From an uncultured Chromatiales bacterium (GTDB lineage: Bacteria; Bacteroidota; Ignavibacteria; SZUA-365; CAYQST01): a DNA stretch of 62,665 bases. The notes beneath the pieces are model-generated. The model was not told where the DNA came from. It saw nothing but the letters and a program-made list of their open reading frames with translations, and did no database searches. Below are positions 1 through 62,665 of the stretch, one piece after another. Positions within the stretch are counted from its first letter, which is position 1. Each line of letters starts with the position of its first letter. A program made the position numbers and the translations under genes. Where the stretch lies: positions 1-62,665 of the forward strand of contig CAYUYM010000002.1 in the NCBI GenBank assembly GCA_964449305.1. The letters run 5' to 3'.

Positions 1-2
1 CG

Positions 3-2510
3 CCCGGCGGGGCGGCCGCGGGGTGTGACAGCCTGCTGGTGCAGGGGGCGGACACGACCATCACCTTCGCCCGCAAGAACTCGGTGGACACGCTCGTCGA
101 TTACACCGCGGAGGACACCATCGTCTACTCCCTCGATGGCAGGACCATGACGCTGTACGGCAAGGCGATGGTGAAATTCGGGACCTTCAAGATCACGGCG
201 GCCATCATCCGCATCAACTGGGACGCTTCCACCATTGCCGCACGCGGCGTCCCCGACACCACCAAGCCGGGCGCCTTCATCGGGACGCCCGTGTTCGCCG
301 AGGGTGCCGACGAGTACACGGGTGAGGAGATGACCTACAACTTCAAGGCGCGCAAGGGCGTCATCACCCAGGGCCGCACCACCATCGACGACGGCTACTA
401 CATCGGCGAGCGCATCAAACGCATGTCGGAGGACACGTACTTCATCGCCAACGGGCAGTACACCACGTGCAACAACCCCGATCACAAGCACTACTACTTC
501 GGATCGCCCCGCATGAAAGTGGTGCCCAAGGACGTCATCATCGCCGAGCCCGTGTTCTTCATCATTGAGGACATCCCCGTGTTCGCCATCCCCTTCGCCG
601 TCATCCCGAGCAAGAGCGGCAGGGCATCGGGGCTCATCATCCCCACCTTCGGCGACTTCCCCTCGCGCGGGCGCTTCCTCAAGGGTGGCGGCTACTACTG
701 GGCCGCGAGTGACTACTGGGATCTGCGCCTCACCGGCGACTGGTACTCGAAGGGCGGCTACCAGCTCGAGGCCCATGCACAGTATGCCCTGCGCTATCGC
801 TTCAATGGCAGCATCACTGCGGCCTACGGGCGCCAGCGCTTCAACATCGGCAACCCCTGGCTGCCCGACGACCAGCCGCAGACCGACTACCGCCTGGCCT
901 TCAACCACTCGCAGCAGCTCACCCCCACGTCGAGCATTGCCGCGAACATGCAGTTCCAGTCCAACTCCTACTTCAGCAACAACAGCGTCAACATGAACGA
1001 GTTGTTGACACAGCGCATCTACTCGCAGGCCACCTACAACACCTCATGGGAATCCAACCGCTCCCTCACCGTGTCCGTGACGCGTGACCAGGATCTGCGG
1101 AGCGGGACCGCGACCACGGTGCTGCCCGACGTCTCCTTCTCGCAGTCGCAGATCTTCCCCTTCCGTCGGTCCGGCGGCGCGGAGCAGGCGTGGTACGAGC
1201 TCATCGGCTTCAACTACAGCGGTCAGGCGCGCAACCAGAACTCCATCCTGCAGGTGACGCGCAACGGTGTGGAGCAGAAGGAATCCTACGACCGGCGGGG
1301 AGTGCGGCATTCGGTGAACCTCCTTGCAACGCCCAAGCTGGGGTATGTCACAATCAGTCCCTCGTTCAGCTACGAGGAGAAATGGTACGACCACCGCATC
1401 GAGCGCTCGTTCCGGGAGTCGGATTCCACCGTGCAGGGGCGGGATGTGTCGGGGTTCTTTGCCGCGCGGAGTTTCAGCCTCGGGGTGAGCGCGTCCACGA
1501 AGCTCTACGGCATGTTCCAACCCGATGTGCTCGGCATTCTCGGCGTGCGGCACACCATGATGCCCAGCATCAGCTATCATTTCAATCCCGACTTCACCGC
1601 GCCGGGCTGGGGCAACTGGCTGCGCCATCGCGGGCTCAACAACGTGGAGGTGACGTACGACCCCTATTCCGGCTTCGATCAGAAACCGGGCGAGGTGTAT
1701 GGCGGGTCGGGCGGCCCCACGTCGCAGTCCATCGGATTCGGCGTCAGCAACATCATCGAGATGAAGCTCAACCCTGCGGCGGGGGACACCAGTGCCACCC
1801 CGCGGAAGTTCCAGCTCCTCGGTTTCGACATCTCCTCGGCCTACGATCTGGAGCGTGACAGCCTGCGTCTCTCGCCCATCAGCGTGAGCTATCGCACCAA
1901 CATCCAGAGCGTGCTGGACATCAGCGGAAGCGCCCGCTTCTCGCCGTATGTGTTCGATCAGAACCGCGTGACCACCGATTACCGCGGCCAGCAGGTGGTG
2001 GAACCGGGTGAGGTGGACCGCTGGATGATCTCGCATGGACAGGGCCTCGCCCGACTCACGAGCTTCGACATCAGCCTCTCCACCGCGCTCTCGCACGAGA
2101 TGTTCACCGACAGGGACAAGCCGAAGGACTCCACCGCGCTGTCCACTCCATCGGCCGCCGGCAGCCCCTACACCTTCCGCATTCCGTGGAGCGTCAATCT
2201 CTTCTACACGTATTCGATCAACCAGTTCAACCCGCTTCAGAAGACGCGTTCCTCGAGCATCAACATCAGCCTCTCCATCAGCCCCACGCCGAACTGGAAG
2301 ATCGCCGCGCGTGCCTTCTACGACCTCGTGTCGCACGAGCTGAGCGCGCCGGAGATCAACATCTCCCGCGATCTCCACTGCTGGCAGATGAACTTCAACT
2401 GGGTGCCCACAGGCTATTACCGCCGCTTCTACCTCGTGATCCAGCTCAAGGCCCCGCAGCTCAAGGACATCAAGCTCGAGCGCCAGGGAAGTGACAGGGA
2501 GATCCCGTAG
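3..2510 (+). CDS. lptD: LPS-assembly outer-membrane protein LptD (Bacteroidota-type), 5'-truncated by the window edge
   Basis: The frame is open from position 3 (ORF track starts at GTG 39). N-terminal OstA-like beta-jellyroll (YTGEEMTYNFK, YTTCN..HYY, IPTFG) followed by a long beta-barrel with alternating aromatics and a typical C-terminus (ISRDLHCWQMNFNWVP). Ends TAG. Confidence 0.85.
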   Translation, partial: PGGAAAGCDSLLVQGADTTITFARKNSVDTLVDYTAEDTIVYSLDGRTMTLYGKAMVKFGTFKITAAIIRINWDASTIAARGVPDTTKPGAFIGTPVFAEGADEYTGEEMTYNFKARKGVITQGRTTIDDGYYIGERIKRMSEDTYFIANGQYTTCNNPDHKHYYFGSPRMKVVPKDVIIAEPVFFIIEDIPVFAIPFAVIPSKSGRASGLIIPTFGDFPSRGRFLKGGGYYWAASDYWDLRLTGDWYSKGGYQLEAHAQYALRYRFNGSITAAYGRQRFNIGNPWLPDDQPQTDYRLAFNHSQQLTPTSSIAANMQFQSNSYFSNNSVNMNELLTQRIYSQATYNTSWESNRSLTVSVTRDQDLRSGTATTVLPDVSFSQSQIFPFRRSGGAEQAWYELIGFNYSGQARNQNSILQVTRNGVEQKESYDRRGVRHSVNLLATPKLGYVTISPSFSYEEKWYDHRIERSFRESDSTVQGRDVSGFFAARSFSLGVSASTKLYGMFQPDVLGILGVRHTMMPSISYHFNPDFTAPGWGNWLRHRGLNNVEVTYDPYSGFDQKPGEVYGGSGGPTSQSIGFGVSNIIEMKLNPAAGDTSATPRKFQLLGFDISSAYDLERDSLRLSPISVSYRTNIQSVLDISGSARFSPYVFDQNRVTTDYRGQQVVEPGEVDRWMISHGQGLARLTSFDISLSTALSHEMFTDRDKPKDSTALSTPSAAGSPYTFRIPWSVNLFYTYSINQFNPLQKTRSSSINISLSISPTPNWKIAARAFYDLVSHELSAPEINISRDLHCWQMNFNWVPTGYYRRFYLVIQLKAPQLKDIKLERQGSDREIP

Positions 2511-2665
2511 CGCAGCGCACAGCGGACAATCCCTCTGTCCTTCCCGCGCACCGAGTGAAGAGTTCAAGAGTCAGGGCGCGCAGGGAGCGTGCCATGACGC
2601 ATGCGTGAGTTCCTTCGCGGCAGACCAACGTGATACCCTGACAACCTGAGAACTTGAGCCCCCCC

Positions 2666-3022
2666 TCAGTCCCTTCCCAACACTGCCTGGTCCTTCTTTG
2701 GAAGGGTGGCGACGACGAGGTCGTAGGAGTGGTCGACCCATTCCTGGATGAGGCGGTCGGGGAGGGTGTGGTCGATGATGACGGTGTTCCAGTGACGTTT
2801 GTTCATGTGCCAGCCGGGGCGCACGGCGTCGTGGCGTTCGCGCAGCTCGACGGCGCGTTCCGGATCGCACTTCAGGTTGATGCTCATGGGCACGGTGGCG
2901 ATGTCTGTGAGGGCGAACATCTTCCCCAGCACCTTGAAGACGAGCGTGGTCTCGTCGAAGGGGAAATGCTCGGTGACACCGCGTTTCTTCAGGCAGTAGC
3001 TGCGAAAGGTCTCGATGTTCAT
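2666..3022 (-). CDS. MmcQ/YjbR family DNA-binding protein
   Basis: MNIETFRSYCL...FPFDETTLVFKVLGKMFAL...NLKCDPE...LRE....PGWHMNKRHWNT is the YjbR signature. Start refined to ATG 3022. Confidence 0.9.
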   Translation of the reverse strand: MNIETFRSYCLKKRGVTEHFPFDETTLVFKVLGKMFALTDIATVPMSINLKCDPERAVELRERHDAVRPGWHMNKRHWNTVIIDHTLPDRLIQEWVDHSYDLVVATLPKKDQAVLGRD

Positions 3023-3032
3023 TGCGTGGATG

Positions 3033-4193
3033 TCAGGTCTGTGATGACGGGGGGCTGGCGCCGACGTGGCGCGCCCAGGCTTCGGGGTCGGTGACACCCT
3101 CCGTCACGATCAGACGGATGTGCGACGCCGGTGTGAGACCGAGGGCGGCCCGCGATGCGGCATGGTCGGGGGAGGAGAGCACCGAGAGGGCGGCGACGGA
3201 GGCGGCGCCGGTTTCGGAGGAACGGATGCCCATCGCGGCGAGGCGGCGCATGCCATCGATGGCCTGGTCGTTGTCGATGGTGAGGAAGGCGTCGAGGCCG
3301 CGAAAGATGTGCGGCCAGGAATTCAGGGACAGCGTCCCGCAGTTCATGCCCGCCATGATGGAGCTGCCTGCGTCGTTGACCGTCACCATCCGCCCGGCAC
3401 GTGCGGACGCCAATGCGCAGGCGGCCGTGGTCGGCTCGTAGCCGATGAGCAGCGGCTGCCGCTCGAGGCCCTCCCGGCGGTAGTGGCGGACGGCGGCCTC
3501 CGCGAGCGCGCCGATTCCGATGGGGAGCAGGATGGCGTCGGCCGCCTGCGTCAGCCCCGCGGCCTCGGCCTCGTCGATCTCCTGGAAGAGCGTGGAATAG
3601 CCCTTCACCACCTGGTGCGGAATGTCGTAGTAGCCCTCCCACGCGGTGTCCTGGACGAGCACGATGCCGCGGCGCGCATCCTGGGCCGCGCGCTTCACTG
3701 CATCGTCGTAGCCGCCCTCCACGATGCGCACCTCCGCCTCCTCCTGGGCGATGGCGTCGATGCGGACCTGGACGGTGGTGTGGGGGATGTAGATGCGTGC
3801 GGGCAGGCCGAGCAGCCGGGCCATGCGGGCCACGCCCCGGCCGTGGTTCCCATCGGTCGCCGCGACGAACATGATCCTCCCGATCTTCTGCGCCCGCTCC
3901 CCGAGCTCCTCGATGCTGTGCCACTGCCGGTCCCGGATGCCGTAGCGAAAGCGCAGTGTCCAGTACATGGCATACGATGCGCCGAGGATCTTGAACGACG
4001 GCAGGCCGCAACGCAGCGTCTCAAGCTTGAGCGACACCGCCCGCCAGCCCCCGGTCGTGGCAAGCCCGGGGGCGTCCACGATGTCCGTGGGGAGATGGCC
4101 GGGCATCCGCTGGTGGAATGCGGGCGCCTCGGTGGCAATGCCATCTTTCACAGCCAGACGGGTTCGATATGGATTGATGAAGAACTCTGTCAT
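3033..4193 (-). CDS. dpaL: Diaminopropionate ammonia-lyase (PLP fold type II)
   Basis: KLETLRCGLPSFKILGASYA (PLP Lys), ATDGNHGRGVA, QDTAWEGY, GIGALA, SIMAGMNCG, SSETGAAS. Start refined to MTEFFINP at 4193. Confidence 0.85.
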   Translation of the reverse strand: MTEFFINPYRTRLAVKDGIATEAPAFHQRMPGHLPTDIVDAPGLATTGGWRAVSLKLETLRCGLPSFKILGASYAMYWTLRFRYGIRDRQWHSIEELGERAQKIGRIMFVAATDGNHGRGVARMARLLGLPARIYIPHTTVQVRIDAIAQEEAEVRIVEGGYDDAVKRAAQDARRGIVLVQDTAWEGYYDIPHQVVKGYSTLFQEIDEAEAAGLTQAADAILLPIGIGALAEAAVRHYRREGLERQPLLIGYEPTTAACALASARAGRMVTVNDAGSSIMAGMNCGTLSLNSWPHIFRGLDAFLTIDNDQAIDGMRRLAAMGIRSSETGAASVAALSVLSSPDHAASRAALGLTPASHIRLIVTEGVTDPEAWARHVGASPPSSQT

Positions 4194-4342
4194 GTCGTCA
4201 CACGCGGATCCGACATTCAATGTAGTAATACTGTCCCACTTTTCCTGATCCATCCCGGGAATCCACCGTCCCATGTGGCGGGGACTGTGGTGAAATGTTG
4301 GGAATATGCGCCGGAGCGGATATCTTGTCACTCCTCCACAGC

Positions 4343-5455
4343 ATGATGACCGCCATGAACATTCTTCATTTCGTCCTCGATGACTCCCTGGCTGCACACC
4401 TCCTTTCCGCCCTGGTGCTGCTCCTCATCGCCTACCTCGCGGGCCGCGCCCTGCATGCAGTCTTCCGTGTCATCCTCCATCGGTATGCCGCGAAGACGCG
4501 AACGAACCTCGACGACATCCTTCTCACCGCGGTCGCCGTCAAGATCCCGCCGCTGCTGAGCCTGTTCATGCTGCACCTCATCATTCTCGACCTCGTCGGG
4601 CGGCCGGCTTTTGCCGACAACCGCTGGCAGATCGGCCTCTCCATCAGCCGTGAAGCGATGTTCATCATCATCGCCGTGTACATCGGCTACGTCTTCATCC
4701 GCTTCATCGACGCCCTCGTGCTGTGGTACATGAAGGATGTGGCGGCACGGACCAGCACGCATCTCGACGAGGAACTCGCCCCCCTCGTCAACCGCATCCT
4801 CAACCTTGTCGTCTATCTCGTGATCATCGTCATCATCCTCGATCACTACAACCAGAACATCTCCACACTCATCGTCTCCCTCGGCGTCGGCTCCCTTGCC
4901 CTCGCCCTGGCGGCTCAGGAGACCATCGCGAACATGATCGCCGGCTTCGTCCTGATGATCGACCGGCCGTTCCGGCACAGCGATCGCATCCGCCTGCCCG
5001 ACGGCACCATCGGCAATGTCCACCAGATCGGCATGCGCTCCACCAAGGTGATCGACGACAACAACGTCATGATCATCACGCCCAATGCCGAGATCGTCAA
5101 GAGCCAGATCCGCAACTTCTCCTATCCGAACGACGTGGTGCGCTTCACCGTGCCCTTCTCCGTCGCCTATGGCACAGACATCAATACCATGCGATCCATC
5201 CTGCTGACGCGCGTCAACGCCGAACCCGACGTCGTGGATCCGGAGACCACCGAGGTGCGCATCACGGATCTCGGGGAGTATGCCGTGAAATGTGACGTGA
5301 TGGTCCGCATCAAGGATCCCAACCGCATTCCGCGGCGCCGCGGGGATCTGCTCCAGGTGATCCACGACACACTCGGTGCCCATGGCATCGAGATCCCCTA
5401 CCCGCAGCACGTGCTGCACTACGCCTCGCCGGACACAAGGGGGCCGTCGGCATGA
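4343..5455 (+). CDS. mscS: Small-conductance mechanosensitive channel (MscS family)
   Basis: Several TM helices then LGVGSLALALAAQETIANMIAG, DRPFR.SDRI, IGMRSTK, PNAEI, FSVAYGTD, GIEIPYPQ. Start is 4343 or 4355. Confidence 0.9.
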   Translation: MMTAMNILHFVLDDSLAAHLLSALVLLLIAYLAGRALHAVFRVILHRYAAKTRTNLDDILLTAVAVKIPPLLSLFMLHLIILDLVGRPAFADNRWQIGLSISREAMFIIIAVYIGYVFIRFIDALVLWYMKDVAARTSTHLDEELAPLVNRILNLVVYLVIIVIILDHYNQNISTLIVSLGVGSLALALAAQETIANMIAGFVLMIDRPFRHSDRIRLPDGTIGNVHQIGMRSTKVIDDNNVMIITPNAEIVKSQIRNFSYPNDVVRFTVPFSVAYGTDINTMRSILLTRVNAEPDVVDPETTEVRITDLGEYAVKCDVMVRIKDPNRIPRRRGDLLQVIHDTLGAHGIEIPYPQHVLHYASPDTRGPSA

Positions 5456-6213
5456 GCGCGCTTGAGAGCGAGATCGACCAGAGCGCGTATTACCACGTCG
5501 CCTACGAGAATCATGACATCATGAACCCGCTCGGGGATGAGCGCTACATCGCCCTCGGCAGCCTCTGCGGACTCGGTTCTTCCTCGCGCGTTCTCGACAT
5601 CGGGAGCGGGAACGGCCACGCCGCCCTGCTGCTGGTCCAGGCCTTCGACTGCTTCGTGGAGCAGGTGGACGTCTCCGAAAAATGGACGGCCCGTGCCGCG
5701 GCCCTCTTCGCCGGCCACAACCTGCTGCACCGCACCGCCATCCATTGCGCCGATGCCGCCGGGCATGCCATCCCCGCCGGGGGGTTCGATCTCATCATCT
5801 GCTTCGGAACGGCGCAGGTGTTCGGCGGCTTCCGCAAGGCGCTGCTGCACATCCTGCCCGGGCTCCGGCCGGGGGGCTGCATCATCGTCGCCGAACCGTC
5901 GATCGACGTCCCCATCCCTCGCGCCTTCTCCGCATGGCTCCGGGAATCCGGCTGGGTGATTCCCTCCACCGTGGAGTACCTGCGCGTCATCGACCGCCTC
6001 GCGCTCGACATCCTCGGTGTCTTCCGCAGCACACCGGCGGAATGGGACGCCTACATGGCCCTCCAGTGGAAGGCGGTGATCGACCATCTGCGCGCCAACC
6101 CGCGGGATGAGGATGCGATCCTCTTCCGCGCCCATGCCCGCGAGGAGCAGGAGATGTACCTCCGGTACCAGCGGCATCTCATGAACTGGGATGTCTACGT
6201 CCTGCGGAAATGA
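5452..6213 (+). CDS. Class I SAM-dependent methyltransferase (YjhP-like)
   Basis: HDIMNPL, VLDIGSGNG motif I, FDLIICFG, LRPGGCIIVAEP. ATGA overlap with mscS. Confidence 0.8.
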   Translation: MSALESEIDQSAYYHVAYENHDIMNPLGDERYIALGSLCGLGSSSRVLDIGSGNGHAALLLVQAFDCFVEQVDVSEKWTARAAALFAGHNLLHRTAIHCADAAGHAIPAGGFDLIICFGTAQVFGGFRKALLHILPGLRPGGCIIVAEPSIDVPIPRAFSAWLRESGWVIPSTVEYLRVIDRLALDILGVFRSTPAEWDAYMALQWKAVIDHLRANPRDEDAILFRAHAREEQEMYLRYQRHLMNWDVYVLRK

Positions 6214-6276
6214 TCTGCGGGAAGCGCGGGGCTCCCACCAGGCAGCACATGGGAATGTTGAATGGCGCTGTGTGCG

Positions 6277-6933
6277 TCAGGCGGGTGCCTGGTCGAAACG
6301 CATCAACACCGCACGCGTCGGTGCGCCGTCGGTGTCGGTGACGGCCAGCGGCAGGGAGGCGAGCGTATACACCCCCGGTTCCACATGGTTGAGCCGAAGG
6401 AACTCGAGGATCAGCACGCCTGCCCCGAGGAGGATGCCGTGCACCGGGAAGCGCGGATCGCCCACCTCGATGCTCGCATGGTCGATCCCGACGAGCTGCA
6501 CACCATGCGCCACCACCCACTCCGCGGCCTCCACCGTCAAGCCGCAGGCGGGGTTTCCGGTCTTGAAGAGAAGTGAGTGGCCGGGCTGCACGCCGGGAAG
6601 CTCCACCTCGCGCACACCGATGGCATCGTGGCCGGTCACATCCACCACGTGGGCGGTGGTGACGAAGCGTTCGATGGGCAGATCCGAGAGTGCCATGCCC
6701 CCGGGCACGAAATGCCGCTGGGCGTCGAGATGCGTGCCGCTGTGCGTGGTCAGGAACAGATCGTGCTCCTCGTAGCCATCCGCGTCGATGGAGGCGAGGC
6801 GCGACCGGTGCATCACAGGCCTGCCCGTGAACGAGGGGGTCGATTCATTGAGGGGGATGGAGATGTCGATGGTGCGCATGGCTGGCGTCGCTGGGGGTGG
6901 GTGGGGGAAAGGATCTGCCGGCGGAAACGTCAT
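6277..6933 (-). CDS. Cyclase family protein (kynurenine formamidase-like metal hydrolase)
   Basis: IDISIPL, THSGTHLDAQRH (HxGTHxD), VQLVGID..SIE, LILEFL. Start 6933 overlaps the upstream stop (ATGA); alternative start 6879. Confidence 0.88.
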   Translation of the reverse strand: MTFPPADPFPHPPPATPAMRTIDISIPLNESTPSFTGRPVMHRSRLASIDADGYEEHDLFLTTHSGTHLDAQRHFVPGGMALSDLPIERFVTTAHVVDVTGHDAIGVREVELPGVQPGHSLLFKTGNPACGLTVEAAEWVVAHGVQLVGIDHASIEVGDPRFPVHGILLGAGVLILEFLRLNHVEPGVYTLASLPLAVTDTDGAPTRAVLMRFDQAPA

Positions 6934-8192
6934 TGGACGGCCTTCACCGCACGCTCGATGTCCTCGGTGAGCGTGGGGGAGGTGCCGAGAAAGATGGTGC
7001 GGATGATGCCGCGCTTGTCGATGACCAGGGTGTAGGGGATGCCGTCGATGCCGAGCTGCTCCACCGCATCAGGATGGTTCATGTACAGGTCGAAGGGGAT
7101 GCCCTGGCGCGTGAACACGGCCTGGGCGGCCTCCGGTTTCTCGTCGAGACTGATGGCCACGAAATGGACGGATCCCTTCGGGAAGGTGGCGGGCACGTCC
7201 TTCAGCGAGAGCAGCAGTTTGCGTGACTGCTCCGAACTGCTGATCCAGAACATCAGCACCACCGCGCGCCCCCTGTCCTGCGACACCGTGTAGGATGCCT
7301 TGTCGCCGAAGGGGAAGCGGAAGTCCGGCATGGCGGCATTCATCAGCGCCTTGCGGCGGTTCTCGTTCTCCAGCGCCATGCGGCGGTTGTCCTCCAGCAG
7401 TTGCTCACGGTCGACCATCATCTTCACCTCGTCCCATTGCTCACGCGCGTCGATGCGGTCCTTGTATTCCAGTCCGCGTTTCTCATCGCGGAAGATGTAA
7501 TAGTAGGTGCGGGCGATGAGTGAGAGCACATCAGGGGATTCGGGGAATTTCCGCTCCAAGTCCTCGAGCATGGTCACGATGCGGCGCTGCGTCACATCGC
7601 TGCCCTTGTCACGCGCCATGATGAGGGTGAAGAAGAGCGGGTAGGCACGGAGGTTGAGCGGATGGAAGCTGATCTCCGCCTCCGCCTCCCGCGCGCGTTC
7701 CGAGATGTCGGCACGAGCGAGCTCGAGGAAGGACGTCATGAAGTACCGCGCATTGCGCACGGGCTCGCCCTGCCTGTCCTTCACGTAGGTCACGAAGGTC
7801 TTCCTGTCATTGTCGTCCCGTTTCACCCCGTCCGTGATGTACCACGACACGAGAGCCGCGGTGGAGTCGAGGGGGATGTCGGCCTCCCACCCCAGCGGTG
7901 TGCGCGTCATCGCACGGCGGCGGACACGCGCGGTGTCGGGCTGGAGCACGTTCTCCCACAGGGCGAGGCGCGTCCCCTGACGGGAGTTCCAGAAGTTGAA
8001 GACGTAGACGACGTCGAGCTTCTCCGGGTTGGAGAAGATGCCGCGTGTCTCGGCGTTGTAGAGAATCTTGAAGGGCAGGCCGAGCACGGCGGTGTTCTGT
8101 GCCGATGTGTGCGTGACAGGGAGGAGGAGGAAGGCGAGGATGAGGAGGCGTGTGCTCACCGCGTGGTCCTGGAATCGTGATACAACGGTCAT
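6930..8192 (-). CDS. Secreted protein with C-terminal TlpA/AhpC-TSA thioredoxin-like domain lacking the CxxC cysteines
   Basis: Signal peptide (LLILAFLLLPVTHTSAQ). C-terminal domain MPDFRF...GRAVVLMFWISSSEQSR...FVAISLD...GIDGIPYTLVIDKRGII. Start 8192 by ATGA overlap. Confidence 0.7.
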   Translation of the reverse strand: MTVVSRFQDHAVSTRLLILAFLLLPVTHTSAQNTAVLGLPFKILYNAETRGIFSNPEKLDVVYVFNFWNSRQGTRLALWENVLQPDTARVRRRAMTRTPLGWEADIPLDSTAALVSWYITDGVKRDDNDRKTFVTYVKDRQGEPVRNARYFMTSFLELARADISERAREAEAEISFHPLNLRAYPLFFTLIMARDKGSDVTQRRIVTMLEDLERKFPESPDVLSLIARTYYYIFRDEKRGLEYKDRIDAREQWDEVKMMVDREQLLEDNRRMALENENRRKALMNAAMPDFRFPFGDKASYTVSQDRGRAVVLMFWISSSEQSRKLLLSLKDVPATFPKGSVHFVAISLDEKPEAAQAVFTRQGIPFDLYMNHPDAVEQLGIDGIPYTLVIDKRGIIRTIFLGTSPTLTEDIERAVKAVQ

Positions 8193-8734
8193 TGAAATGG
8201 AGGATACATGGGGGCGGGCTTGCGCTTGAAGATGGCGCCGCCGATGAGGCCGCCCAGTGCGCCGAAGATGGTGAACAGGAGCACCGACACGCCGAAGATG
8301 ATGAGCGCAAAGAGGGCGGGTGTGGACGCGAGGCTCTGCATCACCTGCTTCGTGGTCTCGATCAACTCGGGGGTCGCGTTCGGTGTGCGCGCCATCTCCT
8401 CCAGTGCCACGTTCATCTGGCCGTTGAAGGCGTCCATGAAGTTCGGGGAGAAGAAGCCCATCTCCACGAGCTCGACGATGGTGTAGAGCGCACCGCCGAT
8501 GAGTCCCGACAGCGTGCCGGTGAGGGTGGCCATGCCCACGGTGAAGGGATCCTGCGGTCCGAACGCCTTCTTGTGGAACCACACGGCGAGGATGGCGGAT
8601 CCCATGATGCCTGCACAGCAGGCGCAGTTGACAAGGTTGATGATGGGGATGGCCGAAACCACCGCCATGGCCACGCCACCGATGAGGACGGGGACGAGGC
8701 GTGAAGGCTGCTGCTGCGGAAGCGGTTCGATCAT
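8189..8734 (-). CDS. Uncharacterised integral membrane protein with a CACC motif
   Basis: AAGGAG RBS before ATG 8734. About four hydrophobic helices, INLVNCACCAG, Gly-rich FGALGGLIGG terminal helix. Confidence 0.7.
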   Translation of the reverse strand: MIEPLPQQQPSRLVPVLIGGVAMAVVSAIPIINLVNCACCAGIMGSAILAVWFHKKAFGPQDPFTVGMATLTGTLSGLIGGALYTIVELVEMGFFSPNFMDAFNGQMNVALEEMARTPNATPELIETTKQVMQSLASTPALFALIIFGVSVLLFTIFGALGGLIGGAIFKRKPAPMYPPFQ

Positions 8735-9270
8735 GACGTGCTCCTTTCTTCTATGCCGGAAATGGTGGGTGGCAGGAACTCGAGGCGGACATCCTCCAAT
8801 GCACGGGCGATCACGAGGGCGAGCCCCGCGCCGGCGAGTGCTCCGGTGATCGTGCGTGTGGCGATGGTGGCGGCATGCAGGCCCGTTGCATCGAGGGCCG
8901 CATCCGCCAGCATCGGAAGCAGCAGCAGCAGCCCCGCGAGCGGTCTGCGCCCCAGCAGGCGACGCAGCGGTGGGACGAGCATGCCGACGAGCACGATGGT
9001 GAACGCGGCGTAGATGGCCGTGCACCTGGCGCAGACCGACAGCGGCGCATGCCAGAGATGAAACGATCGATCGGGCATCTGATGACACACGAGCGAATAC
9101 ATGTGGTGCGAGGCGAGGGCGGGAAGAATGATGGAGCCGGTGTGAATGGCGAGGGGATGGAGGGCGATGCCTGCGGTCCACAACACCGCGCCAAGCGCGG
9201 CGATGGCGTGGAGGCGCCGGCCTGTCAGCCAGAAGGCCCTATTTCTTCTGCCGCGACCGGAGGAAATCAT
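8731..9270 (-). CDS. DUF2085 family membrane protein
   Basis: CHQMPDRSF...SVCARCTAIY and PMLADA...RTITGALAG motifs, with hydrophobic helices. Confidence 0.85.
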   Translation of the reverse strand: MISSGRGRRNRAFWLTGRRLHAIAALGAVLWTAGIALHPLAIHTGSIILPALASHHMYSLVCHQMPDRSFHLWHAPLSVCARCTAIYAAFTIVLVGMLVPPLRRLLGRRPLAGLLLLLPMLADAALDATGLHAATIATRTITGALAGAGLALVIARALEDVRLEFLPPTISGIEERSTS

Positions 9271-9769
9271 CCCACTTCGTGGTCTTGTAATGCTCGCCGT
9301 TCACGTACACCAGAATCTGGAGGAACATGTCGGCCTTGATGTAGCCGGGCACCACGGTGATCACGCTCCCGTCGGCCGCGAGGAACACAGTGGTCGGGTA
9401 GCTGTTCACGCCCCAGGACCGGGCGATCTGGGTCTCGGACACCTCACTGCCGTCCACCAAATGCTTTGTGGATGCCTCGGCGTTGAGCTTCACCGTCACG
9501 AAGTGCTCATCGAGGTAGGACTGGACGTCGGCGGCGCTGTAGACATCCTTGTCCATCTTCTTGCACCAGCCACACCAGTTGGTGTAGACATCCACGATGA
9601 TCTTCTTGTTGGACTGCTTCGCCTCGTCGAGGGCCTTGCCATAGCCCCGCCAGTTGAGGTCGCTGCCCGACGAGGTGAGGCCGATGGCATCGGTGAGACC
9701 GCTGAAGATCACGATGGCGACGACAGCGATGGCGACGGCGGCGAGGCCGATCCTGGTGTTTCTGGTCAT
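9239..9769 (-). CDS. Exported thioredoxin family protein
   Basis: N-terminal hydrophobic anchor, IVDVYTNWCGWCKKMD, VKLNAE, WGVNSYPT (cis-Pro). Start 9769 overlaps the upstream stop. Confidence 0.88.
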   Translation of the reverse strand: MTRNTRIGLAAVAIAVVAIVIFSGLTDAIGLTSSGSDLNWRGYGKALDEAKQSNKKIIVDVYTNWCGWCKKMDKDVYSAADVQSYLDEHFVTVKLNAEASTKHLVDGSEVSETQIARSWGVNSYPTTVFLAADGSVITVVPGYIKADMFLQILVYVNGEHYKTTKWDDFLRSRQKK

Positions 9770-11205
9770 GGGAGGGGGTCCTTTCCTGGTGTTCTTGAAT
9801 GACGTGTCCTTCTCTTGTACAGGGCGACGATCTGGGGATCGTCCAACTGTAGGATGCGCCATTCATCCGGATGGTTCACCCGGACCTGGTCGATGACCTC
9901 GATGAGGCGGTCGTCGTGCCCGCATTTGTGGAGCGAGCGGACCAGAAGCAGGCCGATCCCGTCCCACATGGCATCAAGCTCGTGCGTTCGTTCGGCGGCT
10001 TCGAGGGCGTCCTCAAAGCGCCCGGCCTCAAAAAGTGTGTCACCAAGCTCGTACCATGCCTGCGGTGAGGAGGGCTCGAGACGCGTCACCATGTCGTAGG
10101 AATCCAGGCTCTCCGCAAGAAGGTCCAGCTGGTACTCCAGATCCGCCCGTGCCCGCCAGATTTCCGTGGTGAAGGGGGCCACAGTGGTGGCCTGTGTGTA
10201 ATCGGCCAGCGCCTTCTCAAACAGACCGCAGAATTCGAAGGCGGTGGCCCGGTTGAAGAGTGCGTCGGTATGATTCGGGGCGATGGCGAGGGCCTGCGTG
10301 TAGGCGGAGATCGCCTCGTCGTGATGATCCATGTCCTGATACACCGTGCCCAGATTGTACCATGCCTGCTCGTTGGCCGGGTTGAGCGCGATGGACTGCC
10401 GGTAGGCATCGATGGATTCCCCGATGCGATGCACGGCGATGAGGGCGTTGCCCATGTTGAACCAGGCGACGGACATGTCGGGGGCGATGGCAAGGGCCTT
10501 TTCGTAGCTCCGCACCGCCATGCGGTTCCGTCCCATGCGGCTCAGGACGCACCCGTGGTTGTACCACGTGTTCGCATTGAACGGGGCGTGATCGAGGCTT
10601 CTCGTGTAGCTGAACAGGGCATCCTCGAGGGCGTCGAACCCGTCCTGGATGTAGCCGAGCTCAAACCATGCCTCGGCATTCTCCGGATTCCTGCTGATCA
10701 GTTCGCGAAAGAGGAGGATGGCCTCGTCGAAGGCCGCGTCGTGCGAGAGACAGAGGGCCTTGTGCAGCAGGGCGTCCTCGTTCTCAGGTTCCAGGGCCAG
10801 GACCAGGTCGAACCTTGCGAGTGCCTCGGGGTGGTTGCCGTTGGAATCGAGGGCGATGCCGAGGTTGATGAGGATCTCCACGTCATTCGGGTTGAGGGAT
10901 TCTGCATGCTGCAGAGCCGCCACCGCCTCGGGATGGCGACCGAGCTGGTTCAGGACGATGCCCTTCTTTTCCCACACATCGGAGCTGTACGGTGCCATGT
11001 CCTCCCAGATGGCGAGAAATGTGAGCGCCTGCTCATAGTTCCCGTGTTCCAGATGGTAGGAGGCGATGTCTTCAATCAATTCCAGCGTCAATTCGCCCTT
11101 TCGGGCCGAATCGAGAAAATCCTGCAACTCTCGTTCCGAAAAGGCCGGGTCATCGGGGCGGTCAGGGGCGTCGTCGTCAAAGTCGTCAAAATCGGATATG
11201 CTCAT
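9766..11205 (-). CDS. Tetratricopeptide-repeat protein
   Basis: About ten TPRs (AWFNMGNAL, AWYNLGTVY, ALFNRATAF, AWYELGDTL) after an acidic N-terminus MSISDFDDFDDD (start 11205). Confidence 0.88.
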   Translation of the reverse strand: MSISDFDDFDDDAPDRPDDPAFSERELQDFLDSARKGELTLELIEDIASYHLEHGNYEQALTFLAIWEDMAPYSSDVWEKKGIVLNQLGRHPEAVAALQHAESLNPNDVEILINLGIALDSNGNHPEALARFDLVLALEPENEDALLHKALCLSHDAAFDEAILLFRELISRNPENAEAWFELGYIQDGFDALEDALFSYTRSLDHAPFNANTWYNHGCVLSRMGRNRMAVRSYEKALAIAPDMSVAWFNMGNALIAVHRIGESIDAYRQSIALNPANEQAWYNLGTVYQDMDHHDEAISAYTQALAIAPNHTDALFNRATAFEFCGLFEKALADYTQATTVAPFTTEIWRARADLEYQLDLLAESLDSYDMVTRLEPSSPQAWYELGDTLFEAGRFEDALEAAERTHELDAMWDGIGLLLVRSLHKCGHDDRLIEVIDQVRVNHPDEWRILQLDDPQIVALYKRRTRHSRTPGKDPLP

Positions 11206-11395
11206 GGGTCTCGTGATTTCTGGGGTCGGTTTCAAAAAAAACTTATCGCTAATCCGGCCGAAATGCAAGAGATAATTGCCGTACCAGCCCGCCAGGATGG
11301 TGCAGGCGTGTGACAGTCCTGTTTCACGACAAGCTAATTCATTGATTCCTAAACAGAATACGCGTAGTTTGCAATGCTTTTTCTGAAGTGCACCC

Positions 11396-11728
11396 ATGGA
11401 CCATCCACACCCCTGCATCGTTGTTCTTTCCGCCGGCTCCGAAGAGGAGGCCCGGTTGCTTGCCACCTCCCTCGTGGAGGAACGGCTCGTGGCCTGCTGC
11501 ACCCGCATCCCCGGCGCCACGTCGTGGTACATGTGGCAGGGGCGGATGGAGGAGGCGCAGGAGTGCATCCTCCTGTGCAAGACCTTCAGCGACCGGGTGG
11601 TGGAGTTGCAGCGGCGCGTTGTCGAGCTGCATTCCCACGAGGTCCCGGAAATCATCACCGTGCCCGCATCCCACGTCTCCGCATCCTACCTCGCATGGAT
11701 GAGGAACACGCTGGGGGCGGATCAGTAA
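11396..11728 (+). CDS. cutA: Divalent-cation tolerance protein CutA
   Basis: [39 protein letters not shown]. Confidence 0.92.
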
Positions 11729-11762
11729 CCTTTTCACACGCAGCAGAGGGGATTCCCGACAT

Positions 11763-12701
11763 ATGGCGAAAATCATCGCAATCGCAAATCAGAAGGGTGG
11801 AGTCGGAAAAACAACGACGTCGGTCAACCTTGCCGCCAGCCTCGCCGTGGCCGAACGGAAGACGCTGCTGATCGACATCGATCCGCAGGCGAATGCCTCC
11901 AGCGGACTTGGCGTCGACCCCGGCTCCTGCCCCGTGACGATCTACGAGATCCTGATCAACAACGAGGACCCGCGGAACGGGATCAACCACACGGAGCTGC
12001 CCTTCCTCGATGTGATCTCCTCGCACATCAACCTCGTCGGCGCGGAGATCGAGATGATCAACGTCCCTCACCGCGAGCACGTGCTCCGCACCGCGGTGGA
12101 GAACCTGCGGTCGATGTACGACTACATCGTGATCGACTGCCCGCCGTCCCTCTCCCTGCTCACGCTCAATTCGCTCACCGCCTCCGACGCCGTGCTCATC
12201 CCGGTGCAATGCGAGTACTATGCCCTCGAGGGCCTCGGCAAACTCCTCAACACCATCAACATCGTCCGCAAGCAGTTGAACAGGAACCTGCGGATCGAGG
12301 GCGTGCTTCTCACCATGTTCGACTCCCGCCTGCGCCTCTCGAAGCAGGTGGCCGAGGAGGTGCACAAGTACTTCGGGGGGAAGGTGTTCCACACCGTGAT
12401 CATGCGGAATGTGCGCCTGAGCGAGGCTCCCAGCTTCGGCAAGCCGGTCATCCTCTATGACGCCATGTCCATCGGTTCCCAGAACTACATCGATCTGGCG
12501 CAGGAGATCATGGAGCTTGAGGAGATGCCCCAGACGCCCATTCTCCATGCCCACGATGATGCCGCACTTGCCGCCCCCACGGGCTTCACCTCTCCTCCGC
12601 AGTTCGATGCGGGTGATGCCGGGGAAGCCGGGCCTCCTTCCGATTCCGGTTCACCAGCCACTCCCATCACCCCGGCTTCACCTCCCACGGTGACACCGTG
12701 A
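11763..12701 (+). CDS. parA: Chromosome-partitioning ATPase ParA/Soj with a Pro/Ala-rich C-terminal tail
   Basis: [10 protein letters not shown] deviant Walker [44 protein letters not shown]. Confidence 0.96.
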
Positions 12702-13621
12702 ACCAGCAGAAATCGAAGAACGTCCTGGGCAAGGGCCTCGGCGCCCTCCTGCGCACGCTTCCCCCGGAGGAGGTCGAGCCGGTCACCACGCGCCCCGAAG
12801 CCATCCCGGAGGATGACGGCGAGACGGTGGGCATCCTTGCCCATGTGGAGATCGACCGCATCGAGCCCAATCCCTACCAGCCACGCCTGGAATTCAACGA
12901 GGCCGCCCTCAATGAGCTCGCCGAGTCCATCCGGCAGAACGGACTTGTCCAGCCCGTGACGGTGCGCCGCCACAACGGCGACTTCCAGCTCATCAGCGGG
13001 GAGCGCCGCCTCCGCGCATGCCGGCTGGCGGGCGTGACGCACATCCCCGCCTACATCCGCCGCGTCGACACGCGCGAGGAGATGATCGAGCTCTCCCTCA
13101 TCGAGAACATCCAGAGGGAGCATCTCAACCCGGTGGAAATCGCGGTCTCCTACAAGCGCCTCATGGATGAATGCGACTATTCGCACGACATGATCGCCCA
13201 CAAGATGGGCAAGGACCGCAGCACGGTGGTGAACTTCATCCGCCTGCTCAAGCTGCCGGAACAGATCGTCGATTCCATCCGCAAGAACGAGATCTCCATG
13301 GGGCACGCCCGCGCGCTTGTCAACCTGCCCTCGCGCGAAAGCCAGCTGCGCCTGTGGAGGAGGATCCTCACCGACAGCCTCTCGGTGCGAAAAGTGGAGG
13401 ACCTGGTGCGCCATGATCCTGCAAAGACGCCGTCCACACGCAGGGCCACCCCGGCGCAGGACGAGAACGTCCGCGCGCTCGAAGCCCGCCTGCGGGCCGT
13501 GTATGGAACAAAGGTGCGCGTGGAGCGTTCATCGAGAAACACCGGCACCATCACGCTCGATTTCTATTCCCTCGACGATCTTGAACGCATACTCGACATC
13601 CTTCTCACCACCCCGCAATGA
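12698..13621 (+). CDS. parB: Chromosome-partitioning protein ParB/Spo0J
   Basis: [10 protein letters not shown]-terminus, [15 protein letters not shown] (GxRR), [33 protein letters not shown] overlap with parA. Confidence 0.96.
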
Positions 13622-13744
13622 TCCGGCCTCCCGTCAGGCACACGGATCCACTTGGTCTGCTTCGTTTTTATCCCCGCATTTCTTACCTTCCCTCCCACCT
13701 GCCTGCCAATGATTTGGTCGCCCATTCATAACCACCGATCTGCC

Positions 13745-14764
13745 ATGAAAAACATCGCTTCGCTTCTCCTGGTTGTCATTCTCGGTATCCTCACGGTCTC
13801 CACCAGCCTCCCGGCACAGGATCTCAACCCTGTCGTCTATGCGGCCCTGTATGACGAGGGCAACATCGGCGTGATCAACCCCCTCAACGGGAAGCTCATC
13901 CAGCGCATCCAGGTGGGCCGCCATCCGGATGCGGTGGTCCTCAATGCCGCCTCCACACGGCTGTTCGTGTGCAACAGCGGGGAAATCACCGTGTCGGTGG
14001 TCGACATCCCCACCAACCGTGTGGCACAGGTTCTGCGTCTGCCAATCCTCCGCCGTGGCATCACGGCCGGTGCAATGACCCACACACCCGATGGAAAAAC
14101 GATCTACGTGGCCGAACGCTCGTCCACCGATCTTCCGCTGAATGTCTACGCCATCGATGTGGAGAGGGAGATGATCACCGGGCAGTTCGAGGCTGGTCCG
14201 TCCATCAGCGCCATGTCTGTGTCCCACGACGGTGCGCGTCTGTTCATCGTCCACCAGGGCCGGGGAATCAGCGTGTTCAACACGGGAACCATGAAGAAGG
14301 AGAAGGACATCCCCACGCTCGAGGGCATGACAGCCACAGTGACAGGCGTTGCGTGCAGCCCCACCGCCCCCAAGGCCTATGTGAGCTACGGCACCGCGAA
14401 CATGATTCAGATCATCAACACGGCGTCTCTCGAAGTCACCGGGAAGATCGCGATGCCCAAGTACCACACGGGCTCGCAGTTCGACGTGCTGTTCAGCCCC
14501 GATGGCGCCCGCGCCTTCGTCATCAACCGCAGGACCAACCTCAAGGAGGTCGACGGCATCAATGTGATCCGCAGCTCCGACGATGCGGTGATCAAGCTGT
14601 TCAATTCCGGCAACATCATGCGCGGCATGTTCGTGACCCCCGACAACAAGAGCTTCTACGTCGCTTCGGCGGATCTCAAGTGGTACAACCTCGAGTCCCT
14701 CGAACACATCAAGTCCATTTCGCTCAAGACCCAGATCGCCGGCATCGCCGTCATCTTCAAGTGA
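13745..14764 (+). CDS. Secreted YncE/YVTN-type beta-propeller protein
   Basis: Signal peptide, VGRHPDAV, LFVCNSG...VSVVD, repeated TPDGKTIYV / SPDGARAFV blades. Confidence 0.8.
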   Translation: MKNIASLLLVVILGILTVSTSLPAQDLNPVVYAALYDEGNIGVINPLNGKLIQRIQVGRHPDAVVLNAASTRLFVCNSGEITVSVVDIPTNRVAQVLRLPILRRGITAGAMTHTPDGKTIYVAERSSTDLPLNVYAIDVEREMITGQFEAGPSISAMSVSHDGARLFIVHQGRGISVFNTGTMKKEKDIPTLEGMTATVTGVACSPTAPKAYVSYGTANMIQIINTASLEVTGKIAMPKYHTGSQFDVLFSPDGARAFVINRRTNLKEVDGINVIRSSDDAVIKLFNSGNIMRGMFVTPDNKSFYVASADLKWYNLESLEHIKSISLKTQIAGIAVIFK

Positions 14765-14789
14765 TCCCCCGGCCGGATCCTTCCCGCCT

Positions 14790-15365
14790 GTGAGGTCGTT
14801 CACGCCGTCACCCTTCCGCCGGAGCCGCGCTGCATCCACTGCGCTCCGTGTGGTTGCGCTTCTTGTGCTGGCGTGGTCGCTGTCCCTGCCCATTCATCAG
14901 CACGTCTGCACGATGTCCGCCGCCTGTGGCGGGGAGCACGGCTGCCAGGAGTGCGGGAGGCCCACCATGCCCGCCCTGCCATCGATCGCCGTGAACTCCG
15001 CCGCTGAGGACGCGTCCTGCTGCGCCGATGCCCCGGTCGTGGAGGAGCCATCCTCCTGCTGTGCCGGTGATCCGGCATCCGTCGCGGATGAGACCGCGGA
15101 TCCGGTGCAAGCCTGCACCACGCCTCCCGAGGCCGGCCTCCCTGCCTTCGCCGCCATGCCGTGCTGCTCCGACGAACTCGTCACGGCCGGAGGTGGCGTC
15201 GACATCACCACCCCCACGGCCGCCGAAAGCGGCGCCCCGCTGGGGGCCACCGCACTGCCGCCCGCCACCAGCTCCCTCTCCGGTGGCATGGATGCCGCGG
15301 GATCGCTTCCCGGCTCCGTGCGACCACCCGGACCCGCCGCTCTGCCGCTCGTCCTTCGAATCTGA
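14790..15365 (+). CDS. Cys-rich exported protein resembling the HYC_CC_PP family, upstream of the metal-efflux operon
   Basis: Signal-like helix, HQHVC, three CC pairs, C-terminal RPP...LVLRI. Position directly 5' of tolC-cusB-cusA. Confidence 0.6.
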   Translation: MRSFTPSPFRRSRAASTALRVVALLVLAWSLSLPIHQHVCTMSAACGGEHGCQECGRPTMPALPSIAVNSAAEDASCCADAPVVEEPSSCCAGDPASVADETADPVQACTTPPEAGLPAFAAMPCCSDELVTAGGGVDITTPTAAESGAPLGATALPPATSSLSGGMDAAGSLPGSVRPPGPAALPLVLRI

Positions 15366-15531
15366 CATTCTCCCACGCATTTTCCGCCGGGGCGGGGCCT
15401 GAACGCTCCGCCGCCGTGCGGCAGATGCCCCGTCCGCCCGACAGCCTTCCCCTCCGGAATGCCGCGGGCGTTCGCCGTGTTGTGGGGAGATGAAGCGGTC
15501 AACGTACACACGATTCAACGGAAGAAACGAC

Positions 15532-16830
15532 ATGCAGCATACAGACCAATCCCATGGGATGCCTGCCCTGGCCCGGCGACACATCGTGCGGTGCCGTGGA
15601 GGACTCCTCATCCTGTCGGTGCTTGCGGCCCTCGCGCCCGCACCGATGAACGCCCAGACCCTCGACGCCATGATCGCCCGGGCGCTCGAACACCATCCGT
15701 CGATCAGGGCGGCGGAGAGCGACATGGCCGGTGCACGCGCCCTGGCGCGCGGCGCCGATGCATGGCCCGAGCCGGAGTTCGGCTTCGAGTTCATGGGGAC
15801 TCCCATCACCTCATTCAATCCGATCGCCGATGCGATGGAGTACGACTGGTCGCTGACCCAGATGATCCATTTCCCCGGCAGGCTCGGCCTCATGGGCGAC
15901 ATGGCGCGCCTGCGCTCGGGCATGGTGGCGGAGACCGCCGAGGCGGTGCGCCGTGAGGTGATCCGCCAGGTGCGCGAGGCGCATGCCATGCTCCACGCCG
16001 AACAGCGCCACGAGGCCATCAACGACGAGCAGGAGCGCACGATGCTCGGGATCATCGAGGCGGAGCGCTCGCGCTTTGCGGTGGCGCAGGCCACGCAGGC
16101 CGATCTGTCGCGCCTCGAGGTGGAGCTCCTGCAACTGCGCAACGAACGGACGGACGTGCGGCTCGCGCTGGGCCAGGCCTGGGCCATGCTCCGCTCCCTC
16201 GCGGCCGTGGATGGTGCCCTTCCTCCGGGTGCGGTGGAGCCCCCCCCCACGCCCGCACCGCCGCCGTCGTCGCAGGCACTGGAGGATTCCGCCCTCGCCC
16301 GCAATCCCGCCTACCGCGCCATGCAGCTCGAACTCGACATGCGACGCACCGACCTCACCCTGGCGCGCCGGGAATGGCTGCCCGATCTCATGGTGCGGGG
16401 CGTGTACAAGCAGCTCCCCATGGGCAGGACCGATGCCTGGTCCGTGATGTTCGGCTTTGCCATCCCCATCGCGCCATGGAGCAGCCCGCGGCGGGTGGCA
16501 CGGGAGGAGGGCGCAGAGCTGTCCCTCCGCTCCGCCGGTGAGCAGTTGCAGGCGATGGAGGCGATGCTCCGCTACCGCGTGCATGCCGCCTGGCTCCAGA
16601 GCACCGCCCTCTGGGAGCGCCTCACCCGACATCGCATGGAGCTGCTGCCGCGGGCCACGGAAAGCCTCGCCGGCCAGCTCGCATTGTTCCGCACCAACCA
16701 GGGCGGCCTGCTCGGGCTTCTCGATGCCTGGCGCATGGTCAAAATGTACACCATGGAGGCGGTGATGATTGAGGCGGGATACGTCTCCGCACTCGCCCGC
16801 CTCGAGGAACTCGTCGGAGGAGCGTCATGA
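15532..16830 (+). CDS. TolC/CusC-like outer-membrane efflux protein
   Basis: ALEHHPSIRAA, WPEPEF, WSLTQMIHFPG, REWLPDL, IPIAPWS. Heptad-rich helices. Start is 15532 or 15490. Confidence 0.88.
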   Translation: MQHTDQSHGMPALARRHIVRCRGGLLILSVLAALAPAPMNAQTLDAMIARALEHHPSIRAAESDMAGARALARGADAWPEPEFGFEFMGTPITSFNPIADAMEYDWSLTQMIHFPGRLGLMGDMARLRSGMVAETAEAVRREVIRQVREAHAMLHAEQRHEAINDEQERTMLGIIEAERSRFAVAQATQADLSRLEVELLQLRNERTDVRLALGQAWAMLRSLAAVDGALPPGAVEPPPTPAPPPSSQALEDSALARNPAYRAMQLELDMRRTDLTLARREWLPDLMVRGVYKQLPMGRTDAWSVMFGFAIPIAPWSSPRRVAREEGAELSLRSAGEQLQAMEAMLRYRVHAAWLQSTALWERLTRHRMELLPRATESLAGQLALFRTNQGGLLGLLDAWRMVKMYTMEAVMIEAGYVSALARLEELVGGAS

Positions 16831-18410
16831 TCACCACCATTCAACCGAAGGAGATCGTCGTGAAATGCATCGTCATCGTCTTCCTGGTCCTGGCCATGCT
16901 GCCGGGCTGCTCCACAAGGGAGCAGGAGGGCGCAGCAGCATCCGGAGAGGCGGCCGGACAGTACACCTGCCCCATGCATCCATCCGTGCTCAGCGACCGC
17001 CCCGGTGCCTGCCCGGTGTGCAACATGGCCCTGGTCAGGAAATCCGCCCAGAAGGAGATGAGCGCCGGGGAGGAGGCCATGCTCCGCACCGTCACGCTCT
17101 CGCCCTCCCAGCGCGTGCTCGCCAATGTGGCCACCACCCAGGTTGCGATGCGGGCGCTGGCGCGCGAGATCGCCCTCCCCGGTGTGGTGGATCATGCCGA
17201 ACCGCTCCAGGCCACCATCACCTCACGCGTCCGCGGCCGTGTGGAGAAGCTGCATGTCAACACCACGGGCGGGGTCGTCCGCCGCGGCGGCGCGCTCTGC
17301 GACATCTACAGCCCGGACCTCATCACCGCGCAGCAGGAGTATCTCACGATGCTGACCACCACCTCCGGGGCGACCGGCGGGGATGCCTCCACGCATGGCA
17401 GCATCCTCGCCACTGCGCGGCGACGCCTCCTCGATCACTTCGGGATGTCGGAAGCCCAGGTGCAGGAGCTGGAAACGACGCGCAGGGTGCGTGAGACCGT
17501 GACCATCCACACGACCATCGGCGGCACCGTCGTGCGCAAGGAGGTGCGCGAAGGGCAGTATGTGGCCGAGGGCGGCGTCCTGTTCCAGATCAGCGATCTC
17601 TCCCGCGTCTGGGTGTATGCCGAGGTGGGGGAGGGCGACCTGCGCTTCGTCCGCAGGGGACAGCCGGTGACCCTCCGTGCCGACGCCTGGCCGGGCGTGG
17701 CCTTCCAGGGGAGCGTCACCTTCATTGATCCCGTCGTGAACACGGCGACACGCACCGTGCGTGTGCGTGCTGAGTTCCCCAACGACGGAGGCCGCCTGAA
17801 ACCTGGCATGTTTGTCCAGGCCGTCATCGGCGCGTCGGTGGGGGCCGTGACGGCGGTGCCCACCACGGCCATCATCAACACCGGCACACGGTCCGTCGTG
17901 TGGGTGGAGGCGCGAAGCAACCAGTTTGAACCGCGCACGGTGACGACGGGCATCCGCTCCGAGGGGTTCACCGAGATCACGTCCGGCCTCTCGGAGGGGG
18001 AAACGGTGGTCGTTTCCGGTGGCTATCTCATCGATTCGGAGTCGCAGCTCCAGAATCCCGATGCCTGGCGTGCGGCCAACACCGCGCCGGCTCCTGCAAC
18101 GGGCTCCGCGGAACCGCCCGCGGCAGCCGATGCCGGCACGCCGGTGCGCACCATACGCATCACCGTGGATCTCGGCTACGAGCCAGAGGTCATCCGCGTG
18201 AAGAAGGGTGAAACGGTCCGGCTCCTGTTTGACCGGAAGGAGGATTCCGAGTGCAGTGAGGAGGTCGTGTTCAAGGACTTCGGCATCAAGCGCTTCCTCC
18301 CCGCCTTCAAGGCGACGCCCATCCTCCTCACACCGACAAATGCCGGAACCTTCACCTTCTCCTGCGGCATGGACATGCTGCACGGCAGACTCATCGTGGA
18401 GGAGAAATGA
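16827..18410 (+). CDS. cusB: CusB-type RND periplasmic adaptor with N-terminal heavy-metal-binding domain and C-terminal cupredoxin domain
   Basis: Lipobox LPGC, YTCPMHP...CPVCNMAL, IYSPDLITAQQEY, FIDPVVN..TRTV.VR, LKPGMFV. C-terminal GYEPEVIRVKKG...C...FSCGMDMLHG. Confidence 0.9.
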   Translation: MITTIQPKEIVVKCIVIVFLVLAMLPGCSTREQEGAAASGEAAGQYTCPMHPSVLSDRPGACPVCNMALVRKSAQKEMSAGEEAMLRTVTLSPSQRVLANVATTQVAMRALAREIALPGVVDHAEPLQATITSRVRGRVEKLHVNTTGGVVRRGGALCDIYSPDLITAQQEYLTMLTTTSGATGGDASTHGSILATARRRLLDHFGMSEAQVQELETTRRVRETVTIHTTIGGTVVRKEVREGQYVAEGGVLFQISDLSRVWVYAEVGEGDLRFVRRGQPVTLRADAWPGVAFQGSVTFIDPVVNTATRTVRVRAEFPNDGGRLKPGMFVQAVIGASVGAVTAVPTTAIINTGTRSVVWVEARSNQFEPRTVTTGIRSEGFTEITSGLSEGETVVVSGGYLIDSESQLQNPDAWRAANTAPAPATGSAEPPAAADAGTPVRTIRITVDLGYEPEVIRVKKGETVRLLFDRKEDSECSEEVVFKDFGIKRFLPAFKATPILLTPTNAGTFTFSCGMDMLHGRLIVEEK

Positions 18411-18450
18411 TGTCGATTGTCAACAGCCCCACCTTGATGCCGGAGCGGCC

Positions 18451-21400
18451 ATGATCCACGCCATCATCGATTTCTGCGCCCGCAACCGCTTCCTCGTGAT
18501 CGTGGCCTACCTCGTGGTGACCGGCTTCGGCATCTGGGCCGTGGCGACGACGCCCGTGGATGCGATCCCGGATCTGTCCGAGAACCAGGTGATCCTCTTC
18601 ACCGAGTGGATGGGCCGGTCGCCGCAGCTTGTGGAGGACCAGGTCACCTTCCCGCTTGTCACCGCGCTGCAGGGCATCGCCGATGTGCAGGCCGTGCGTG
18701 CGCAATCCATGTTCGGGATGTCCTTCGTCTACATCATCTTCAACGACAGGACGGACCAGTACTGGGCGCGGACGCGCGTGCTGGAGAAGCTCACCTCGGT
18801 GCAGGGCAGCCTCCCGCGCGATGCGAGGGTGCAGCTCGGCCCCGATGGCACGGGCGTGGGGCATGTGTACTGGTACACACTCGAGGGACCGCTCGACCTC
18901 GGCGAACTGCGCGCCATCCAGGACTGGTACGTGCGTCTTCATCTCCAGGGCGTGCAGGGCGTGGCCGAGGTCGCCTCCATCGGCGGCCACGTTCGGCAGT
19001 ACCAGGTGGATGTGGACCCGGCAAAACTGCGCTCCTTCGGTCTCTCCATCAGCGATGTGCGCACCGCCATCCTGCGCTCCAACAACGACGTGGGCGGCAA
19101 GCTCATCGAACAGGCGGATCAGGAGATGTTCATCCGCGGCCAGGCCTACATCTCGTCGCTTGCCGACATCGAGAACATCGCCATCAGGACAGGCGCGGCC
19201 GGAACCCCGGTGTTCATCCGCGACATCGCCACCGTGCAGACGGGGGGCGACATCCGACGTGGAGCGCTGGAAAAGAACGGGGAGGGGCAGGTGGTGGGTG
19301 GCGTGATCGTCGCCCGGTCGGGGGAGAATCCCCGTGAGGTGATCGAGCGTGTCCGCCGGCGCATCGCGGAGATCAGCCCCGGCCTGCCGCCGGGCGTGTC
19401 GATCCACACGGCCTACGACAGGAGCAGCCTCATTGATGCCGCCGTCGGCACGCTGGAGAAGGCGCTCATCGAGGCATCCATCGTCGTCACCATCATCGTT
19501 CTCATCTTTCTTCTGCATTTCCGCAGCGTGCTGCGCGTCATCATCGAGATCCCCGTGGCCGTGCTCATCGCCTTCATCTTCATGCATGTGCTCGGCATCA
19601 CGAGCAACCTCATGTCCCTCGGAGGCATCGTCATCGCCATCGGCGTCATTGTGGACGCCTCCATCGTGCTGGTGGAGAACGCGCACCGAACCGTGGCACG
19701 GGCACAGGAGGAGCGCGGGGAGCTCCGACCGCAGGACTACATCGAGCTGTCCATCCAGTCCGCCAGGCAGGTGGGCCCGGCCATCTTCTTCTCCGTGCTG
19801 ATCATGGTCGTCTCCTTCCTGCCGGTGTTCCTGCTCGAGGGGCAGGAGGGGAGGCTGTTCCATCCACTGGCGTGGACCAAGACCTTCGTCCTCCTCGGAT
19901 CGGCCATCATCGCCATCACGCTCGTGCCGGTGCTCATGACGCTGCTCACACGCGGTCGTTTCAGACCTGAACACCGCAATCCCGTCACCCGCGTTCTCAA
20001 CGCGCTCTATGCGCCGGTCATCCACTGGGTGCTGCGGCACCCCGCCATCACCATCGGCATCAACGTGCTGGCGCTGCTCATCACGGTGCCCATGGTGATG
20101 CGCACCGGGTCCGAGTTCATGCCGCCGCTGGATGAGGGCAGCCTGCTCTTCATGCCCGTCACACTCCCGTCGGCCTCCATCACCGAGGTCAACCGCATCC
20201 TCCAAGTGCAGGACGCCATCATCAGGTCCGTGCCGGAGGTGGAATCGGTGCTTGGCAAGACCGGCCGCGCGGAGACGGCCACCGACCCCGCGCCGGTGAG
20301 CATGATCGAGACCATCATCCTGCTGAAACCGCGCGACCAGTGGCGCCCCGGCGTCACGAAGGACGACATCATCGCGGAGCTCGACGCCCGCCTCCAGATT
20401 CCCGGCGTGCGCAACGGCTGGACGCAGCCCATCATCAACCGCATCAACATGCTGGCCACGGGCGTGCGCACGGATCTGGGTGTGAAGATCTTCGGCTCCA
20501 ACCTCGACACGCTCGAGATGCTCGCCGTGGAGGCCGAGAAGATCCTGCGCGACATCCCCGGTGCTGCGGATCTCTATGCCGAGCGCACCATCGGCGGCGT
20601 GTTTCTCGACATCGACATCGACCGTGATGCGGTGGCCCGCCTGGGTGTGACCACGGCCGATGTGCAGGACGTGATCGAGACGGCCATCGGCGGCGAGAAC
20701 ATCACGTCGGTGTACGACGGCCGGCGGCGCTTTCCGCTGCGTGTGCGCATCGCCCGCGAGTTGCGTGACAACATCGACGCCATCGCCAGCCTCCCCGTGC
20801 CGGTGAACGTGACCACTGCGGAGGCGGCCACCCCCACGGACGCCCCTCCCGCCGAACCGGCGGCTGCAGGCATGGGCGGCATGTCCATGGCGGGCGGCGG
20901 TGGCGGGGCACCGGCATCGGTCGCCGGGCCGGCGGCAGCCGCGGCGACGGGCGACGAGCGCATGACGGTGAGCAGCCGAGCCTACGTTCCGCTGTCCCAG
21001 CTTGCCACCATTCGCATGACACCGGGGCCGTCGATGATCTCGAGCGAGGACGCGAAGCTGCGTTCCATCGTGATGCTCAACGTCCGCGGCCGCGACATGG
21101 GTGGCTTCGTCACCGAGGCGCGCGAAAAGCTCGCCGGGGCGCTGAAGCTCCCCGCAGGCTACACCCTGCTGTGGAGCGGGCAGTGGGAGAACCAGCTCCG
21201 TGCCAGGGCCCGGCTGCAGGTGGTGATGCCCGTCGTGTTCCTCATTATTTTCGTGCTCCTCTATGTCATCACACGCGATTTTGTCGAGGCTGGCATCGTG
21301 ATGCTCTCTGTGCCCTTCGCCCTCGTTGGCGGGGTGTACTTCCTGTACGCGCTCGGCTTCAACTTTTCCGTGGCCGTGTGGGTGGGCTTCATCGCCCTCT

Positions 21401-21786
21401 ATGGCGTGGCCGTGGAGACCGGTGTGGTGATGGTCGTCTACCTGCACGAGGCGCTCGACCGCCGCATCCTGGCGCACAGGCGCGGCGAGCGGGGACCGCT
21501 GACGCAGGCCGACATCGATGAGGCCACGCGCGAAGGGTCCATCCTCCGCCTGCGGCCGAAGGTCATGACGGTGGGGACCTCCCTCATCGGCCTGATCCCC
21601 GTGATGTGGAGCACCGGCGTGGGCGCCGACATGATGAAACCGCTCGTCGCCCCCATGATCGGCGGCCTCATCACCTCCGCCGTGCATGTGCTCGTGGTCA
21701 CCCCCGTGCTTTTCAAGATCATGAAGTCGCGTGCCCTGAGGAAGGGCTCGCTCGAGCTCTCCAAGATGGCGGACTGGATGCGGTGA
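18451..21786 (+). CDS. cusA: CusA/CzcA family heavy-metal efflux RND permease (Cu/Ag type)
   Basis: DAIPDLSENQVI, NLMSLGGIVIAIGVIVDASIVLVEN, EFMPPLDEGSLLFMP, MIETII, RLRPKVMT. The Met pattern matches the CusA Cu(I) site. Confidence 0.95.
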   Translation: MIHAIIDFCARNRFLVIVAYLVVTGFGIWAVATTPVDAIPDLSENQVILFTEWMGRSPQLVEDQVTFPLVTALQGIADVQAVRAQSMFGMSFVYIIFNDRTDQYWARTRVLEKLTSVQGSLPRDARVQLGPDGTGVGHVYWYTLEGPLDLGELRAIQDWYVRLHLQGVQGVAEVASIGGHVRQYQVDVDPAKLRSFGLSISDVRTAILRSNNDVGGKLIEQADQEMFIRGQAYISSLADIENIAIRTGAAGTPVFIRDIATVQTGGDIRRGALEKNGEGQVVGGVIVARSGENPREVIERVRRRIAEISPGLPPGVSIHTAYDRSSLIDAAVGTLEKALIEASIVVTIIVLIFLLHFRSVLRVIIEIPVAVLIAFIFMHVLGITSNLMSLGGIVIAIGVIVDASIVLVENAHRTVARAQEERGELRPQDYIELSIQSARQVGPAIFFSVLIMVVSFLPVFLLEGQEGRLFHPLAWTKTFVLLGSAIIAITLVPVLMTLLTRGRFRPEHRNPVTRVLNALYAPVIHWVLRHPAITIGINVLALLITVPMVMRTGSEFMPPLDEGSLLFMPVTLPSASITEVNRILQVQDAIIRSVPEVESVLGKTGRAETATDPAPVSMIETIILLKPRDQWRPGVTKDDIIAELDARLQIPGVRNGWTQPIINRINMLATGVRTDLGVKIFGSNLDTLEMLAVEAEKILRDIPGAADLYAERTIGGVFLDIDIDRDAVARLGVTTADVQDVIETAIGGENITSVYDGRRRFPLRVRIARELRDNIDAIASLPVPVNVTTAEAATPTDAPPAEPAAAGMGGMSMAGGGGGAPASVAGPAAAAATGDERMTVSSRAYVPLSQLATIRMTPGPSMISSEDAKLRSIVMLNVRGRDMGGFVTEAREKLAGALKLPAGYTLLWSGQWENQLRARARLQVVMPVVFLIIFVLLYVITRDFVEAGIVMLSVPFALVGGVYFLYALGFNFSVAVWVGFIALYGVAVETGVVMVVYLHEALDRRILAHRRGERGPLTQADIDEATREGSILRLRPKVMTVGTSLIGLIPVMWSTGVGADMMKPLVAPMIGGLITSAVHVLVVTPVLFKIMKSRALRKGSLELSKMADWMR

Positions 21787-21802
21787 AACGGGGGATGCCC
21801 TC

Positions 21803-21824
21803 GCGTGCGGTTCCCTCCGCACGC
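21803..21824 (+). terminator. GC-rich hairpin after cusA (possible terminator or RNA-stabilising stem)
   Basis: GCGTGCGG-TTCCCT-CCGCACGC, an 8-bp stem with no U-tract. Confidence 0.3.
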
Positions 21825-21915
21825 TGGGGCACGCCACACATGTTGGAGGGAAGCGGCCATCCCGGTATTTTTCTCGTCGGAAATCGTTTGACTCATCAGC
21901 AGAGAAAGCTTCGAA

Positions 21916-23223
21916 GTGCATACACGAAACGTCTTCATGGAAACCTACGGCTGTCAGATGAACTTCGCGGACAGCGAGATCATCGCAGGCATCCTCCACG
22001 AGCACAACTTCCGGCAGTGCGGGGAGATCGAGACCGCGGATGTCATCTTCCTCAACACCTGTTCCATCCGCGAGCACGCCGAACAGCGCGTCTACGGGCG
22101 CCTGGAGAATCTCGGTCACCTGAAGCGGAGGAATCCGCGCCTCGTGGTGGGCATTCTCGGCTGCATGGCCGAGCGCCTGCGCCACGACCTCATCGAGGAG
22201 CGGCAACTGGTGGACATCGTCTGCGGGCCGGACGAATACCGCTCCCTGCCCGCGCTCATCGATCACGCCCTGCTTGGTGAGAAGGGCATCCGTGTGAAGC
22301 TGTCGCGGACGGAGACCTACGACGACATCATCCCGTAGCGCACCGCATCCAGCAGCGCCTGGCTGGCGGTGATGCGCGGCTGCGACAAGTTCTGTGCCTA
22401 TTGCGTCGTGCCCTACACCCGCGGGCGTGAACGCAGCCGCAACCTCGAATCCATCATCGCCGAGGTGCACCGGCTCGCGTCGGAGGGCGTCCGCGAGCTC
22501 ACCCTGCTCGGCCAGAACGTCAACTCCTACAACGACGAGGGCCGTGATTTTTCGGACCTGCTCGCCGCTGTCGCCGACGCGGAACCGGGCATGCGCATCC
22601 GCTTCACCACATCGCATCCGCAGGACATGTCCGACACGCTGATCGACACCATCGCCTCGCGCCGCAACCTGTGCAACACCATCCAGCTTCCGGTGCAGAG
22701 CGGCTCCAACCGCATTCTCGCCGCCATGAAACGCGACTACACCCGCGAGCACTACCGGGGCCTTGTGGAGAAGATCCGCGCCGCCATGCCGGACGCGACC
22801 ATCACCACCGATTTCATCGCCGGCTTCCCGGGTGAAACGGAGGAGGACCACGAGGACACGCTGGCGCTCATGCGCGAGGTCCGCTTCGATTCCGCCTTCA
22901 TGTTCAAGTACTCGCCGCGGGAGAACACCCGTGCGTGGGACTTCGGGGACGACGTCCCGGACGATGTGAAGACGCGCCGCCTCAACGACATCATCGTGCT
23001 GCAGCATCGGATCGCCCTCGAACGCAACCGCGCGATGATCGGCACCGAGGAGGAGATCCTGCTCGAGGGACCGAGCAGGCGCTCCGACGCGGACTGGGTG
23101 GGCCGCACCGACGGCAACAAACCCGTGATCGTGCCCTTCGACGGCTTCACCGCCGGGCAGCTTCTGCGCGTGCGCATCACGGATGCGAGCTCGGCCACGC
23201 TGTTCGGGGAGCTCCCCGCCTGA
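21916..23223 (+). CDS. miaB: tRNA methylthiotransferase MiaB, interrupted by a single in-frame TAG at 22336-22338
   Basis: 5' part is the UPF0004 domain (TYGCQMN, NTCSIRE, LGCMA). After TAG the same frame continues RTASSSAWLAVMRGCDKFCAYC (radical SAM CxxxCxxC), LLGQNVNSY, RFTTSHP, DFIAGFPGE, and a TRAM domain. The joined length is 435 codons. Confidence 0.93.
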
Positions 23224-23257
23224 CGCATCCCGGCCTGCGGGGGACATGGTTTTTTCG

Positions 23258-23265
23258 TACATTTG
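23258..23265 (+). promoter_or_regulatory. Bacteroidota-type -7 promoter box (TAnnTTTG)
   Basis: TACATTTG in the intergenic gap upstream of the sigma-54 activator. Confidence 0.5.
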
Positions 23266-23367
23266 ATGCCGGATCCATGCAAGGATTCATCCCCGTATCG
23301 TCATGACCCCAGCACCGCACCCAGCACTGAATCCTCCTCCATCCCGCACCACCGGGAGGCGTTTCTG

Positions 23368-24551
<1,184 letters not shown>

Positions 24552-24555
<4 letters not shown>

Positions 24556-25076
24556 CCAGCCGTTCAACGTCCCGCGTCCTTGTGCTGTGCTGCGTGGCTG
24601 CCGCCTGTGTTCTCATTGGAGCCGGCTGCAACTACTCCTTCACGGGAGCTGCGGTGCCACCACACTGGAAGTCCATCGCCATCCCCCTGTTCGAGGACGA
24701 AAGCGCCTTCGGGCAGCCATCGTTGCGGGAGAACCTCACGAACAGCCTCATCTCCAGGATCCAGCGCGACAACACGCTGCAGCTCGCCGACCGGCAGGCG
24801 GCCACGGTGGAGCTGAAGGGGCGCATCACAACCATCAACGCCGACAAACCCCTCGCCGTCGCACCCGGCGAGCAATCCTCCCGTCTCCAGGTGATAATCT
24901 CCGTAGCCGCGGAGCTCCTCGACAACACCACGAAAAAAACCGTCTGGACGAAGACGTTCCAGGCCACGGGCGAGTACAACGCCGCAGCCGGCGCCGTTGG
25001 TCGCGATGAAGGCATCCAGAAGGCCATCGACAAACTTTCGGATGATCTCTTGCTCGAAACCATGTCTTCTTGGTAA
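24552..25076 (+). CDS. lptE: LPS-assembly lipoprotein LptE
   Basis: Lipobox [20 protein letters not shown], terminal [11 protein letters not shown]. Synteny with the sigma-54 activator as in Bacteroidota. Confidence 0.85.
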
Positions 25077-25081
25077 ATTTG
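25074..25081 (+). promoter_or_regulatory. Possible -7 box overlapping the lptE stop codon
   Basis: TAAATTTG about 40 nt upstream of the GT2 start, in a locally AT-rich stretch. Confidence 0.3.
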
Positions 25082-25121
25082 TGTCTTGTTTTCTACACTC
25101 ATTGAGGTGGTGATTGAGATT

Positions 25122-26588
25122 ATGGAACATTTGATACTCGGTGCATATTTCGTCTGTCTTTCGATCCTGTTTTTGTTCAGCACCCATGGCTTCGTCATGG
25201 TGTACTACTACTTCAAGAACAAGGACAGGCGGCCCGCTCGGAAGGACGTGCTCGATGAGTATCCGATGGTGACGGTCCAGCTCCCTCTCTACAACGAGCT
25301 CTATGTGGTGGAACGGCTCATCGACGCCGTCTGCGACATCGAGTATCCGAGGGACAGGATGGAAATCCAGGTGCTTGATGATTCAACCGATGAAACGGTG
25401 GACCTCGTTGCGCGCCTCGTCGCCACAAAACGTCAGCTCGGCTTCGACATTGTCCAGGTGAGGCGTGATTCACGTGCCGGATTCAAGGCTGGAGCTCTTC
25501 GCGAGGGATTGAGCAGGGCGAAAGGCGAGTTCATCGCCATCTTCGACGCCGACTTTGTCCCCCGGAAAGAATTCCTGTCGGAAACAATGCGGCACTTCGT
25601 CAACGACTCCATCGGCATGGTGCAGACCCGCTGGGAACACCTCAACAACGACTATTCGGTGTTGACGCGCGCCCAGGCCATTGCGCTCGACGGGCACTTC
25701 GTCATCGAGCAGCAGGTGCGCAACAAGACGGATTTCTTCATCAACTTCAACGGCACCGCCGGCGTCTGGCGCAAGTCCTGCATCCTCGATGCCGGGAACT
25801 GGGAGGACGACACCATCACCGAGGATCTGGATCTGAGCTATCGCGCCCAGCTCAGGGGGTGGAAGTTCGTGTACCTCAACACCGTCACCTCCCCGGCTGA
25901 GCTGCCATCGGAAATCAACGCCCTGAAATCCCAGCAGTTCCGTTGGACCAAGGGCGCAATCGAGACGGCGAAGAAGATCCTCCCGCGCGTCTGGAAGGCG
26001 AAGCTCCCGTTCCGCGTCAAGCTCCAGAGCACCTTCCACCTCACCAACAACATCGTCTTTCCCTTCATTCTTCTGACAGGCATCCTCCAGGTCCCCCTCA
26101 TCTTCATCAAGCAGAGCGGGGAATACGAGACCTTCTTCCTCTTCATGTCCGTCTTCGTGCTCGCCTTCGTCGCATCCTTCCTCTTCTACCTGTACTCCCA
26201 GAAGGATGTGTATGCGGACTGGAAGAAACGCATCTTCCTGTTCCCGCTCTTCATGGCCGGATCCATGGGCTTCGCCGTGAACAATTCCAAGGCGGTGATC
26301 GAGGGCCTCATCAACAAGAAAAGCGCCTTCATCCGCACGCCGAAGTTCCGCATCGAAAAGGTGGGCGACAAGTGGCAGAACAAGAAGTACCGCGTCGGCG
26401 GGAAGCGCCGCGTCACCTTCTCCATCATCCTCGAGCTCGTTCTCGCCGCCTACTGCCTCATCGGCGTCGGCGCGTCGTTCTACTTTGTCGAGATCGCGGC
26501 CCTGCCGTTCCAGCTCATGTTCTTCTTCGGTTTCGCCATCGTCGGGTCCATGTCCATCCGACACGCGCTCTTCGCCGGCCATTCCTGA
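25122..26588 (+). CDS. Processive glycosyltransferase family 2 (cellulose-synthase-like)
   Basis: VTVQLPLYNE, QVLDDS, GFKAGAL, FDADF (DxD), TEDLDLS, QQFRW (QxxRW), with N- and C-terminal TM helices. Confidence 0.92.
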   Translation: MEHLILGAYFVCLSILFLFSTHGFVMVYYYFKNKDRRPARKDVLDEYPMVTVQLPLYNELYVVERLIDAVCDIEYPRDRMEIQVLDDSTDETVDLVARLVATKRQLGFDIVQVRRDSRAGFKAGALREGLSRAKGEFIAIFDADFVPRKEFLSETMRHFVNDSIGMVQTRWEHLNNDYSVLTRAQAIALDGHFVIEQQVRNKTDFFINFNGTAGVWRKSCILDAGNWEDDTITEDLDLSYRAQLRGWKFVYLNTVTSPAELPSEINALKSQQFRWTKGAIETAKKILPRVWKAKLPFRVKLQSTFHLTNNIVFPFILLTGILQVPLIFIKQSGEYETFFLFMSVFVLAFVASFLFYLYSQKDVYADWKKRIFLFPLFMAGSMGFAVNNSKAVIEGLINKKSAFIRTPKFRIEKVGDKWQNKKYRVGGKRRVTFSIILELVLAAYCLIGVGASFYFVEIAALPFQLMFFFGFAIVGSMSIRHALFAGHS

Positions 26589-26707
26589 TCGCCACGCGAT
26601 CCGCCTCCACCCCATCCGTCATCGGATCATGGTCACAGACGCTTTCCCCGCTGTCGGCTGCGATCCGATGATGCGTTTCGGACCCGCCCCCTCCCAAGGA
26701 CGACGCC

Positions 26708-27538
26708 ATGGATGACACCCTCGACAGACTCCGGCAGCAGCTCGCGGACGCCGCGCACTCCCCCGTGTTCGCGCGCCTCGCCGATGCCCTGCTCGACGCG
26801 GGGGAACTGCAGGAGGCGTGGGCCGTGTGCCGCGAGGGCATCCGCCTCCATCCACGCTATGTGACGGGCCACGTCGTCACAGCCAAGGCCGCAGCCTGCC
26901 TCGGCCGCTTTGCCGAGGCGCACGATCTGCTGCTCCAGGCCCTCGACATCCTGCCGCACTGCCCTGCGGCGCAGCGCCTGCTCGACGCCCTGCCGGACAT
27001 CGAGCTCCGTTTTCCCCAGCGCTCCCACAACGTCCTCCTCGACACGGAACGCCACCATCTCGCGGGCATCGAACGACCCCCGCCGCGCCGCCGCCCCCGC
27101 TCCGTCGGCAACCTTGCCCCCGACCGGCGCGAGCTCGCCCGCATCGCCGAGTCCATCCCGATGACGGTGGCACCGCCGGTGCCGCCGGACATCCTCATCC
27201 CGACCCCCGTGGAGGAGGACCATGCTCTCATGCCAGGTGGATCGGTGGAGGACAACCTTGAACACCTCGCCCAGGTGCTTGAGACGGCACGCATCCCCAT
27301 CGTGGAGGAGGATCCGGACACGCAGCCCCCAGAGGCACGGGGCGACTTCGGGCCCGACACCTCCCGCCGGCCCGCCACCGAGACGCTCGCATCCATCTAC
27401 CTGAAACAGGGGCGCGTGGAGCAGGCCATCGAGATCTACGAGATCCTGGCACGGCGTTCGCCGCAGCGCCGCCACGAATTCCACCAGCGCATCGAAGAAC
27501 TGCGCGCCATGCCGCCCGAAGGCGAGCTGGCGCCCTGA
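26708..27538 (+). CDS. TPR-containing hypothetical protein
   Basis: N-terminal TPR-like helices and a C-terminal TETLASIYLKQG..EQAIEIYE motif typical of the Bacteroidota gene downstream of lptE. Confidence 0.7.
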   Translation: MDDTLDRLRQQLADAAHSPVFARLADALLDAGELQEAWAVCREGIRLHPRYVTGHVVTAKAAACLGRFAEAHDLLLQALDILPHCPAAQRLLDALPDIELRFPQRSHNVLLDTERHHLAGIERPPPRRRPRSVGNLAPDRRELARIAESIPMTVAPPVPPDILIPTPVEEDHALMPGGSVEDNLEHLAQVLETARIPIVEEDPDTQPPEARGDFGPDTSRRPATETLASIYLKQGRVEQAIEIYEILARRSPQRRHEFHQRIEELRAMPPEGELAP

Positions 27539-27551
27539 CAAGGAGACCACC

Positions 27552-28094
27552 ATGCCCATCACCACATCCGACTCCGTCCTCCTCATCATCGACATCCAGG
27601 GCCGGCTCGCCCGCATCGTCCAGGATTCCGAGAAGCTCATCTCCAACGTGCGCATCCTTGTGCAGGGCATGAAGATCCTTGGCGTGCCCGTCATCGTCAC
27701 CGAGCAGTATCCGCAGGGCCTCGGGCACACCGTGGACGAGATCGCCCAGGAACTCGATGGGATCGATGTCATCGAGAAATCCGCCTTCAGTTGCTGCGGC
27801 GAGCCGGCCTTCATGAGTGCCCTCGCCGGGCTCGGCCGCCCCAATGTGCTGATGTGCGGCATCGAAACGCATGTCTGCGTGTACCAGACGGCCCGGGACC
27901 TTGTGGCCGCGGGCTACACCCCCCACCTCATCACCGATGCCGTCTCCAGCCGCTTTGCGGAAAACCGGACGCTCGGCGTGCATCGCATCGAGATGCTCGG
28001 AGGCGTGCTCACCGGCATGGAGATGGCGCTCTTTGAGCTCCTCCATGAATCCGGCACGCCACAGTTCAAGGCGATTTCCCGCCTTGTGAAATGA
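27552..28094 (+). CDS. Isochorismatase-family cysteine hydrolase
   Basis: LLIIDIQ, TEQYPQGLGHT, EKSAFSCC, GIETHVCVYQTA. AGGAG RBS. Confidence 0.92.
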   Translation: MPITTSDSVLLIIDIQGRLARIVQDSEKLISNVRILVQGMKILGVPVIVTEQYPQGLGHTVDEIAQELDGIDVIEKSAFSCCGEPAFMSALAGLGRPNVLMCGIETHVCVYQTARDLVAAGYTPHLITDAVSSRFAENRTLGVHRIEMLGGVLTGMEMALFELLHESGTPQFKAISRLVK

Positions 28095-28132
28095 CAACGG
28101 GGCGCTGGTGCGCCCCGGACATTGGAGGAAAC

Positions 28133-28168
28133 AAAAAAAAACGGGTTGATGCAGATCAACCCGTTTTT
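28133..28168. terminator. Bidirectional rho-independent terminator
   Basis: AAAAACGGGTTGAT-GCAG-ATCAACCCGTTTTT is a perfect 14-bp inverted repeat with A/T tracts on both sides, between convergent genes. Confidence 0.85.
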
Positions 28169-28200
28169 CGTGCAGCCTTGCGGATGTCACCCGATGGCGA

Positions 28201-30285
28201 TCACTTCTTGGTGAATGTCTCCGCCGGAGGATTCGTGTTGTGCTTGATCGAGGTGACGTCGATGTCGATCACAGCCTGGCCCACATTGAGGGACACCTTG
28301 AAGGGCACCTTCACCCCGTCCACATCGCGGTAGTCGGAGTAGCGTGTCTCGAGCGTCATCGTGCCCTCGGGCGTCGTCTGCACACGGTCCTCACCGAAGA
28401 GGAGCCAGGTGTTCGCGTCGATGAGCAGCGTCTGCCTGCCGTGTTTGCGCTCCACTTCGAGCACATACACCTTGGTGCCATTGATCTTGCGGATCACGGT
28501 GGCGTTCACCTTCCAACCCAGCTCCTTTGCACGGAACAGCGGCAGGAATTCAGCGTCCTCAAGCTCCTCGGCAAGTTCCTCGCCTTCCATGGTGTTGACG
28601 CGCGGACCGGCGGCGGTGACCACCCCCTTGCCATCGCACCATTTCTCCTGCGAGCCCATCATCTTCACGGTCATGTTCTCGTAGGAACGGTTCGGGCGGG
28701 CCTTCACTTCCTTGATCGTGCCCTCGATGGTCTGCGGACCGGCGGCGATCTTCACCGTGCCCTCCATCACGCGATCCTTGATCGCATTGACGGCGGCCTC
28801 GGTTCCGATGGCGGCAAGGTGCTTCTTCAGCAGCGTCTCACCATCGATGTCGGAGGCGATCGCAGACTCGATGGGCTTCATGTCGGTGTCGTATTCCTTC
28901 ACGTCACCGAAGGTTTCGAGCAGCGGCTTGATCACTGACCCGTCGCCCACGGCGGTGATGGCGACGTTGTCCGTGTTCCAGTACTTCTTTGCGGCCTTCT
29001 GGATGTCCTCGGCCGACACAGCCATGACCTTCGAGATGTAGGTCTTGTAGTAGTCCTTCGGCAGACCGTAGAGGTCGATGTCCTGCATGCGGCTCACCAC
29101 GCTCATGGGGCTTTCGAGGCTCAGCAGGAAGGTGCCGGCGAAGTACTGCTTGTGGCGGTCCAGCTCCTCGGCCGGGACGGGTTCGGTCTGCATGCGCTTC
29201 ATCTCACCCAGGGTCTCGACGATGGCGGAGTCCGTGGCGATGCGGCGCACCGATGCGGAGGCCTCCCAGAGGCCGCCCATCTTGCGCGAGTCGAGGCTGC
29301 TGTAGGCGCCATAGGTGAAGGCGCGCTTTTCGCGGAGGTTCTGGAACAGCCGTCCGCTGAAGCCGCCGCCGAGGATGGAGTTCGCAAGGCGCAGCGTGGG
29401 GTTGTCGGCATCCTTGCGCTTCAGGCCGGTGGTGACGATGCACATCTCGGTCTGGCTCTGCGTGGTGCCGAGATCCACGAGGTGCACACCCTTGCCCTTG
29501 ATCGGCTTGATGGCCGGGAGGTTGACCGACGGAAGCGAGCCGCCCTGCCAGGCGCCGAAGTACTTCTTCACGAGGGGCATGATCTCCTCGGGCGTCACAT
29601 CACCCACGATCGCGAGGCTCGCATTGGCGGGGATGAAGTAGGTCTTGTGGAAGTTCACGATGTCGTCGCGCGTGATCGCATTGGTGGACTCCTCGGTCCC
29701 GAAGTTCGCATACGGGTGTCCGGCGTAGGCCACGGTGATCTTCAGGCGGTCCGAGATCGCCCCCGGGTCCTTCTTCTCGGACTTGAGACCCGAAAGCGTC
29801 TGCTTCTTCAGCTTGTCGATCTCGTCCTGCGGGAAGGTGGGGTTGAAGAGCGCGTCGGTCATGAGGTCGAGGATCTTCTCGGTGTGCTTCTTGAGGCCGC
29901 TTCCGAAGAACGACATCTGATCGTCGGCGGCTGATGCGCCGACATTGACGCCGATCATGTCGCCCTCCCTGGCGAACTGCAGGGACGAGCGCGTCTTTGT
30001 GCCCTTGGTCATGAGGTCGGTGGTGAAGGATGCGACACCCGACTTGCCGGCGCCGTCGTTCTCCGAACCGGATTTGATCATGAGGCGGAAGGTGACGACG
30101 GGCTGTGAGTGGTTGGAGATGAGGAGCACCTTGAGGCCGTTTCCGAGCCGTTCCTCCTGGTAGTCCGGGAAGGCGGCCTGGGGGGCGGGGCCAGCGGGTG
30201 GCTGCTTGGTGCGGTCGATCTGTGCAAGAAGGGAACCCGTGCAGAACAGGGTGACAATGGCGAGGGTGATGATTCTGGTTTTCAT
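28201..30285 (-). CDS. M16B peptidase non-catalytic subunit with an extra C-terminal domain
   Basis: Signal peptide, RLGNGLKV, no HxxEH (GVASFTTDLM instead), GGGFSGRLFQNLREKRAFTYG. An extra ~210-aa domain ends YSDYRDVDGVKVPF. Confidence 0.85.
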   Translation of the reverse strand: MKTRIITLAIVTLFCTGSLLAQIDRTKQPPAGPAPQAAFPDYQEERLGNGLKVLLISNHSQPVVTFRLMIKSGSENDGAGKSGVASFTTDLMTKGTKTRSSLQFAREGDMIGVNVGASAADDQMSFFGSGLKKHTEKILDLMTDALFNPTFPQDEIDKLKKQTLSGLKSEKKDPGAISDRLKITVAYAGHPYANFGTEESTNAITRDDIVNFHKTYFIPANASLAIVGDVTPEEIMPLVKKYFGAWQGGSLPSVNLPAIKPIKGKGVHLVDLGTTQSQTEMCIVTTGLKRKDADNPTLRLANSILGGGFSGRLFQNLREKRAFTYGAYSSLDSRKMGGLWEASASVRRIATDSAIVETLGEMKRMQTEPVPAEELDRHKQYFAGTFLLSLESPMSVVSRMQDIDLYGLPKDYYKTYISKVMAVSAEDIQKAAKKYWNTDNVAITAVGDGSVIKPLLETFGDVKEYDTDMKPIESAIASDIDGETLLKKHLAAIGTEAAVNAIKDRVMEGTVKIAAGPQTIEGTIKEVKARPNRSYENMTVKMMGSQEKWCDGKGVVTAAGPRVNTMEGEELAEELEDAEFLPLFRAKELGWKVNATVIRKINGTKVYVLEVERKHGRQTLLIDANTWLLFGEDRVQTTPEGTMTLETRYSDYRDVDGVKVPFKVSLNVGQAVIDIDVTSIKHNTNPPAETFTKK

Positions 30286-30299
30286 GGCTGGTGCTCCGT

Positions 30300-31643
30300 T
30301 CAATTCTCGTTGGCCTTGTCATCCTGCTGCATCACCGTGTAGAGCACGGTGTTCATGCGCGCAGGTTTCAGGTAGGTGTTCGCGACGCGCTTGATGTCGT
30401 CACGCGTCACCGCCATGTACTTCCTGTACTCCTCGTTGACGAGCTTCGTGTCGCCATAGAACAGGGAGGCACGGGCGAGCTCGCCGAGCTTGCCGTCGAG
30501 CGACATGAACTTCTGGGCGAACTCCGCCTCCTTGTTGTTGCGGGCCTTCTGGAACTCCTCCTCGGTCACGCCGTTGGCGAGCACCTTGTCGAGCTCGTCC
30601 TTGATGGTCGTGCGGATCTTGTCCATCTCCACGCCCTGGTTGGCGATGCAGAAGAAGGCGAAGAGGCCGGATTTTTCGAGCGCAAAGGGGAAGGCCCCTG
30701 CCTGGATGGCGAGCTGGTCCTGATCCACCAGCCGCTGGTAGAGCCGCGAGCTGCGACCGTTCGAGAGGATGTCGGAAAGGAATTCGAGCGCGTAGGCATC
30801 CTTGTGACGCTGGCCCACGGTGAGGTAGGACTCGATGATCGCGGGGAGCGGCGTCATCTTCTCCTCCACCGTCATCTCACGCGACTCCTTCTGCTCGGGG
30901 ATCACCACGGGGATGCGCTTCGGCGCGGTGCCGGCGGGAATGGGTTCGAAGTAGTCCTTGATCCACTTCTTCGTCTGGGCGATGTCGAGATCGCCGCCCA
31001 CCACCAGGCAGGCATTCTTCGGGATGTAGAACTTCGAATGGAAATCGAGGAACTGCTGTGTCGATGCCTTGTTGATGTGTTCCGGTGTGCCGATCGGCGT
31101 CCACTGGTACTGCGTGCCCTTGAAGGTGGACTTGAACAGGTTGTCCATGAGCGTGCCGTAGGGACGGCCCTCATAGCGCTGTTTCAGCTCCTCCTTCACC
31201 ACCTTGCGCTGCGTCTCGATGCCGATGGAATCGATCACGAGGCTCATCATGCGCTCGGATTCCATCCACAGGGCGAGCTGCAACTGGTGGATGGGGACCT
31301 TGATGTAGAAGTCGGTCTGGTCGAACGAGGTCGAGGCATTGAACTGGCCACCGGCCGCGGTGATCAGTTTGTCGAGCGTGCCACGCTTGATGTTTGCCGT
31401 GCCCTCGAACATGAGGTGCTCGAAGAAGTGGGCGAAGCCCGTCATGTTCGGGTCCTCATCCTTCGATCCGACCTTGTAGAGCAGGTAGGTCATCGCGGTC
31501 GGCGCCGTCCTGTCGGTGTGCAGGATCACGGTGAGACCGTTCTTCAGCTTGTACTCCTCGTACTTGATCGGGTTGAAGCTCTGTGCCATGAGGCTGGCAG
31601 AGCACGCCACGAGCAAGACGACGAGCAGTTTCAGTGCTTTCAT
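30300..31643 (-). CDS. M16B zinc peptidase catalytic subunit
   Basis: Signal peptide, LKNGLTV, TGFAHFFEHLMFEG (HxxEH), NASTSFDQT, VVKEE, SSRLY. Confidence 0.93.
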   Translation of the reverse strand: MKALKLLVVLLVACSASLMAQSFNPIKYEEYKLKNGLTVILHTDRTAPTAMTYLLYKVGSKDEDPNMTGFAHFFEHLMFEGTANIKRGTLDKLITAAGGQFNASTSFDQTDFYIKVPIHQLQLALWMESERMMSLVIDSIGIETQRKVVKEELKQRYEGRPYGTLMDNLFKSTFKGTQYQWTPIGTPEHINKASTQQFLDFHSKFYIPKNACLVVGGDLDIAQTKKWIKDYFEPIPAGTAPKRIPVVIPEQKESREMTVEEKMTPLPAIIESYLTVGQRHKDAYALEFLSDILSNGRSSRLYQRLVDQDQLAIQAGAFPFALEKSGLFAFFCIANQGVEMDKIRTTIKDELDKVLANGVTEEEFQKARNNKEAEFAQKFMSLDGKLGELARASLFYGDTKLVNEEYRKYMAVTRDDIKRVANTYLKPARMNTVLYTVMQQDDKANEN

Positions 31644-31716
31644 GCGTACGTCCTGAATGGTGAAGGGTGTATGGGGAAAAGACAATGTCCGGATGATGGG
31701 ATGGTGGCGACAGGGG

Positions 31717-32394
31717 TCATGCCGTGGCGGTTCCTCCGCCGTGTGCGGGCACACCGGCAAGCTCCGGGAGCCCGGGCAGCTCGCTGATGTCATGCACAAT
31801 CATGTCGGCAGCCTGGAGATACTCGCGGCCGAGCGTGGTCTCCACGGCGATGCAGCGCATGCCGGCGTTCTTCGCGGCCTCGATGCCGAGCGGGGCGTTT
31901 TCGATCACCACGCACTGCTCACGCGTGAGCCCCAGGTGCTCCATCGCCGCGAGATAGCCGTCGGGAAAGGGCTTCGAGCGCTTCACCTCGTCGCCGGTGA
32001 TGAGGAAGTCGAAGTGCGCCATCTCATCGGCTCCAAGGGCGTTCTGCATGTTCTTGAGCGCCGAGGCCGTGACGAGCGCCGTGCGGTAACCGCGGGCCCT
32101 CAGCGTGCGGATCACCGGAAAGGCGTTGGGGTAGGTCGTGGTCTGCACAATGGAACGGAAGTACCGGCGCTTCGTGTCGATGAAGTTCTCCCATTCGCTC
32201 TCCGGCAGCGTCACCCCTGCCTCCGCGATCAGCAGCGGCAGCACATCGCGGGAGTTGCGTCCCTCATGCAGGAGGATCGAGTGCTCGGATACGCTTCCAC
32301 CAAGCTGGCGGAACATGTGGTCCCATGCCAGCCAGTGGTAATGAAGGGTGTCGACAATGATTCCGTCGAGATCGAAGAGAACGGCGTGGATCAT
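31717..32394 (-). CDS. HAD-IA family phosphatase (beta-PGM/CbbY-like)
   Basis: FDLDGIIVDT, LVTAS, KPFPDGY, VIENAPLGIEAAKNAGM. Confidence 0.9.
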   Translation of the reverse strand: MIHAVLFDLDGIIVDTLHYHWLAWDHMFRQLGGSVSEHSILLHEGRNSRDVLPLLIAEAGVTLPESEWENFIDTKRRYFRSIVQTTTYPNAFPVIRTLRARGYRTALVTASALKNMQNALGADEMAHFDFLITGDEVKRSKPFPDGYLAAMEHLGLTREQCVVIENAPLGIEAAKNAGMRCIAVETTLGREYLQAADMIVHDISELPGLPELAGVPAHGGGTATA

Positions 32395-32468
32395 GGGCGT
32401 GTGTACGGCTGTGAGGGAGGCGGGTTTCAATAATACGCGACAAAATCGCGTCGCGTTCATGACAGCAT

Positions 32469-32476
32469 CAAATATA
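32469..32476 (-). promoter_or_regulatory. Bacteroidota-type -7 promoter box for the HAD gene
   Basis: The reverse complement reads TATATTTG, about 75 nt upstream of ATG 32394. Confidence 0.45.
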
Positions 32477-32544
32477 GCGATTTCCCTTCACGCTTGTGTG
32501 CCGAACCACGCCGCCACCCCACCGGCGCATGCCGCGGGGCCGAC

Positions 32545-34851
32545 TCAGAATTCCGCGGCGATCCCGATGCTCGGAAGGATGCCGATGGATGCCGAGGCAT
32601 TCTCCACACGGTTGTTGCGTACGTCCCAGCGGTCACCCTGGATGTTCTTCCGGTTGTAGACGTTCTGCACGTCGATGTAGGTGATGAGGTTCCACGATGT
32701 GAAATTCCAGCGCCGGTCCACACGCAGGTCGAGCGTGTGGAACGCCGGCAGCCGCCCGCTGTTGAAGCGCGAATAATCCCGCTGCCCCGTCGGCAGGAAG
32801 GGCGTGGTGGGCCCTCCCGTGGCGAAACGGAACTTCATGCTGAACTCCCAGGCGTCGTCGAGGCGCCAGCCGCCGGAGAGGTTGGCAATGATGCGCTGAT
32901 CAAAGGCACCCGGCCGCTCCACGCCGTCGAGGGCGGTGAAGTCCGTGCGGTTCCAGGAGATGCTGAGGATGCCGTAGCACGGGATCTCCGAGAGCCTCTT
33001 CTGCACCAGCAGCTCCACGCCTCGGGAGATGCCGCTCCCATCGCTGATGAGCGGATCGAATCCGAAGGAGGCGAAGTCCTCCTCCGCACCGCCGTAACCC
33101 GCTCCGGTGTTCGCGAGCACGAGCCAGGGTTTGTCCACACTCGCCGGGTAATCGGCATACTGCTTCACATAGCCCTCGAGCCGCACCTTGGTGTCGGGGC
33201 GCAGCAGATGCTCGAAACCGAGGACGGCCTGGTTGACGCGCACAAAATCCAGACGGCGGTTCACGGCGTTGGAGGTGAGCCAGATGTAGGACGGCGCCTG
33301 GTGATACACACCGCCGGAGAGCGACACGCTGCTCTCCTGCGTCATCTGCCAGGAGAGGGCGAGGCGCGGGCTGAAGACGAGGGGGTTGTCGATCATGGAG
33401 AAGTGATCCACCCGTGCACCGGCGGTGACGCGCACGCGATCCATCACCTGCTGCGCCACCTGGACGTAGGCCGCGAGCTTGAACGCCGTGGTGTCCCAGG
33501 TCCGGGCGAAGGGCTGCATGCGCTTGTACACCGCGGTCGTGTCGAGGTCGAGCACGCCGTCGATGCGGCCCAGCCTGCTGCTGGCGCCGAAGGAGAGTTC
33601 CGTGGTCTTCGCCACCTGGAACACGCCATCCATGCGCAGGATGGTCTCCGCCTCGCGGGAGTCCGACGTGAAGATGGGTGTGAGAAGCGAATCGGTCTGG
33701 AGGTAGCTGTAGTCCACCATGGTGCGCCCGAGGGCGAAGGTGAGGAAGCCGCTGGAGATCAGATGCCGCCAGGAGATGTTGGAAATGTACTGGTCCTGCG
33801 AGCTGCCCAGGATCCGGGAGTTCGAGAAGCGCTTGTCCTCCGTGTCATTGAAGAAGCGCACCTTGTCCAACGCGCCGATGGTGAAGAAGGAGACCTCGTT
33901 GTCGGAATCGATCGACATGGTGGCCTTGCCCAGGAAGTCCCAGTACTCCGGCACGAAGCCGAAGCCCGCGGCCTTGAAGATGAAGTCGAGATAACTCCGG
34001 CGTGCGGAGAGCAGGAAGGAGCCGCGCTCGCCGATCGGGCCCTCGGCGTTCACACCGAACTGGGAGGCGCTGACCAGGAGCTTGCCGCCGAGCCTGTCGT
34101 TGCGGCCATCCCTGAGATCGATGGTGAGCACCGACGAGAGCTTGTCACCATAACGGGCGCCGAAGCCGCCGGTGGAGAAGGTGACGTCGCGGATGAAGTC
34201 GAGGTTCACAAAGCTCAGCGGGCCGCCCGTGGCGCCCTGCGTCCCGAAGTGGTTGATGTTCGGCGTCTCGAGACCGTCGATCACGTAGAGGTTCTCCGAG
34301 GCGGCGCCGCCCCGCACGATGAGGTCGTTGCGCCCGGCGGAGACCTGCACCACACCCGGCAGGACGGAAATGGCGCGGATCACATCCTCCTGACCACCCG
34401 GGGCGCGCCGGATCTCCTCGTTGCTCAGCGACTGTGCGCTGACCTGCAGGTCGGTGTTCTGCCGGAAATAGTCCGCCTCCACCACCACGGTGCCGAGGTC
34501 GATGGTGGTGGGTTGCAGCGGCACGGCGATCTGGCTCTGGCGGCCCGATCCCACGCTCACATCCGTCACGATCATGGGTTTGTAGCCGAGCAGAGAGGCC
34601 TGCACCCGGTAGGTCCCGGGGGCGACGGCACGCAGCGTGAAATGCCCCTCGATGTCAGTGGCCGTGCCGATGGCCGTGCCCGGAATGGTGACCGCCGCGC
34701 CGATGAGCGGCTCCTTCGTCACCGCGTCGAACACGTGGCCGGTGATGGATCCCGTGGCGCCCCTGTCCGCCTGCGCAGACGCTCCGGCGCTCATGACCAT
34801 GGTCAACAGGGTGAGGAGAAGATGATGCTGGATGAATCGATGGGTGTTCAT
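32545..34851 (-). CDS. TonB-dependent receptor with N-terminal carboxypeptidase-regulatory-like domain
   Basis: EPLIGA.V.I.GT..GTATD..G.F.L, plug motif DLIVRGGAASENLYVIDG, GGFGARYGDKLSSV, terminal PSIGIAAEF. Confidence 0.93.
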   Translation of the reverse strand: MNTHRFIQHHLLLTLLTMVMSAGASAQADRGATGSITGHVFDAVTKEPLIGAAVTIPGTAIGTATDIEGHFTLRAVAPGTYRVQASLLGYKPMIVTDVSVGSGRQSQIAVPLQPTTIDLGTVVVEADYFRQNTDLQVSAQSLSNEEIRRAPGGQEDVIRAISVLPGVVQVSAGRNDLIVRGGAASENLYVIDGLETPNINHFGTQGATGGPLSFVNLDFIRDVTFSTGGFGARYGDKLSSVLTIDLRDGRNDRLGGKLLVSASQFGVNAEGPIGERGSFLLSARRSYLDFIFKAAGFGFVPEYWDFLGKATMSIDSDNEVSFFTIGALDKVRFFNDTEDKRFSNSRILGSSQDQYISNISWRHLISSGFLTFALGRTMVDYSYLQTDSLLTPIFTSDSREAETILRMDGVFQVAKTTELSFGASSRLGRIDGVLDLDTTAVYKRMQPFARTWDTTAFKLAAYVQVAQQVMDRVRVTAGARVDHFSMIDNPLVFSPRLALSWQMTQESSVSLSGGVYHQAPSYIWLTSNAVNRRLDFVRVNQAVLGFEHLLRPDTKVRLEGYVKQYADYPASVDKPWLVLANTGAGYGGAEEDFASFGFDPLISDGSGISRGVELLVQKRLSEIPCYGILSISWNRTDFTALDGVERPGAFDQRIIANLSGGWRLDDAWEFSMKFRFATGGPTTPFLPTGQRDYSRFNSGRLPAFHTLDLRVDRRWNFTSWNLITYIDVQNVYNRKNIQGDRWDVRNNRVENASASIGILPSIGIAAEF

Positions 34852-35130
34852 GCCTATCCATGGTTTGTGACACGGCTGCGCCCCCTGTGCGGGACGATTC
34901 GTGTACCTACAACGTTTTCCGTGTTTCCGTGGTTCCTTGTGTGGCGTGCGTCCGCTTCAGGCACACGTGCGGGCAGCGTGCCGCAGCGGGGCAGTGCAAT
35001 GTACCCAACCCTGGGATGCCATGCGCCATGAAGGGGACATGCATGAGGATGTAACACAAACTTCACACGCCGGTAACACCAGCGTAACATGCTGATGCGA
35101 GCTTTGTGCATCACAGAAAAAGGACCGCGC

Positions 35131-36315
35131 ATGAAAATCGCCTATGTCAATGCCAGTCTCCGGGTCGGTCAGGATGGCGTCAGCCGTGTCGTTCATACGA
35201 TGATCTCCGGGGCACGTGCGCGGGGACATGAGGTTGCCGGGATCACGGCCTCCGAACCGCTGGGAGCCGTGGACTACCCCATCTGCCGTGTCCCCTCCAT
35301 GGCGTTTCCGCTCCAGAAGAACTACCGCATCGCCTTTCCCGGATACCTCCAGTTCCGGAGCTTTCTGGACACGTTCCAACCGGACATGCTCCATCTCAAC
35401 AGTCCATGCACCCTGGGGTTCAGCGCTGTGAAGTATGCCGAAGCGTACGGTGTCCCGGTGGTCGCCACGTACCATACGCACTTCCCCTCGTATCCGCAGT
35501 ACTACAAGCTCAAGCGCTTCGAGCATGTTGCGTGGCGCATATCCCGGCATTTCTACAATGGGGTGGATCGGACCTTCATCCCGACAATGCCCATCCTCCA
35601 CGAGCTCGAGGCCCATGGCCTGGACCGTCTGGAATACCTGCCCAATGGTGTCGACACCACGGCCTTCAATCCCGCCTGGAGATCACATGCATGGCGGAGA
35701 CAGTTCGGCGAACGGGATGTTCCGATTGTGCTGTTTGTCAGCCGCCTGATGTGGGAGAAGAACCTGTCCGTGCTTGTGGAGACCTACAAGCGCCTGCGCG
35801 CGACACACGGCGACGGGTTCCACATGGTGATTGTCGGGACGGGGCACGCCCGGCAGGAACTGGAGGCGATGATGCCCGGAGCCCACTTCCTCGGGTATCA
35901 GCATGGCCGCGATCTGGCGACGAGCTATGCCTCGTCCGATGTGTTCGTGTTTCCCTCGACCACGGAGACCTTCGGTCTCGTGACACTGGAGGCGATGGCG
36001 TCAGGTGTTGCCCCGGTGGCTGCCGCCGCCGGCGGCGCTCTGGAACTCATCCAGCCTGATGTATCGGGCCTGCTGGCCGAGCCGTTCAACATCGACGATC
36101 TCACGCGGCGGGTCTCATGGCTGCTGTCCCATCCCGAATATTGTCGCACCATTGGAGAAAATGCCCTTGCCCGAGCGCGTCACTATGGTTGGGAGAGAAT
36201 CCTCGACCAGCTCTTTGCCACCTATGACCACGTCATCGAGGATGTGCGGAATGGGCGTGCCAGATCCGGCCACCGGAGAAGGCGGCCTGCCGCCCTTGCC
36301 ATCGAGGCTGCATGA
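35131..36315 (+). CDS. GT4 (GT-B) glycosyltransferase
   Basis: QDGVSR, VATYHTHFP, LPNGVD, LFVSRLMWEKN, VFVFPSTTETFGLVTLEAMASG (ExxxxxxxE). Confidence 0.92.
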   Translation: MKIAYVNASLRVGQDGVSRVVHTMISGARARGHEVAGITASEPLGAVDYPICRVPSMAFPLQKNYRIAFPGYLQFRSFLDTFQPDMLHLNSPCTLGFSAVKYAEAYGVPVVATYHTHFPSYPQYYKLKRFEHVAWRISRHFYNGVDRTFIPTMPILHELEAHGLDRLEYLPNGVDTTAFNPAWRSHAWRRQFGERDVPIVLFVSRLMWEKNLSVLVETYKRLRATHGDGFHMVIVGTGHARQELEAMMPGAHFLGYQHGRDLATSYASSDVFVFPSTTETFGLVTLEAMASGVAPVAAAAGGALELIQPDVSGLLAEPFNIDDLTRRVSWLLSHPEYCRTIGENALARARHYGWERILDQLFATYDHVIEDVRNGRARSGHRRRRPAALAIEAA

Positions 36316-37270
36316 AGCCGGCGCCAGCTTTCGGATCGCCCACATCTCCGATCCGCATCTCAGCCGGAGATACTACCGGGAACACATCAAATCCCTGAAG
36401 ATCCTCCTCAGGAGGATGCTCGATGCCGGATGCGATCACGTTGTCATCTCCGGCGACATCGTCTCCACCGCCGACCCGGACGACTACCATCTGGCCCGTG
36501 AGATCTTCGCCTCATTCGGTCTTCTGCGACCGGAACGACTCACCATGGTTCCGGGGAACCACGACATCTTCGGTGGTCCCCACCGCGCTGTCGACGTGTT
36601 GAGTTTCCCCCATCACATCCGTGCCGTCGATCATCGGCGGATGATGAACCTGTACGCGGAGGCATTTGCTGAAACCTTTGTCGGAGCCACGCGGCTGTCA
36701 CCTGCCACCCTGTTCCCCTGTGTCAAGCAGGTGGGACCATTCGCGCTTCTGTGCCTCAACTCCGTCCCGCACTGGTCGTTGAAACGCAACCCACTCGGAA
36801 GCAACGGGGACTTCGATGAGGATCACCAGTCGGTGCTTGCAGATCCGGCCCTCTCTGCCCGCTGGCACGGGCTGATCCCGGTCGCGGTGATGCACCATCA
36901 TTTCCACGACATTCATGACGACGCGCATGGGAGCACGTGGTGGGCCCGGATCGAGTCTCGCACCATGCGCATGCGCAGGCGGCGGAGAACGCTGCAGATG
37001 TTCCACGCCCGCGGCATCAGGGCGGTGCTGCATGGCCATGTGCACCGCAACGACGTGTATCACCTCGGTGGACTCGTGCTTGCCAACGGCGCTGGTGCGG
37101 TGTGTGACGATCCGGTCCGGATGCTGAAATACAACATCCTGTCGGCAACGGATGATGGCGTGCAGATCACCACGCGCATCCTGGATGTCCCCTACCAGGC
37201 CGATGCCCAATCCCGACCGATTCACTCATTCACGACCATTCCTTCCCTCCCACAGACAACAGGGTCCTGA
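36251..37270 (+). CDS. Calcineurin-like metallophosphoesterase (CpdA/Icc-like)
   Basis: HISDPH, SGD, PGNHD, MHHH, HGHVH metal motifs. Start uncertain; ATG 36251 overlaps the GT4 3' end. Confidence 0.85.
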   Translation: MGVPDPATGEGGLPPLPSRLHEAGASFRIAHISDPHLSRRYYREHIKSLKILLRRMLDAGCDHVVISGDIVSTADPDDYHLAREIFASFGLLRPERLTMVPGNHDIFGGPHRAVDVLSFPHHIRAVDHRRMMNLYAEAFAETFVGATRLSPATLFPCVKQVGPFALLCLNSVPHWSLKRNPLGSNGDFDEDHQSVLADPALSARWHGLIPVAVMHHHFHDIHDDAHGSTWWARIESRTMRMRRRRRTLQMFHARGIRAVLHGHVHRNDVYHLGGLVLANGAGAVCDDPVRMLKYNILSATDDGVQITTRILDVPYQADAQSRPIHSFTTIPSLPQTTGS

Positions 37271-37272
37271 CC

Positions 37273-38082
37273 ATGCGCCTCTCCATGTCCGATATCCTGC
37301 ATCGCATTCGATCCTTTTCGGTGCTCCGTGATCATTCTTCAGATCGCATCGCCGTCTTCGACCTCGATCACACGCTCATTGATGCGGATCTCGGCGAAGC
37401 CGTCCTTGCGGTGCTGCTCTGTCGTGGCGAGAAGGTGGGCATCACCTGGGAGACCTACATCCAGACCCGGCAGATCGATCCCCCGACGGCATACCGCGAT
37501 GCGGTTGCAGCAATGGGTGGGCTGCCTGAGATCAATCTCCGCTCCGCCACGGCGGAGGTCCTCACCACACGCCGGGCGGCGATTGACTTCGGGAACGTGT
37601 CCGTCCCCGTTCCCCGACCGCAACCCTGGGCGAGGGGGTTTCTGGCCGGGCTTCGTGAGATGGGGATGCCGACGCACGTCATCACCGCCACCGCCCACAT
37701 CTCCGCCGTCATGGCATGCCGCTACCATTTCGGGCTGGACCATGATCATGTGCACGGCGTGCGGCAGTTGGTGAAGCGCTCCCGCCTGACGGACTGCCTC
37801 ATCGAGCCGGCACCAATCGGCCAGGGCAAGGTGGATGTGTATTTGTCGACGATCGGTGATGAGCGGCCCCTCGTTGTCGCCACCGACAGTCTGCTGGATC
37901 TGCCGCTGATGCAGTTCTGTGATCCGGCGGGTCTCGCGTTGTGGGCGGGCAACGCGGAGGACGGCGGGATCGCGCGTGCCCTGGTCGGAGTCCGGGAGTT
38001 TGTCCGCATCCCTGGCGGGATGACCGGGATGTCGCATGATACTCGCCGTCCGGTGACCGCAGGTGCCATGCGTCGCGGGTGA
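37273..38082 (+). CDS. HAD-IB family hydrolase (SerB-like)
   Basis: VFDLDHTL motif I, VITAT motif II, GKV motif III, TDSLLD motif IV. Confidence 0.75.
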   Translation: MRLSMSDILHRIRSFSVLRDHSSDRIAVFDLDHTLIDADLGEAVLAVLLCRGEKVGITWETYIQTRQIDPPTAYRDAVAAMGGLPEINLRSATAEVLTTRRAAIDFGNVSVPVPRPQPWARGFLAGLREMGMPTHVITATAHISAVMACRYHFGLDHDHVHGVRQLVKRSRLTDCLIEPAPIGQGKVDVYLSTIGDERPLVVATDSLLDLPLMQFCDPAGLALWAGNAEDGGIARALVGVREFVRIPGGMTGMSHDTRRPVTAGAMRRG

Positions 38083-38155
38083 CGCGGGCGCGGCGCGGAC
38101 CATGCGTCGGCGAGCGGATTTGCGTACCTTCGTCTTCGACATCTGCGGAGCCCTC

Positions 38156-38740
38156 ATGCCCACACCGGAAATCCTGACACAACGACTGATCCTGAACGCT
38201 CTGCGGCGGGAGGATGCTGCTGCGGTGTTCGCCTACCGCGCTGATCCGGAGGTGCAGCGCCACCAGTCCTGGGCACCGGCCTCCGTGGAGGAGGTCGCCC
38301 CCTTTCTGATCGGGGATGCACCGACGCAGCCGGGCACGCCGGGAACGTGGTTTCAATTCGGGATCCGGCTGCGGGCATCGGGTGCGCTGATTGGTGACCT
38401 CGGCGTCCACACAGATGCAGACGATTCACGCCAGGCCGAGCTGGGCATCACCATCGCCCCCTGGGAGCAGCGCAGGGGCCTCGGCTCCGAGGCGCTCGCG
38501 GGGATGATCACCTGGTTGTTCACAACACGCAACCTGCACCGCATCCATGCGTCGGTGGACCCGCGCAACACGGGATCGGTTGCCATGCTCCGGCGTGTCG
38601 GATTGCGCCAGGAGGCGCACTTCCACCGGAGCCTGTGGTTCAAGGGGGAGTGGGCGGATGACCTCGTCTTCGCCGTGCTCGCATCCGAATGGACGGCACG
38701 CTTCTCAGGCATGGAATCGCTGTCAGGAATACACGCGTAG
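38156..38740 (+). CDS. GNAT N-acetyltransferase, RimJ/RimL family
   Basis: TQRLILNALRRED, LIGDLG, ELGITIAP..Q.RGLG, DPRN.GS..MLRRVGLRQEAH. Confidence 0.9.
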   Translation: MPTPEILTQRLILNALRREDAAAVFAYRADPEVQRHQSWAPASVEEVAPFLIGDAPTQPGTPGTWFQFGIRLRASGALIGDLGVHTDADDSRQAELGITIAPWEQRRGLGSEALAGMITWLFTTRNLHRIHASVDPRNTGSVAMLRRVGLRQEAHFHRSLWFKGEWADDLVFAVLASEWTARFSGMESLSGIHA

Positions 38741-40672
38741 GACCGCCGCCTCCACGAACGCGTCGATCCGCTCCTGTGCCACCTCGAAGCGCACGGCGCC
38801 GGGGCCGTCGCCTCGGCCACGCATGCGCAGGATCGCCTCCAGCGTCTGAAGGAACACATCCACATCCCGCTCGTTGTTCTCAATGCCAAGGCTCGCGCGC
38901 ACAACGCCCATGAAGCGGAACCGGGGGGCGATGTGCTGGATCACCCATTGCAGCCGCTGCACCATGGGCGGGATCCCGAGCATGTGCTTGACAAGGATGT
39001 GTGCGCAGTGGCAGCCGTAGCGGACACCGATACCGCCGTGGGCGGCAAGCTCCCGGGCGATGCTGCGAGGCATCCTGCCCTTCACATCGAAGGCGATCAC
39101 CCCCACCTTGCGCGCGTACAGCGGGGAGTCCGGATCCGCGATGCCGAACACCCGCACACCGGAGATCTGCGAGAGGCCTCGCAGCATCCGCGTGGTCAGC
39201 GCCCGTTCACTGTCGCGGATCACCTCCATGCCGATGCGCTGGAGCAGCGCCAGCGCGCGTCCAAGCGCGGCGATGCCTGCAGCGTTTTCCGTGCCGGATG
39301 CGTGGATCGCGTCCATCTCAGCGGCACCGTACTTCAACAGCCCCGAACGCACCACGAGGGCACCGGAGCCGAACGGGGCGTAGACTTTGTGCGCGGAGAA
39401 GGCGAGGGCATCGATGCCATCGCGGCGCATGTCCACACGGCCATGGGCCACAAGCTGGGCGCCATCCACCATGATGAGTGCCCCATGGCGGTGGGCCAGG
39501 GCTGCTGCTGCGGCGACGTCGTTGCAGCTTCCGAGCACGTTGGACGCGCCGCTCATGGTGACGAGCACGATGCGCTTTCTGCCGAACCGGTGTTCCACAT
39601 TGTGCTCACGCAGCACGGTCTCCATCGCAGCCAGATCCACGAAGCCGTCGGAATCCACCCCCAGGCGGATGATGGAATGCCCGGGCAGGAGGCGCCATGG
39701 CAGGTCGTTCGACGAGTGCTCCAGGAGGGTGGTGAGGATCACCGGCTCGGCATCCGGCTGGACGGTGCGCCCGATGCTGCCTGCCATGAGGGTGACCGCC
39801 TCGGTGGTGTTCATCGTGAAGAGCACATCGTACTGCCCGGCCGGGGCGCCCAGCATGTCGGCACAGATCGCCGAGGCATTGCGCACCACGGCATGGCGCG
39901 CCTCATCCGGCAGACGCAGCGTCTCCCGGAATGCGTCCCACACCGGGGCGAAAGTGCGCGTGCTGGCGCTGTTGTCGAGGTTGATGGCACGCGCCTCACC
40001 GGAGGACGTGGGGACGCGCAGGTCGCCGCCGATGAGCGAGTCGCGCAGCCGCTGCCGCAGGGCGTCGCCTGCGTCCGGCTCCAAAACGCCGAAATGATGG
40101 AGATCGGGAGGCGACGCATGCCCGTCCGACGCATGGGGGAGGGCCGTCACTTCATGGCGCCGCAGCAGTTGGAGCGCGCGGGCGAAGGCGATGACGTTGA
40201 TGATGGCCGGCGTGCCTGCCTCGAAACGGTCGGGGGCATCGGCCCAGATCACCCAGTCCGGTGCCATGAGCTTGGTGGTGCCCCCGCCCGCCTGTGATGG
40301 AACGCCCGTGGGCAGCGCCGTCCGCAGCACCACGAGCGCATGCACGCCGAGGGCGAGACCGATGTCGGCGCTCGAAAGGTGGATCACCTGGCCCGGTGCG
40401 ATCACCGCTTCCAGCGCGTCCGCACCACGCCTGGAGCAGAAGAGCACAACGTGGTGCCTTCCATCGAGGCCCAGGTGACGGAGGACGATGTCTCGCGCGT
40501 GTTCGTAGAGGCGTGTCGAAACAAGGGAATTGTGTCCGCTGCCGCGATGGACATTGCAGTAGGTGCGCAGCGCCGTGTGGATGCTCTGCTCGAGGGCCCG
40601 GACGATGTCCATGTCCCGCGCAGTGGTGTCCGTGATGGAGGGGAGGGGTGCTGTCTGATGCGGATCGTTCAT
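38723..40672 (-). CDS. Class V aminotransferase-fold (SufS-like cysteine desulfurase) with a partially duplicated N-terminal domain
   Basis: C-terminal part: LDNSAST, NTTEA, EHSSNDLPW, DGAQ, SAHK (PLP Lys), GCHCA, VRASLG. The N-terminal ~200 aa carry NVHRG and GGGT...RFEAGTP. Confidence 0.85.
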   Translation of the reverse strand: MNDPHQTAPLPSITDTTARDMDIVRALEQSIHTALRTYCNVHRGSGHNSLVSTRLYEHARDIVLRHLGLDGRHHVVLFCSRRGADALEAVIAPGQVIHLSSADIGLALGVHALVVLRTALPTGVPSQAGGGTTKLMAPDWVIWADAPDRFEAGTPAIINVIAFARALQLLRRHEVTALPHASDGHASPPDLHHFGVLEPDAGDALRQRLRDSLIGGDLRVPTSSGEARAINLDNSASTRTFAPVWDAFRETLRLPDEARHAVVRNASAICADMLGAPAGQYDVLFTMNTTEAVTLMAGSIGRTVQPDAEPVILTTLLEHSSNDLPWRLLPGHSIIRLGVDSDGFVDLAAMETVLREHNVEHRFGRKRIVLVTMSGASNVLGSCNDVAAAAALAHRHGALIMVDGAQLVAHGRVDMRRDGIDALAFSAHKVYAPFGSGALVVRSGLLKYGAAEMDAIHASGTENAAGIAALGRALALLQRIGMEVIRDSERALTTRMLRGLSQISGVRVFGIADPDSPLYARKVGVIAFDVKGRMPRSIARELAAHGGIGVRYGCHCAHILVKHMLGIPPMVQRLQWVIQHIAPRFRFMGVVRASLGIENNERDVDVFLQTLEAILRMRGRGDGPGAVRFEVAQERIDAFVEAAVLRVYS

Positions 40673-41184
40673 GCTGCGTTCGATCTCCGAGGTTCGTGAA
40701 TGCCGTTGCCGATGTCAATGAGCCTGTTCAACGTCATCCCGCGCCCGATGTTTCACCCCGTGGCATGTTCGGAGAAACCCGGGATGGTGCAACGTCCGCG
40801 TCACGCGATGAAAGGCGGCGGCGATGGCAGGGATGCATGAGCGGGGTCCTGCCACAACCCGGTGACGTGCGACGATGCATGTCGGCGCGGAGCCGTATAC
40901 ATCACCATGGGCGCTCCGGAACCGAGCCCACCGCGCGTCGATCATCCTCCAATGTTGTGACAGTACGCAGCATCACGGTGCGGGAGAGCCTCCCAGTACG
41001 TGCATGGCAACGCAGGCATGGCGAACACGTGCGTGAATGCGTCGCATATGTCAGGCATTCGGATGTACATTTGGAAAGGCCGGTTGCGGCATGAACATCA
41101 TCGTGAGCATCACCATGAAACCGGGGCTCATTCCACCAAATCCCAGGTTGACCGTGAGGCGTTTCATCGAGAAAGCATCTATCG

Positions 41185-41258
41185 TGGGCCCTGCCGGACT
41201 TGAACCAGCGACCAATGGATTATGAGTCCACCGCTCTGACCAACTGAGCTAAGGGCCC
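41185..41258 (-). tRNA. tRNA-Ile2 (anticodon CAU, lysidine-modified type); CCA not encoded
   Basis: The reverse complement GGGCCCTTAGCTCAGTTGGTCAGAGCGGTGGACTCATAATCCATTGGTCGCTGGTTCAAGTCCGGCAGGGCCCA folds into a cloverleaf. The CTCATAA loop and overall sequence resemble the E. coli ileX type rather than initiator or elongator Met. Confidence 0.9.
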
Positions 41259-41467
41259 GCAAGCGGATCACCAAGATACGCCCGACAGGGCGGAAAATCA
41301 ATGGCGTGACTCTCCAGATGCCATCTCCACCTCTCCGCTTCGATTCCGCCCTCAGGATGATGCCCCCGCGGCCTGGAACTCGAATGCCGTGGAATGCCGT
41401 TTCCCATGGTGGCTGCCGTGCAGCCGGGGGACACCTCCCAACAGTTCACTTCATCACAGGAGCACAC

Positions 41468-41683
41468 ATGTCGACCAAAATCTCCATCCTCAACAACGGC
41501 CCGCTCATTGTCGAGGGCCAGGTCTCTCTCGCTGATGGTGCCGGCAAGGAATTCGGGCTGGCCGGCCGTGAAAAGATCTTCCTCTGCCGCTGCGGCCACT
41601 CCACGAAGAAGCCGTTCTGCGATGGCGCCCACAAAGCCAAGGGCTTCGAGGACGCCTGCCAGGCCTACGACATCAACGCCTGA
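41468..41683 (+). CDS. CDGSH iron-sulfur domain protein
   Basis: NGPL.V.G, FLCRCGHSTKKPFCDGAH. AGGAG RBS. Confidence 0.92.
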   Translation: MSTKISILNNGPLIVEGQVSLADGAGKEFGLAGREKIFLCRCGHSTKKPFCDGAHKAKGFEDACQAYDINA

Positions 41684-41705
41684 TCCACGGGACCGCCTTC
41701 AATGG

Positions 41706-41746
41706 CGACGCCGTCGGTGCGGATTGTGACCGCGCCGACGGCGTCG
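41706..41746. terminator. Long GC-rich hairpin between convergent CDGSH and ridA genes
   Basis: CGACGCCGTCGGTGCGG-ATTGTGA-CCGCGCCGACGGCGTCG, a 17-bp stem with one G:U pair and no U-tract. Confidence 0.55.
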
Positions 41747-41768
41747 TGCATTGGGTGCCTGCGCCGTG

Positions 41769-42158
41769 TCAGCCTTTAACGGCGATGCAGGCGATCTCGA
41801 CAAGGCCGTCCTTCGGCAGGCGGGCCACTTCCACCGCCGCGCGGCTGGGGGGATCGGCGGTGAAGTATCCCGCATAGATCGCGTTCATGGCAGCGAAGTC
41901 GTTCATGTCCTTGAGATACACCGTGCAGGCCACCACGTCTCCAAACGTGCAACCCGCTGCGTCGAGAATGGCGGCGAGGTTCTTCAGGGCACGGTCGGTC
42001 TGTTCCTGCACACCACCCTCCACAAAGCTGCCGGTGGCGGGGTCGAGCCCGAGCTGACCGGAGACAAAGACCATGTTTCCCGCGATGTTGGCCTGGCTGT
42101 AGGGACCGAGCGCGGCGGGAGCGGATGCGGTTGCGACGATTTCACGATGATGCGACAT
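41769..42158 (-). CDS. ridA: RidA/YjgF enamine-imine deaminase
   Basis: APAALGPYSQA, FVSGQL, YLKDMNDFAAMN, PSRAAVEVARLP...VEI with the catalytic Arg retained. Confidence 0.95.
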   Translation of the reverse strand: MSHHREIVATASAPAALGPYSQANIAGNMVFVSGQLGLDPATGSFVEGGVQEQTDRALKNLAAILDAAGCTFGDVVACTVYLKDMNDFAAMNAIYAGYFTADPPSRAAVEVARLPKDGLVEIACIAVKG

Positions 42159-42327
42159 GGGGGACTCCTGTGTTGTTCGATGCGGTGGACAGCGCTCGTG
42201 GCTGCATGTCCGCAAGTTTTCACTTTTCGACCGATCATGCAACACACATGGCTTGCAGGTCACAACCCCGGCATCGTAACTTGTCAGCCCTGCCCGTCCA
42301 CCCTTTCATCCGAAAATCCGTCCCCCC

Positions 42328-43023
42328 ATGATCCAACTCACTGCCGAAGAAGTCCGCGTCGCGGGTGCGCTCATCGAGAAAAGCCAGGCGACACCGGAAT
42401 ACTACCCGATGACGGTCAATGCCCTCATCTCCGCCTGCAACCAGAAATCCAGCCGCGATCCCGTCGTCTCCTACAGCGATGACACGGTGGAGTACGTCCT
42501 CGAATCACTGCGCGACAAGGGTCTCTCGGCGATGGTGTCGGGCACGGGGCGCGTCGTCCGGCACACGCACCGCTTCGGCAACACGGGGCTCGGACTCACG
42601 CCTGCGCAGTGCGCCGCGCTCTCGCTCGTCATGCTCCGCGGCCCACAGACGGCCTCGGAGATCCGGACAAAGACGGAGCGCCAGTTCCGCTTCCCCAGCC
42701 TCGAGTTCACCCAGGAGGTCATCGCCGGCCTCACCGGCGGCGAGGATCCCTTCCTGGAGGAGGCGCCGCGCCGGCCCGGGCAGAAGGAGGCCCGCTTCCG
42801 CCACCGCTTCCATCCGCATGCCGACGAGGCGCCGCTGCAGGTCGCCGTCGTCGCCACGCCGTCCATCCTCGACGAGGTCACCGCACTGCGCGGCCGCATC
42901 GAACGCATCGAACGCTTCCTGCACGAACTCGGCTTCGCGGCACCATCCGACGCGGGCGGCGATGCCGGCATGGACGCAACGCCACCGCCCGCGGACGATG
43001 CGGGTGGGGAAGAGGAGATGTAG
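42328..43023 (+). CDS. yceH: YceH/DUF480 family protein
   Basis: RVAGALIEK..ATPEYYPMT.NAL..ACNQKSSRDPV, LRGPQT..EI..., RRPGQKEARF.H. Confidence 0.92.
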   Translation: MIQLTAEEVRVAGALIEKSQATPEYYPMTVNALISACNQKSSRDPVVSYSDDTVEYVLESLRDKGLSAMVSGTGRVVRHTHRFGNTGLGLTPAQCAALSLVMLRGPQTASEIRTKTERQFRFPSLEFTQEVIAGLTGGEDPFLEEAPRRPGQKEARFRHRFHPHADEAPLQVAVVATPSILDEVTALRGRIERIERFLHELGFAAPSDAGGDAGMDATPPPADDAGGEEEM

Positions 43024-43045
43024 GAGGGAAATCGGTCCGTCGGGA

Positions 43046-43780
43046 TCAGCCTTCGGCGCGTACACCCAGCAGCGCGTCGGCGGGCATCCGCTCATAGGCG
43101 ATGGGATCATCGTGTCCCGCGCGGCGGAAGCCGCGGAGACGCAGCACACAGGATTCACACACACCGCAGGCGCTGTCCTCATTCTTGTAACAGCTCCACG
43201 TGAGCTGCAGGGGCGCGCCGATCTCCAGCCCCGTGCGGACGATCTCCGCCTTCGACATGGCTATCAGCGGCGTGTGAATCACCAGGGGATGTTCATACTT
43301 CGTGCCGGTCTCGATCACCCGTTGATACGCATCATAGAAACTCTTCCGGCAGTCGGGGTAGCCGGAGGAATCCTCCTCCACCGCGCCGATGTACACCGCT
43401 TCAGCGCCCAGCACCTCGGCCCAGCTCACCGCAATGCCGAGCATGTTGCCATTGCGGAAGGGGACGTAGGTGTTCGGAATGCCCTGCGGCCCCGTGCCGG
43501 CATCGGCGATTGCAAGATGCGTGTCGACGAGACTCGAGCCGCCGATGCGGGCCAGATGCTCGATGGAGACCACCATCCGCAGCGCGGGGGCCACGCGGTA
43601 GTGATCCGCGATCTCGTTGAAGGCCCGCAGTTCGCGTGCCTGCGTCCGCTGCCCGTAGTTGATGTGCAGTGCCGCCAGTGTGAAATCCCGGTCCGCCAGC
43701 CCGGCGCACACGCAGGAATCCATCCCGCCGCTGATCAGCACAACGGCGAGCGGTTTTTCGGACGTGGACATGGTGCTCAT
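43046..43780 (-). CDS. queC: 7-cyano-7-deazaguanine synthase
   Basis: SGGMDS, YGQR, TYVPFRN, YPDCR, TPL...K, TWSCY, CGVCESC..R. Confidence 0.96.
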   Translation of the reverse strand: MSTMSTSEKPLAVVLISGGMDSCVCAGLADRDFTLAALHINYGQRTQARELRAFNEIADHYRVAPALRMVVSIEHLARIGGSSLVDTHLAIADAGTGPQGIPNTYVPFRNGNMLGIAVSWAEVLGAEAVYIGAVEEDSSGYPDCRKSFYDAYQRVIETGTKYEHPLVIHTPLIAMSKAEIVRTGLEIGAPLQLTWSCYKNEDSACGVCESCVLRLRGFRRAGHDDPIAYERMPADALLGVRAEG

Positions 43781-44121
43781 TCGGGCTTCGTGTATTCCAC
43801 CTCGATGATGGAATGAATGCCGCCGCGTGTGTTGAAGCGCCCACTCACCTTCATGTACCTCGGCTGGCAGACACCCACGAGGTCGTCGAGGATCTCGTTG
43901 ACAGCCGTCTCGAAGTAGATGCCCTTGTTGCGGAAGTCAAGATAGTAGTACTTCAGCGACTTCAGCTCGATGCACAGCGCGTCGGGAATGTAGTGGACGG
44001 TGATCGTCGCGAAGTCCGGCAACCCGGTCATCGGACAGACGGAGGTGAACTCCGGATTCACGTGCGTGATCTCGTAGTTGCGCCGGGGGTATTTGTTCTC
44101 AAAGACGTCGATGGTGGCCAC
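43777..44121 (-). CDS. queF: PreQ1 synthase (NADPH-dependent nitrile reductase, unimodular type)
   Basis: EFTSVCPMTGLPDFA, ELKSLKYY, FNTRGGI. Confidence 0.95.
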   Translation of the reverse strand: MATIDVFENKYPRRNYEITHVNPEFTSVCPMTGLPDFATITVHYIPDALCIELKSLKYYYLDFRNKGIYFETAVNEILDDLVGVCQPRYMKVSGRFNTRGGIHSIIEVEYTKPE

Positions 44122-44247
44122 GGGGGTCCTTCAATTGTGAAACACTGCGGCAATAGTACGACCTGTCCCGTGCACGACGCAAGGCACAGGGTTCGATGAC
44201 TGTGGGTGAACCGAAGCGGGTGATGGGGGCGATGCGTCCTGCCGGTG

Positions 44248-44904
44248 TCACACGCCGCGGGCGTCCGGATCCCAGATGAACTTGTGCATCTGAAGCTGCA
44301 TGCGTACAGGAAGTCCGTCGCGGAGGATCCACGCCGCCAGGCCCCGTGCCTGGAGCGAGCCGAACACGGGGGACAGGATGATCTCGTCGCAGTGGCTCCC
44401 AAGGTTGTGGTCCATGATGAAGGACCGCGCCCACAGGTAGTCCGCCTCATCGGCGAGGACGAACTTCACCTCGTCTCCCCGTTTGAGGTGATCGATGTTG
44501 GCCAGCCTGTTGCGCTTCATCATGCCGGAACCGGGGCATTTCACATCCATGATGACGACGACGCGCGGATCGACCGCGGAGATGTCGACGTGCCCGCCCG
44601 TCTCGACGGCAACCGTGCAACCCTGATCGCAGAGAGCGGTGAGCAGCACGAATGCCGCCGGCTGCTCCAGCGGTTCCCCGCCCGTCAGCTCCACGAAGCG
44701 GCATGGGGCATGCATCGCCACCTCGGCGAGCACCGCGTCGATGGTCATCGATCGGACCATTTCACGATGGTCGAGCGCATAGGGCGTGTCGCACCAGGTG
44801 CAGCGCAGACCGCAGCCCTGAAGCCGCACAAACACGCACGGAAGCCCGGCGCGTGAGCCCTCGCCCTGGATGCTGAGGAAGATTTCGTTGATGGAGATGG
44901 TCAT
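44248..44904 (-). CDS. queE: 7-carboxy-7-deazaguanine synthase (radical SAM)
   Basis: EIFLSIQGEG, VRLQGCGLRCTWCDT, LTGGEPL, ETGG, QLQMHKFIW. Confidence 0.95.
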   Translation of the reverse strand: MTISINEIFLSIQGEGSRAGLPCVFVRLQGCGLRCTWCDTPYALDHREMVRSMTIDAVLAEVAMHAPCRFVELTGGEPLEQPAAFVLLTALCDQGCTVAVETGGHVDISAVDPRVVVIMDVKCPGSGMMKRNRLANIDHLKRGDEVKFVLADEADYLWARSFIMDHNLGSHCDEIILSPVFGSLQARGLAAWILRDGLPVRMQLQMHKFIWDPDARGV

Positions 44905-44982
44905 GGGTATCGCTCCGTGGCTCGACAATCGTGCGGAATTTACTATTTTCTCCTCATGTTGTTCCATCGTCGCCCATGCCCC

Positions 44983-45591
44983 ATGCTTCGTTTCCACACC
45001 CTGCGCGCACTTCCCCTCATCCTCGGCGCAATCCTCTGCCTGTCCGGGTGTTCAGGCGACCGGTCATCGGACCTCGGGGAATTTCTCACCGGGTATCTGA
45101 AGGCGCATCCGAAGGCCGATGTACAGGACGTCTACAAACTGCTTTTTCAGGGCGTCTTTGGTGTCGGGCACATCATCACTTCACAGCAGGAGGCCGCGCA
45201 GTTTCTCGCCAGGGAGATGGCCTCCATGCCAGCGAGGTCGGGCGAGCCCATGACGGAACCATGTCGACCCGACGGAGGCATGCTCCGCGTGAACCTGCGG
45301 CCCTTTCGCGATGCAGCAATGAACACGGATGACCTCATCGCCGCCATGATGGAAACGGCGGCCTCGGTGAAGGCTGCGCCGGAGGAATTCGCCTCCCTGT
45401 GGAGTGCTGTGGGTGACCTCATCGAGGATGGTGTGCTTCCCCTTGACCTCGATGAATACAACGCCCTTACTGACGATCTGCTGGAACAGAACTGGCCGGC
45501 CGTGCATCATTCCGATGACTACTCCCACGCGTATGCACCCGCCTACCGGGTTGTGAGCCGCGAGGCGTGGGAGCGGCACTTCGCGAAGTGA
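44983..45591 (+). CDS. Hypothetical lipoprotein
   Basis: Lipobox LSGC. HPKADVQDVYKLLFQ..GVGH, LRVNLRPF, HHSDDYSHAYAPAYRVV. Codon usage is gene-like. Confidence 0.6.
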   Translation: MLRFHTLRALPLILGAILCLSGCSGDRSSDLGEFLTGYLKAHPKADVQDVYKLLFQGVFGVGHIITSQQEAAQFLAREMASMPARSGEPMTEPCRPDGGMLRVNLRPFRDAAMNTDDLIAAMMETAASVKAAPEEFASLWSAVGDLIEDGVLPLDLDEYNALTDDLLEQNWPAVHHSDDYSHAYAPAYRVVSREAWERHFAK

Positions 45592-45595
45592 TGCG

Positions 45596-46423
45596 TCAGT
45601 AGCGCCCGCCCCGCTCCACGCAGGGGTCTTTCGGTTGCACGATGTCACAGTTGAGAAGTTCCTGATGGACACGCCGCCGTTGCAGCGTGAAGGGCAGGCG
45701 CCCGCCGAGCAGGGCGAACAGCAGGCTCGATCCGTCTCCCATCACCAATCCGAGCGGTCTGCACAGCCAGAAGCTCGCGTTCTCCTTGATGATGGTGGGG
45801 TTCAGCAGATCCTGCGGGTTCTGGAGGTTGGGGAAGCGCGCATCGATGGTGACGAGGATGCGTGCGCAGTTCTTGAACGTGCGTGTGTCCGTCGTCACCG
45901 TCTCATAGCCGATGAAGGCGGCTTTGACCCTGATGTAGATCGGAAAGAGCGGGATCTGGTTGAACTCGAAGTTGAGGATGCTCCAGGTCGTGCCATAGGT
46001 TTCCTCGAGTGGGAAGGGCACAAGCAGGAGCTCCGACGGGAAGCTCCCGATGCCGGGCAGGTTCGGAAGCAATCCCGCCCGCAGCGCCGGGCTCGTGAAG
46101 TGCACGCCGCGCCCGGATTTCCTGATGTACAGTGTATCGAAGGTGACGTCCACCCCGGCGGAGACCTCGTTGACCTGCACGGCGTAGATCCCTGAATCTC
46201 CCTCCATGGAGCCGATGATGCGCGAGGTCTGCCGCTGGACATCGCGCACCGTCCGCCCGTCGGAGCCTGTCGTATCGATGCGGTAGGTCCAGAACGTGCC
46301 CTTGAGCGTGGGATAATACTGCTGATCCGCGTAGATCGGCTCGCCACCCGACGACACGGGGGACTTGGAACACGAACCGAGGGCCAGCGTCAGGAGGAGT
46401 GCGGGAAGAATGAGCTTGTTCAT
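45596..46423 (-). CDS. Hypothetical lipoprotein
   Basis: MNKL...LGSC lipobox, YYPTLKGTFWTY, beta-rich body. Confidence 0.65.
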   Translation of the reverse strand: MNKLILPALLLTLALGSCSKSPVSSGGEPIYADQQYYPTLKGTFWTYRIDTTGSDGRTVRDVQRQTSRIIGSMEGDSGIYAVQVNEVSAGVDVTFDTLYIRKSGRGVHFTSPALRAGLLPNLPGIGSFPSELLLVPFPLEETYGTTWSILNFEFNQIPLFPIYIRVKAAFIGYETVTTDTRTFKNCARILVTIDARFPNLQNPQDLLNPTIIKENASFWLCRPLGLVMGDGSSLLFALLGGRLPFTLQRRRVHQELLNCDIVQPKDPCVERGGRY

Positions 46424-46474
46424 TGCCGTGCGGGGATTGGTGTGGCGTGCGTGGGGGGATGACGTGACCGGTTG

Positions 46475-47065
46475 TCAGGCGCTGCGAAGATGATCCACGA
46501 AGGCCGTCAATGCACGGGCGCGGTGGCTCACGGCATTCTTCTCCTCGAGTGTCATCTCCGCGAGGGTCTTGCCGGCCTCCGTCACGAGAAACACGGGATC
46601 GTATCCGAACCCGTTTGCACCACGGTTCTGTCGGAGGATGCTCCCTTCAACACTGCCCTCGAAGGTGCGCTCGATGCCGGGGGCCACAAAGGCGATGACG
46701 CAGCGGAAGCGCGCCTGCCTGCGACGCGTCGGCACCTGGGTCATCTCCTTCAGCAGCTTGCGGTTGTTGTCCGCGAAGGAACAGTGCTCGCCGGCGTAGC
46801 GGGCGGAATACACCCCCGGTGCCCCGAGCAGGTAATACACCTCCAGACCGGTGTCGTCGGCGATCGACGGGAGTCCGGAGCAGCGGAAGGCGGCGCGCGC
46901 CTTCTTCAGGGCGTTCTCCTCCAGCGTGAGGCCGTCCTCCACCACCTCGCCGCACTGTGGGAAATCCCCGAGGGTCCGGATCTCGACGTCCATGCCGTCG
47001 AGCATCGAACGGAGTTCGCGGACTTTGTGACTGTTGTTGGTGGCGAGCACGAGCGTCTTCAACAT
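46475..47065 (-). CDS. rdgB: Non-canonical purine NTP pyrophosphatase (RdgB/HAM1)
   Basis: LATNNSHK, ENALKKA, ADDTGL, PGVYSARY, GFGYDPVF, KNAVSHR. Confidence 0.96.
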   Translation of the reverse strand: MLKTLVLATNNSHKVRELRSMLDGMDVEIRTLGDFPQCGEVVEDGLTLEENALKKARAAFRCSGLPSIADDTGLEVYYLLGAPGVYSARYAGEHCSFADNNRKLLKEMTQVPTRRRQARFRCVIAFVAPGIERTFEGSVEGSILRQNRGANGFGYDPVFLVTEAGKTLAEMTLEEKNAVSHRARALTAFVDHLRSA

Positions 47066-47157
47066 GGCGGAATGGTGTCTGGTGGAACAACATCAATGAT
47101 ACGGAATTCGCACGACAACGGCGATGCACTCCCGGAGGATGGACGCCTGCTCTGCAG

Positions 47158-48987
47158 TCAGCCGTCGATCACGTCGATCACGGTGTCGACACGGCCGAAG
47201 GGGGCGGCGACCTGGATGCCCGCGATGAGGGGGCGGATGCGTTCGAGCGTCTCGCGCGCGATGAGGATGCCCTCCGCCCGCTGCCCGTCCCTGCTGTCGT
47301 GCCGCCGCATGCGCGCCAGCAGCTCATCGGGCACGACGCAGCCGGGGACCTCGTTCTGCATGAACTCGGCATTGCGCACCGAGGCGAGCGGCCAGAGCCC
47401 CGCCAGCACGGGCAGGTGGATGTGCCCGATGCGGTGCATGAAATTCTCGAAGACGCGGACGTCGAACACGGGTTGTGTGATGATGAACTCCGCGCCCGCC
47501 TCCACCTTCCAGTCGAGCCGCCGCAGCTCCTGCTCCATATTCAGCGCGCCCGGGTTGGCTCCCACGCCGATGTGGAAGGCCGATGGTGCACCGATGGGGT
47601 TGCCCGCGATGTCGAGCCCGTGGTTGAGCCGGTGGATGACGTTGACAAGGCCGATGGCATCCACATCGAACACGGCCGTGGCGTCCGGGTAGTTGCCGAG
47701 CTTCGGCGGGTCGCCGGTTATGGCGAGGATGTTGCGCACACCCAGTGCTGCGGCGCCCAGGAGGTCGGACTGGATGCCGATCACGTTCCTGTCCCGGCAC
47801 GCATAGTGGAGCACGGTCTCGATCCCTATGCGCGTCTGGATCTGCACGGCCAGCGCCAGCGCCGACATGCGCGCCGAGGCCCGCGGGCCGTCGGGGATGT
47901 TGATCGCATCAATGCCGTAGTTGAACAGCGTGCGTGCGCGCCCGAACTCCCGGTCCGCCGCCACGCCGCGGGGGGCGACGAGCTCCACAAGTGTCACGAA
48001 ACGCCCGTCGGACAGGCGGCGGGCAAGGCGGGACTTCTCCGCGCGCGGTGTCGCATCCACATGTTCCGGCGTGGCGCCGACGTGGGTGGCGGGCTGGGTG
48101 CGGTGCGTCTGCATGCCGAGGGCACTGATTGCATCTCGCATGCGGCGGATGTGGTCGGGCGTCGTGCCGCAGCATCCGCCGATGATGGCCGCCCCCGCCT
48201 GAAGGAAGTGCTTGGCGTATGTCCCGAGATACTCGGGCGAGGTGAGGTAGAGATTGCGGCCGTCCACATTGCGCGGCTTTCCGGCGTTGGGCATCACGCT
48301 GATCGGCAGATCGGTGAGCTCCGTGGCCCGTTCAAGCCAGGTGAGCATCACCGCGGGACCCACCGTGCAGTTGACGCCGAGCACATCGGGGCGGATGTCC
48401 TCCAGCTCGCGCACCATCACATCCACCGTTGCGCCGGTGAGCGATCCCCCGTCGTCGTTCATCGTCATCTGGGCCACGATCGGCAGGTCGCACACGGAGC
48501 GCACGGCCAGCACGGCCTGCTCCAGCTCTCCGGGGTAGACGAAGGATTCCAGGACGAAGAGGTCGACGCCCCCGTCGCAGAGCGCCCGCGCCTGCATGGC
48601 GACATGCCCGCGGACCTCCTCGCGGGCGAGCGGGCCGAGGGGCTCCATCTGCACACCGAGCGGGCCGATGGCGCCGGCCACGTACACATCCGCACCCGCC
48701 GCCTCGCGTGCGATGCGTGCCGCGGCGGCGTTGATCTCCGTCAGGCGATCCTCGAGCCCGTGGGCCCTGAGCTTGAACCAGTTGGCCCCGAACGAATTCG
48801 TCTCGATCACATCCGCACCGGCGAGGACGTAATCCGCATGGACCTGGCGCACGAGGGCGGGGTTGGTGAGGTTGAGCTCGTCGAAGCAGGTGTTGATGAA
48901 GACGCCGCGTGCGTACAGCTCGGTGCCCATCCCGCCGTCGAACAGGATGACGCCGCGCTTCAGGCGGTCGCGAAACGGTTCTCTCAT
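47158..48987 (-). CDS. yitJ: Bifunctional homocysteine S-methyltransferase / methylenetetrahydrofolate reductase
   Basis: FDGGMGT, ETNSFGAN, GVNC, GGCCGTTP (Zn ligands). MTHFR domain NIPDGP, CRDRN, TGDPP, FIITQP. Confidence 0.93.
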   Translation of the reverse strand: MREPFRDRLKRGVILFDGGMGTELYARGVFINTCFDELNLTNPALVRQVHADYVLAGADVIETNSFGANWFKLRAHGLEDRLTEINAAAARIAREAAGADVYVAGAIGPLGVQMEPLGPLAREEVRGHVAMQARALCDGGVDLFVLESFVYPGELEQAVLAVRSVCDLPIVAQMTMNDDGGSLTGATVDVMVRELEDIRPDVLGVNCTVGPAVMLTWLERATELTDLPISVMPNAGKPRNVDGRNLYLTSPEYLGTYAKHFLQAGAAIIGGCCGTTPDHIRRMRDAISALGMQTHRTQPATHVGATPEHVDATPRAEKSRLARRLSDGRFVTLVELVAPRGVAADREFGRARTLFNYGIDAINIPDGPRASARMSALALAVQIQTRIGIETVLHYACRDRNVIGIQSDLLGAAALGVRNILAITGDPPKLGNYPDATAVFDVDAIGLVNVIHRLNHGLDIAGNPIGAPSAFHIGVGANPGALNMEQELRRLDWKVEAGAEFIITQPVFDVRVFENFMHRIGHIHLPVLAGLWPLASVRNAEFMQNEVPGCVVPDELLARMRRHDSRDGQRAEGILIARETLERIRPLIAGIQVAAPFGRVDTVIDVIDG

Positions 48988-49976
48988 CGGGAGTCTCTTT
49001 CCGGGCGCAGGCCGAGTTGCACGAGGTCGTGCATGTGAACGATGCCCACCGGCTGCCGGTCGCCGTCGGCGATGATGAGCTGGGTGATCTTGAACTGCTC
49101 CATCACCTCGAGGGCGCGTGACACGAGCGCATCGGGTGCGAGCGTCTTCGGTGATGCGCTCATCACGTCCACGGCGCGGAGCGCGGTCATGTCCGTGTCC
49201 TTCTCCAGCATGCGGCGCAGGTCCCCATCAGTGATGACGCCCACAAGCCGGCGATCGTCATCCACCACACAGGTGGCGCCGAGTCGCTTGGTGGTCATCT
49301 CCAGGATTGCGTCGCGCAGCGACACGGCCTGGTGGACGACGGGGACGGCGGAGCCGGTGGCCATGATGTCGTCGACGCGGAGGAGGAGCTTGCGGCCGAG
49401 CATGCCTCCGGGATGGAAGAGCGCGAAATCCTCCGGCTTGAAGCCGCGCATCTGCAGGAGGGCGATGGCCAGCGCGTCACCGAGGGCGAGCGAGGCCGTG
49501 GTGGATGCGGTGGGGGCCAGATCGTAGGGGCAGGCCTCCTCCACCACACCCGCATCGAGCACGATGTCGGCTGATGCCGCGAGGGAGGAATGGACATTGC
49601 CGAGCATCGCGATCACGGGCACATCCATGCGCCGGAAGATGGGCATGATGGTCTTGATCTCCTCCGTGTCACCGCTCTTGGAGAGGATGAGAACCGCATC
49701 GTTGTGCGTCACCATGCCGAGGTCGCCATGGACGGCGTCCGAAGGGTGGAGGAAGAATGCCGGGGTGCCGGTGGAGTTCATGGTGGCCACGATCTTCCGC
49801 GCGATGAGGCCGCTCTTGCCGACGCCGGTGACGATGAGCCGCCCGCGGCATTCACGGATGGTGCTCACTGCCAGGGCGAAGCGCTCGTCGATCCGGTCGA
49901 TGAGCGCCTCCACGGCCTGTGCCTCGATCCGCAGCACCTGCCGTCCGTTGTCGATGATCTGGTCGGGCGTCATCAT
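48984..49976 (-). CDS. kdsD: Arabinose-5-phosphate isomerase (KpsF/GutQ, SIS + 2 CBS)
   Basis: TGVGKSG, HPSDAVHGDLG, SKSG, APTASTT..LALGDALA, HPGG.LG, GVITDGDLRR. Confidence 0.95.
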   Translation of the reverse strand: MMTPDQIIDNGRQVLRIEAQAVEALIDRIDERFALAVSTIRECRGRLIVTGVGKSGLIARKIVATMNSTGTPAFFLHPSDAVHGDLGMVTHNDAVLILSKSGDTEEIKTIMPIFRRMDVPVIAMLGNVHSSLAASADIVLDAGVVEEACPYDLAPTASTTASLALGDALAIALLQMRGFKPEDFALFHPGGMLGRKLLLRVDDIMATGSAVPVVHQAVSLRDAILEMTTKRLGATCVVDDDRRLVGVITDGDLRRMLEKDTDMTALRAVDVMSASPKTLAPDALVSRALEVMEQFKITQLIIADGDRQPVGIVHMHDLVQLGLRPERDSR

Positions 49977-50392
49977 TCGCCCATGAACTGGACGACGAGT
50001 GTGCGCATCCGCGGCCGGTTGTCGAAGTCCACGAGCACCACCTGCTGCCAGGTGCCCAGCAGAAACCTCCCGCTGCCGAAGGGGATGATGAGGGACGGTC
50101 CGACGGTGGAGGAGCGGACATGTGCGTGCCCGTTGCCGTCGTTCCAGGTTTCCTCGTGGGCGTAGCGGGCGCTCCGGGGGGCGAGGCGCTCCATGGCGGC
50201 CTCGAAATCCTGTTTCAGCCCGGGCTCGAATTCGATGGTCGTCAGCGACGCGGTGGAGCCGGCGACAAAGATGAGCGCGTGCCCCTGCTGCAGGTGATGC
50301 TTGTCGAGCAGGAGCCCCAGCCGGTGCGTGATGTCGATCATGTCGCAGTTGCCCATGGTGTCGACATGGAGGGAATCGTTGATGATCTTCAT
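49973..50392 (-). CDS. yjbQ: YjbQ/UPF0047 family protein
   Basis: GSTASLTTIE.E, YAHEE..NDGNGHAH, LGTWQQV..VDFD.RPR.R. Confidence 0.92.
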   Translation of the reverse strand: MKIINDSLHVDTMGNCDMIDITHRLGLLLDKHHLQQGHALIFVAGSTASLTTIEFEPGLKQDFEAAMERLAPRSARYAHEETWNDGNGHAHVRSSTVGPSLIIPFGSGRFLLGTWQQVVLVDFDNRPRMRTLVVQFMGE

Positions 50393-51276
50393 GGGAGGTC
50401 GTCGGGCAGGGTGTGGGATGTGAGGATGTGGGCGTCCTTCAGGTGGATGATGCTCCGCCGGTGCTGGAAGAAGGAATCGGCCGAGGGGCCAGGAAGCCCC
50501 GTGTTGATCTGCTCGGCATACAGCAGATCGCCCGTGGTCCGATCCGCGATGAGCATGTACTGATCGAGTGCCGGAGCCTCGTTGGTGGACAGCTCCGCGC
50601 TCTCGTGCCAGGCAGCCACGATGCAGGTGCCGGTGGTGAGCAGGTCGAGCTGCCCCTGCACACGCGGGATGTCCACAAGCTGCGTGATCAGCCCGCCCAC
50701 GGATGCGGCGTCGGGGTGGGTGGCGTCGAAGGCCTGCGGGTAGCGGTAGTCGGCGAACCAGTCGACGGCGTTGATCTCGTCGCGGAGGCTGCGGATGCGG
50801 GTGTCGTCGTTGCCGAGATCGCGGACGAGCGAGCCGTCGGTGGCGTGGAGGATGAACCAGCGGCGGCCCTCGAACGAGGACTGGGAGGCGAAGACATCGG
50901 TGCCGACGGCGAACTCGAAGATGTGGTCGGCGTTCCGCCACAGGATACGCCCCGTTGCCAGGTCCACCGCGTGGATGCCGAGCGGCGAGGGCATGTCGGG
51001 GCGGCGGTAGCCGTGGAAGTACGCGACGCCGTCATAGATGCCCGCGAGGCTGATCCACCAGGGCTCCTCGAAGCGGAGTCCGCTCCACAGGACGCGGCCG
51101 TCATCGGCGGCGACGCAGGCAAAGCTGGCGGTGCGGGCCTCGGGGTTCCGCTCCTCGATGAGGATGCGGCCGTCGTCCGAGATGCGGATCATCCAGAGCA
51201 ACTGGTCGGATTCATAGCTCCACGAGGGCAGCGTGCGTGAAGCAGGAGAGGTTTTCGAATTTTTCCAGGGAAGCAT
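50389..51276 (-). CDS. DUF4905-like beta-propeller protein
   Basis: WMIRIS...IEERN, G.VLW.GL.FEEPWW, RPDMPSPLGI.AVD..TG.ILW, DSFF. The family assignment is from memory. Confidence 0.6.
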   Translation of the reverse strand: MLPWKNSKTSPASRTLPSWSYESDQLLWMIRISDDGRILIEERNPEARTASFACVAADDGRVLWSGLRFEEPWWISLAGIYDGVAYFHGYRRPDMPSPLGIHAVDLATGRILWRNADHIFEFAVGTDVFASQSSFEGRRWFILHATDGSLVRDLGNDDTRIRSLRDEINAVDWFADYRYPQAFDATHPDAASVGGLITQLVDIPRVQGQLDLLTTGTCIVAAWHESAELSTNEAPALDQYMLIADRTTGDLLYAEQINTGLPGPSADSFFQHRRSIIHLKDAHILTSHTLPDDLP

Positions 51277-51366
51277 GAGGTGTCCTTCAATCGAAAAAAA
51301 GTAGGGGTTTCACGGGAGCATTGCAAACGTCTTTTTCGGCATCCTCCAGAAGGGTATCTTCCCGCC

Positions 51367-51777
51367 ATGGATTTCGAGCCCGACACCCCCGCCTCCACTC
51401 CGCCCCGGCCATCGTATCGCAACACGATGGGCAGCATCGTGCTGTGGACACTCCTCCGGCTCGGCGCCGTCATCGTGGGCGCCTGGATTCTGTATGACGT
51501 CATGGCCGTCAACAACACGAGCTACGCGCTGTGGTGGGCCGTCACCGGCCTCGCGCTCTACGCCGTCGTCTTTCACCCCACACAGATCCAGTACCTGCAT
51601 TACCGGGAGGAGACCAGAACCGTGGTCTCCGGCACGTTGTGTTCGTCGTGCAAGTACTTTGAATCGACGGGTGTTCTGTGCTCCAAGCTCGATGAACACG
51701 TGACTGAGGACTATCTCCCATGCGAGGGACAGCTCTGGGAGCCCCGTGGTGCCTGGCCGGGAGACGACGAGGATTGA
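51367..51777 (+). CDS. Hypothetical two-TM membrane protein with a Cys-rich C-terminus
   Basis: Two hydrophobic helices then CSSCKYF...LCSKL...C...WEP. Confidence 0.6.
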   Translation: MDFEPDTPASTPPRPSYRNTMGSIVLWTLLRLGAVIVGAWILYDVMAVNNTSYALWWAVTGLALYAVVFHPTQIQYLHYREETRTVVSGTLCSSCKYFESTGVLCSKLDEHVTEDYLPCEGQLWEPRGAWPGDDED

Positions 51778-52382
51778 GGGCCATCCCTGCAACATTCTTC
51801 AGGCAACCCACGCTTGGGATCGCGCGCCGGCTACTCGGCGCACGGCTCGTTGTTCGTGACCAGGGCTCGCGGTGTTCCGGACGCATCGTTGAGGTGGAGG
51901 CCTACCATCAGGATGGCGATCCGGCATCGCACTCCTTCCATGGCAGGACGGACCGCAATGCCGTGATGTTCGGTCCACCCGGACGGCTCTACGTGTACTT
52001 CACCTATGGCATGCACTTCTGCATGAACGTGGTCACCGAGGCCGGGGGCATCGGCGCGGCCGTGCTCATCCGGGCGGTGGAGCCCCTGGAAGGCATCCCT
52101 GTGATGCAGGAGCGCCGGGGCGCGGGCGTCCGCCTTGTGGACCTCACCAACGGCCCTGCGAAATGTTGTCAGGCCTTCGGCATCGACCTCAGGCACAACG
52201 GCCTGCCATTGACCGGCCCCGCCATCACGCTCGTCCCGGGCGATGAGATCGATGACGTGCAGGTCGGCATCTCACCACGCATCGGCATCCGACAGGGGAG
52301 GGACCTTCCCTGGCGCTTCCACATCATCGGAAGCCCCTGGGTGTCGCGCCCACGGCGCTCCGCTGTGTGCGTGCCGGCCTGA
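51774..52382 (+). CDS. mpg: DNA-3-methyladenine glycosylase (AAG/MPG family)
   Basis: RIVEVEAY, ASHS, YVYFTYGMH.CMNVV, AVLIRA.EP, NGPAKCCQA, RIGI...PWRF. Start probably TTG 51774. Confidence 0.93.
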   Translation: MRAIPATFFRQPTLGIARRLLGARLVVRDQGSRCSGRIVEVEAYHQDGDPASHSFHGRTDRNAVMFGPPGRLYVYFTYGMHFCMNVVTEAGGIGAAVLIRAVEPLEGIPVMQERRGAGVRLVDLTNGPAKCCQAFGIDLRHNGLPLTGPAITLVPGDEIDDVQVGISPRIGIRQGRDLPWRFHIIGSPWVSRPRRSAVCVPA

Positions 52383-52517
52383 GCTTGTGCGCCACGCACG
52401 GGTGCGGGTCGTCACTCCGCCTCGCACTTTTCTTCCCGCATTCACACGATTCTTCTGCATCCTGACACACGTTTCCACGAATACCAGTCATTCCTTTCAT
52501 CCATTTCTGGAGCATCC

Positions 52518-53897
52518 ATGAAGAGACTCTGCACCGCATTTCTGATCGCCTTCCTGATGCTGACCCCCGTGCTCGTCGCACAGACGGGCGGCATCACTGA
52601 ATCCATGGTCGATGAGCTCCGCGCATCGCTCACGATGGACGCATCGACCAAGGCCATGATCAACGCGCTCACGACGAACGACGTCCGCAAACTGGCGCAA
52701 AGCCGCCAGGCGGTGATCGAGACCAACACCTTCTTCTCCAACAAGCTCAAGACCGAGGGCATCACCGATCAGAAAAGCAGCGGCCGCTGCTGGTTGTTCG
52801 CCGGTCTCAACCTCATGCGCCCCGTGGCGATGAACAACCTCAACAAGAAGGGCTTCGAGTTTTCCCAGACCTATCTGTTCTTCTGGGACAAGATCGAGAA
52901 GTCCAACCTCTTTCTTGAATCCATCATCCGCACACGCACCCGCCCGGTGGACGACCGCGAGGTGGAGTGGCTGCTGAAGAATCCCTTCCCCGACGGCGGG
53001 CAATGGAACATGGTTGTCGCACTTGTCGGCAAGTACGGCGTGGTGCCGGCGGAAGTGATGCCGGAAACCGAGAGCTCGGGCAGCACCGGCACGCTCAACG
53101 CCATCCTTTCCACGCTCCTGCGCAGGGATGCCGCCGTTATCCGCGCGTCGAAGAAGTCCGATGCAGAATTGCAGACACTGAAGGTCGCCCTGCTCAAGGA
53201 CGTGTATCGCATCCTCGCCTTTCACCTCGGTGTTCCCCCGACGCGTTTCGACTATCGCTATGAAGGGAAGGACGGCAAGGTGACCGAGCCGGTCAGCTAC
53301 ACGCCGCAGGAGTTCTACCGGAAGCACGTGAACCTGGACCTGAACGACTACGTCTGTGTGTACAGCGTTCCGGCCCATCCCTTCAACAAGCTCTACCAGA
53401 TCCAGTTCGACCGCAACATGTTTGATCAGCCGAACATGACCTTCGTCAACCTCCCGATCGCCGACATGAAGGCGTATGCGCTGAAATCCCTGCTCGACAA
53501 TGAGCCGGTGTGGTTCGGGTGTGATGTGGGCAAGGAATCTGACAGCAAGCTGGGCGTGATGAAACGTGGGCTGTACGACTATCAGTCCGTCTACGGAGTC
53601 GATTTCTCGATGACGAAGGAGGAGCGCGTCCTCTACCAGGAATCCGTGCCGTCGCATGCCATGTTGTTCACCGGCGTGGATCTGGTGAACGGGAAGCCGG
53701 AGAAGTGGCTGGTGGAGAACAGTTGGGGATCGAAGGCCGGCAACGGCGGCATGTTCACGATGTATGACTCGTGGTTTGACGAATACATGTACACCGTGAT
53801 CGTGAAGAAGAAGTATCTGCCGAAGGCCGCACTCGATCTGCTCCAGACCAGGGCCGAGGTGCTGCCGCCGTGGGACCCGATGTTCTCGTTCCAATGA
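52518..53897 (+). CDS. pepC: Secreted C1B cysteine aminopeptidase (PepC/bleomycin hydrolase)
   Basis: DQKSSGRCWLF (Cys), SHAMLFTG (His), VENSWG (Asn), DGGQW. Signal peptide present. Confidence 0.94.
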   Translation: MKRLCTAFLIAFLMLTPVLVAQTGGITESMVDELRASLTMDASTKAMINALTTNDVRKLAQSRQAVIETNTFFSNKLKTEGITDQKSSGRCWLFAGLNLMRPVAMNNLNKKGFEFSQTYLFFWDKIEKSNLFLESIIRTRTRPVDDREVEWLLKNPFPDGGQWNMVVALVGKYGVVPAEVMPETESSGSTGTLNAILSTLLRRDAAVIRASKKSDAELQTLKVALLKDVYRILAFHLGVPPTRFDYRYEGKDGKVTEPVSYTPQEFYRKHVNLDLNDYVCVYSVPAHPFNKLYQIQFDRNMFDQPNMTFVNLPIADMKAYALKSLLDNEPVWFGCDVGKESDSKLGVMKRGLYDYQSVYGVDFSMTKEERVLYQESVPSHAMLFTGVDLVNGKPEKWLVENSWGSKAGNGGMFTMYDSWFDEYMYTVIVKKKYLPKAALDLLQTRAEVLPPWDPMFSFQ

Positions 53898-53912
53898 TCT
53901 GCATCCATCGTT

Positions 53913-53955
53913 CTCACGCAACAGGGGCGACCATCGGTCGCCCCTGTTGCGTGAG
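53913..53955. repeat. Perfect 20-bp inverted repeat (REP-like hairpin or terminator)
   Basis: CTCACGCAACAGGGGCGACC-ATC-GGTCGCCCCTGTTGCGTGAG. Confidence 0.8.
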
Positions 53956-54224
53956 GCACACCATTTTTCCATTGTGGCTCGTCTGGCGCGCAAACGCCGA
54001 TCCGGGGCGTTTCGTTCCCGGCATTTCGGAGGAATTTTCTCGTTTCGAAAAAACCCGTATCTTCCTCCCTTCATTTGCGACTTCCAGTATCTCGAAAGCA
54101 CCAAACGATTGATCAGACCTGATAGAGCCACATCTCACCTGACCGGGAAGGGAGTCCGCCCACAGTGATCCCCCATGTCCTGAAGGTGGCGGCGCCCCAT
54201 TCACCACAAACCATGGAGCCCACT

Positions 54225-54719
54225 ATGAGCACGGGCGTGTACGCGCTTGCACGTTTTCAGCACCAGGACAACCTGCTTCCGGCTGCCGCCGTCATTGCCG
54301 CGCTCCCGGCCGTGACGCAGTGGGACGCTGTCGATGGCCACATGCACATTGTCATGAAACTCGCCGTGGCGCGTGAGGAGGTCCCCGGAGAGCTGCTAGC
54401 GCTGGACGGGCTGGCCGACATGCAGGTGGCCGAGATCATGGCCCCCCTTCCCGCCACTGCGACGATGGATCCCGCGGCGGCCCATGCCCGCGTCTTCATC
54501 GAGATCGATCACACGCGCGCCGGCGAGCTGCGACGGTGCCTCGCCGACGTCCCCGGCATCGTGGAATGCGAGGAGACCGCGGGCCCCTTCGATCTCGCCT
54601 GCCTGCTCCAGGCGCCCACCTTCAGCGACATCCAGCACATCGTCGACCGGAAGCTCCAACTGCTCGACGGCGTGGTGCGGATCCGCCAGAACCGCATCAT
54701 CGAACTCACCAGCTTATAG
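54225..54719 (+). CDS. Tandem Lrp/AsnC ligand-binding (RAM) domain protein without HTH
   Basis: Two beta-alpha-beta repeats (ALPAVTQWDAVDGHMHIVMK; DVPGIVECEETAGPFDLAC..Q...DIQ....LDGV). GGAG RBS before ATG 54225. Confidence 0.7.
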   Translation: MSTGVYALARFQHQDNLLPAAAVIAALPAVTQWDAVDGHMHIVMKLAVAREEVPGELLALDGLADMQVAEIMAPLPATATMDPAAAHARVFIEIDHTRAGELRRCLADVPGIVECEETAGPFDLACLLQAPTFSDIQHIVDRKLQLLDGVVRIRQNRIIELTSL

Positions 54720-54728
54720 AGGACAGAA

Positions 54729-55220
54729 ATGGCAGAAACCGCAACTCCCGAGTTCAGGCCGTTCAACGTCGATCTCTGGAAACACGACGGGCATGCAGGC
54801 GCGCTCATCCCGCTCCTGCAATCGGCGCAGGACACCTATGGCTACGTCTCGGAAAAGGCCATCGACTCCATCAGCCATGTGACGGGCATCCCCTCAGCCG
54901 AGATCTATGGCGTGGTGACATTCTACGCCCAGTTCCGCACCAAGCCGCTCGGGAAGAACATCATCAAGGTGTGCAATGGCACCGCCTGTCATGTCAACGG
55001 CGCCAGGGCGGTCTACACCGTGATCCAGGACGAGCTCAACATCAACTACGACGAGACCTCCGACGATGGCATGTTCAGCCTCCTGTCTGTGGCATGCATC
55101 GGGTGCTGCTCGCTCGCACCTGTCATCACGATCAACGGTGAAACATACGGTCGGCTCACGTCGCAGAAACTGCGCAAGATTCTCAAGGATTTTCGTCGCC
55201 GTGCGGCGGAAGCGGAATAG
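54729..55220 (+). CDS. NuoE/HydC-like [2Fe-2S] subunit (BfuC-like)
   Basis: LIPLLQ.AQD.YGY, YGVVTFY, VCNGTACH, VACIGCCSLAP. Confidence 0.93.
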   Translation: MAETATPEFRPFNVDLWKHDGHAGALIPLLQSAQDTYGYVSEKAIDSISHVTGIPSAEIYGVVTFYAQFRTKPLGKNIIKVCNGTACHVNGARAVYTVIQDELNINYDETSDDGMFSLLSVACIGCCSLAPVITINGETYGRLTSQKLRKILKDFRRRAAEAE

Positions 55221-55229
55221 GGGGCCATC

Positions 55230-56984
55230 ATGACCATCGTGAAAATCGGACTCGGAACCTGCGGCATCTCCGCCGGCGGGGAGAAAGTGTACAAGGCCTT
55301 CGAGGAGGAGCTGAAGGAGCGCCCCGATGCCTTCATCCTCCAGGAGACGGGCTGCATCGGCATGTGTTATCGCGAGGTGCTGGTGGAGGTGGACAACGGC
55401 GCCGCGCGGCATCTCTACGGCGACGTCACCCCCGACAGGGTGTCGCGCATCATCGACGAGGATGTCCTCGGAGGGATGGCGGTTGAAGAATGGCTCGTCA
55501 ACGGCGAGGGCCGCGAGGCGGGCTTCTTCGAGAACCAGGTGCGCATCGTGCTCCGCAACTGTGGCATCATCGATCCCGGTTCCATCGAGGAGTACATCGA
55601 CGCGGGTGGATACCAGGCGATCGAGAAGGCGCTCACCACCATGACGCCCGACGACGTGATCCGCGAGGTGGCGGAATCCGGACTGCGCGGACGCGGCGGC
55701 GGCGGCTTCCCGACGGGCACGAAATGGAGATTCACCCGCCAGGCCGCGGGGGATCTCAAGTACATCGTCTGCAACGCCGACGAAGGCGACCCGGGCGCGT
55801 TCATGGATCGCTCCGTGCTCGAATCCGATCCCCACGCGGTGCTCGAGGGCATGATCATCGCGGCCTACGCCATCGGTGCGTCGGACTCCTACATTTACTG
55901 CCGGGCCGAATACCCCAAGGCCATCACCCGGCTGCGCCAGGCCATCGCCCAGGCCCGCCGGAAGGGGCTGCTCGGCGACAACATCCTCGGCACGGGCTTC
56001 AGCTTCGAGATCAGAATCAAGGAGGGCGCCGGCGCGTTCGTCTGCGGCGAGGAAACGGCGCTCATCGCCTCCATCGAGGGACGCCGCGGCATGCCGCGCA
56101 TCCGGCCGCCCTTCCCGGCGGTGAAGGGATTGTGGGGCAGGCCCACGAACATCAACAATGTCGAGACCTTTGCGAACATCCCGTGGATCATCCTCAACGG
56201 CGGGGCGGCCTTCGCCGCCCACGGCACGGCCGACAGCAAGGGCACCAAGGTGTTCGCCATGGCGGGCAAGGTGGCACGCGCGGGTCTGATCGAGGTGCCC
56301 ATGGGCGTCACCATCAACTCCGTCATCTTCGACATCTGCGGCGGCATCGTCGACAACCGCCAGTTCAAGGCCGTCCAGATGGGCGGACCATCGGGCGGCT
56401 GCATCCCGGCCCACATGTGTGATCTGCCCATCGACTACCAGCAGATCAACAGCACCGGCGCCATCATGGGCTCCGGCGGCCTCATCGTGATGGACGAGAC
56501 CACCTGCATGGTGGATGTCGCCAAGTTCTTCCTCACCTTCACCCAGGCCGAATCCTGCGGGAAGTGCACCTTCTGCCGTATCGGCACCAAGCGCATGCTC
56601 GAAATCCTGGAGCGCATCACCGACGGAAAGGGCACGCTGGAGGATCTCGACAACCTCGAGGAACTGAGCGCCCAGATCAAGGCTGCATCCCTCTGCGGCC
56701 TCGGGCAGACAGCCCCGAACCCCGTCGTCACCACACTCAAGTACTTCCGTGATGAGTATGTGTCCCACATCGTGGACAGGAAATGCCCGGCGCATGTGTG
56801 CGCCCCGCTCATCGAGTACACCATCCTGGACAATTGCACCGGCTGCATGGTGTGCAAGCGCGCATGTCCCACCGAGGCCATCTCGGGCGAGAAAAAGGTA
56901 ATCCACGTCATCGATCAGGAACTCTGCATCAAGTGCGGCAAGTGTTTCGACGTATGCCGCTTTGATTCGGTGCTGAAGAATTGA
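55230..56984 (+). CDS. NuoF/HydB-like FMN/NAD(H) subunit with extra N- and C-terminal FeS domains (BfuB-like)
   Basis: N-terminal GTCG...GCIGMC; GLRGRGGGGFPTG; NADEGDPGAFM; GAFVCGEETAL; GGPSGG; ESCGKCTFC...C; C-terminal CTGCMVC..ACP and CIKCGKC..VC. Confidence 0.94.
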   Translation: MTIVKIGLGTCGISAGGEKVYKAFEEELKERPDAFILQETGCIGMCYREVLVEVDNGAARHLYGDVTPDRVSRIIDEDVLGGMAVEEWLVNGEGREAGFFENQVRIVLRNCGIIDPGSIEEYIDAGGYQAIEKALTTMTPDDVIREVAESGLRGRGGGGFPTGTKWRFTRQAAGDLKYIVCNADEGDPGAFMDRSVLESDPHAVLEGMIIAAYAIGASDSYIYCRAEYPKAITRLRQAIAQARRKGLLGDNILGTGFSFEIRIKEGAGAFVCGEETALIASIEGRRGMPRIRPPFPAVKGLWGRPTNINNVETFANIPWIILNGGAAFAAHGTADSKGTKVFAMAGKVARAGLIEVPMGVTINSVIFDICGGIVDNRQFKAVQMGGPSGGCIPAHMCDLPIDYQQINSTGAIMGSGGLIVMDETTCMVDVAKFFLTFTQAESCGKCTFCRIGTKRMLEILERITDGKGTLEDLDNLEELSAQIKAASLCGLGQTAPNPVVTTLKYFRDEYVSHIVDRKCPAHVCAPLIEYTILDNCTGCMVCKRACPTEAISGEKKVIHVIDQELCIKCGKCFDVCRFDSVLKN

Positions 56985-56992
56985 GGCGCACC

Positions 56993-59900
56993 ATGATCAC
57001 TCTCACCATCAATGGCCGACAGGTCACCGCTTCCGAGGATCGCACCATTCGCGAGATCTGCCACGAGCAGAACATCGACTCCATCCCGACCCTCTGTCAC
57101 GACGAGAAACTCCCGCCCTTCGGCTCCTGCTTCCTGTGCGTGGTGGAGGTGGAGGGGCAGAGCCGCCTGTTCCCCGCCTGCTCCACCAAGCCGGTGCAGG
57201 GCATGGTCATCCATACACGCTCCGACAAGGTGGTGCGTGCGCGCAAGACCTGCCTCGAGCTGCTCCTGTCGGATCACTATGCGGACTGTTTCGGCCCCTG
57301 CCGCCTCAACTGCCCGGCGGACATCGACATCCAGGGCTACATGTCGCTCATCAGTCTCGGCAAGTTTCGCGAGGCGGTGGCGTTGATCAAGGAGAAGAAT
57401 CCGCTTCCGAGCGTCTGCGGCCGCGTCTGCACGCGCAAATGTGAGCTCAACTGCCGCCGCAACCTGCTCGACGAACCGGTGGGCATCGACTTTCTCAAGC
57501 GCTATGTGGCCGATTGGGACATGATCGACGAGATGTGGCAGCCCGAGGTGAAGCCGCTCAACGGGAAGCGCGTGGCGGTGATCGGTTCGGGCCCCGCGGG
57601 CATGACCTGTGCCTACTACCTGCGCCTCGAAGGCTACCACCCCACCGTGCACGAAGCCCTGCCGGATCTTGGCGGCATGCTCCGCTATGGCATCCCGGAA
57701 TACCGCCTCCCCAAGGAGGTGCTGGCGAAGGAGATCAACTGGATCCTCGACCTTGGCGTCGACGTCCACACGAACACCAAGCTCGGCCGCGATTTCACCA
57801 TGGACCACCTCTTTGAGCAGGGTTACTCAGCAGTGTTTGTTGCACTCGGCGCACAGATCGGCAAGCCCATGCAGGTGGAGAACGAGGATGTTCGTGGCGT
57901 GCTGAGCGGTGTGGAATTCCTGAAGCAGGTGGAGATGAAGACAAACCCCGACATGAAGGGGCGCGTGGTGGTGGTGGGTGGTGGCAACACCGCCATTGAT
58001 GCCGCTCGCACGTCGCTGCGCCTTGGGGCGGATGAAGTGATCCTGCTCTACCGCCGGACGCGGAACGAAATGCCGGCCAACATGATCGAGATAGAAGCCG
58101 CCGAACACGAGGGTGTCAGGATGGAATTCCTGGCGGCACCCGTGCGCGTCAATGTGGAGGACGAGCGCATGGCATCAATCGATTGCATCCGCATGGAGCT
58201 CGGTGAACCCGATGCCAGCGGCCGCCGCCGCCCGGTGGTGGTCCAGGGTTCGGAGTACACGCTGACATGCGACTGGGTGATCTCCGCGATCGGGCAGGAA
58301 CCGGATCTCGACGGCGTGGCCGGCGCGGGCGACATCAAGGTCACGAAGTGGAGCACCATCGTCGCGCGCCCCGGCACCTTTGCCACCGACCGCCCAGGCG
58401 TGTTCTCGGGTGGCGATGTGGTTTCCGGTCCCGCCGACGCCATTGATGCGATCGCTGCCGGCAGGCTCGCAGCCGAAGCCATCCACAAGTTCATCGAGAC
58501 GGGCGTGGTGGATCCCATCCGCAAGCGCTTCGAGTCCACACGCGATGCCTTCCACACACTGGTGGAGGCCGACATCCCCGGTGTTCCGAAAGTGGAACGC
58601 AACGTGGCCTCCGAGCGCCCGGCTCATGAGCGCATCCACGATTTCAAGGAGGTCGAGTTCGCGTACACGGTGGAGGAGGCGATGGAGGAGACGCTGCGCT
58701 GCGCCGAATGCGGCTGCGATGTGGGTCTCGCCTGCGCACTTCAGGATTACTGCACGGAATACGGGGTGGATCAGCACCGCTTCATCGGGGAGTTCAACCG
58801 CTACTCGGTGGACACGCGTCATCCCTTCATCAAGATCGATTCCAACAAGTGCATCCGCTGCGGTCGGTGCGTGAACACCTGCGCCGATGTGCTCAACGTG
58901 GCCGCCCTCGGTTTCGTGAACCGCGGCTTCCGCACCATCGTGAAGCCCGCGCTCGAGAAGGCCCTGCATGAAACGAACTGCGTCTCCTGCGGCAACTGCA
59001 TCGACGTGTGCCCCACTGGAGCGCTGGTGGAGAAGATGCCCTACCGCCGATCGGGTCCCTGGGTGATGGAGCCGGTGTTCAACGTGTGCAACCACTGCTC
59101 GGTGGGCTGCAATGTGACGGTGAACGTGAAGACCTCCGACATTTTCTTCATCTCCGGAGCCTCGCCCGAACTTCCGCCGAACCATGGCGAGCTCTGTGTG
59201 CGCGGGCGTTTCGGGTACCAGCAGTATCTCGACGGAACGCGGCAGAAACACCCGATGGTCCGCCGGGGCGGGCAGCTTGTGGAGGTGGGCTGGGATGAAG
59301 CGTTCAACGTCGTACAGGCGGGTTTCGAGCGCATCCTCGAGGACCACGGCCCGCAGGCCCTCGCCGTGGCGGCATCACCCAAGCTGACGAACGAGGAGCT
59401 GTATGCGGCCGGCCGGTTGGCTCGCGCCGCAATGGGGACGAACACGATCTTCTCCTTCCACCAGCTCCAGAACGGCGCTGACTACCACGCGCTTGATGCC
59501 ATGCTTGGGACCACCGCATCCACCGTCGGGATGGAGGAGTTCCTCGACGCGGATCTCTACCTGGTGCTCGGAGGCAACCCCACGCAGGAGAACCCCGTGC
59601 TCGGCTGGCAGATGAAGCGCCGGATGAAACAGGGCACGGCATCCATCGTGATCAATTCCGCCGCCATCGATCTCACGAGCCACGCGTCCGTGTGGGCCGA
59701 TCCGCGGCGCGGCAGTGCCACGGCGCTGCTCAACGGCGTCATCGCCGAGATCGTCCGCCGGGAGGCCTACGACGCCGCGTTCATCGCAGCACACACCACC
59801 GGCTTCGATGCGGTGCGCGACAGGCTGGCAGCTCCCGACCTCGCCGAGGTGGCCGCGGTGACGGGGGTGACGCAGGAGAAGATCCTCGCCATGGTGGATC

Positions 59901-60703
59901 TTTTGTGCGACCCATCGCGGAGGATCGTCGCCTGGTACAACATGGAAAGCCGCATCGAGCGTGCCTCAAACGATGCGGATGCACTGGCCACGCTCATGCT
60001 GCTGCTTGGCAGGATCGGCAGGCCCGGATCGGGCATCGCGCTTCTCTCGGGACAGTGCAACACCGAGGGCATGCGCCGTGCCGGCTTCGATGCGCACCTG
60101 CTGCCCGGCGGCATGCCGCCCGACACGGGAGATGCCACGGTGGTCAACGCCCTTTGGGGCATGGACTGCGCGGCGCTCATCCGAGAGGCGGGCACGAACA
60201 TCGGCCGGACCATGCGTGAGGACAGAATCCGCGGCATGGTGATTCTCGGCGAGAATCCCGCCGTATCGCCGGACTACAACGCCTTCATCAACGCGCTGGA
60301 ATTCCGTGTCGTCTGCGATCTGTGGCTGACCGAGACAGCGCAGGCGGCTGATGTGTTCCTGCCGTTCTCGACGCATCTCGAGACGGAGGGAGCCTTCACG
60401 AACTGGTGCGGCAAGATACAGCGGGCGACGCCGATCGGCGATCCTGCCAACGGTATGGAGGGCTTCGCCATCATTGCCCACATGGCCGCTCTGCTCGGAC
60501 GGCCCTTTGATGCATCGATCGCGACCGCAACCGATGAGCTCGAACGTCTCACCGTGTCCGTCACACCCGGATTTGCCACCCCCGATGGGCGTGCCCACTT
60601 CCAGCATCATGCGGAACATGTGAGTCACATCCCCGCGGTGGTGCCCCAAGTGCTGGAGCTCGATGCCCGTGTGGCGGACAGGATGAAGCTCATCAGGGCA
60701 TGA
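56993..60703 (+). CDS. Large multidomain oxidoreductase: [2Fe-2S] + GltD/NfnB-like FAD-NADPH module + FeS relay + degenerate molybdopterin-oxidoreductase fold (BfuA-like)
   Basis: IPTLC..GSCFLC..PAC; PCRLNCPA..CGRVC..CE..C; GSGPAG; GGGNTAID..YRRTR; CAEC..C.LQ..C; CIRCGRC..C and CVSCGNC..VCP; CNHCSVGC..LC.RG; then NuoG/Fdh-like domains (ADVFLP...E.EG.FTN). ATG 56993 with GAGG RBS. Confidence 0.88.
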   Translation: MITLTINGRQVTASEDRTIREICHEQNIDSIPTLCHDEKLPPFGSCFLCVVEVEGQSRLFPACSTKPVQGMVIHTRSDKVVRARKTCLELLLSDHYADCFGPCRLNCPADIDIQGYMSLISLGKFREAVALIKEKNPLPSVCGRVCTRKCELNCRRNLLDEPVGIDFLKRYVADWDMIDEMWQPEVKPLNGKRVAVIGSGPAGMTCAYYLRLEGYHPTVHEALPDLGGMLRYGIPEYRLPKEVLAKEINWILDLGVDVHTNTKLGRDFTMDHLFEQGYSAVFVALGAQIGKPMQVENEDVRGVLSGVEFLKQVEMKTNPDMKGRVVVVGGGNTAIDAARTSLRLGADEVILLYRRTRNEMPANMIEIEAAEHEGVRMEFLAAPVRVNVEDERMASIDCIRMELGEPDASGRRRPVVVQGSEYTLTCDWVISAIGQEPDLDGVAGAGDIKVTKWSTIVARPGTFATDRPGVFSGGDVVSGPADAIDAIAAGRLAAEAIHKFIETGVVDPIRKRFESTRDAFHTLVEADIPGVPKVERNVASERPAHERIHDFKEVEFAYTVEEAMEETLRCAECGCDVGLACALQDYCTEYGVDQHRFIGEFNRYSVDTRHPFIKIDSNKCIRCGRCVNTCADVLNVAALGFVNRGFRTIVKPALEKALHETNCVSCGNCIDVCPTGALVEKMPYRRSGPWVMEPVFNVCNHCSVGCNVTVNVKTSDIFFISGASPELPPNHGELCVRGRFGYQQYLDGTRQKHPMVRRGGQLVEVGWDEAFNVVQAGFERILEDHGPQALAVAASPKLTNEELYAAGRLARAAMGTNTIFSFHQLQNGADYHALDAMLGTTASTVGMEEFLDADLYLVLGGNPTQENPVLGWQMKRRMKQGTASIVINSAAIDLTSHASVWADPRRGSATALLNGVIAEIVRREAYDAAFIAAHTTGFDAVRDRLAAPDLAEVAAVTGVTQEKILAMVDLLCDPSRRIVAWYNMESRIERASNDADALATLMLLLGRIGRPGSGIALLSGQCNTEGMRRAGFDAHLLPGGMPPDTGDATVVNALWGMDCAALIREAGTNIGRTMREDRIRGMVILGENPAVSPDYNAFINALEFRVVCDLWLTETAQAADVFLPFSTHLETEGAFTNWCGKIQRATPIGDPANGMEGFAIIAHMAALLGRPFDASIATATDELERLTVSVTPGFATPDGRAHFQHHAEHVSHIPAVVPQVLELDARVADRMKLIRA

Positions 60704-60815
60704 CGCGACCGGTCGGACCACAGCGGGAAGCATCACAGGCCGGCATCGGTCTGCCCGTTCCATTTCCATGAACCAGGGGGGGAAGAAATGGCAGGAAGAA
60801 GGGCATTTCTTTTCC

Positions 60816-60823
60816 TACATTTG
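60816..60823 (+). promoter_or_regulatory. Bacteroidota-type -7 promoter box
   Basis: TACATTTG(C) about 30 nt upstream of the thioredoxin ATG 60854, in an AT-rich gap. Confidence 0.55.
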
Positions 60824-60853
60824 CGCAATTGTTTCCGAACACAGGAAATCCCC

Positions 60854-61375
60854 ATGTGCCGCTTCCTTGTCCCGATCCTTCTCATCACCCTGTCACTGAC
60901 CACCCTCGCCCAGAAGGCGGAGAAGCCTGCCGTCGCTCCCGCGGAGAAGTCCCACGTCCGCATCTACGATGACACGGTCGACGCCATGGCAGCGCTTGAT
61001 GCTGCGGTCGCACGGGCCGGGGTGTCGAGACGGCATGTGCTGGTGCAGGTGGGTGGGAACTGGTGTCCCTGGTGCATCAAGTTCCACACGCTGTGCAGCA
61101 CGAATGCGCGCATCGACTCGCTGTTGCGGGCGGATTACGAGGTGGTGCTGGTGAACTACAGCAGGGAGAATCAGAATCGTGAGGCGATGAAGCGCCTGGG
61201 GTACCCGCAACGGTTCGGATTCCCGGTGTTCGTGGTGCTCGATGGGCGGGGGTCGCGGCTGCACACACAGGATTCGGGCTTTCTTGAGGGCGGATCCGCA
61301 CATGATCCGGAGAAGGTGCTGACCTTCCTGCGCAGCTGGACACCGGGCGCACTCGATCCCGACAGGTACCGATAA
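60854..61375 (+). CDS. Exported thioredoxin family protein
   Basis: Signal peptide, VLVQVGGNWCPWCIKF, QRFGFPVFVVLD..G..LH.QDSG.LE. Confidence 0.9.
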   Translation: MCRFLVPILLITLSLTTLAQKAEKPAVAPAEKSHVRIYDDTVDAMAALDAAVARAGVSRRHVLVQVGGNWCPWCIKFHTLCSTNARIDSLLRADYEVVLVNYSRENQNREAMKRLGYPQRFGFPVFVVLDGRGSRLHTQDSGFLEGGSAHDPEKVLTFLRSWTPGALDPDRYR

Positions 61376-61396
61376 CAGGAGCCGGGACCGAACATC

Positions 61397-62353
61397 ATGA
61401 CCGACCGCACCAGAGGCGCGGACATCGACGACCGCACAGGCTCTGAGATGTTCCTTCGCAACATCATGAACAGCCAGCGCATCGTGGGTGGGGCATTTGA
61501 GGACGCCCTGGCCGACATCCTTGATCAATACGCGGCCTACGCCGGGACGACAGAGGGGGGCAAGGTGTCGGCATCGGTCCTCACGCGGAGGATCGGGCGT
61601 GAGATTCGTCGTGGACTGGCGGGGCTGCATCCCAACGGCTTCGAGTTCGCCATCTGGTTGTGGGATGTGGCGCCCATCCATCATATCGAGATCCAAGCCG
61701 ACTCGGCACTGCGCATGCGTGAGCTGGTGTTCTACTATCTGCGCACGTTGGCGGCGATCATCACGCAGGACTACGTGGCCCAGCAGCCCGACAGGGCGGG
61801 GCAGGTGGTGGAGCTGTTGGATTCGAGCATTCTGTACCTCGACGCCCGCAACCTTCTGGTGTTGTCGGGACTGTTGTCGCAGTATCAGGATCAGGTGATC
61901 CAGCAGTATCATGAGCTGCTGGCGCTGGCGGAGGGGAGGCAGGTGCGGCGCAAGCTTCTGCCGCTTGTCGTCTGTGAAGCCGCAGTGGAGCGTCACCCCG
62001 AACACACGTCACGGTGCCTTGCATTGGCGGAGCGGATCTTTCCGAGCACCGGAGACAGGATACTGGGGTATGCGATGTTCAAGGCATTGACTGCGGCGCT
62101 ATGGCACGGAGAATCGGGTGCCTTCGCGGAGTTTCTTGTATCGCGGGAGTTGGAACCGGACCCCTTCATCCGCAGGATGTTTGCCGATATCATCGCCGGT
62201 GGAGATGCGCGGTTGTTCACACCAGAGTTCGTGACAAAGGCAGTGCCCGTGCTGACCACTTGGGAGCGCGAAGCGGGCCGCCAGCAGCGTCCCGGATTCC
62301 TGCGAGCGTTGAAGGCGCTGGAACGGCGGGGGCCGGACGGGGCCAGACCTTAA
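61397..62353 (+). CDS. Hypothetical all-alpha protein (no family recognised)
   Basis: A 318-codon ORF downstream of the thioredoxin on the same strand. The stop TAA lies at the centre of a 14-bp palindrome. Confidence 0.6.
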   Translation: MTDRTRGADIDDRTGSEMFLRNIMNSQRIVGGAFEDALADILDQYAAYAGTTEGGKVSASVLTRRIGREIRRGLAGLHPNGFEFAIWLWDVAPIHHIEIQADSALRMRELVFYYLRTLAAIITQDYVAQQPDRAGQVVELLDSSILYLDARNLLVLSGLLSQYQDQVIQQYHELLALAEGRQVRRKLLPLVVCEAAVERHPEHTSRCLALAERIFPSTGDRILGYAMFKALTAALWHGESGAFAEFLVSRELEPDPFIRRMFADIIAGGDARLFTPEFVTKAVPVLTTWEREAGRQQRPGFLRALKALERRGPDGARP

Positions 62354-62390
62354 GGTCTTCTTAGACAGATCTTAGAAGACCTTAAGGTCT
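62330..62390. repeat. Palindromic element, copy 1
   Basis: GGGCCGGACGGGGCC followed by AGACCTTAAGGTCTTCT-12 nt-AGAAGACCTTAAGGTCT (17-bp inverted repeat). Each arm contains the self-palindrome AGACCTTAAGGTCT. Confidence 0.9.
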
Positions 62391-62610
62391 CTCTTAGTCT
62401 CCTAAGCTACAATACACATCCGCCCTCTCGCTCAGCGCACCACAAGCTTCGCCACAGCAGCCCCCTGCGGTGCCTGCATCCGTAAGATGTACGTCCCCGC
62501 TCGCAGCCCTCCCAAGCGCCGCGTCATCGCCATACCACCGCTTCGCGCCGTGCGGATTCCTGCGGGCGTTGCAGTCGCTGGAACGTCGCGAGCCGGGGCC
62601 GGACGGGGCA

Positions 62611-62665
62611 GGGCCGGACGGGGCCAGACCTTAAGGTCTTCTTAGACAGATCTTAGAAGACCTTA
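62611..62665. repeat. Palindromic element, copy 2 (truncated by the window end)
   Basis: 55 bp identical to 62330-62384, offset by 281 bp. Confidence 0.9.

Follow-up and report, generated by a model that had tools for sequence, protein, structure and literature searches.

The window, the whole 62,665-nucleotide stretch of DNA that was analysed, contains a miaB gene whose reading frame is interrupted by an amber codon. This gene lies between an efflux pump gene and a regulator gene on the same strand. The features at the interruption and around it are given below, with the basis of each assignment in brackets.

18448-21786, + strand: upstream neighbour, a cusA/czcA-type RND efflux pump gene (Pfam ACR_tran, 763 bits)
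21916-23223, + strand: miaB, tRNA (i6A37-C2)-methylthiotransferase, interrupted in the window assembly (TIGR01574 score and alignment of homologues)
21916-22338, + strand: open reading frame of the N-terminal fragment, 140 amino acids (UPF0004/MTTase N domain with three Cys; homologues with PF00919)
22336-22338, + strand: in-frame TAG (amber) codon, followed by C (between the open reading frame at 21916-22338 and the remainder of the gene up to 23223)
22337-22352, + strand: patch of six substitutions private to the window assembly (comparison with public contigs)
22349-22375, no strand assigned: inverted repeat GCATCAGCGCC / GGCGGTGATGC of the intact allele (10 of 11 positions complementary, 5-nucleotide loop)
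22369-23223, + strand: open reading frame of the C-terminal fragment (GTG at 22369, ATG at 22372; radical-SAM and TRAM domains)
23368-24555, + strand: downstream neighbour, a sigma-54-dependent Fis-family activator gene (Pfam Sigma54_activat, 240 bits; HTH_8)

The efflux pump gene is the last of an OEP-CusB-CusA set that begins at 15403 (Pfam HlyD_D23 and OEP). The closest relatives of the organism are Bacteroidota-, Ignavibacteria- and Kapabacteria-type metagenome-assembled genomes (MAGs), and the window has a GC content of about 63%. In a large protein database no match to its MiaB exceeds 73% identity, and among the GTDB species representatives found none exceeds 61%. Metagenomes of wastewater, activated sludge and sediment contain near-identical sequence at low depth, and the organism is poorly sampled.

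The assignment of the interrupted gene to the MiaB family is unambiguous. A translation with L placed at the stop scores 483.4 bits against TIGR01574, the NCBIfam equivalog model for MiaB (cut-off 355.3), and the MtaB and RimO models give 281 and 274 bits, each under its own cut-off. The protein is 60-73% identical to full-length MiaB from Bacteroidota-, Ignavibacteria- and Kryptonia-type MAGs, and its alignment with the solved MiaB of B. uniformis (PDB 7MJV/7MJZ) runs from end to end. Its homologues carry the domains PF00919, PF04055 and PF01938, with which it is collinear to the C-terminal end. All six MiaB cysteines, which the initial annotation had described as intact, are present: C13, C49 and C83, followed by C156/C160/C163 in the motif GCDKFCAYC. 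Apart from the broken frame, the window gene is a standard MiaB by each feature tested.

That a single in-frame TAG splits the gene is likewise confirmed, since both open reading frames lie in one frame on either side of 22336-22338 and the next base is C. The C-terminal fragment is annotated as a 283-amino-acid protein (P0034) with PF04055 and PF01938. The initial annotation placed a possible restart at an ATG at 22369, a detail that needs correction because the codon at 22369 is GTG, with the ATG three bases on, at 22372. From either start the conserved SAW-x-x-V strand before CxxxCxxC is lost, as had been argued. The open frames, the cysteines kept in both halves and the GTG/ATG start 31-34 nucleotides past the stop are compatible with a functional two-piece enzyme, in which the N-terminal 140 residues and the C-terminal 283-284 residues would be made separately and then assemble. 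Loss of this strand speaks against such an arrangement, as do the absence of a split MiaB among the full-length homologues listed and the unsplit conspecific allele described below, and we regard it as extremely improbable.

Alignment with homologues reveals a second defect beside the stop. In the stop column, the 29 aligned homologues have L (23), Y (5) or V (1), and the B. uniformis MiaB has S. After the stop, the window reads R-T-A-S-S-S-A-W where the same 29 sequences read R-T/E-(E/D)-G-(I/L/V/H)-S-A-W. Codons 22345-22353 consequently encode A-S-S in columns that hold E or D, then G in 29/29, then I, L, V or H. The patch therefore costs the protein a glycine that none of the 29 homologues lacks, along with an acidic residue for which they have only E or D, and the earlier view that the gene has no other lesion does not hold.

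Contigs of the same organism in public metagenome runs have neither defect. Relative to the window, their substitutions are A>T at 22337, C>A at 22346, A>G at 22347, T>G at 22348, C>G at 22349 and G>T at 22352. At this site, the window allele is TAG CGC ACC GCA TCC AGC (*-R-T-A-S-S). The intact allele is CCG TTG CGC ACC GAG GGC ATC AGC (P-L-R-T-E-G-I-S), which equals the family consensus and has the pattern TTG...GAGGGCAT at this site. A profile built from the homologues favours the intact over the window allele by 7.9 bits. By our reading of the two sequences, the patch may equally well be written as a deletion of GAGG with an insertion of CAGC four bases on, together with T>A at 22337. It abuts and overlaps the left arm of the inverted repeat at 22349-22375, and the predicted fold over 101 nucleotides is -38.8 kcal/mol for the intact allele versus -36.2 kcal/mol for the window allele.

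The runs that carry this organism are four wastewater metagenomes from one study (X1-X4), an activated-sludge metagenome from a second study (X9) and a sediment metagenome from a third (X7). They were examined as Logan contigs rather than raw reads, and Logan retains only k-mers that are present at least twice per run (PMC12424806). X1-X4 each hold 74-79% of the sampled 31-mers of the miaB stretch, at a depth of about 3-7x. An X3 contig of 540 nucleotides (22117-22656, depth 5.2) and an X4 contig of 633 nucleotides (22211-22843, depth 3.6) are the same as the window save at the six patch sites. An X1 contig (depth 6.5) covers the gene from 22353 on and opens with GCGCACCGAGGGCAT, which is the intact patch. 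The X7 contig (184 nucleotides, depth 3.7) is identical to the window over 22353-22513 and opens with ATCCCGTTGCGCACCGAGGGCAT, again the intact patch. For the X9 contig (151 nucleotides, depth 2.6), five of the six patch changes are listed, and its mismatches to the window total six. The intact allele is thus seen in Logan contigs of five runs (X1, X3, X4, X7 and X9) from three studies. The single uninterrupted MiaB frame that the window lacks is present in X3, X4, X7 and X9 over the stretch that their contigs cover.

None of the public contigs compared carries the window allele. A search of X1-X4 contigs at 97% likeness returned none, and X2 has no contig over the patch site; the contigs of both X1 and X2 break around it. 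With a 91-nucleotide query over the patch, no indexed run matched more than 1/7 of the sampled 31-mers, X3 and X4 included. Because X3 and X4 have the intact allele across the site and yet match no more than 1/7, the other six words would overlap the patch and be absent from the indexed runs. X7 contigs that cover the patch positions with no difference listed were considered as possible support for the TAG allele and set aside: the X7 contigs over the stretch were only two foreign ones (5 mismatches in 35 nucleotides), and these are taken to explain the depth at the patch. At the site, X8, X10, X11, X12, X13, X14, X15, X20 and X25 yielded radical-SAM motifs of other organisms or nothing. A 25-mer scan of JGI metagenome contigs that tolerated both alleles gave 0 matches. 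The GTDB species representatives include no member of the species and no close sister, the best MiaB among them being 60-61% identical, and a protein search with a 176-amino-acid segment of the intact allele found no near-identical partial proteins, its matches reaching at most 72% identity. These data establish that the intact allele exists and that it prevails wherever contigs span the site; the window allele has no support in the indexed runs. On these contigs, the lesion is absent from independent population data that carry an intact alternative.

The wider comparison of the window with X1-X4 over positions 12000-31999 shows agreement without indels, about nine isolated single-nucleotide variants and one other cluster. 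The isolated variants are at 19017, 19644, 20760, 20921, 20979, 24583, 24987, 30064 and 30695. At each of the other variant sites covered by more than one run, the window base is shared by at least one run, so the contig acts as a population consensus except at the miaB patch. This patch is the only place covered by several runs where all of them disagree with the window. Since the agreeing run varies by site, the contig resembles a mosaic consensus drawn from closely related strains, each at 3-7x. The other cluster lies inside the cusA/czcA-like gene, where seven substitutions in 34 nucleotides (20595-20628) occur in X3 alone, and X2 and X4 match the window. Its mostly 3-nucleotide spacing suggests a short recombination or strain-variant tract that affects synonymous positions; as far as such a tract can be read, it shows real microdiversity in the population.

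Because the stop is private to the window assembly and five public runs are intact with Leu, the most likely explanation is either a mistake in the assembly or a dead allele of low frequency. Between these two, we favour an artefact of assembly or consensus over a rare real allele and infer it with a probability of roughly 0.58. The error would have arisen locally in a low-coverage population (about 3-7x per run) beside a GC-rich inverted repeat. The normal miaB of the organism would then be uninterrupted, with Leu-Arg-Thr-Glu-Gly-Ile at the site, and the real cell would make an ordinary full-length MiaB with nothing read through. The evidence that points this way is the presence of the intact allele in X1, X3, X4, X7 and X9 with the window allele in none of X1-X4, and the standing of the patch as the sole place covered by several runs that lacks support across 20 kb. 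The swap of three conserved residues, for which the intact allele restores the family consensus (+7.9 bits), argues in the same direction. Six changes within 16 bases on an otherwise identical background are also unlike the build-up of independent mutations. The initial annotation had considered a one-base error of sequencing or assembly, or else a nonsense mutation of recent origin, to be the most parsimonious explanation. This proposal stands as to the kind of lesion, which is private to the assembly and faces TTG in five runs, but not as to its size, because the stop belongs to a cluster of six substitutions (22337, 22346-22349 and 22352) that separate the window from the conspecific runs.

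The local context also favours an artefact: coverage is low, the X1 and X2 contigs break here, and the adjoining inverted repeat contains GGC motifs. Inverted repeats and GGC contexts have been reported to cause consecutive Illumina miscalls and to hamper assembly (PMC3141275). A sequence-specific Illumina error is a possibility that this context fits, although the base changes do not follow simple dephasing, in which by our own reading the miscall would equal a neighbouring base. Other observations weigh against an artefact of any kind. No further assembly error appears across the 20 kb compared, and short-read assemblers normally keep the better-covered path. Logan contigs lose minority variants, and the TAG allele could accordingly be rare in X1-X4 or could dominate an unindexed source sample.

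These same observations lend some weight to a null allele of recent origin that is real but rare or confined to one strain, an explanation that we consider distinctly less probable than an artefact but still a serious alternative. Such an allele would have arisen by one complex event (multi-nucleotide or compensated-indel) at the inverted repeat, in a strain that dominates the source sample. The population has genuine microdiversity, as the X3 patch at 20595-20628 and the isolated variants indicate, and Logan contigs show presence rather than absence, which leaves room for a minority or unsampled strain. The usual preference of assemblers for the majority path would imply real support in the source reads, and the rest of miaB is without decay, which fits a very recent event. 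On the other side, the 31-mers of this allele appear to be absent from all indexed public runs, and five runs from three studies show the intact allele only. The X3 tract looks synonymous, whereas the miaB patch hits invariant residues and creates a stop. The mutant palindrome is also not more perfect than the intact one, unlike the products of template-switch mutation (-36.2 versus -38.8 kcal/mol). If this allele is real, then the strain would lack ms2i6A37 and keep i6A37. Loss of ms2i6A37 is tolerated and miaB is dispensable in laboratory bacteria, and the case would come down to a tRNA-modification gene with an ordinary segregating loss.

Several specific origins for the patch were considered and rejected. 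A quasi-palindrome (template-switch) mutation is not supported because the window allele weakens the local hairpin and folds less well than the intact allele. Copying of the patch from elsewhere in the window is equally unsupported, as shared k-mers reach at most 13 nucleotides. The 13-mer ATCCCGTAGCGCA is common to the lptD stop region (2502-2514) and the miaB amber site (22330-22342). This match is not significant because intact miaB differs from it by a single A, and judged by the sequences the sharing is probably coincidental. The 11-mer CACCGCATCCA occurs six times, at 22341, 23390, 38537 and 59512 on the + strand and at 21785 and 49512 on the - strand. Its copy in miaB is created by the patch, and it is the joint most frequent 11-mer in the window. 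As an uptake-signal-like motif it was discarded: several other 11-mers occur 5 times, and codon or composition bias is the probable cause.

The more striking proposal in the initial annotation was a feedback based on programmed amber readthrough, in which a near-cognate tRNA would decode UAG-C and MiaB output would be tied to the state of tRNA modification. The context is suggestive in one respect, since C lies directly 3' of the TAG and E. coli terminates relatively weakly at UAG-C. It is also the case that ms2i6A37 influences decoding by tRNAs that read UNN codons. The stop, however, is not conserved: the 29 homologues have L, Y or V in this column, B. uniformis MiaB also has a sense residue, and conspecific contigs have TTG. 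A sense codon in relatives and conspecifics is the outcome that the proposal had set against itself. The patch moreover removes the invariant Gly and the invariant acidic residue just upstream of the radical-SAM motif, so that even a read-through product would probably be impaired. We therefore consider programmed readthrough very unlikely, and the miaB site gives no support to a new feedback of this kind. A weaker version, in which a single wastewater strain would carry the patch as a real, fixed allele and low-level near-cognate decoding of UAG-C would yield a small amount of altered MiaB (E-G-I to A-S-S), with hypomorphic ms2i6A synthesis that depends on the tRNA-modification state, is more doubtful still.

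Recoding of TAG, either as pyrrolysine or by genome-wide amber reassignment, has nothing in its favour besides the in-frame TAG itself. As the initial annotation had observed for the lptD, GNAT, yceH, RAM and nuoE-like genes, TAG remains a terminator in the window. At least six genes end with it, each with complete Pfam domains and with a separate gene downstream: lptD (LptD_2), GNAT, DUF480/yceH, AsnC-RAM, the nuoE-like 2Fe-2S gene and a thioredoxin-like gene. TAG ends 12 of the 48 stop-to-stop open reading frames with GC3 support, a count in which some of the 12 are likely antisense, and a stop-to-stop scan of the window showed no split genes beside miaB. The pattern expected of a reassigned codon, with TAG unused as a terminator and many in-frame TAGs, is not what the window shows. 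A tRNA search of the 62.7-kb window found only a tRNA-Met (CAT) and no tRNA with a CUA anticodon. The suggestion of pyrrolysine insertion fares no better, given this result, the sense residue (mostly Leu) in homologues and the use of TAG as a terminator in the window. To our knowledge, MiaB is not a pyrrolysine protein. Because TAG is a normal stop, the conspecific allele is intact and the only tRNA in the window is tRNA-Met, neither readthrough nor pyrrolysine nor reassignment is supported, and we rate recoding in either form as improbable in the extreme. The amber codon in miaB is not a designed or real recoding feature.

Two other parts of the window deserve mention. At 54165-60703, a row of genes on the same strand comprises an AsnC/RAM gene (ending in TAG), a nuoE-like 2Fe-2S gene (ending in TAG), a nuoF-like FMN/4Fe-4S gene and a gene for a 1240-amino-acid protein. 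The first three are in one reading frame with gaps of about 10 nucleotides, so that a stop-to-stop scan makes them look like pieces of a split gene, but every one of them has a start codon of its own and a complete domain match. The end of the window contains a direct repeat of about 100 nucleotides at 62296-62400 and 62550-62665 (...CGGATTCCTGCG.GCGTTG...GGCCGGACGGGGCCAGACCTTAAGGTCTTCTTAGACAGATCTTAGAAGACCTTAAGGTCT). Within it, the palindrome AGACCTTAAGGTCT has three exact copies (62345, 62377 and 62626), where 0.04 are expected by chance. The copies at 62345 and 62377 form a long hairpin-like palindrome just past an open reading frame that ends at 62353. This repeat could be a terminator, a REP-like element or a repeated gene end.

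Compared with known systems, the window gene has the layout of the MiaB family (TIGR01574; B. uniformis 7MJV-7MJZ), with UPF0004, radical-SAM and TRAM domains and the six cluster cysteines. It differs from this family in a TAG at codon 141 and in A-S-S for the family E/D-G-hydrophobic, and the conspecific allele in the public runs has neither defect. Programmed readthrough and pyrrolysine decoding of UAG offer a likeness only in the in-frame UAG within a conserved gene and the C at +4; they differ in that the window stop is unconserved, TAG is a normal terminator and the window contains no suppressor tRNA. A closer likeness is to the assembly or consensus errors and segregating nonsense alleles of low-coverage MAGs, with which the lesion shares its privacy to one assembly, a depth of 3-7x per run, contig breaks in two runs and a GC-rich site with an inverted repeat. 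For this class, six substitutions (or a four-base deletion and a four-base insertion with one substitution) are an unusual pattern, and outside the patch the contig agrees with the runs. The miaB case nevertheless fits this known category of an assembly-private lesion in a low-coverage MAG, or at most a segregating nonsense allele. It is also a caution, because an in-frame stop in a low-coverage metagenome contig mimicked a candidate for recoding, and independent runs show that the allele of the species is intact.

Follow-up and report, generated by a model that had tools for sequence, protein, structure and literature searches.

Fold-type-I PLP enzymes are textbook obligate dimers in which the partner subunit lends residues to each active site, and in CsdB/SufS structures the HRG loop and the EAGT threonine act in trans. 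One gene in the window (the whole 62,665-nt stretch of DNA analysed) raised the question of whether a single chain can supply both its own and its partner's share of such a site. The open reading frame (ORF; 38723..40672, minus strand, as are all features described below) encodes a SufS-like PLP enzyme of 649 aa plus stop, and the initial annotation had proposed that tandem duplication followed by reciprocal loss left one chain with both the cis and the trans share of a single active site. The ORF and its coordinates were confirmed, with NVHRG (aa 40-44) at nt 40541-40555 and GGGT...EAGTP at nt 40208-40288, and its GC3 was 0.83, other called ORFs spanning 0.72-0.90. Pfam Aminotran_5 (PF00266) matched aa 231-607 (profile positions 2-371 of 371, E 2e-69, 234.6 bits, gathering score 21.5). 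Searched alone, the N-terminal part gave a second, partial match to the same profile (aa 109-177, profile positions 207-275, E 2.9e-11), and TIGR01979 (sufS) matched it at E 6e-11. Both halves match class-V/SufS profiles, and they do so in complementary blocks.

To map these blocks, we used a reference HMM of 473 states made from 18 proteins of a sister family, the nearest relatives with a collinear arrangement. The query aligned to it as four blocks in non-collinear order: aa 25-79 to states 49-103 (E 8e-13), aa 102-176 to states 236-310 (E 4.6e-17), aa 206-453 to states 12-261 (E 4e-57) and aa 459-618 to states 286-443 (E 9e-39). By Pfam, HMM blocks and Foldseek (TM ∼0.8 to SufS chains), aa 206-618 (38819..40057) comprise a large PLP domain plus a small Cys domain, which is the whole class-V/SufS-type catalytic unit save the HRG (α3-α4) loop and the Gly-rich loop plus β-hairpin. 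The unit contains SAHK (aa 426-429, 39386..39397), with the PLP Schiff-base lysine K429, and VRYGCHCAH (aa 550-558, 38999..39025), a short type-II Cys loop that aligns to SufS 'GHHCA', R551 corresponding to SufS R359 and C556 to SufS C364. No type-I-length insertion interrupts this loop (V-R551-Y-G-C554-H-C556-A). The catalytic unit is followed by a variable C-terminal helix or tail (aa 619-649, 38726..38818; conservation 0.46), modelled as a helix at 625-648. Like SufS, CsdA (CsdB) and plastid Nfs2, the protein has the class-V fold, the SxHK PLP lysine, a His over the PLP ring, the D...Q motif, the substrate Arg and the short rigid Cys loop R-x-G-x-H-C-A, and it also contains the HRG loop, Gly-rich loop, β-hairpin, cis-Pro and EAGTP. 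Sequence searches (E 1e-33 to 1e-23) and fold comparison (TMt ∼0.8) alike gave SufS chains as the best matches.

Where these last elements reside sets the protein apart from SufS and CsdA. The type-II arrangement, with the β-latch insertion and HRG loop collinear in the catalytic chain, was not found; instead, the partner-serving elements are held in a separate N-terminal relic and are deleted from the catalytic copy. At aa 252-258 (39899..39919), the site of the lost HRG loop, states 58-73 are absent, and a five-residue stump (aa 454-458, 39299..39313), followed by SG(E/T)EN, stands for the 23 columns of the Gly-rich loop and hairpin (states 262-284). Both sets of states were unoccupied in the C-half of 60 members, bearing out the annotated loss, and the helix following EAGT is still present there. 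The N-terminal part (aa 25-176) matches the same profiles as the C-half and, as the annotation had noted, lacks the PLP Lys and the catalytic Cys on the sister-HMM map; the substrate Arg and the small domain are missing as well. Its first block (aa 25-79, 40436..40600; conservation 0.83) consists of a helix, the HRG (α3-α4) loop, a second helix and strand 'a', and the NVHRGSGH sequence (aa 40-47, 40532..40555) is the equivalent of the SufS V54-H55-R56-G57 loop. At the junction, aa 80-101 (40370..40435), ∼130 residues of the large-domain core are gone (states 104-235, including the His, Asp, Gln and Lys); the model's secondary structure and the HMM map place an α6-like helix (H81-90) and a short strand (E96-100) there. 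Block 2 (aa 102-176, 40145..40369) runs through strand 'g', the Gly-rich loop, the β-hairpin, the cis-Pro, EAGTP and a long helix, and its GGGT...W...AP.RFEAGTP stretch (aa 129-155, 40208..40288) contains the equivalents of the E. coli SufS β-latch (G251-253, S254, hairpin, P271) and of T278. The two motifs that had been annotated as the only remnants of this region are thus accompanied by the neighbouring helices, the counterparts of strands a and g and the α6-like helix. A linker (aa 177-205, 40058..40144; conservation 0.65) joins relic and catalytic unit; pLDDT falls to 65 at 181-190, and aa 171-190 form the blocks with the lowest conservation. The N-terminal tail (aa 1-24, 40601..40672) is variable (top-residue frequency 0.27, 36% gaps, pLDDT 40-62) and probably disordered. 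The LDxxAT-like 'ITDTTA' (aa 13-18) falls within this unconserved tail.

The columns found only in the N-part (58-73 and 262-284) coincide exactly with the two large gaps inside the C-half across 60 members. From the block lengths, we estimate a chance of ∼0.04 that deletions of 16 and 23 columns would both fall within the 118 columns kept by the N-part. A third element follows the same pattern: T154, in the N-part, is conserved in 119 of 120 relatives, while the corresponding C-half position is Glu in 114 of 120, which we count for reciprocal loss; the protein of the window is the sole member with Thr at this position (T461). These observations point to a tandem duplication and fusion of an ancestral SufS-like gene, akin to that of the extant collinear sister family of ∼440-505 aa. 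The C-terminal copy would have retained the cis set (T289/T290, H319, N378, D403, Q406, S426, H428, K429, R551, C556 and R592) and dropped the partner-only HRG loop and Gly-rich loop plus β-hairpin, along with, in most members, the phosphate-binding Thr, and the N-terminal copy would have shed the PLP core and small domain, its partner-serving elements remaining on a minimal scaffold. Identities over the 79 shared columns (25% for N-part and C-half, 30% for N-part and sister family, 27% for C-half and sister family) had no resolving power.

The survey of the architecture that the initial annotation had suggested recovered more than 120 full-length relatives at 50-56% identity with the same two-part pattern. 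They range over many bacterial phyla and the Asgard archaea, cultured Aquimarina among the sources, and loci from Thor- and Hodarchaeota have the same block map. The N-part is conserved to the same degree as the C-half (0.79 and 0.77), with block values of 0.93 for HRG, 0.90 for EAGTP and 0.96 for the Lys block, and its motifs equal the catalytic lysine in invariance. In the alignment of 120 relatives, to which all residue counts refer, N40, R43, G44 and G46 are invariant and H42 occurs in 119; G129-131, T132, W143, E151, G153 and P155 are likewise found in 120/120, and P147, like T154, in 119/120. In the catalytic unit, K429, H319, D403, Q406 and R592 align with SufS and are conserved in every relative, as are S426, H428, C554 and C556, with R551 in 119. 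C554 is an extra invariant Cys that forms a CxC motif with C556 and is a further difference from SufS and CsdA. The equivalents of N99, the 'linchpin' Asn of the SufS β-latch, are Leu in the N-part (L87) and Asn in the C-half (N294, 119/120). This distribution counts against a simple transfer of the SufS arrangement to the relic: either the latch is not wired exactly as in SufS, or this position makes a contact between the halves.

To determine whether the relic also occurs on its own, we searched 1.84 billion representatives for short N-part matches. Among the matches of 100-460 aa, the 12 inspected gave no evidence of a free-standing N-part gene: some carried on to the linker or the C-half before turning into frameshifted sequence, and the others stopped abruptly. 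Such matches are thus fragments, cut short or frameshifted, and relic and catalytic unit are found joined in one chain. The N+C unit also occurs entire inside Omnitrophota giants of 2,150 and 3,349 aa, which fits a self-contained module. Besides Aminotran_5, Pfam detected in these giants only HD or else PMI and kinase domains, and the idea of a PKS/NRPS 'SH-domain' was dropped.

AlphaFold predicted the full chain as a single compact body (pLDDT 89, pTM 0.91), and against SufS monomers only ∼410 of its residues superposed in Foldseek (TMt ∼0.8, TMq ∼0.52). The N-part folded alone reached a pTM of 0.62 with a shallower alignment (61 sequences versus 120 for the full chain); at that depth, residues 42-50 and 125-153 fell below pLDDT 50, and the scaffold stayed at 85-94. 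Between the full model and the N-part alone, again with 120 and 61 aligned sequences, respectively, pLDDT dropped from 67 to 47 for NVHRGSGH and from 84-89 to 35-64 for the aa 129-155 block. In the models, confidence in the HRG loop and hairpin is therefore dependent on the presence of the C-half, which is indirect evidence. Single-chain prediction cannot separate packing within a chain from swapped packing, and the 30-residue, weakly conserved linker suits either topology. Enzymes of fold-type I are usually dimeric (PMC7259800), and the N-part of one chain might instead serve the C-half of another, giving a homodimer or oligomer with swapped domains and two active sites. We consider this arrangement improbable: the monomer model is compact at a pTM of 0.91, no sequence feature demands a second chain, and swapping would be harder for a unit that sits mid-chain in giant polypeptides. 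Mean-field DCA on 216 non-redundant long forms, too weak at this depth (Meff 176, L 599), gave no enrichment of pairs between N-part and C-half, and its top pairs were noisy, with artefacts at near-invariant columns.

Overall, these data suggest, with a probability that we put at about 70%, a SufS-like type-II enzyme in which a single-chain pseudo-heterodimer with one active site takes the place of the obligate homodimer. The annotated duplication with reciprocal loss is to that extent partly supported, by the complementarity of the blocks, their conservation, the confident full-chain model, the behaviour of the loops and the literature on the β-latch, as the Gly-rich loop and hairpin of SufS contribute to the active site of the neighbouring monomer (PMC10011822). 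In the open literature searched, action in trans was explicit only for this latch, and no source explicitly assigned H55, R56 or T278 to the opposite subunit; nor did that literature describe a cysteine desulfurase that is single-chain or pseudo-dimeric. We infer that the relic docks on the C-half as a partner protomer would and thereby closes one active site, the second, symmetry-related site being gone. R43 and H42 would gate substrate and persulfide, T132, the Gly-rich loop and the hairpin would cover C556, and T154 would bind the PLP phosphate. In SufS, R56 moves over to the sulfur of the substrate and makes contact with T278 (PMC11507941). Loss of one site may cost little, because SufS shows half-of-sites activity (PMC10216065).

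The N-part might alternatively be a mere structural cap or regulatory relic on an old hydrophobic dimer interface, with a monomeric, open, latch-less (type-I-like) C-half and non-catalytic HRG, GGG and EAGT elements. The H55A exchange in SufS has minimal effect on catalysis, and yet R56A impairs the enzyme strongly (PMC11507941). SufS N99 latch mutants stay active when an external reductant is given (PMC10011822), and the Leu at the N99-equivalent position of the N-part would suit a cap as well. However, capping an interface needs no conservation of H42, R43, G129-131, T132, P147 and T154 in 119-120 of 120 relatives across bacteria and archaea, and the short rigid type-II Cys loop is kept. This explanation appears very improbable.

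In the proposed pseudo-heterodimer, L-cysteine (or selenocysteine) would be converted to alanine and a persulfide (or perselenide) on C556. SufS-type function is nevertheless not assured, because the TIGR01979 sufS score of 212 is below the curated cut-off of 475; scores for SufS (NF006791, 143/661) and CsdA (TIGR03392, 150/494; NF008126, 146/607) did not reach their cut-offs either. To look for functional context, we scanned the ORFs at ∼23-55 kb of the window with Pfam. Among the matched ORFs (five had no match, and 34852-36004, most of a glycosyltransferase ORF, was left out) no suf or isc gene and no SufE, SufU or CsdE acceptor gene was found, in agreement with the annotated absence of adjacent suf/isc genes. 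An all-against-all ORF comparison of 63 loci yielded no conserved neighbour, the most frequent family occurring at 7 of them; the lack of a linked acceptor gene in both scans is another difference from SufS and CsdA, whose dedicated transpersulfurase (SufE, SufU or CsdE) tends to be encoded close by, although a partner may lie at a distance here. At one Bacteroidetes locus, a thioredoxin-fold gene lies directly downstream. Thioredoxin-fold and GNAT neighbours of single loci did not recur at two other loci examined. Around the gene, Rfam detected only a tRNA, and consensus scans for regulatory elements returned neither promoter nor terminator.

The same architecture could also serve another chemistry: the protein might be a lyase for selenocysteine, a C-S lyase acting on cyst(e)ine or thiol conjugates, or a self-resolving desulfurase that uses C554-x-C556 to release sulfide or S0 without a SufE/SufU-type acceptor. 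This is a possibility that we hold tentatively and rate as rather unlikely. The scores, lower than the cut-offs for the SufS, CsdA and SclA families, are in its favour, as are the lack of nearby or conserved suf/isc and acceptor genes in the ORFs and loci scanned, the downstream thioredoxin-fold gene of the single Bacteroidetes locus and the sharing of the invariant CxC with the uncharacterised sister family (GCFCAHPY). Against it, every residue for cysteine desulfuration in SufS is invariant, among them R592, which binds the carboxylate, and the catalytic C556, and the nearest relatives by sequence and fold are SufS-type enzymes.

Whether these proteins form an unrecognised and widespread fold-type-I class that escapes the obligate-dimer rule seems to us an evenly balanced question. 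In such a class, the partner would be reduced to a ∼150-residue 'active-site lid' in cis, giving a self-contained one-site desulfurase module that is used alone or within giant proteins and whose CxC may allow turnover without a SufE/SufU-type acceptor. Independently of this, the analysis marks several hundred genes generically annotated as 'aminotransferase class V', in Bacteroidota, Chloroflexota, Acidobacteriota, Actinomycetota, Myxococcota, Omnitrophota and Asgard archaea, as a distinct family of putative sulfur or selenium enzymes. By keeping only the borrowed pieces, this family would define, through a natural deletion experiment, the minimal trans set for a SufS-type site, namely the α3-α4 HRG loop, the β-latch and the phosphate-binding Thr. 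As an asymmetric system with, judging from its sequence, probably one active site, it could be used to study how type-II desulfurases protect the persulfide and show half-of-sites behaviour, and it points to a way of designing monomeric PLP enzymes.

Comparison with known systems places the architecture more closely. The sister family (loci L065-L083; Clostridia, Ignavibacteria, Calditrichaceae and Chitinophagales) is 31-37% identical and shares the motifs INxDNAAST, EHxSNDLPWR, GASNV(T/L)G, SAHK(M/V)YAPFG.G and GC(F/H)CAH. Unlike the present family, it has a single copy that is complete and collinear and includes a WYSSIHRGTG loop and a GGGT hairpin, and its members are therefore presumably ordinary homodimers. 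The closest precedent, by analogy of architecture and not by family membership, is the glycine decarboxylase P-protein (GLDC; GcvPA/GcvPB), also of fold-type I, in which homologous halves or subunits form a pseudo-dimer and only the C-terminal half has the PLP lysine; some versions are one long chain, others an α-β pair (PMC7259800). In contrast to the relic of ∼150 aa described here, the N-terminal half of the P-protein is full-size (∼450 aa) and the protein still dimerises; the PLP subfamily and the chemistry also differ, and no split two-gene form was found for the present family. In the LCB1/LCB2 heterodimer of serine palmitoyltransferase, one subunit is a dead fold-type-I paralogue without PLP Lys that makes up the one active site together with its partner, but the two are separate full-length polypeptides of a different subfamily, without reduction to a mini-domain. 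We also considered the cysteine desulfurase cargo of family 2A encapsulins (NF041166, ∼620 aa), which has a similar length and a C-terminal SufS-like catalytic domain. This candidate was rejected: NF041166 covers only aa 269-562, at 163.6 bits against a cut-off of 800, and Pfam revealed no encapsulin shell gene among the ORFs scanned at 23-55 kb. In the encapsulin cargo, the N-terminal ∼220 aa form a disordered cargo-loading domain rather than a relic copy.

The desulfurase-like gene is one ORF on the minus strand (38723..40672, 649 aa), with a GC3 of 0.83 that lies inside the range of the other called ORFs (0.72–0.90). In Pfam, aa 231–607 match the complete Aminotran_5 domain (E 2e-69), and a separate search of the first 229 aa gave a second, partial Aminotran_5 match at aa 109–177, equivalent to profile positions 207–275 (E 2.9e-11). 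The N-terminal part was also matched by the NCBIfam sufS model (E 6e-11). Alignment with S. aureus SufS (8d8s) was not collinear: following the 8d8s chain, residues 35–87 pair with query residues 15–67, 94–250 with 282–446, 254–302 with 124–172 and 292–380 with 469–564. An HMM of 473 states, built from 18 shorter, collinear SufS-like proteins (the sister family), divides the query into four significant blocks, namely aa 25–79 (states 49–103, E 8e-13), aa 102–176 (states 236–310, E 5e-17), aa 206–453 (states 12–261, E 4e-57) and aa 459–618 (states 286–443, E 9e-39). Across 60 long-form proteins, the N-part occupies states 52–103 and 243–308, and the internal gaps of the C-half, besides those of four columns or fewer, are only states 58–73 (the HRG loop) and 262–284 (the Gly-rich loop and hairpin). 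The columns exclusive to the N-part are exactly these two stretches. A block-length estimate that does not count the trans-acting identity of the lost elements puts the chance of both C-half deletions landing within the columns kept by the N-part at ∼0.04. The non-collinear four-block match and the exact complementarity therefore confirm the duplicated, complementary pattern proposed in the initial annotation, and sequence comparison argues strongly for a two-part architecture.

The two N-terminal motifs lie where they had been placed, NVHRG at aa 40–44 (40541–40555) and GGGT...RFEAGTP at aa 129–155 (40208–40288). The initial annotation held that the N-part keeps only these motifs, which proved too narrow, as a scaffold is also retained: the HRG-flanking helices, the counterparts of strands a and g, an α6-like helix and the helix after EAGTP. 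Its LD..AT-like ITDTTA (aa 13–18) sits within an unconserved N-terminal tail. Similarly, the C-half has indeed lost the HRG loop and the Gly-rich hairpin, but the helix after the EAGT-equivalent position is still there. The residue equivalent to the EAGT Thr is Glu in 114 of 120 relatives, and the window's protein alone in this alignment has Thr (aa 461, 39290–39292, minus strand).

Scanning a single genome from each species gave 596 relatives, long forms and shorter collinear ones among them. The short forms (ORFs of 440–505 aa, loci L065–L083) carry their motifs in canonical order: INFDNAAST, WYSSIHRGTG, EHHSNDLPWR, GASNVTG, VDGAQL and SAHKMYAPFGTG, followed by the GGGT hairpin (GGGT..W.D.P..EEAG(S/T)PN), the Cys loop (GCFCAHPY) and RxS. 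One short form is collinear with SufS over residues 8–385, and its sufS score of 306 bits is below the cut-off of 475 bits. Examples of these loci are those of Brassicibacter mesophilus (L070, 6001–7287) and Vallitalea maricola (L068). This collinear, CxC-bearing sister family itself appears to be uncharacterised.

Surveying the distribution of the architecture located long forms in many bacterial groups and in archaea. A protein-database search gave more than 120 full-length relatives (592–689 aa, 50–56% identity, 91–100% coverage), with no names beyond 'selenocysteine lyase/cysteine desulfurase' and 'aminotransferase class V-fold PLP-dependent enzyme'. Hosts of long forms include Bacteroidota (among them cultured Aquimarina), Chloroflexota/Anaerolineales, Acidobacteriota, Actinomycetota, Myxococcota, Melioribacteraceae, one alphaproteobacterial MAG and Thor- and Hodarchaeota, and the archaeal copies share the four-block map. 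Searching 1.84 billion representatives with the N-part by itself found 566 clusters at E ≤ 1e-3, of which 232 reached ≤ 1e-10 and 66 reached ≤ 1e-30. All 12 of the shorter matches inspected were truncated or frameshifted fragments, so this search gave no sign of a split-gene form. The complete unit of N-part and C-half also lies inside giant predicted proteins (P0181, 2150 aa; P0217, 3349 aa; P0251, 6923 aa; P0197; P0249), together with HD, or with PMI and protein kinase domains; the two with a named source come from Candidatus Omnitrophota MAGs. Long-form genes on two MAG contigs of the MFD sample series (L060 and L078) are interrupted by apparent frameshifts, which are probably assembly errors and not pseudogenes.

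Over 120 aligned sequences, the mean top-residue frequency is 0.79 in the N-part versus 0.77 in the catalytic half, with 0.93 for the HRG block, 0.90 for EAGTP and 0.96 for the Lys block. N40, R43, G44, G46, G129–131, T132, W143, E151, G153 and P155 of the N-part are found in 120/120 sequences and H42, P147 and T154 in 119/120; in the C-half, H319, N378, D403, Q406, S426, H428, K429, C554, C556 and R592 are found in all 120 and R551 in 119. Alternatively, the N-part might do no more than cap the former interface and play no part in catalysis. Such a cap is hard to reconcile with near-invariant H42, R43, GGG, T132, P147 and T154 over two domains of life, and we consider it very improbable.

These residues have counterparts in SufS. 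In CsdB/SufS crystal structures, the HRG loop and T278 come from the subunit opposite the PLP that they serve. The β-latch of E. coli SufS comprises the α6 helix, G251–G253, the hairpin 256–266 and cis-P271, and its Gly-rich loop and hairpin contribute to the active site of the neighbouring monomer (PMC10011822). H55 and R56 are on the mobile α3–α4 loop; R56 swings ∼10 Å onto the substrate sulfur and touches T278, G277 and V54, and R56A is impaired in catalysis whereas H55A is almost silent (PMC11507941). By alignment, SufS V54-H55-R56-G57 correspond to query V41-H42-R43-G44, G251–G253/S254 to G129–G131/T132, P271 to P147, T278 to T154, R359 to R551 and C364 to C556. At the position of the latch 'linchpin' N99, the N-part has Leu (L87) but the catalytic copy retains Asn (N294, 119/120), a mismatch suggesting either a different wiring of the latch or a contact made between the halves; the paper describing N99 names no monomer for it (PMC10011822). 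An extra invariant Cys, C554, precedes the catalytic C556 by two residues in GC(H/F)CAH (aa 550–558, 38999–39025, minus strand), in the place of SufS H362. Both the sister family (in GCFCAHPY) and the Asgard copies have the C554-x-C556 pair, in which C554 could serve as a resolving Cys or bind a metal.

AlphaFold2 modelling of the full 649-aa chain from a 120-sequence alignment gave a mean pLDDT of 89.3 and a pTM of 0.91, the latter indicating that the entire chain, N-part included, is predicted to form a single rigid body. The modelled N-part consists of helix 13–36, the HRG loop 37–46, helix 47–66, strand 74–79, helix 81–90, strands 96–100 and 111–116, hairpin 133–136/141–143 and helix 157–173. 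Top Foldseek matches were SufS chains (1t3i, E. coli SufS and B. subtilis SufS), with TM-scores of ∼0.8 normalised to the target and ∼0.52 to the query, the second of which would be consistent with a superposition limited to the C-half. The HRG block scores 67 and the Gly-rich/hairpin/EAGTP blocks 84–89 pLDDT in the full-length model. Folding aa 1–200 separately lowered the pTM to 0.62 and left blocks 61–120 and 161–180 at pLDDT 83–94, with the HRG loop (42–50) and the Gly-rich loop, hairpin and EAGTP (125–153) below 50, a comparison made with a shallower alignment (61 versus 120 sequences) and on protruding loops, which generally tend to low scores. That these loops are modelled as ordered only with the C-half is what packing against it would predict. 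The same halves might instead complement each other between chains in a domain-swapped dimer, which the 30-residue variable linker permits and to which a single-chain model is no bar; we regard this arrangement as unlikely.

Together, we favour a one-site, single-chain pseudo-dimer with cysteine-desulfurase-type chemistry, and give the two jointly a probability of about 0.7. In such a model, a SufS-like gene would have duplicated in tandem and the copies fused. The downstream copy would have kept every cis residue and lost the elements serving only its partner's site, and the upstream copy, by losing PLP core states 104–235 and the whole small domain, would have sacrificed its own site and kept the partner-serving parts. 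This relic, docked in the manner of a partner protomer, would complete one active site, the symmetry-related site being gone. Half-of-sites activity, reported for SufS enzymes (PMC10216065), offers a rationale for the low cost of giving up one site. The expected reaction would be desulfuration of L-cysteine (or selenocysteine), leaving a persulfide or perselenide on C556. Another substrate or persulfide fate in the same architecture, compatible with this pseudo-dimer, is possible, though less likely than not; options are a selenocysteine lyase, a different C-S lyase or self-resolution via the invariant C554-x-C556.

All catalytic residues of type-II cysteine desulfurases are present in the query, which would be expected to work alike. 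However, the latch and HRG loop of that type are collinear in the catalytic chain, those of the query are not, and the query scores below the curated cut-offs. Among architectural precedents, the glycine decarboxylase P-protein comes closest: in it, a lysine-less N-terminal fold-type-I half accompanies a catalytic C-terminal half in one chain or as an α–β pair (PMC7259800); its dead half is full-size, whereas the relic of the query is reduced. A search of curated family models ruled out an encapsulin-cargo desulfurase. In the literature searched, no cysteine desulfurase is described as single-chain or pseudo-dimeric; the idea would appeal to PLP and Fe-S specialists.

The desulfurase gene stands by itself. 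As initially noted for suf and isc, no suf, isc, tusA or rhodanese-type genes occur among the Pfam-matched ORFs scanned over ∼23–55 kb (five ORFs were matchless), and no neighbour is conserved, the commonest family being present in only 7 of 63 loci (top clusters unannotated). Neighbours include a GT4 glycosyltransferase, a metallophosphoesterase, a HAD hydrolase, a DUF480 protein and a convergent GNAT (Acetyltransf_3) gene (38063–38740, plus strand), which overlaps the desulfurase gene by 18 nt at the 3' ends. In the Bacteroidetes loci L002 and L003, an Acetyltransf_3 gene lies ∼1 kb upstream of the homologue. A tRNA-Met (anticodon CAT; 41184–41258, minus strand) lies 511 bp upstream on the same strand; the spacer (40673–41183) matched no Rfam family, and consensus scans gave neither a promoter nor a terminator in it. 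Genes for a CDGSH iron-sulfur-type protein (41306–41683, plus strand) and a RidA (L-PSP) protein (41769–42263, minus strand), both loosely tied to Fe-S and PLP side-product chemistry, lie close upstream of the tRNA. Further minus-strand genes encode QueC, a QueF-like protein and a radical-SAM protein, possibly QueE (43046–44997), a cluster that suggests a 7-deazaguanine/queuosine precursor operon, and a 609-aa fusion of homocysteine S-methyltransferase and methylenetetrahydrofolate reductase domains (47158–48987). A TonB-dependent receptor (32545–34851, minus strand; CarboxypepD_reg N-domain) and a DUF4905 protein (50389–51276, minus strand), at 60–69% GC, point tentatively to a high-GC member of the Bacteroidota/FCB group, possibly Rhodothermia-like. 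High-GC3 ORFs without a Pfam match (E ≤ 1e-5) lie at 24632–25198, 26633–27862, 45147–45461 and 45596–46423 (all minus strand) and 51280–51777 (plus strand).

Follow-up and report, generated by a model that had tools for sequence, protein, structure and literature searches.

The window, a stretch of 62,665 nucleotides of bacterial DNA, carries at positions 54,729–60,703 of its forward strand (+) three genes separated by gaps of 8–9 nt. They encode a NuoE-like subunit (bfuC, also nfnC or stnA; 54,729–55,220, 163 residues), an extended NuoF-like subunit (bfuB, nfnB or stnB; 55,230–56,984, 584 residues) and an NADPH-binding large subunit (bfuA, nfnA or stnC; 56,993–60,703, 1236 residues). ORF and Pfam checks located these genes (54,729–55,220, 55,230–56,984 and 56,981/56,993–60,703) exactly where an earlier sequence-only reading of this DNA had placed them, and a motif check found every motif that it had quoted. 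For bfuA, a TTG at 56,981 gives 1240 residues and an ATG at 56,993 gives 1236; the ATG is the start of the database copy, P0004, and also of its homologues. The order bfuC-bfuB-bfuA, with tight spacing, is repeated at 8 related loci. Genes for a C1 peptidase and a thioredoxin-like protein flank the locus, and no membrane Nuo genes adjoin the operon, as that reading had said. A TAnnTTTG promoter-like motif was found, and an origin in the FCB group is consistent with both this motif and the nearest homologues, which come from Zixibacteria, Ignavibacteriales and Calditrichaeota.

The three genes had been described as the whole operon, which probably comprises four, since the stop codon of a further gene (54,225–54,719, +) sits 9 nt before the start of bfuC. 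This first gene, probably co-transcribed with bfuCBA, encodes a small sensor-like product of 164 residues, a tandem RAM (Lrp/AsnC ligand-binding) protein that lacks a helix-turn-helix (Pfam AsnC_trans_reg, 44 bits). Its AF2 model (pLDDT 89) shows two β-α-β-β-α-β domains, with NirDL and single RAM modules as the nearest folds. A RAM gene lies directly 5′ of bfuC in 12 of the 13 operons examined; it either stands on its own or, in a sister clade, is fused to a receiver domain. The tandem-RAM gene may regulate the system.

BfuC matches Pfam 2Fe-2S_thioredx (170.8 bits), and its motifs CNGTAC and CIGCC contain predicted ligands of a mobile C1 [2Fe-2S] cluster (Cys82, Cys87, Cys123 and Cys127). BfuB combines Complex1_51K, NADH_4Fe-4S and C-terminal 2x[4Fe-4S] domains with a weak N-terminal thioredoxin-like match. 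Its predicted sites are one for FMN and NAD(H), the B1 [4Fe-4S] cluster, a thioredoxin-like B5 site (Cys11, Cys42, Cys46), a His/Cys B2 site of the Zn type (HIVDRKCPAHVC, residues 513–524) and a C-terminal B3/B4 domain that would receive ferredoxin. With three cysteines only, B5 could hold either Zn or a [2Fe-2S] cluster. In alignments, the B5, B2 and B3/B4 ligands match those of solved enzymes. The motifs GAFM (189), AFVCG (269) and GGPSG (385) had been proposed to mark bifurcating subunits, but they also occur in the genome's HoxF-like protein, which has no C-terminal clusters, and so are insufficient as markers. The best PDB matches of BfuC are 9n5u_C (NfnC, 162 bits), 9bov_C (159) and 8oh5_A (153), and those of BfuB are 9bov_B (about 860 bits), 8oh5_B (857) and 9n5u_B (843). 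Hydrogenase-type HydC and HydB subunits rank below these Nfn-Bfu subunits, HydB reaching at most 775 bits.

BfuA contains the Pfam domains Fer2_4, Fer4_20, Pyr_redox_2, Fer4_Nqo3, Molybdop_Fe4S4 and Molybdopterin; the Pfam search found neither Molydop_binding (PF01568) nor an H-cluster domain, the latter in agreement with the sequence-only reading. The protein begins with a HydA/NuoG-type module (56,993–57,289, +; Fer2_4 and a partial NADH-G_4Fe-4S_3 match ending at profile position 17), which supplies the ligands of a [2Fe-2S] cluster (Cys35, 46, 49 and 63) and the first half of a His-ligated [4Fe-4S] site, His95 and Cys99. In BLASTP, these two residues align with His97 and Cys101 of the genome's own HydA, and the second half of the motif, Cys575 and Cys581, lies in a segment that aligns to HydA residues 104–210. 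The GltD-like module, previously placed between the [2Fe-2S] cluster and the downstream FeS relay, is indeed inserted, more exactly inside this HxxxCxxCxxxxxC cluster motif (His95/Cys99 and Cys575/Cys581).

The inserted GltD/NfnB-like module (57,290–58,714, +; approximately residues 100–574; Fer4_20 and Pyr_redox_2) matches NCBIfam PRK12814 (635 bits) and, in the PDB, 4ylf_B (317 bits) and NfnI-L 5jca_L (300 bits). It carries an FAD site (GSGPAG, 198–203), an NADPH site (GGGNTA, 329–334, within GGGNTAID 329; YRRTR, 353–357) and extra cysteine motifs (Cys103, 107; 142, 146, 150, 154; 570, 573), and these motifs are conserved in homologues. As shown by these motifs and by modelling, BfuA is predicted to bind NADPH and FAD here, within its HydA/NuoG-type N-terminus. 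The remainder of the split His-cluster motif then leads into a NuoG-type 2x[4Fe-4S] ferredoxin domain (58,715–59,080, +; Fer4_Nqo3) with ligands Cys620/623/626/630 and Cys663/666/669/673. Across 109 homologues, 31 cluster cysteines and His95 are invariant. The ligand set fits one [2Fe-2S] and six [4Fe-4S] clusters, the same complement that StnC and NfnA have. The domain order is identical to theirs, and BfuA has both motifs that mark the Nso/Stn enzymes, HxxxCxxxCxxxCP and CxxCxCxxxxC.

For all three subunits, the best matches of solved structure are Caldicellulosiruptor saccharolyticus NfnABC (9bov), Sporomusa ovata StnABC (8oh5) and Thermococcus sibiricus NfnABC (9n5u); BfuA aligns with 9bov_A at E = 1.3e-250 (838 bits), with 8oh5_C at 2e-231 (775 bits) and with 9n5u_A at 4.9e-197 (661 bits). 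We conclude with high confidence that the locus encodes an electron-bifurcating transhydrogenase of the Nfn-Bfu/Stn family, with NADPH, NADH and ferredoxin as partners. The proposal of a soluble NADPH:NAD+/ferredoxin transhydrogenase with a vestigial, cofactor-less Fdh scaffold thus matches the closest characterised relatives.

By analogy with solved homologues, NADPH would reduce the FAD of BfuA, and electrons would travel singly along the BfuA cluster wire to the BfuBC flavobicluster [B1-FMN-C1], the point at which two electron pairs would be split: two electrons would pass from FMN to NAD+ as hydride, and the other two would reach ferredoxin singly by way of the swinging C1 domain and B3/B4. 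The reaction would be reversible, as in those homologues, and its likely direction here is Fd(red) + NADH + 2 NADP+ -> Fd(ox) + NAD+ + 2 NADPH, which would supply NADPH for biosynthesis. This direction is suggested by several 2-oxoacid:ferredoxin oxidoreductases (at least 4 POR_N genes) and an [FeFe] HydABC hydrogenase in the genome, and by the lack of PntAB, PntB not having been found there. Only one other GltD-like gene is present in the genome, in a xanthine dehydrogenase (XDH)-type cluster.

For the clade of ~1240-residue BfuA proteins, which covers Zixibacteria, Ignavibacteria, Acidobacteriota and Syntrophorhabdus, bifurcating activity is expected from homology, which leaves some room for an NADPH-linked enzyme that shares the Nfn-Bfu modules without bifurcating: either a diaphorase-like reductase in the style of Nso/SfrAB, acting on S0, O2, Fe(III) or some other acceptor, or a plain oxidoreductase coupling NADPH to ferredoxin or to NAD+. 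The original description of T. litoralis NsoABC was that of an NADPH-dependent sulfur/oxygen oxidoreductase, uncoupled NADPH:NAD+ and viologen activities are known for Stn as well, and SfrAB carries similar modules on two chains. We consider such an enzyme unlikely, as the bifurcating core of BfuBC is complete, including the B3/B4 domain whose deletion costs HydABC its bifurcation, and all purified enzymes of the same architecture tested with NAD+ and ferredoxin bifurcate. In homologues, NADPH reduces ferredoxin only with NAD+ present (PMC7483475, PMC10482914, PMC11829005, PMC12018979, PMC9304861).

The remainder of BfuA (59,081–60,703, +; Molybdop_Fe4S4 and Molybdopterin) is an FdhF-like domain that comprises FDH domains I–III and retains its own [4Fe-4S] ligands (Cys699, 702, 706 and 735). 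Its AF2 model (pLDDT 92.7) superposes on formate dehydrogenases with Foldseek TMq values of 0.84–0.87, at a coverage of just ~0.5–0.7 of full-length FDH chains. Automatic annotation suggests an active Mo/W formate dehydrogenase linked to NAD(P)+, a reading that the fold also favours: Pfam Molybdopterin scores 125 bits, TIGR01591 (Fdh-alpha) 288 bits, under its cut-off of 666, and homologues bear database names such as ‘formate dehydrogenase major subunit’ and ‘molybdopterin-dependent oxidoreductase’. We regard this as scarcely credible, since the sequence already contradicts it. Aligned to HDCR FdhF and W/Mo-FDHs, the catalytic Sec/Cys, His and Arg are replaced by Gln826, Asn827 and Ser1019, the quoted GTNTIFSFHQL being located at 815; the metal-ligand position is Cys in 0 of 109 homologues, and the former active-site positions vary freely across the family (V/L/A/T/I/Q). 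Domain IV, which caps the cofactor, is absent by Pfam and structure model, so that both losses reported in the sequence-only reading, of the Cys/Sec ligand and of the MGD-binding domain, are borne out. [quoted passage not shown] MoaA, MoaC, MoaE and MoeA were not found in the genome, the Moco biosynthesis check suggested earlier, but the genome-level case against Moco is weak, as the genome does contain genes of the XDH family and others resembling aldehyde:ferredoxin oxidoreductase (AFOR). Judged on its residues, the tail is a catalytically dead domain predicted to hold no Mo/W cofactor and to oxidise no formate.

By analogy with S. ovata, whose FdhF-like domain is inactive yet required for tetramer assembly (PMC7483475, PMC10482914, PMC11829005, PMC12018979, PMC9304861), the tail most likely serves assembly or oligomerisation. 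A bifurcating enzyme whose tail does more than scaffold, for example binding a metabolite or partner protein or gating the side-branch cluster, perhaps together with the RAM protein, seems improbable to us. The tail is nearer to true FDHs in sequence and fold than StnC/NfnA tails are (205 bits against FDHs, 137/132 bits against those tails, with only about 23% identity to solved NfnA/StnC), its model is confident, conservation reaches ≥95% of sequences in ~15% of its columns, and the RAM gene is kept as described above, receiver fusions included. However, the tail is the fastest-evolving part of BfuA (51% mean identity versus 71–82% elsewhere), its former active site drifts, and no physical link joins the RAM protein to the enzyme.

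A GltD module within a NuoG/Fdh-like subunit, presented earlier as if new, is the defining architecture of StnC, NfnA and NsoC, described since 2008–2020 and seen by cryo-EM in 2023–2025; the find is real but ordinary, an uncultured-bacterium member of a family already purified and solved. Among the closest counterparts, the Type-1 Nfn-Bfu NfnABC of C. saccharolyticus (PDB 9BOV/9BP5; Li et al. 2025, PMC11829005) gives the highest-scoring PDB match to BfuB and to BfuA (residues 5–1207 aligned). It shares the three subunits, the domain order, an A subunit with seven FeS clusters and FAD, the B5, B2 and B3/B4 ligand pattern and a cofactor-free Fdh-like tail. It comes from a thermophilic Firmicute, and its A subunit has 1178 residues against 1236 here, where the tail has a ~30-residue insertion around 1032–1068 and a longer C-terminus.

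The Sporomusa-type StnABC of S. ovata (PDB 8OH5/8OH9; Kremp et al. 2020, PMC7483475; Kumar et al. 2023, PMC10482914) shares HxxxCxxxCxxxCP, CxxCxCxxxxC and the GxGxxA NADPH motif, and likewise carries two side-branch clusters in an FdhF-like domain that is inactive. Its sequence alignment with BfuA stops at residue 879, and its tail-mediated tetramerisation is demonstrated, where for BfuA such a role is predicted. The stn genes lie beside the acetogen's Wood-Ljungdahl cluster; the present locus lies in a heterotroph-type genome with an adjoining peptidase gene. T. sibiricus NfnABC (PDB 9N5U/9N5V; PMC12018979), in which NADPH reduces ferredoxin in an NAD+-dependent manner, and T. litoralis NsoABC have the same BfuBC core and GltD-in-NuoG fusion. 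The archaeal A subunit (963 residues) is about 270 residues shorter, with part of the tail missing and no ligands for the A4 [2Fe-2S] cluster, whereas BfuA keeps the full ligand set.

More distant are two systems built from related modules. Geobacter sulfurreducens SfrAB has a GltD-like NADPH/FAD subunit, SfrB, and a NuoG/Fdh-like FeS subunit, SfrA, the modules fused in BfuA; it is set apart by its description as two separate chains with no NuoE/NuoF-type bifurcating core. NfnAB/NfnSL (P. furiosus NfnI, PDB 5JCA) catalyses the same overall reaction, and its NfnB/NfnL is homologous to the GltD-like module of BfuA. Its partner subunit is unrelated, and it bifurcates at the FAD of NfnB rather than at an FMN flavobicluster as in BfuBC; the FAD of Stn no longer bifurcates (PMC7483475, PMC10482914). 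Unlike the locus described here, the operons described for the enzymes of S. ovata and T. sibiricus have three genes and no RAM counterpart, and no RAM gene was found among the published descriptions of the C. saccharolyticus operon. The RAM gene in front is the one unordinary element of an otherwise ordinary find.

The large subunit BfuA is encoded last in a cluster of four forward-strand genes spanning 54225-60703, with intergenic gaps of 9, 9 and 8 nt. A 164-aa tandem-RAM protein, carrying the Lrp/AsnC ligand-binding fold but no helix-turn-helix (54225-54719), is followed by the NuoE-like BfuC (54729-55220, 163 aa; Pfam 2Fe-2S_thioredx, PF01257, 170.8 bits), the NuoF-like BfuB (55230-56984, 584 aa) and the NADPH-binding BfuA (56993-60703, 1236 aa from ATG). 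A TTG at 56981 would extend BfuA to 1240 aa; the database copy and the homologues begin at the ATG. Pfam assigns Complex1_51K and NADH_4Fe-4S to BfuB, together with a 2x[4Fe-4S] domain at the C terminus and a weak thioredoxin-like match at the N terminus, and orders BfuA as Fer2_4, Fer4_20, Pyr_redox_2, Fer4_Nqo3, Molybdop_Fe4S4 and Molybdopterin, with neither a Molydop_binding (PF01568) nor an H-cluster domain found in the BfuA scan. Open reading frames, Pfam and motif searches thus place the three-gene bfu cluster, its domains and all the motifs quoted in the sequence-only reading where that reading expected them.

NuoE- and NuoF-like subunits could also represent the N-module of a respiratory complex I. 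This is ruled out by the adjoining genes, which encode a C1-family peptidase (upstream), the RAM protein and, downstream, a thioredoxin-like protein, and not membrane or Q-module Nuo subunits; the nuoA-F genes of the same genome form a cluster of their own on contig C1. The neighbouring genes and Pfam likewise bear out the earlier statement that membrane Nuo subunits and an H-cluster are missing here. The RAM gene and bfuC, bfuB and bfuA are probably co-transcribed, the basis for which is their 8-9-nt spacing. A scan of 53800-61500 returned no sigma-70 promoter sites and a number of terminators not above that in shuffled sequence, an outcome that is uninformative for an FCB-type organism. A TAnnTTTG motif, the Bacteroidota-type -7 promoter (TACATTTG), is found at 60813-60820, 5' of the thioredoxin-like gene, suggesting that this gene forms its own transcription unit. 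A near match (TTCATTTG) occurs at 54069-54076, ~150 nt 5' of the RAM gene.

The top PDB matches of all three subunits are the solved Nfn-Bfu/Stn complexes, namely Caldicellulosiruptor saccharolyticus NfnABC (9bov), S. ovata StnABC (8oh5) and T. sibiricus NfnABC (9n5u), which score 838, 775 and 661 bits with BfuA, 861, 857 and 843 bits with BfuB (best hydrogenase-type HydB, at most 775 bits) and 159, 153 and 162 bits with BfuC. By this bit-score ranking, which is not a phylogenetic tree, the three subunits are nearer to characterised Nfn-type proteins than to hydrogenase-, formate dehydrogenase (FDH)- or complex-I-type homologues. Judged on sequence, the operon is a member of the already known Nfn-Bfu/StnABC family (Type-1 Bfu transhydrogenases), of which Bacteroidetes representatives have been listed by Schut et al. 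2022. The two-subunit NfnAB/NfnSL enzyme is ruled out, since BfuA is partnered by NuoE- and NuoF-like proteins and not by the FNR-like [2Fe-2S] subunit NfnA/S.

Previous studies have shown that StnC, NfnA and NsoC consist of a GltD/NfnB-like FAD-NADPH module integrated into a NuoG-like protein, leaving the junction motifs HxxxCxxxCxxxCP and CxxCxCxxxxC, and that the FdhF-like domain at their C terminus has no catalytic activity (PMC7483475, PMC10482914). When purified, Stn and the C. saccharolyticus and T. sibiricus NfnABC enzymes reduce ferredoxin with NADPH only if NAD+ is present (PMC7483475, PMC11829005, PMC12018979), and purified Stn does not oxidise formate (PMC7483475). [quoted passage not shown] Together with the PDB ranking and the shared architecture, this homologue biochemistry supports the proposal that the window probably encodes a soluble NADPH:NAD+/ferredoxin transhydrogenase carrying a vestigial Fdh scaffold.

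The bifurcating core of these complexes is recognisable in BfuB and BfuC. BfuC, whose best PDB matches are NfnC and StnA, holds the ligands of its [2Fe-2S] cluster (C1) at Cys82, 87, 123 and 127 in a thioredoxin-like C-terminal domain, corresponding to C74/79/115/119 of T. sibiricus NfnC. BfuB contains the NuoF-like FMN/NAD site and the B1 cluster, and in addition a zinc-type B2 motif (HIVDRKCPAHVC), an N-terminal thioredoxin-like B5 site with three cysteines (Cys11, 42 and 46), with which both Zn and [2Fe-2S] are compatible, and the B3/B4 motifs CTGCMVCKRACP and CIKCGKCFDVC, forming two CxxCxxCxxxC(P) motifs. Alignments show the same B5, B2 and B3/B4 ligand pattern in 9bov_B, 8oh5_B and 9n5u_B. 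Non-bifurcating NuoF, FdsB and HoxF lack these extra B2, B5 and B3/B4 sites. The GAFM, AFVCG and GGPSG residues had also been proposed to mark bifurcating HydB-type subunits. They are indeed present in BfuB, and they set the HydB/HoxF-type proteins of this genome apart from its complex I NuoF; we reject them as markers of bifurcation, however, because they also occur in a HoxF-like protein of the same genome that has no B3/B4. In these sequences it is the extra cluster domains, and not GAFM/AFVCG/GGPSG alone, that mark bifurcation.

The position of the GltD module within BfuA can be read against HydA of the same genome. In BLASTP alignments, BfuA residues 2-100 match HydA 5-101, placing His95 and Cys99 on HydA His97 and Cys101, while BfuA 575-681 match HydA 104-210, placing Cys575 and Cys581 on HydA Cys104 and Cys110. 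This implies that a module of ~475 aa separates the second ligand of a His-ligated [4Fe-4S] motif from the third, a finer placement than the earlier one between the [2Fe-2S] cluster and the later FeS relay, which it upholds. The split motif is HxxxCxxCxxxxxC, its residues are kept throughout 109 homologues, and the junction motifs HxxxCxxxCxxxCP and CxxCxCxxxxC are present at 95-108 and 570-581. Across the alignment of 109 full-length BfuA homologues, 31 cysteines and His95 show little or no variation; on this count the conserved ligands are sufficient for one [2Fe-2S] and six [4Fe-4S] clusters, equal to the number in StnC and NfnA.

The C-terminal part of BfuA (59081-60703) resembles formate dehydrogenases, and automatic annotation suggests a functional Mo/W-bisPGD enzyme. 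An AlphaFold2 model of this tail alone (pLDDT 92.7) overlays FDH domains I-III at a TMq of 0.84-0.87. Aligned to FdhF of the hydrogen-dependent CO2 reductase (HDCR) and to W- and Mo-FDHs, however, BfuA has Gln826 and Asn827 where those enzymes have Sec/Cys-His, and Ser1019 in place of the active-site Arg, and in 109 homologues the metal-ligand position is occupied by V, L, A, T, I or Q and never by Cys. The model spans about half to two thirds of full-length FDH chains (Foldseek TMt ~0.5-0.7), consistent with a missing β-barrel domain IV (no PF01568), and BfuA ends ~40 residues past the TPDGxAHF hairpin. In Mo/W-bisPGD FDHs, domain IV (the Molydop_binding β-barrel) caps the two MGD cofactors. 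Replacement of Sec/Cys, His and Arg and the absence of domain IV rule out a formate dehydrogenase of this type, and the alignments, Pfam and the model confirm the original observation that the Fdh Cys/Sec ligand is lost and the C-terminal MGD-binding domain missing. The tail is also the least conserved part of BfuA, with a mean identity of 51% vs 71-82% elsewhere and 15% vs 35-42% near-invariant columns in the homologue alignment. Alignments and modelling predict that it keeps FeS clusters and has neither a pterin cofactor nor the C-terminal β-barrel, as in the solved enzymes. In Stn, the tetramer fails to assemble when the FdhF-like domain, or its clusters, are removed (PMC7483475, PMC10482914).

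Searches of the 98.9%-complete assembly did not find MoaA, MoaC, MoaE or MoeA, yet XDH-family and AFOR-like genes are present. XDH-family and AFOR-like proteins normally need a pterin cofactor. While the absence of Moa and MoeA would fit a cofactor-free tail, we do not rely on it because of these genes; cofactor salvage, undetected genes or cofactor-free enzymes are possible explanations for the combination. The only Molydop_binding match in the genome is a 994-aa ActB-like protein. The XDH-family cluster (L019:4319-6646, minus strand, and neighbours, at another locus of this genome) combines MoCoBD_1/2 domains with an FAD/2Fe-2S subunit, a GltD protein resembling YgfK and an amidohydrolase. 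On contig C46, a 1107-aa Wor-Bfu-like protein fuses AFOR_N, NuoE, NuoF and 2x[4Fe-4S] (L013:1412-4735, minus strand), and the next protein, broken off at the contig end, carries Fer2_4, Fer4 and AFOR_C (L013:1-1410, minus strand), so that the aldehyde:ferredoxin oxidoreductase fold is divided between two Bfu subunits.

By analogy with the solved homologues, from which we infer bifurcation catalysis for proteins whose binding motifs, ligands and folds are directly visible here, NADPH would reduce the FAD of the GltD module, and the cluster wire of BfuA would carry single electrons to the [B1-FMN-C1] flavobicluster of BfuBC. There, two electron pairs would be bifurcated: FMN would pass a hydride to NAD+, and two low-potential electrons would move through the mobile C1 domain of BfuC to B3/B4 of BfuB and on to ferredoxin, in a reaction that should be reversible. 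The 3.95-Mb genome encodes at least four 2-oxoacid:ferredoxin oxidoreductases, complex I and, as hydrogenases, an [FeFe] HydABC and a Hox-type [NiFe] enzyme; PntB was not found in it, and its one other GltD-like (Fer4_20) gene belongs to the XDH/YgfK-type cluster. This genome context suggests that the enzyme physiologically runs from NADH and reduced ferredoxin to NADPH. The gene cluster containing the 994-aa ActB-like subunit is read, with its neighbouring genes, as an alternative complex III (ACIII).

The RAM gene is a conserved companion of the operon. A tandem-RAM gene with no DNA-binding domain stands directly 5' of bfuC in the window and in L001, L002, L004-L007, L017, L020 and L021 among the compared loci, and a receiver-RAM fusion takes its position in L016 (Syntrophorhabdus) and L023, which belong to a sister clade (46-47% BfuA identity) and in which bfuA is followed by genes for a PAS kinase and a sigma-54 activator. 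Alone or receiver-fused, RAM thus precedes bfuC in 12 of the 13 Nfn-Bfu operons compared, from several phyla; the only operon lacking it upstream is L022, whose upstream 172-aa gene we discarded as a candidate, as its product fails to align and looks like a membrane protein. The RAM protein is modelled as a pair of ferredoxin-like RAM folds (pLDDT 89). Fold searches with it returned only generic ferredoxin-like dimers (NirDL, Cld/ChdC-like) and no functional lead, NCBIfam gave no match, and the PDB sequence search gave only weak single-RAM matches. Our literature search found no paper linking RAM genes to Nfn-Bfu operons, and within the searchable literature the conserved RAM gene is the operon's only undescribed feature. 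A speculative and rather improbable role for its product would be that of a dedicated fourth component of the ~1240-aa multi-phylum clade, acting on the enzyme and not on DNA and adjusting the balance of NADPH, NADH and ferredoxin in response to a metabolite such as an amino acid, perhaps through contact with the unusually well-preserved Fdh-like tail or with BfuC. By eye, receiver genes of the single-domain response-regulator type also adjoin other NuoE/NuoF-type operons of this genome, 5' of a NuoEFG-like trio (L014:5023-5412, contig C151) and 3' of HydABC (L012:4148-4603, minus strand, contig C9), an arrangement reminiscent of the receiver-RAM fusions that precede Nfn-Bfu in operons of the Syntrophorhabdus type.

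More than 100 full-length BfuA homologues, at 46-73% identity, come from MAGs of Zixibacteria, Ignavibacteria, Bacteroidota, Calditrichaeota, Acidobacteriota, Nitrospinota and Syntrophorhabdus, and most carry the database names formate dehydrogenase or molybdopterin oxidoreductase. The distribution in the window's own phylum is patchy: 12 of 201 genomes contain a BfuA match at E<=1e-150, and just one of the 201 has an orthologue at 69% identity. In one family of this phylum (genomes G021, G034, G050, G086, G090, G114 and G158), BfuA-like frames of ~1000 and ~820 aa match only window residues 5-820 or 5-637, their Fdh-like tail being truncated or absent. In one MAG labelled Verrucomicrobia, bfuB and bfuA are separated by an HNH endonuclease gene and an opposite-strand 70-aa gene (L021:3233-3869), and its BfuA (P0081) has low-complexity sequence inserted into the GltD module, immediately N-terminal to the NADPH-binding GGGNTA motif. 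In public databases, thousands of BfuA-type proteins go under the names 'formate dehydrogenase major subunit' or 'molybdopterin-dependent oxidoreductase'; they are better read as NADPH-binding subunits of bifurcating transhydrogenases, and reconstructions of metabolism for Zixibacteria, Ignavibacteria, Calditrichaeota and related MAGs would then lose formate metabolism and gain a ferredoxin-coupled NADPH route.

Set against the known enzymes, the original observation is confirmed and its functional reading supported, and the architecture itself is already known; the modest scientific interest left lies in the conserved RAM gene and in a less degenerate Fdh-like tail. Searched alone, the tail scores 205 bits with HDCR FdhF and 201 bits with W-FDH, but only 137 and 132 bits with the tails of StnC and C. 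saccharolyticus NfnA, and the fold ranking agrees (TMq 0.84-0.87 to FDHs vs 0.77-0.78 to the StnC/NfnA tails). The window's tail is therefore better preserved than those of the solved enzymes, with no catalytic residue restored. These sequence and model comparisons suggest that Nfn-type BfuA descends from a formate-dehydrogenase-type subunit, whose decay has been slower in the window's clade than in StnC and NfnA.

Follow-up and report, generated by a model that had tools for sequence, protein, structure and literature searches.

A nested-palindrome repeat in an Ignavibacteria-like genome is very probably a REPIN element with its own RAYT genes

At the end of a 62,665-nt stretch of DNA from an uncultured Ignavibacteria-like bacterium (which we will call the window), an AT-rich palindrome occurs twice within 46 bp, and the arrangement recurs 281 bp later, where the sequence stops. 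What is this element, and what spreads it? The initial annotation, made from the sequence alone, offered two kinds of answer: a phased site for protein binding or recombination (an iteron or centromere-like array, a resolvase target, or a cassette boundary), or a MITE- or REP-like repeat. We conclude that the element is very probably a copy of a lineage-specific REP/REPIN family with its own RAYT, which is selfish DNA of a known kind, though its sequence is unusual.

Structure and distribution of the element

The relevant features of the window and of the sequence that follows it are:

61397-62353, + strand: upstream open reading frame (318 amino acids), whose TAA stop codon (62351-62353) lies inside P1
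62293-62344, + strand: left flank of repeat unit 1, the final codons of this reading frame, duplicated at 62553-62625
62345-62390, + strand: complete REPIN-like doublet of the TTAA subfamily (a 46-bp unit), comprising P1 (62345-62358), TCTTAGA (62359-62365), the loop CAGA (62366-62369), TCTTAGA (62370-62376), and P2 (62377-62390)
62393-62406, + strand: accessory mini-palindrome CTTAG-TCTC-CTAAG, directly 3' of the doublet
62456-62552, no strand: right flank of repeat unit 1, from alignment to the post-gap sequence
62553-62625, + strand: left flank of unit 2, where the tail of the reading frame recurs in diverged form without a gene
62626-62665, + strand: first 40 nt of a second doublet copy, identical to 62345-62384 and cut by the scaffold gap
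62666-62765: scaffold gap (100 N), directly after the end of the window

The 46-bp unit reads AGACCTTAAGGTCT-TCTTAGA-CAGA-TCTTAGA-AGACCTTAAGGTCT. The 14-bp palindrome AGACCTTAAGGTCT starts at 62345, at 62377 (32 bp away), and for a third time at 62626. The arms of the inverted repeat can be taken as 17 bp that match perfectly or as 21 bp that match at 95% (62345-62365 and 62370-62390, with a 4-nt loop). The pentamer CTTAR starts at 62349, 62360, 62371, 62381, and 62393. The initial annotation had described the 14-mer, the 17-bp arms, the CTTAR series, the mini-palindrome, and the recurrence after 281 bp, and all of these descriptions hold. The ~11-bp phasing of CTTAR is real, and it is a product of the nested palindromes, whose centers are CTTAAG and CTTAG. 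A separate helical-face binding array is unnecessary to explain it.

As single-stranded DNA, 62345-62390 is predicted to fold into a single long hairpin, in which a T.T mismatch lies at the center of the 7-mers. The predicted energy of the doublet is -21.1 kcal/mol (z = -6.6), and none of 200 shuffled sequences folded equally well. A palindromic unit whose inverted pairs fold into one long hairpin is the architecture of a REPIN. The mini-palindrome is predicted to fold as a 5-bp hairpin. In other copies, its position is occupied by TTCTTAGAAG-type modules, and similar flanking modules are found at loci on contigs C23, C208, C285, C300, C56, and C194. The window doublet is bordered by GGGGCC on the left and CTCTTAG on the right, and the core of the element has stop codons in all six frames.

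The host draft genome has 3.95 Mb in 390 contigs, with a GC content of 62.6%. T9SS C-terminal domains seen in this genome are part of the basis for calling it Ignavibacteria-like; its NuoF is matched best, at 79%, by a MAG. The initial annotation had called the element AT-rich for its genome, and the element cores are indeed just 41% GC. It had also proposed a search for copy number. In the genome, we counted 34 occurrences of the 14-mer and 0 of a control pattern. The broader pattern GACC[AT]4GGTC occurs 69 times (control, 1), whereas the count was 0 for six further palindromes matched to it in composition. In an nhmmer search of the genome for dispersed copies, the window copy scored 55.8 bits (E = 1.7e-14). 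The 69 palindromic units form ~35 loci on 28 contigs, with unrelated flanks. According to a crude gene call based on GC3, all of these loci lie between likely genes, whether divergent, convergent, or in tandem. Many dispersed, extragenic copies are typical of REPs, although this count is low for classic REPs.

The copies form two subfamilies, with either TTAA or TATA at the center of the palindrome. Each subfamily has ~17-18 loci, and no doublet mixes the two. Some loci (on C46, C65, C77, and C208) are arrays of 3-4 units. The units are spaced 31-32 bp apart, and the 17-20 nt spacers are conserved between loci and form part of the hairpin. Across the copies, predicted folding energies range from -21 to -30 kcal/mol (z = -6.6 to -10.4), and the core helix is paired at 98.6% across 26 copies. 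The central pairs switch from UA to AU between the subfamilies, with no unpaired cells among the 26 copies. In the copy on C211, TAAA faces TTTA.

The family appears to be confined to this lineage. We did not find the element in 100 relatives. The nearest relatives are distant: the product of the upstream reading frame is at most 42% identical to its homologs. An exact-pattern scan of public genome contigs gave no match; a similar scan of metagenome contigs gave one match (L021), which is unrelated AT-rich DNA. There was no blastn match among plasmids and phages. Comparison to known RNA families gave only generic miRNA-hairpin matches, all below threshold.

Two RAYT genes are bracketed by the repeats

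The initial annotation had suggested looking for an HUH (RAYT) gene, and this search was fruitful. The genome encodes two RAYTs (REP-associated tyrosine transposases, a domesticated HUH/Y1 type that acts on single-stranded DNA), each bracketed by one subfamily:

C6:15102-15749: RAYT 1, single copy (by tblastn), bracketed by TTAA elements at C6:14915-14958 and 15769-15814
C310:2226-2873: RAYT 2, single copy (by tblastn), with a TATA element ~125 nt upstream

The second TATA element for RAYT 2 lies 14 nt past its stop codon, as judged from a 16-nt overlap between the ends of contigs C310 and C103. At each RAYT gene, the flanking elements share one orientation relative to the gene. Thus, each repeat family has a RAYT of its own, whose gene it brackets; this arrangement is known as a REPtron. 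Among the element matches that we inspected, the two RAYTs were the only bracketed genes.

The two proteins are 56% identical to each other, and the RAYT length is 215 amino acids. They have the HUH motif NHFH and a single tyrosine in a Y---NP motif (YIHRNP); NHFH and YIHxNP are invariant in 22 aligned homologs. Against NCBIfam's REP_Tyr_transpos (NF047646), the match has E = 1.6e-12 and scores 47.6 bits, where the curated cut-off is 80 bits. The RAYTs score 16 bits against Pfam's Y1_Tnp (cut-off 23), and a genome search with PF01797 missed both and gave only a weak fragment on C50. Many of the 2,659 homologs are named "REP element-mobilizing transposase RayT," and the sole PDB match of the RAYT profile is 4ER8 (E = 8e-6), which is the TnpA-REP of Escherichia coli. 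An AlphaFold2 model of the C6 protein (pLDDT 84, pTM 0.82) has the TnpA-REP fold: the top Foldseek match is again 4ER8 (E = 3e-7, TM 0.72), followed by the transposases of IS200, IS608, and ISDra2.

We propose that the two RAYTs most likely spread the element. The basic unit is the 14-bp palindrome AGACC-TTAA-GGTCT, with two units joined by TCTTAGA-N3-4-TCTTAGA to give the 46-bp doublet. When single-stranded, the doublet folds, as predicted above, into one long hairpin with the conserved T.T mismatch. By analogy to E. coli TnpA-REP and the IS200/IS605 family, the RAYT would bind the folded hairpin on single-stranded DNA, for instance at a replication fork, and its catalytic tyrosine would cut and rejoin the DNA, so that doublets are copied into new intergenic sites. 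The element in the window was probably duplicated later, in tandem with both of its flanks, to give the 281-bp unit.

Alternative explanations and the tandem duplication

The window copy lies between two convergent genes, and the upstream one takes its stop codon from the element. The neighboring genes are a thioredoxin-like gene, a conserved gene of unknown function, and an S8 peptidase gene. The 318-residue upstream reading frame (61397-62353) matches no Pfam family and is conserved in 25 of 30 relatives (31-42% identity). The gene after the gap belongs to Peptidase_S8 (E = 1.8e-53), on the minus strand, and its reading frame runs into the gap. We found no recombinase, partition, or replication gene beside the window copy.

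This setting raises the question of whether the element, rather than being selfish DNA, is primarily a bidirectional terminator, or a stabilizer of mRNA 3' ends, and evolved as such. In favor of this, the strong hairpin begins at the stop codon of the upstream reading frame, between convergent genes. However, the AT-rich stem is followed by CTCTTAGTCTCC, without a T-run, so it does not resemble an intrinsic terminator, and a terminator scan of 61900-62665 gave 0 sites. Also, several copies (C1, C11:24124, C77:6764, and C290) lie between divergently transcribed genes, and the ~35 copies are nearly identical, which implies copying rather than independent origin. We therefore consider a primary role of this kind to be extremely improbable. 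The element may have a secondary, exapted role as a terminator or stabilizer, and a host-level role such as protection of mRNA 3' ends or termination would be of this kind.

We give similarly little credence to the idea that a dimeric DNA-binding protein uses the element as an array of binding sites, such as iterons, centromere-like sites, or operators. The perfect 14-bp dyads at a spacing of 31-32 bp (three helical turns), the phasing of CTTAR, and the arrays of 3-4 units would all fit. But the ~35 loci are scattered over many contigs, at promoters as well as at the 3' ends of genes; the spacers are themselves conserved and in the hairpin; there is no match to a plasmid or phage and no partition, replication, or recombinase gene beside the window copy; and the protein genes that the element brackets are the RAYTs. 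The same dispersal, and the lack of a recombinase, count against the resolvase target and cassette boundary of the initial annotation. Its REP suggestion was the right part of "MITE- or REP-like," given the dispersed intergenic loci and the two bracketed RAYTs. REPs may still be bound secondarily by host proteins, as they are in E. coli by IHF and gyrase.

It is very improbable that the element is a MITE, that is, a derivative of an insertion sequence that carries no gene, is bounded by 21-bp terminal inverted repeats, and is moved in trans by a DDE transposase. Two inverted 21-bp arms, 4 nt apart, in many intergenic copies could be read in this way. However, we saw no direct target-site duplication at the borders: related flanks, where they occur, are inverted complements of each other (a G-run and a C-run, or CTTCTAAGAA and TTCTTAGAAG). 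Furthermore, 46 bp is below the usual length of a MITE, and among the matches inspected, the element brackets no gene like that of an insertion sequence except for the two RAYTs. We also considered two other types of repeat. An integron attC site does not fit: there is no GTT in the 46-bp core, R''/R' core sites (RYYYAAC ... GTTRRRY) are absent, and there is no intI integrase among the neighbors; the copies owe their spacing to flanks that were duplicated in tandem rather than to cassettes. A CRISPR array does not fit either, as there are just 2-4 units and the 17-20 nt spacers, being conserved between loci, are part of the palindrome.

The REPIN reading leaves the 281-bp recurrence to be explained. 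In the window, the start-to-start spacing of the repeat is 281. The left flank (62293-62344) is duplicated at 62553-62625, and no further copy of it was found in the genome. At least 52 nt of upstream coding sequence are duplicated, at 86-90% identity, with a 21-nt insertion; correspondingly, 62553-62625 contains a 21-nt internal duplication (GGGCCGGACGGGGC, twice). On the other side, the sequence directly after the gap (C2:62766-62843) matches 62456-62533 at 98.7% identity and continues into the convergent S8 peptidase gene. Duplication of an element with both of its flanks matches the "ordered REPIN clusters" of Pseudomonas, in which a REPIN is repeated together with its flanks (PMC3116915).

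Alternatively, strain variants might have been joined in tandem during assembly or scaffolding, without a true duplication. The draft was assembled from short reads, the second copy runs up against an N gap, the post-gap sequence repeats 62456-62533 almost exactly, and the element breaks contigs at other loci as well. On the other hand, no gap interrupts the sequence from unit 1 across the junction at 62552/62553 into the start of unit 2. The two left flanks are not a collapsed duplicate, given that they diverge by 10-14% and that one has an indel of 21 nt relative to the other. A second tandem case, on C11, is free of gaps (299 bp twice, 98%), and REPIN clusters of this type are already known. 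We searched for an independent assembly of the locus by exact protein look-up and found none on record. Overall, we think that an artefact is unlikely, though clearly less so than the alternatives discussed above for the element itself. Such an artefact would bear on the local duplication alone, leaving the identity of the element untouched.

The initial annotation had also supposed that a multicopy element might have broken the assembly at the end of the window. Across the genome this is borne out: 10 of the 35 loci are no more than 150 nt away from a gap or from the end of a contig, as compared to 1.1 expected. The repeat is multicopy and strongly self-pairing, which is why short-read assembly breaks there. 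The end of the window is not a contig end, however: it stops at the N gap, and contig C2 continues to 91,441 nt.

Relation to known REP systems

We compared the system to the REP/REPIN-RAYT systems of E. coli (PDB 4ER8, PMC3479197) and Pseudomonas fluorescens SBW25 (PMC3116915, PMC3337134). As in those REPtrons, a palindromic unit forms an inverted doublet that gives a long hairpin, with dispersed extragenic copies; each repeat family has one single-copy HUH/Y1 gene that is bracketed by its own repeats; and a genome can have several REP families with matching RAYTs, as well as tandem clusters that include the flanks. Unlike those systems, the window copy lacks the GTAG foot, the unit is a perfect 14-bp palindrome with 41% GC in a 62.6% GC genome, there are only ~17-18 loci per family, and the host is Ignavibacteria-like (FCB group). 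The 215-residue RAYTs are only ~16% identical to E. coli TnpA-REP. The IS200/IS605 elements (IS608 and ISDra2) share the HUH/Y1 fold (Foldseek matches 2-7), a conserved mismatch in the stem, and, by analogy, recognition of hairpin DNA. But here the RAYT gene is single-copy and is not enclosed in a mobile unit that has a left end distinct from its right end, and the hairpins have spread without the gene.

More specifically, neither GT[AG]G nor CGTC is present as a foot in the window copy or anywhere in the TTAA subfamily, while GTGG...CCAC is present in 3 of 11 TATA copies. RAYT subclasses with atypical, untagged structures have already been recorded (PMC6006769, PMC3733652). TnpA_Y1 subclass 2.4 (Bertels Group 4 RAYTs) has REPs of the "long" and "double foot" types, as well as REPs inserted within tnpA-REP (Quentin et al. 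2018, PMC6006769; Bertels et al. 2017, PMC5581495). Our system shares with this subclass the NH[IFV]H form of the HUH motif, a hypervariable insertion between HUH and the tyrosine (visible in the alignment of homologs), a patchy distribution over phyla that include Bacteroidetes/Chlorobi-type lineages, modest numbers of repeats (~14 for Group 4), and the double foot of those three TATA copies. It differs in that both RAYT genes lack an internal hairpin (we looked for one in each), in having FQ where the subclass has WQ, in its YIH[RQ]NP motif, which is closer to those of subclasses 2.1 and 2.6, and in that most copies end in an AGACC...GGTCT stem without a GT[AG]G foot. By published motifs, the subclass is ambiguous, with a partial fit to 2.4.

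Homologous RAYT loci from other organisms have a related stem. In all five readable loci, AGACC(C)T..AGG(G)TCT hairpins adjoin the RAYT gene, on both sides in four of them and only upstream in L107. In three of the five (L103, L105, and L109), there is also an in-frame REP hairpin within the RAYT gene, between HUH and the tyrosine. These loci lack the GT[AG]G foot as well, and AGACC...GGTCT is common to them. That such distant homologs share the AGACC head suggests that the repeat and the enzyme were inherited together. More speculatively, hairpins with AGACC...GGTCT nested palindromes might be a separate, unnamed type of REP that carries neither a GTAG nor a CGTC tag and that co-evolves, in many phyla, with a single large clade of RAYTs (over 2,600 homologs). 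The central bases (TTAA, TATA, TAAGG, TTTGG, and so on) might then be an address by which paralogous RAYTs tell their own repeats apart. We consider this to be possible but doubtful. If it is true, then this genome holds a natural matched pair: RAYTs that are 56% identical, and repeats that differ by a two-base swap per unit.

A striking sequence and a break in the assembly can thus be explained without a new mechanism. For annotation, these elements flag stop codons, gene tails, and contig ends that need care. The genome also adds a clean REPtron pair, with two RAYTs and with repeat subfamilies that differ only at the loop, or center, of the 14-bp palindrome, in an Ignavibacteria-like host outside of the Proteobacteria, the main group for studies of REP-RAYT systems. 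This pair would be a compact system for asking how a RAYT reads its hairpin.

Structure and distribution of the element

The window ends in an element built from two copies of a 14-bp palindromic unit.

Features of the element in the window
62345, 62377 and 62626 (starts): 14-bp unit AGACCTTAAGGTCT, from direct reading of the sequence
62345-62390: 46-bp nested palindrome, comprising units 1 and 2, TCTTAGA twice and the loop CAGA
62349, 62360, 62371, 62381 and 62393 (starts): CTTAR
62393-62406: small palindrome CTTAG-TCTC-CTAAG, directly after the doublet
62626-62665: first 40 nt of a second copy of the element, 281 bp downstream of the first

The initial annotation had described these unit positions, arms, CTTAR starts, small palindrome and 281-bp recurrence, and all are as it stated. 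It had also considered that the window might stop at a contig end. The contig (C2) continues to 91,441 nt and has 100 N at 62666-62765, so the window instead stops where a scaffold gap interrupts the second copy. The arms of the nested palindrome are 21 nt at 95%, and 17 nt of these are perfect. Each strand, as single-stranded DNA, folds up as a single long hairpin (-21.1 or -21.7 kcal/mol; z = -6.6 or -7.2), and none of 200 shuffles folds as well. We found no T-run terminator signature at the window element.

We searched the draft genome (3.95 Mb, 62.6% GC, 390 contigs) for further copies. The 14-mer occurs 34 times (control pattern: 0) and GACC[AT]4GGTC matches 69 times (control: 1), while none of six further palindromes of equal composition has a match in the genome. 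With nhmmer and pattern searches, about 35 loci carry the element, so it is a repeat family and not a unique site. The unit centre divides the family into TTAA, with 35 exact 12-mers (window copies counted), and TATA, with 32; no doublet in the genome mixes these two subfamilies. When 26 complete copies are aligned, 98.6% of the core helix is paired. The two centre pairs swap from UA to AU with every cell still paired, and the outermost position can be AU, GC, GU or CG. Because TTAA and TATA are self-palindromic, only the exception on contig C211 (..CCTAAAGG.. facing ..CCTTTAGG..) distinguishes a hairpin that is kept from two units that are kept identical. The 7 nt on either side of the core show complementarity in 61% of cells, in many cases a G-run against a C-run. 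The 7-mers are centered on T.T in nearly all copies (A.A when the opposite strand is read), so the element has a polarity.

The flanks of the loci are otherwise unrelated to one another. A crude gene call based on GC3 places the copies in spacers between convergent, tandem and divergent genes. Four contigs (C46, C65, C77 and C208) have arrays of 3-4 units with a period of 31-32 nt. Near a contig end, C4:67330-67720 holds tandem units of ~146 nt with two TATA-type palindromes each: A/TACCTATAGGTC ... GACCTATAGGTT, 45 nt apart, then TTCTAAGA/TTCCAAGG. These units are a longer, composite form related to the TATA subfamily. None of 100 relatives (up to class level) has the 14-mer, and a search of 185,579 species genomes found no match to the two-unit pattern. 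A metagenome search gave a single match, to unrelated AT-rich DNA; there were no plasmid, phage or Rfam matches to the element, and a literature search on the unit sequences returned nothing relevant.

Partner RAYT genes and their homologs

The initial annotation suggested looking for a nearby HUH transposase gene of the RAYT (REP-associated tyrosine transposase) type. Genome-wide, there are two, each in single copy and each bracketed by the element (a REPtron).

RAYT genes
C6:15102-15749: RAYT-1, a 215-aa ORF between TTAA elements at C6:14915-14958 and C6:15769-15814
C310:2226-2873: RAYT-2, a paralog 56% identical to RAYT-1, with a TATA element ~125 nt upstream

C310 stops 18 nt past the stop codon of RAYT-2, and its 16-nt overlap with the end of C103 implies a second TATA element 14 nt past that codon. 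On both contigs, the two elements share the same orientation relative to the gene.

The NCBIfam model REP_Tyr_transpos matches at E = 1.6e-12, yet below its equivalog cut-off, and the Pfam Y1_Tnp match is weak. Many of the 2,659 homologs are named "REP element-mobilizing transposase RayT", and an alignment of 22 homologs shows no variation in the HUH motif (NHFH) or in YIHxNPxKH. A profile of 22 homologs had E. coli TnpA-REP (4ER8) as its sole match in PDB (E = 8e-6). The AlphaFold model (pLDDT 84, pTM 0.82) also matches 4ER8 best (E = 3e-7, TM 0.72, rmsd 2.8 A), followed by the IS200, ISDra2 and IS608 transposases.

The two genes have GC contents of 49% and 53%, as compared to 62.6% for the genome. 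Just 6 of 60 relatives have a RAYT homolog (36-41% identity), and none of these is within the same family. The closest homologs are ~50-55% identical, and those with a named source are from Chloroflexota. Low GC, absence from the nearest relatives and the Chloroflexota homologs are compatible with acquisition of the RAYT genes and the AT-rich repeats from outside.

We examined the DNA around five homologs (49-55% identical; loci L103, L105, L107, L108 and L109). All five have related hairpins directly beside the gene, at L107 on the upstream side only. These hairpins share AGACC...GGTCT ends with the window element and differ in their centers; none of the five loci has a GTAG foot.

Hairpins at homologous loci
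L108: AGACCCTAAGGGTTT-TCCG-AAACCCTTAGGGTCT, 13 nt upstream of the start, with a further copy at the stop codon
L105: AGACCTTTGGGGTTT-CAAACC-AAACCCCAAAGGTCT, on both sides of the gene
L109: AGACCTTAAGGGTTTTGGAAAACCCTTAAGGTCT, upstream of the gene
L103:1727-1759, L105:1748-1783 and L109:821-853: in-gene hairpins, each a copy of its own flanking REP hairpin

The in-gene copies (3 of 5 homologs) are in frame, between the HUH and Tyr motifs, and encode KTLRV-SETLRV and similar peptides. They correspond to a hypervariable stretch of the alignment (residues 78-93 in the model, pLDDT < 50). Quentin et al. 2018 (PMC6006769) report a REP hairpin within the ORF as being confined to TnpA_Y1 subclass 2.4, which corresponds to Bertels Group 4 (PMC6006769, PMC5581495). 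L103, L105 and L109 match this subclass in that feature, whereas RAYT-1 and RAYT-2 both lack the in-gene hairpin. Their FQ and YIH[RQ]NP resemble motifs listed for subclasses 2.1 and 2.6, and the published motifs do not give a clean subclass placement.

Local duplication, the adjacent gene and the assembly

The 281-bp recurrence extends beyond the element.

Layout of the duplication
Unit 1, left flank: at least 52 nt, the end of ORF 61397-62353, preceding the element
Unit 1, after the element: 62391-62455 (65 nt), then 62456-62552 (97 nt)
Unit 2, from 62553: diverged copy of the ORF tail, then the element up to the gap

The ORF tail in unit 2 is 86-90% identical to that in unit 1 and contains a 21-nt internal duplication. 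Sequence 62456-62533 recurs past the gap at 62766-62843 (98.7%), and this second stretch leads into a convergent gene for an S8 peptidase, with a reading frame that enters the gap. The flank pieces have no other copies in the genome. The duplication is of a known type, the ordered REPIN clusters of Pseudomonas (PMC3116915); a REPIN is two inverted REP units that form one long hairpin. A second case of such a cluster with flanks is at C11:41514-42111 (L113:515-1112), a gap-free tandem pair (299-bp unit, 98%) centered on a TTAA doublet. The window's duplication lies at a scaffold gap, and an exact protein look-up found no independent assembly of the locus on record; we consider it unlikely that the duplication is a scaffolding artefact. 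An artefact here would leave the identity of the element unchanged.

The element also overlaps the neighboring gene. ORF 61397-62353 (318 aa, function unassigned) is conserved across the order as a single-copy gene (31-42% identity). Its TAA stop (62351-62353) falls within the first unit, and all six frames of the window element's core contain stop codons. Since the alignment of most homologs ends 5-25 residues short of the C-terminus, insertion of the element may have reshaped the end of the protein (..ERRGPDGARP).

Ten of the 35 loci lie no more than 150 nt from an N gap or the end of a contig, versus 1.1 expected (binomial P ~1e-7), and two pairs of contig ends overlap inside or beside an element. 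These results support the earlier proposal that a multicopy element broke the assembly.

Classification and proposed mechanism

The doublet forms a hairpin, it is dispersed across the genome, there are two REPtrons, the HUH/Tyr enzyme fold is intact, and related hairpins adjoin homologous genes. The element and the RAYTs are a REP/REPIN-RAYT system, which is an already-known kind. One of the readings in the initial annotation was a MITE or REP-like repeat, and the ~35 loci and two REPtrons bear out the REP part. Classic REPs and REPINs have a GT[AG]G foot. Here it is missing, except that 3 of 11 TATA copies (C310:2050-2107, beside RAYT-2; C47:8552-8609; and C117:952-1009) have a stem lengthened by a "double foot", GTGG at its 5' end and CCAC at its 3' end; in most of the remaining copies, simple G-runs and C-runs take that position. 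Also unlike classic REPs, this GC-rich genome has an AT-rich unit that forms a perfect 14-bp palindrome, the copy number is modest, and the host is an uncultured Ignavibacteria-like bacterium of the FCB group. Genes adjoining two REP loci (C6:14041-14904 and C208:2480-3271) encode T9SS-type C-terminal sorting domains (..VYPNPV.. ..LRVYDMMGR..), which are consistent with an FCB-group host.

By analogy to E. coli TnpA-REP and IS200/IS605 (PMC3479197, PMC6006769), and to IS608, we predict that RAYT binds the folded single strand of the doublet. The conserved T.T mismatch and the unit center would be candidates for recognition of the strand and of the family. RAYT might then cut the strand and rejoin it via a 5'-phosphotyrosine link, which would place doublets at new sites. 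For the host, the element may play a role, such as protecting mRNA 3' ends or binding a protein.
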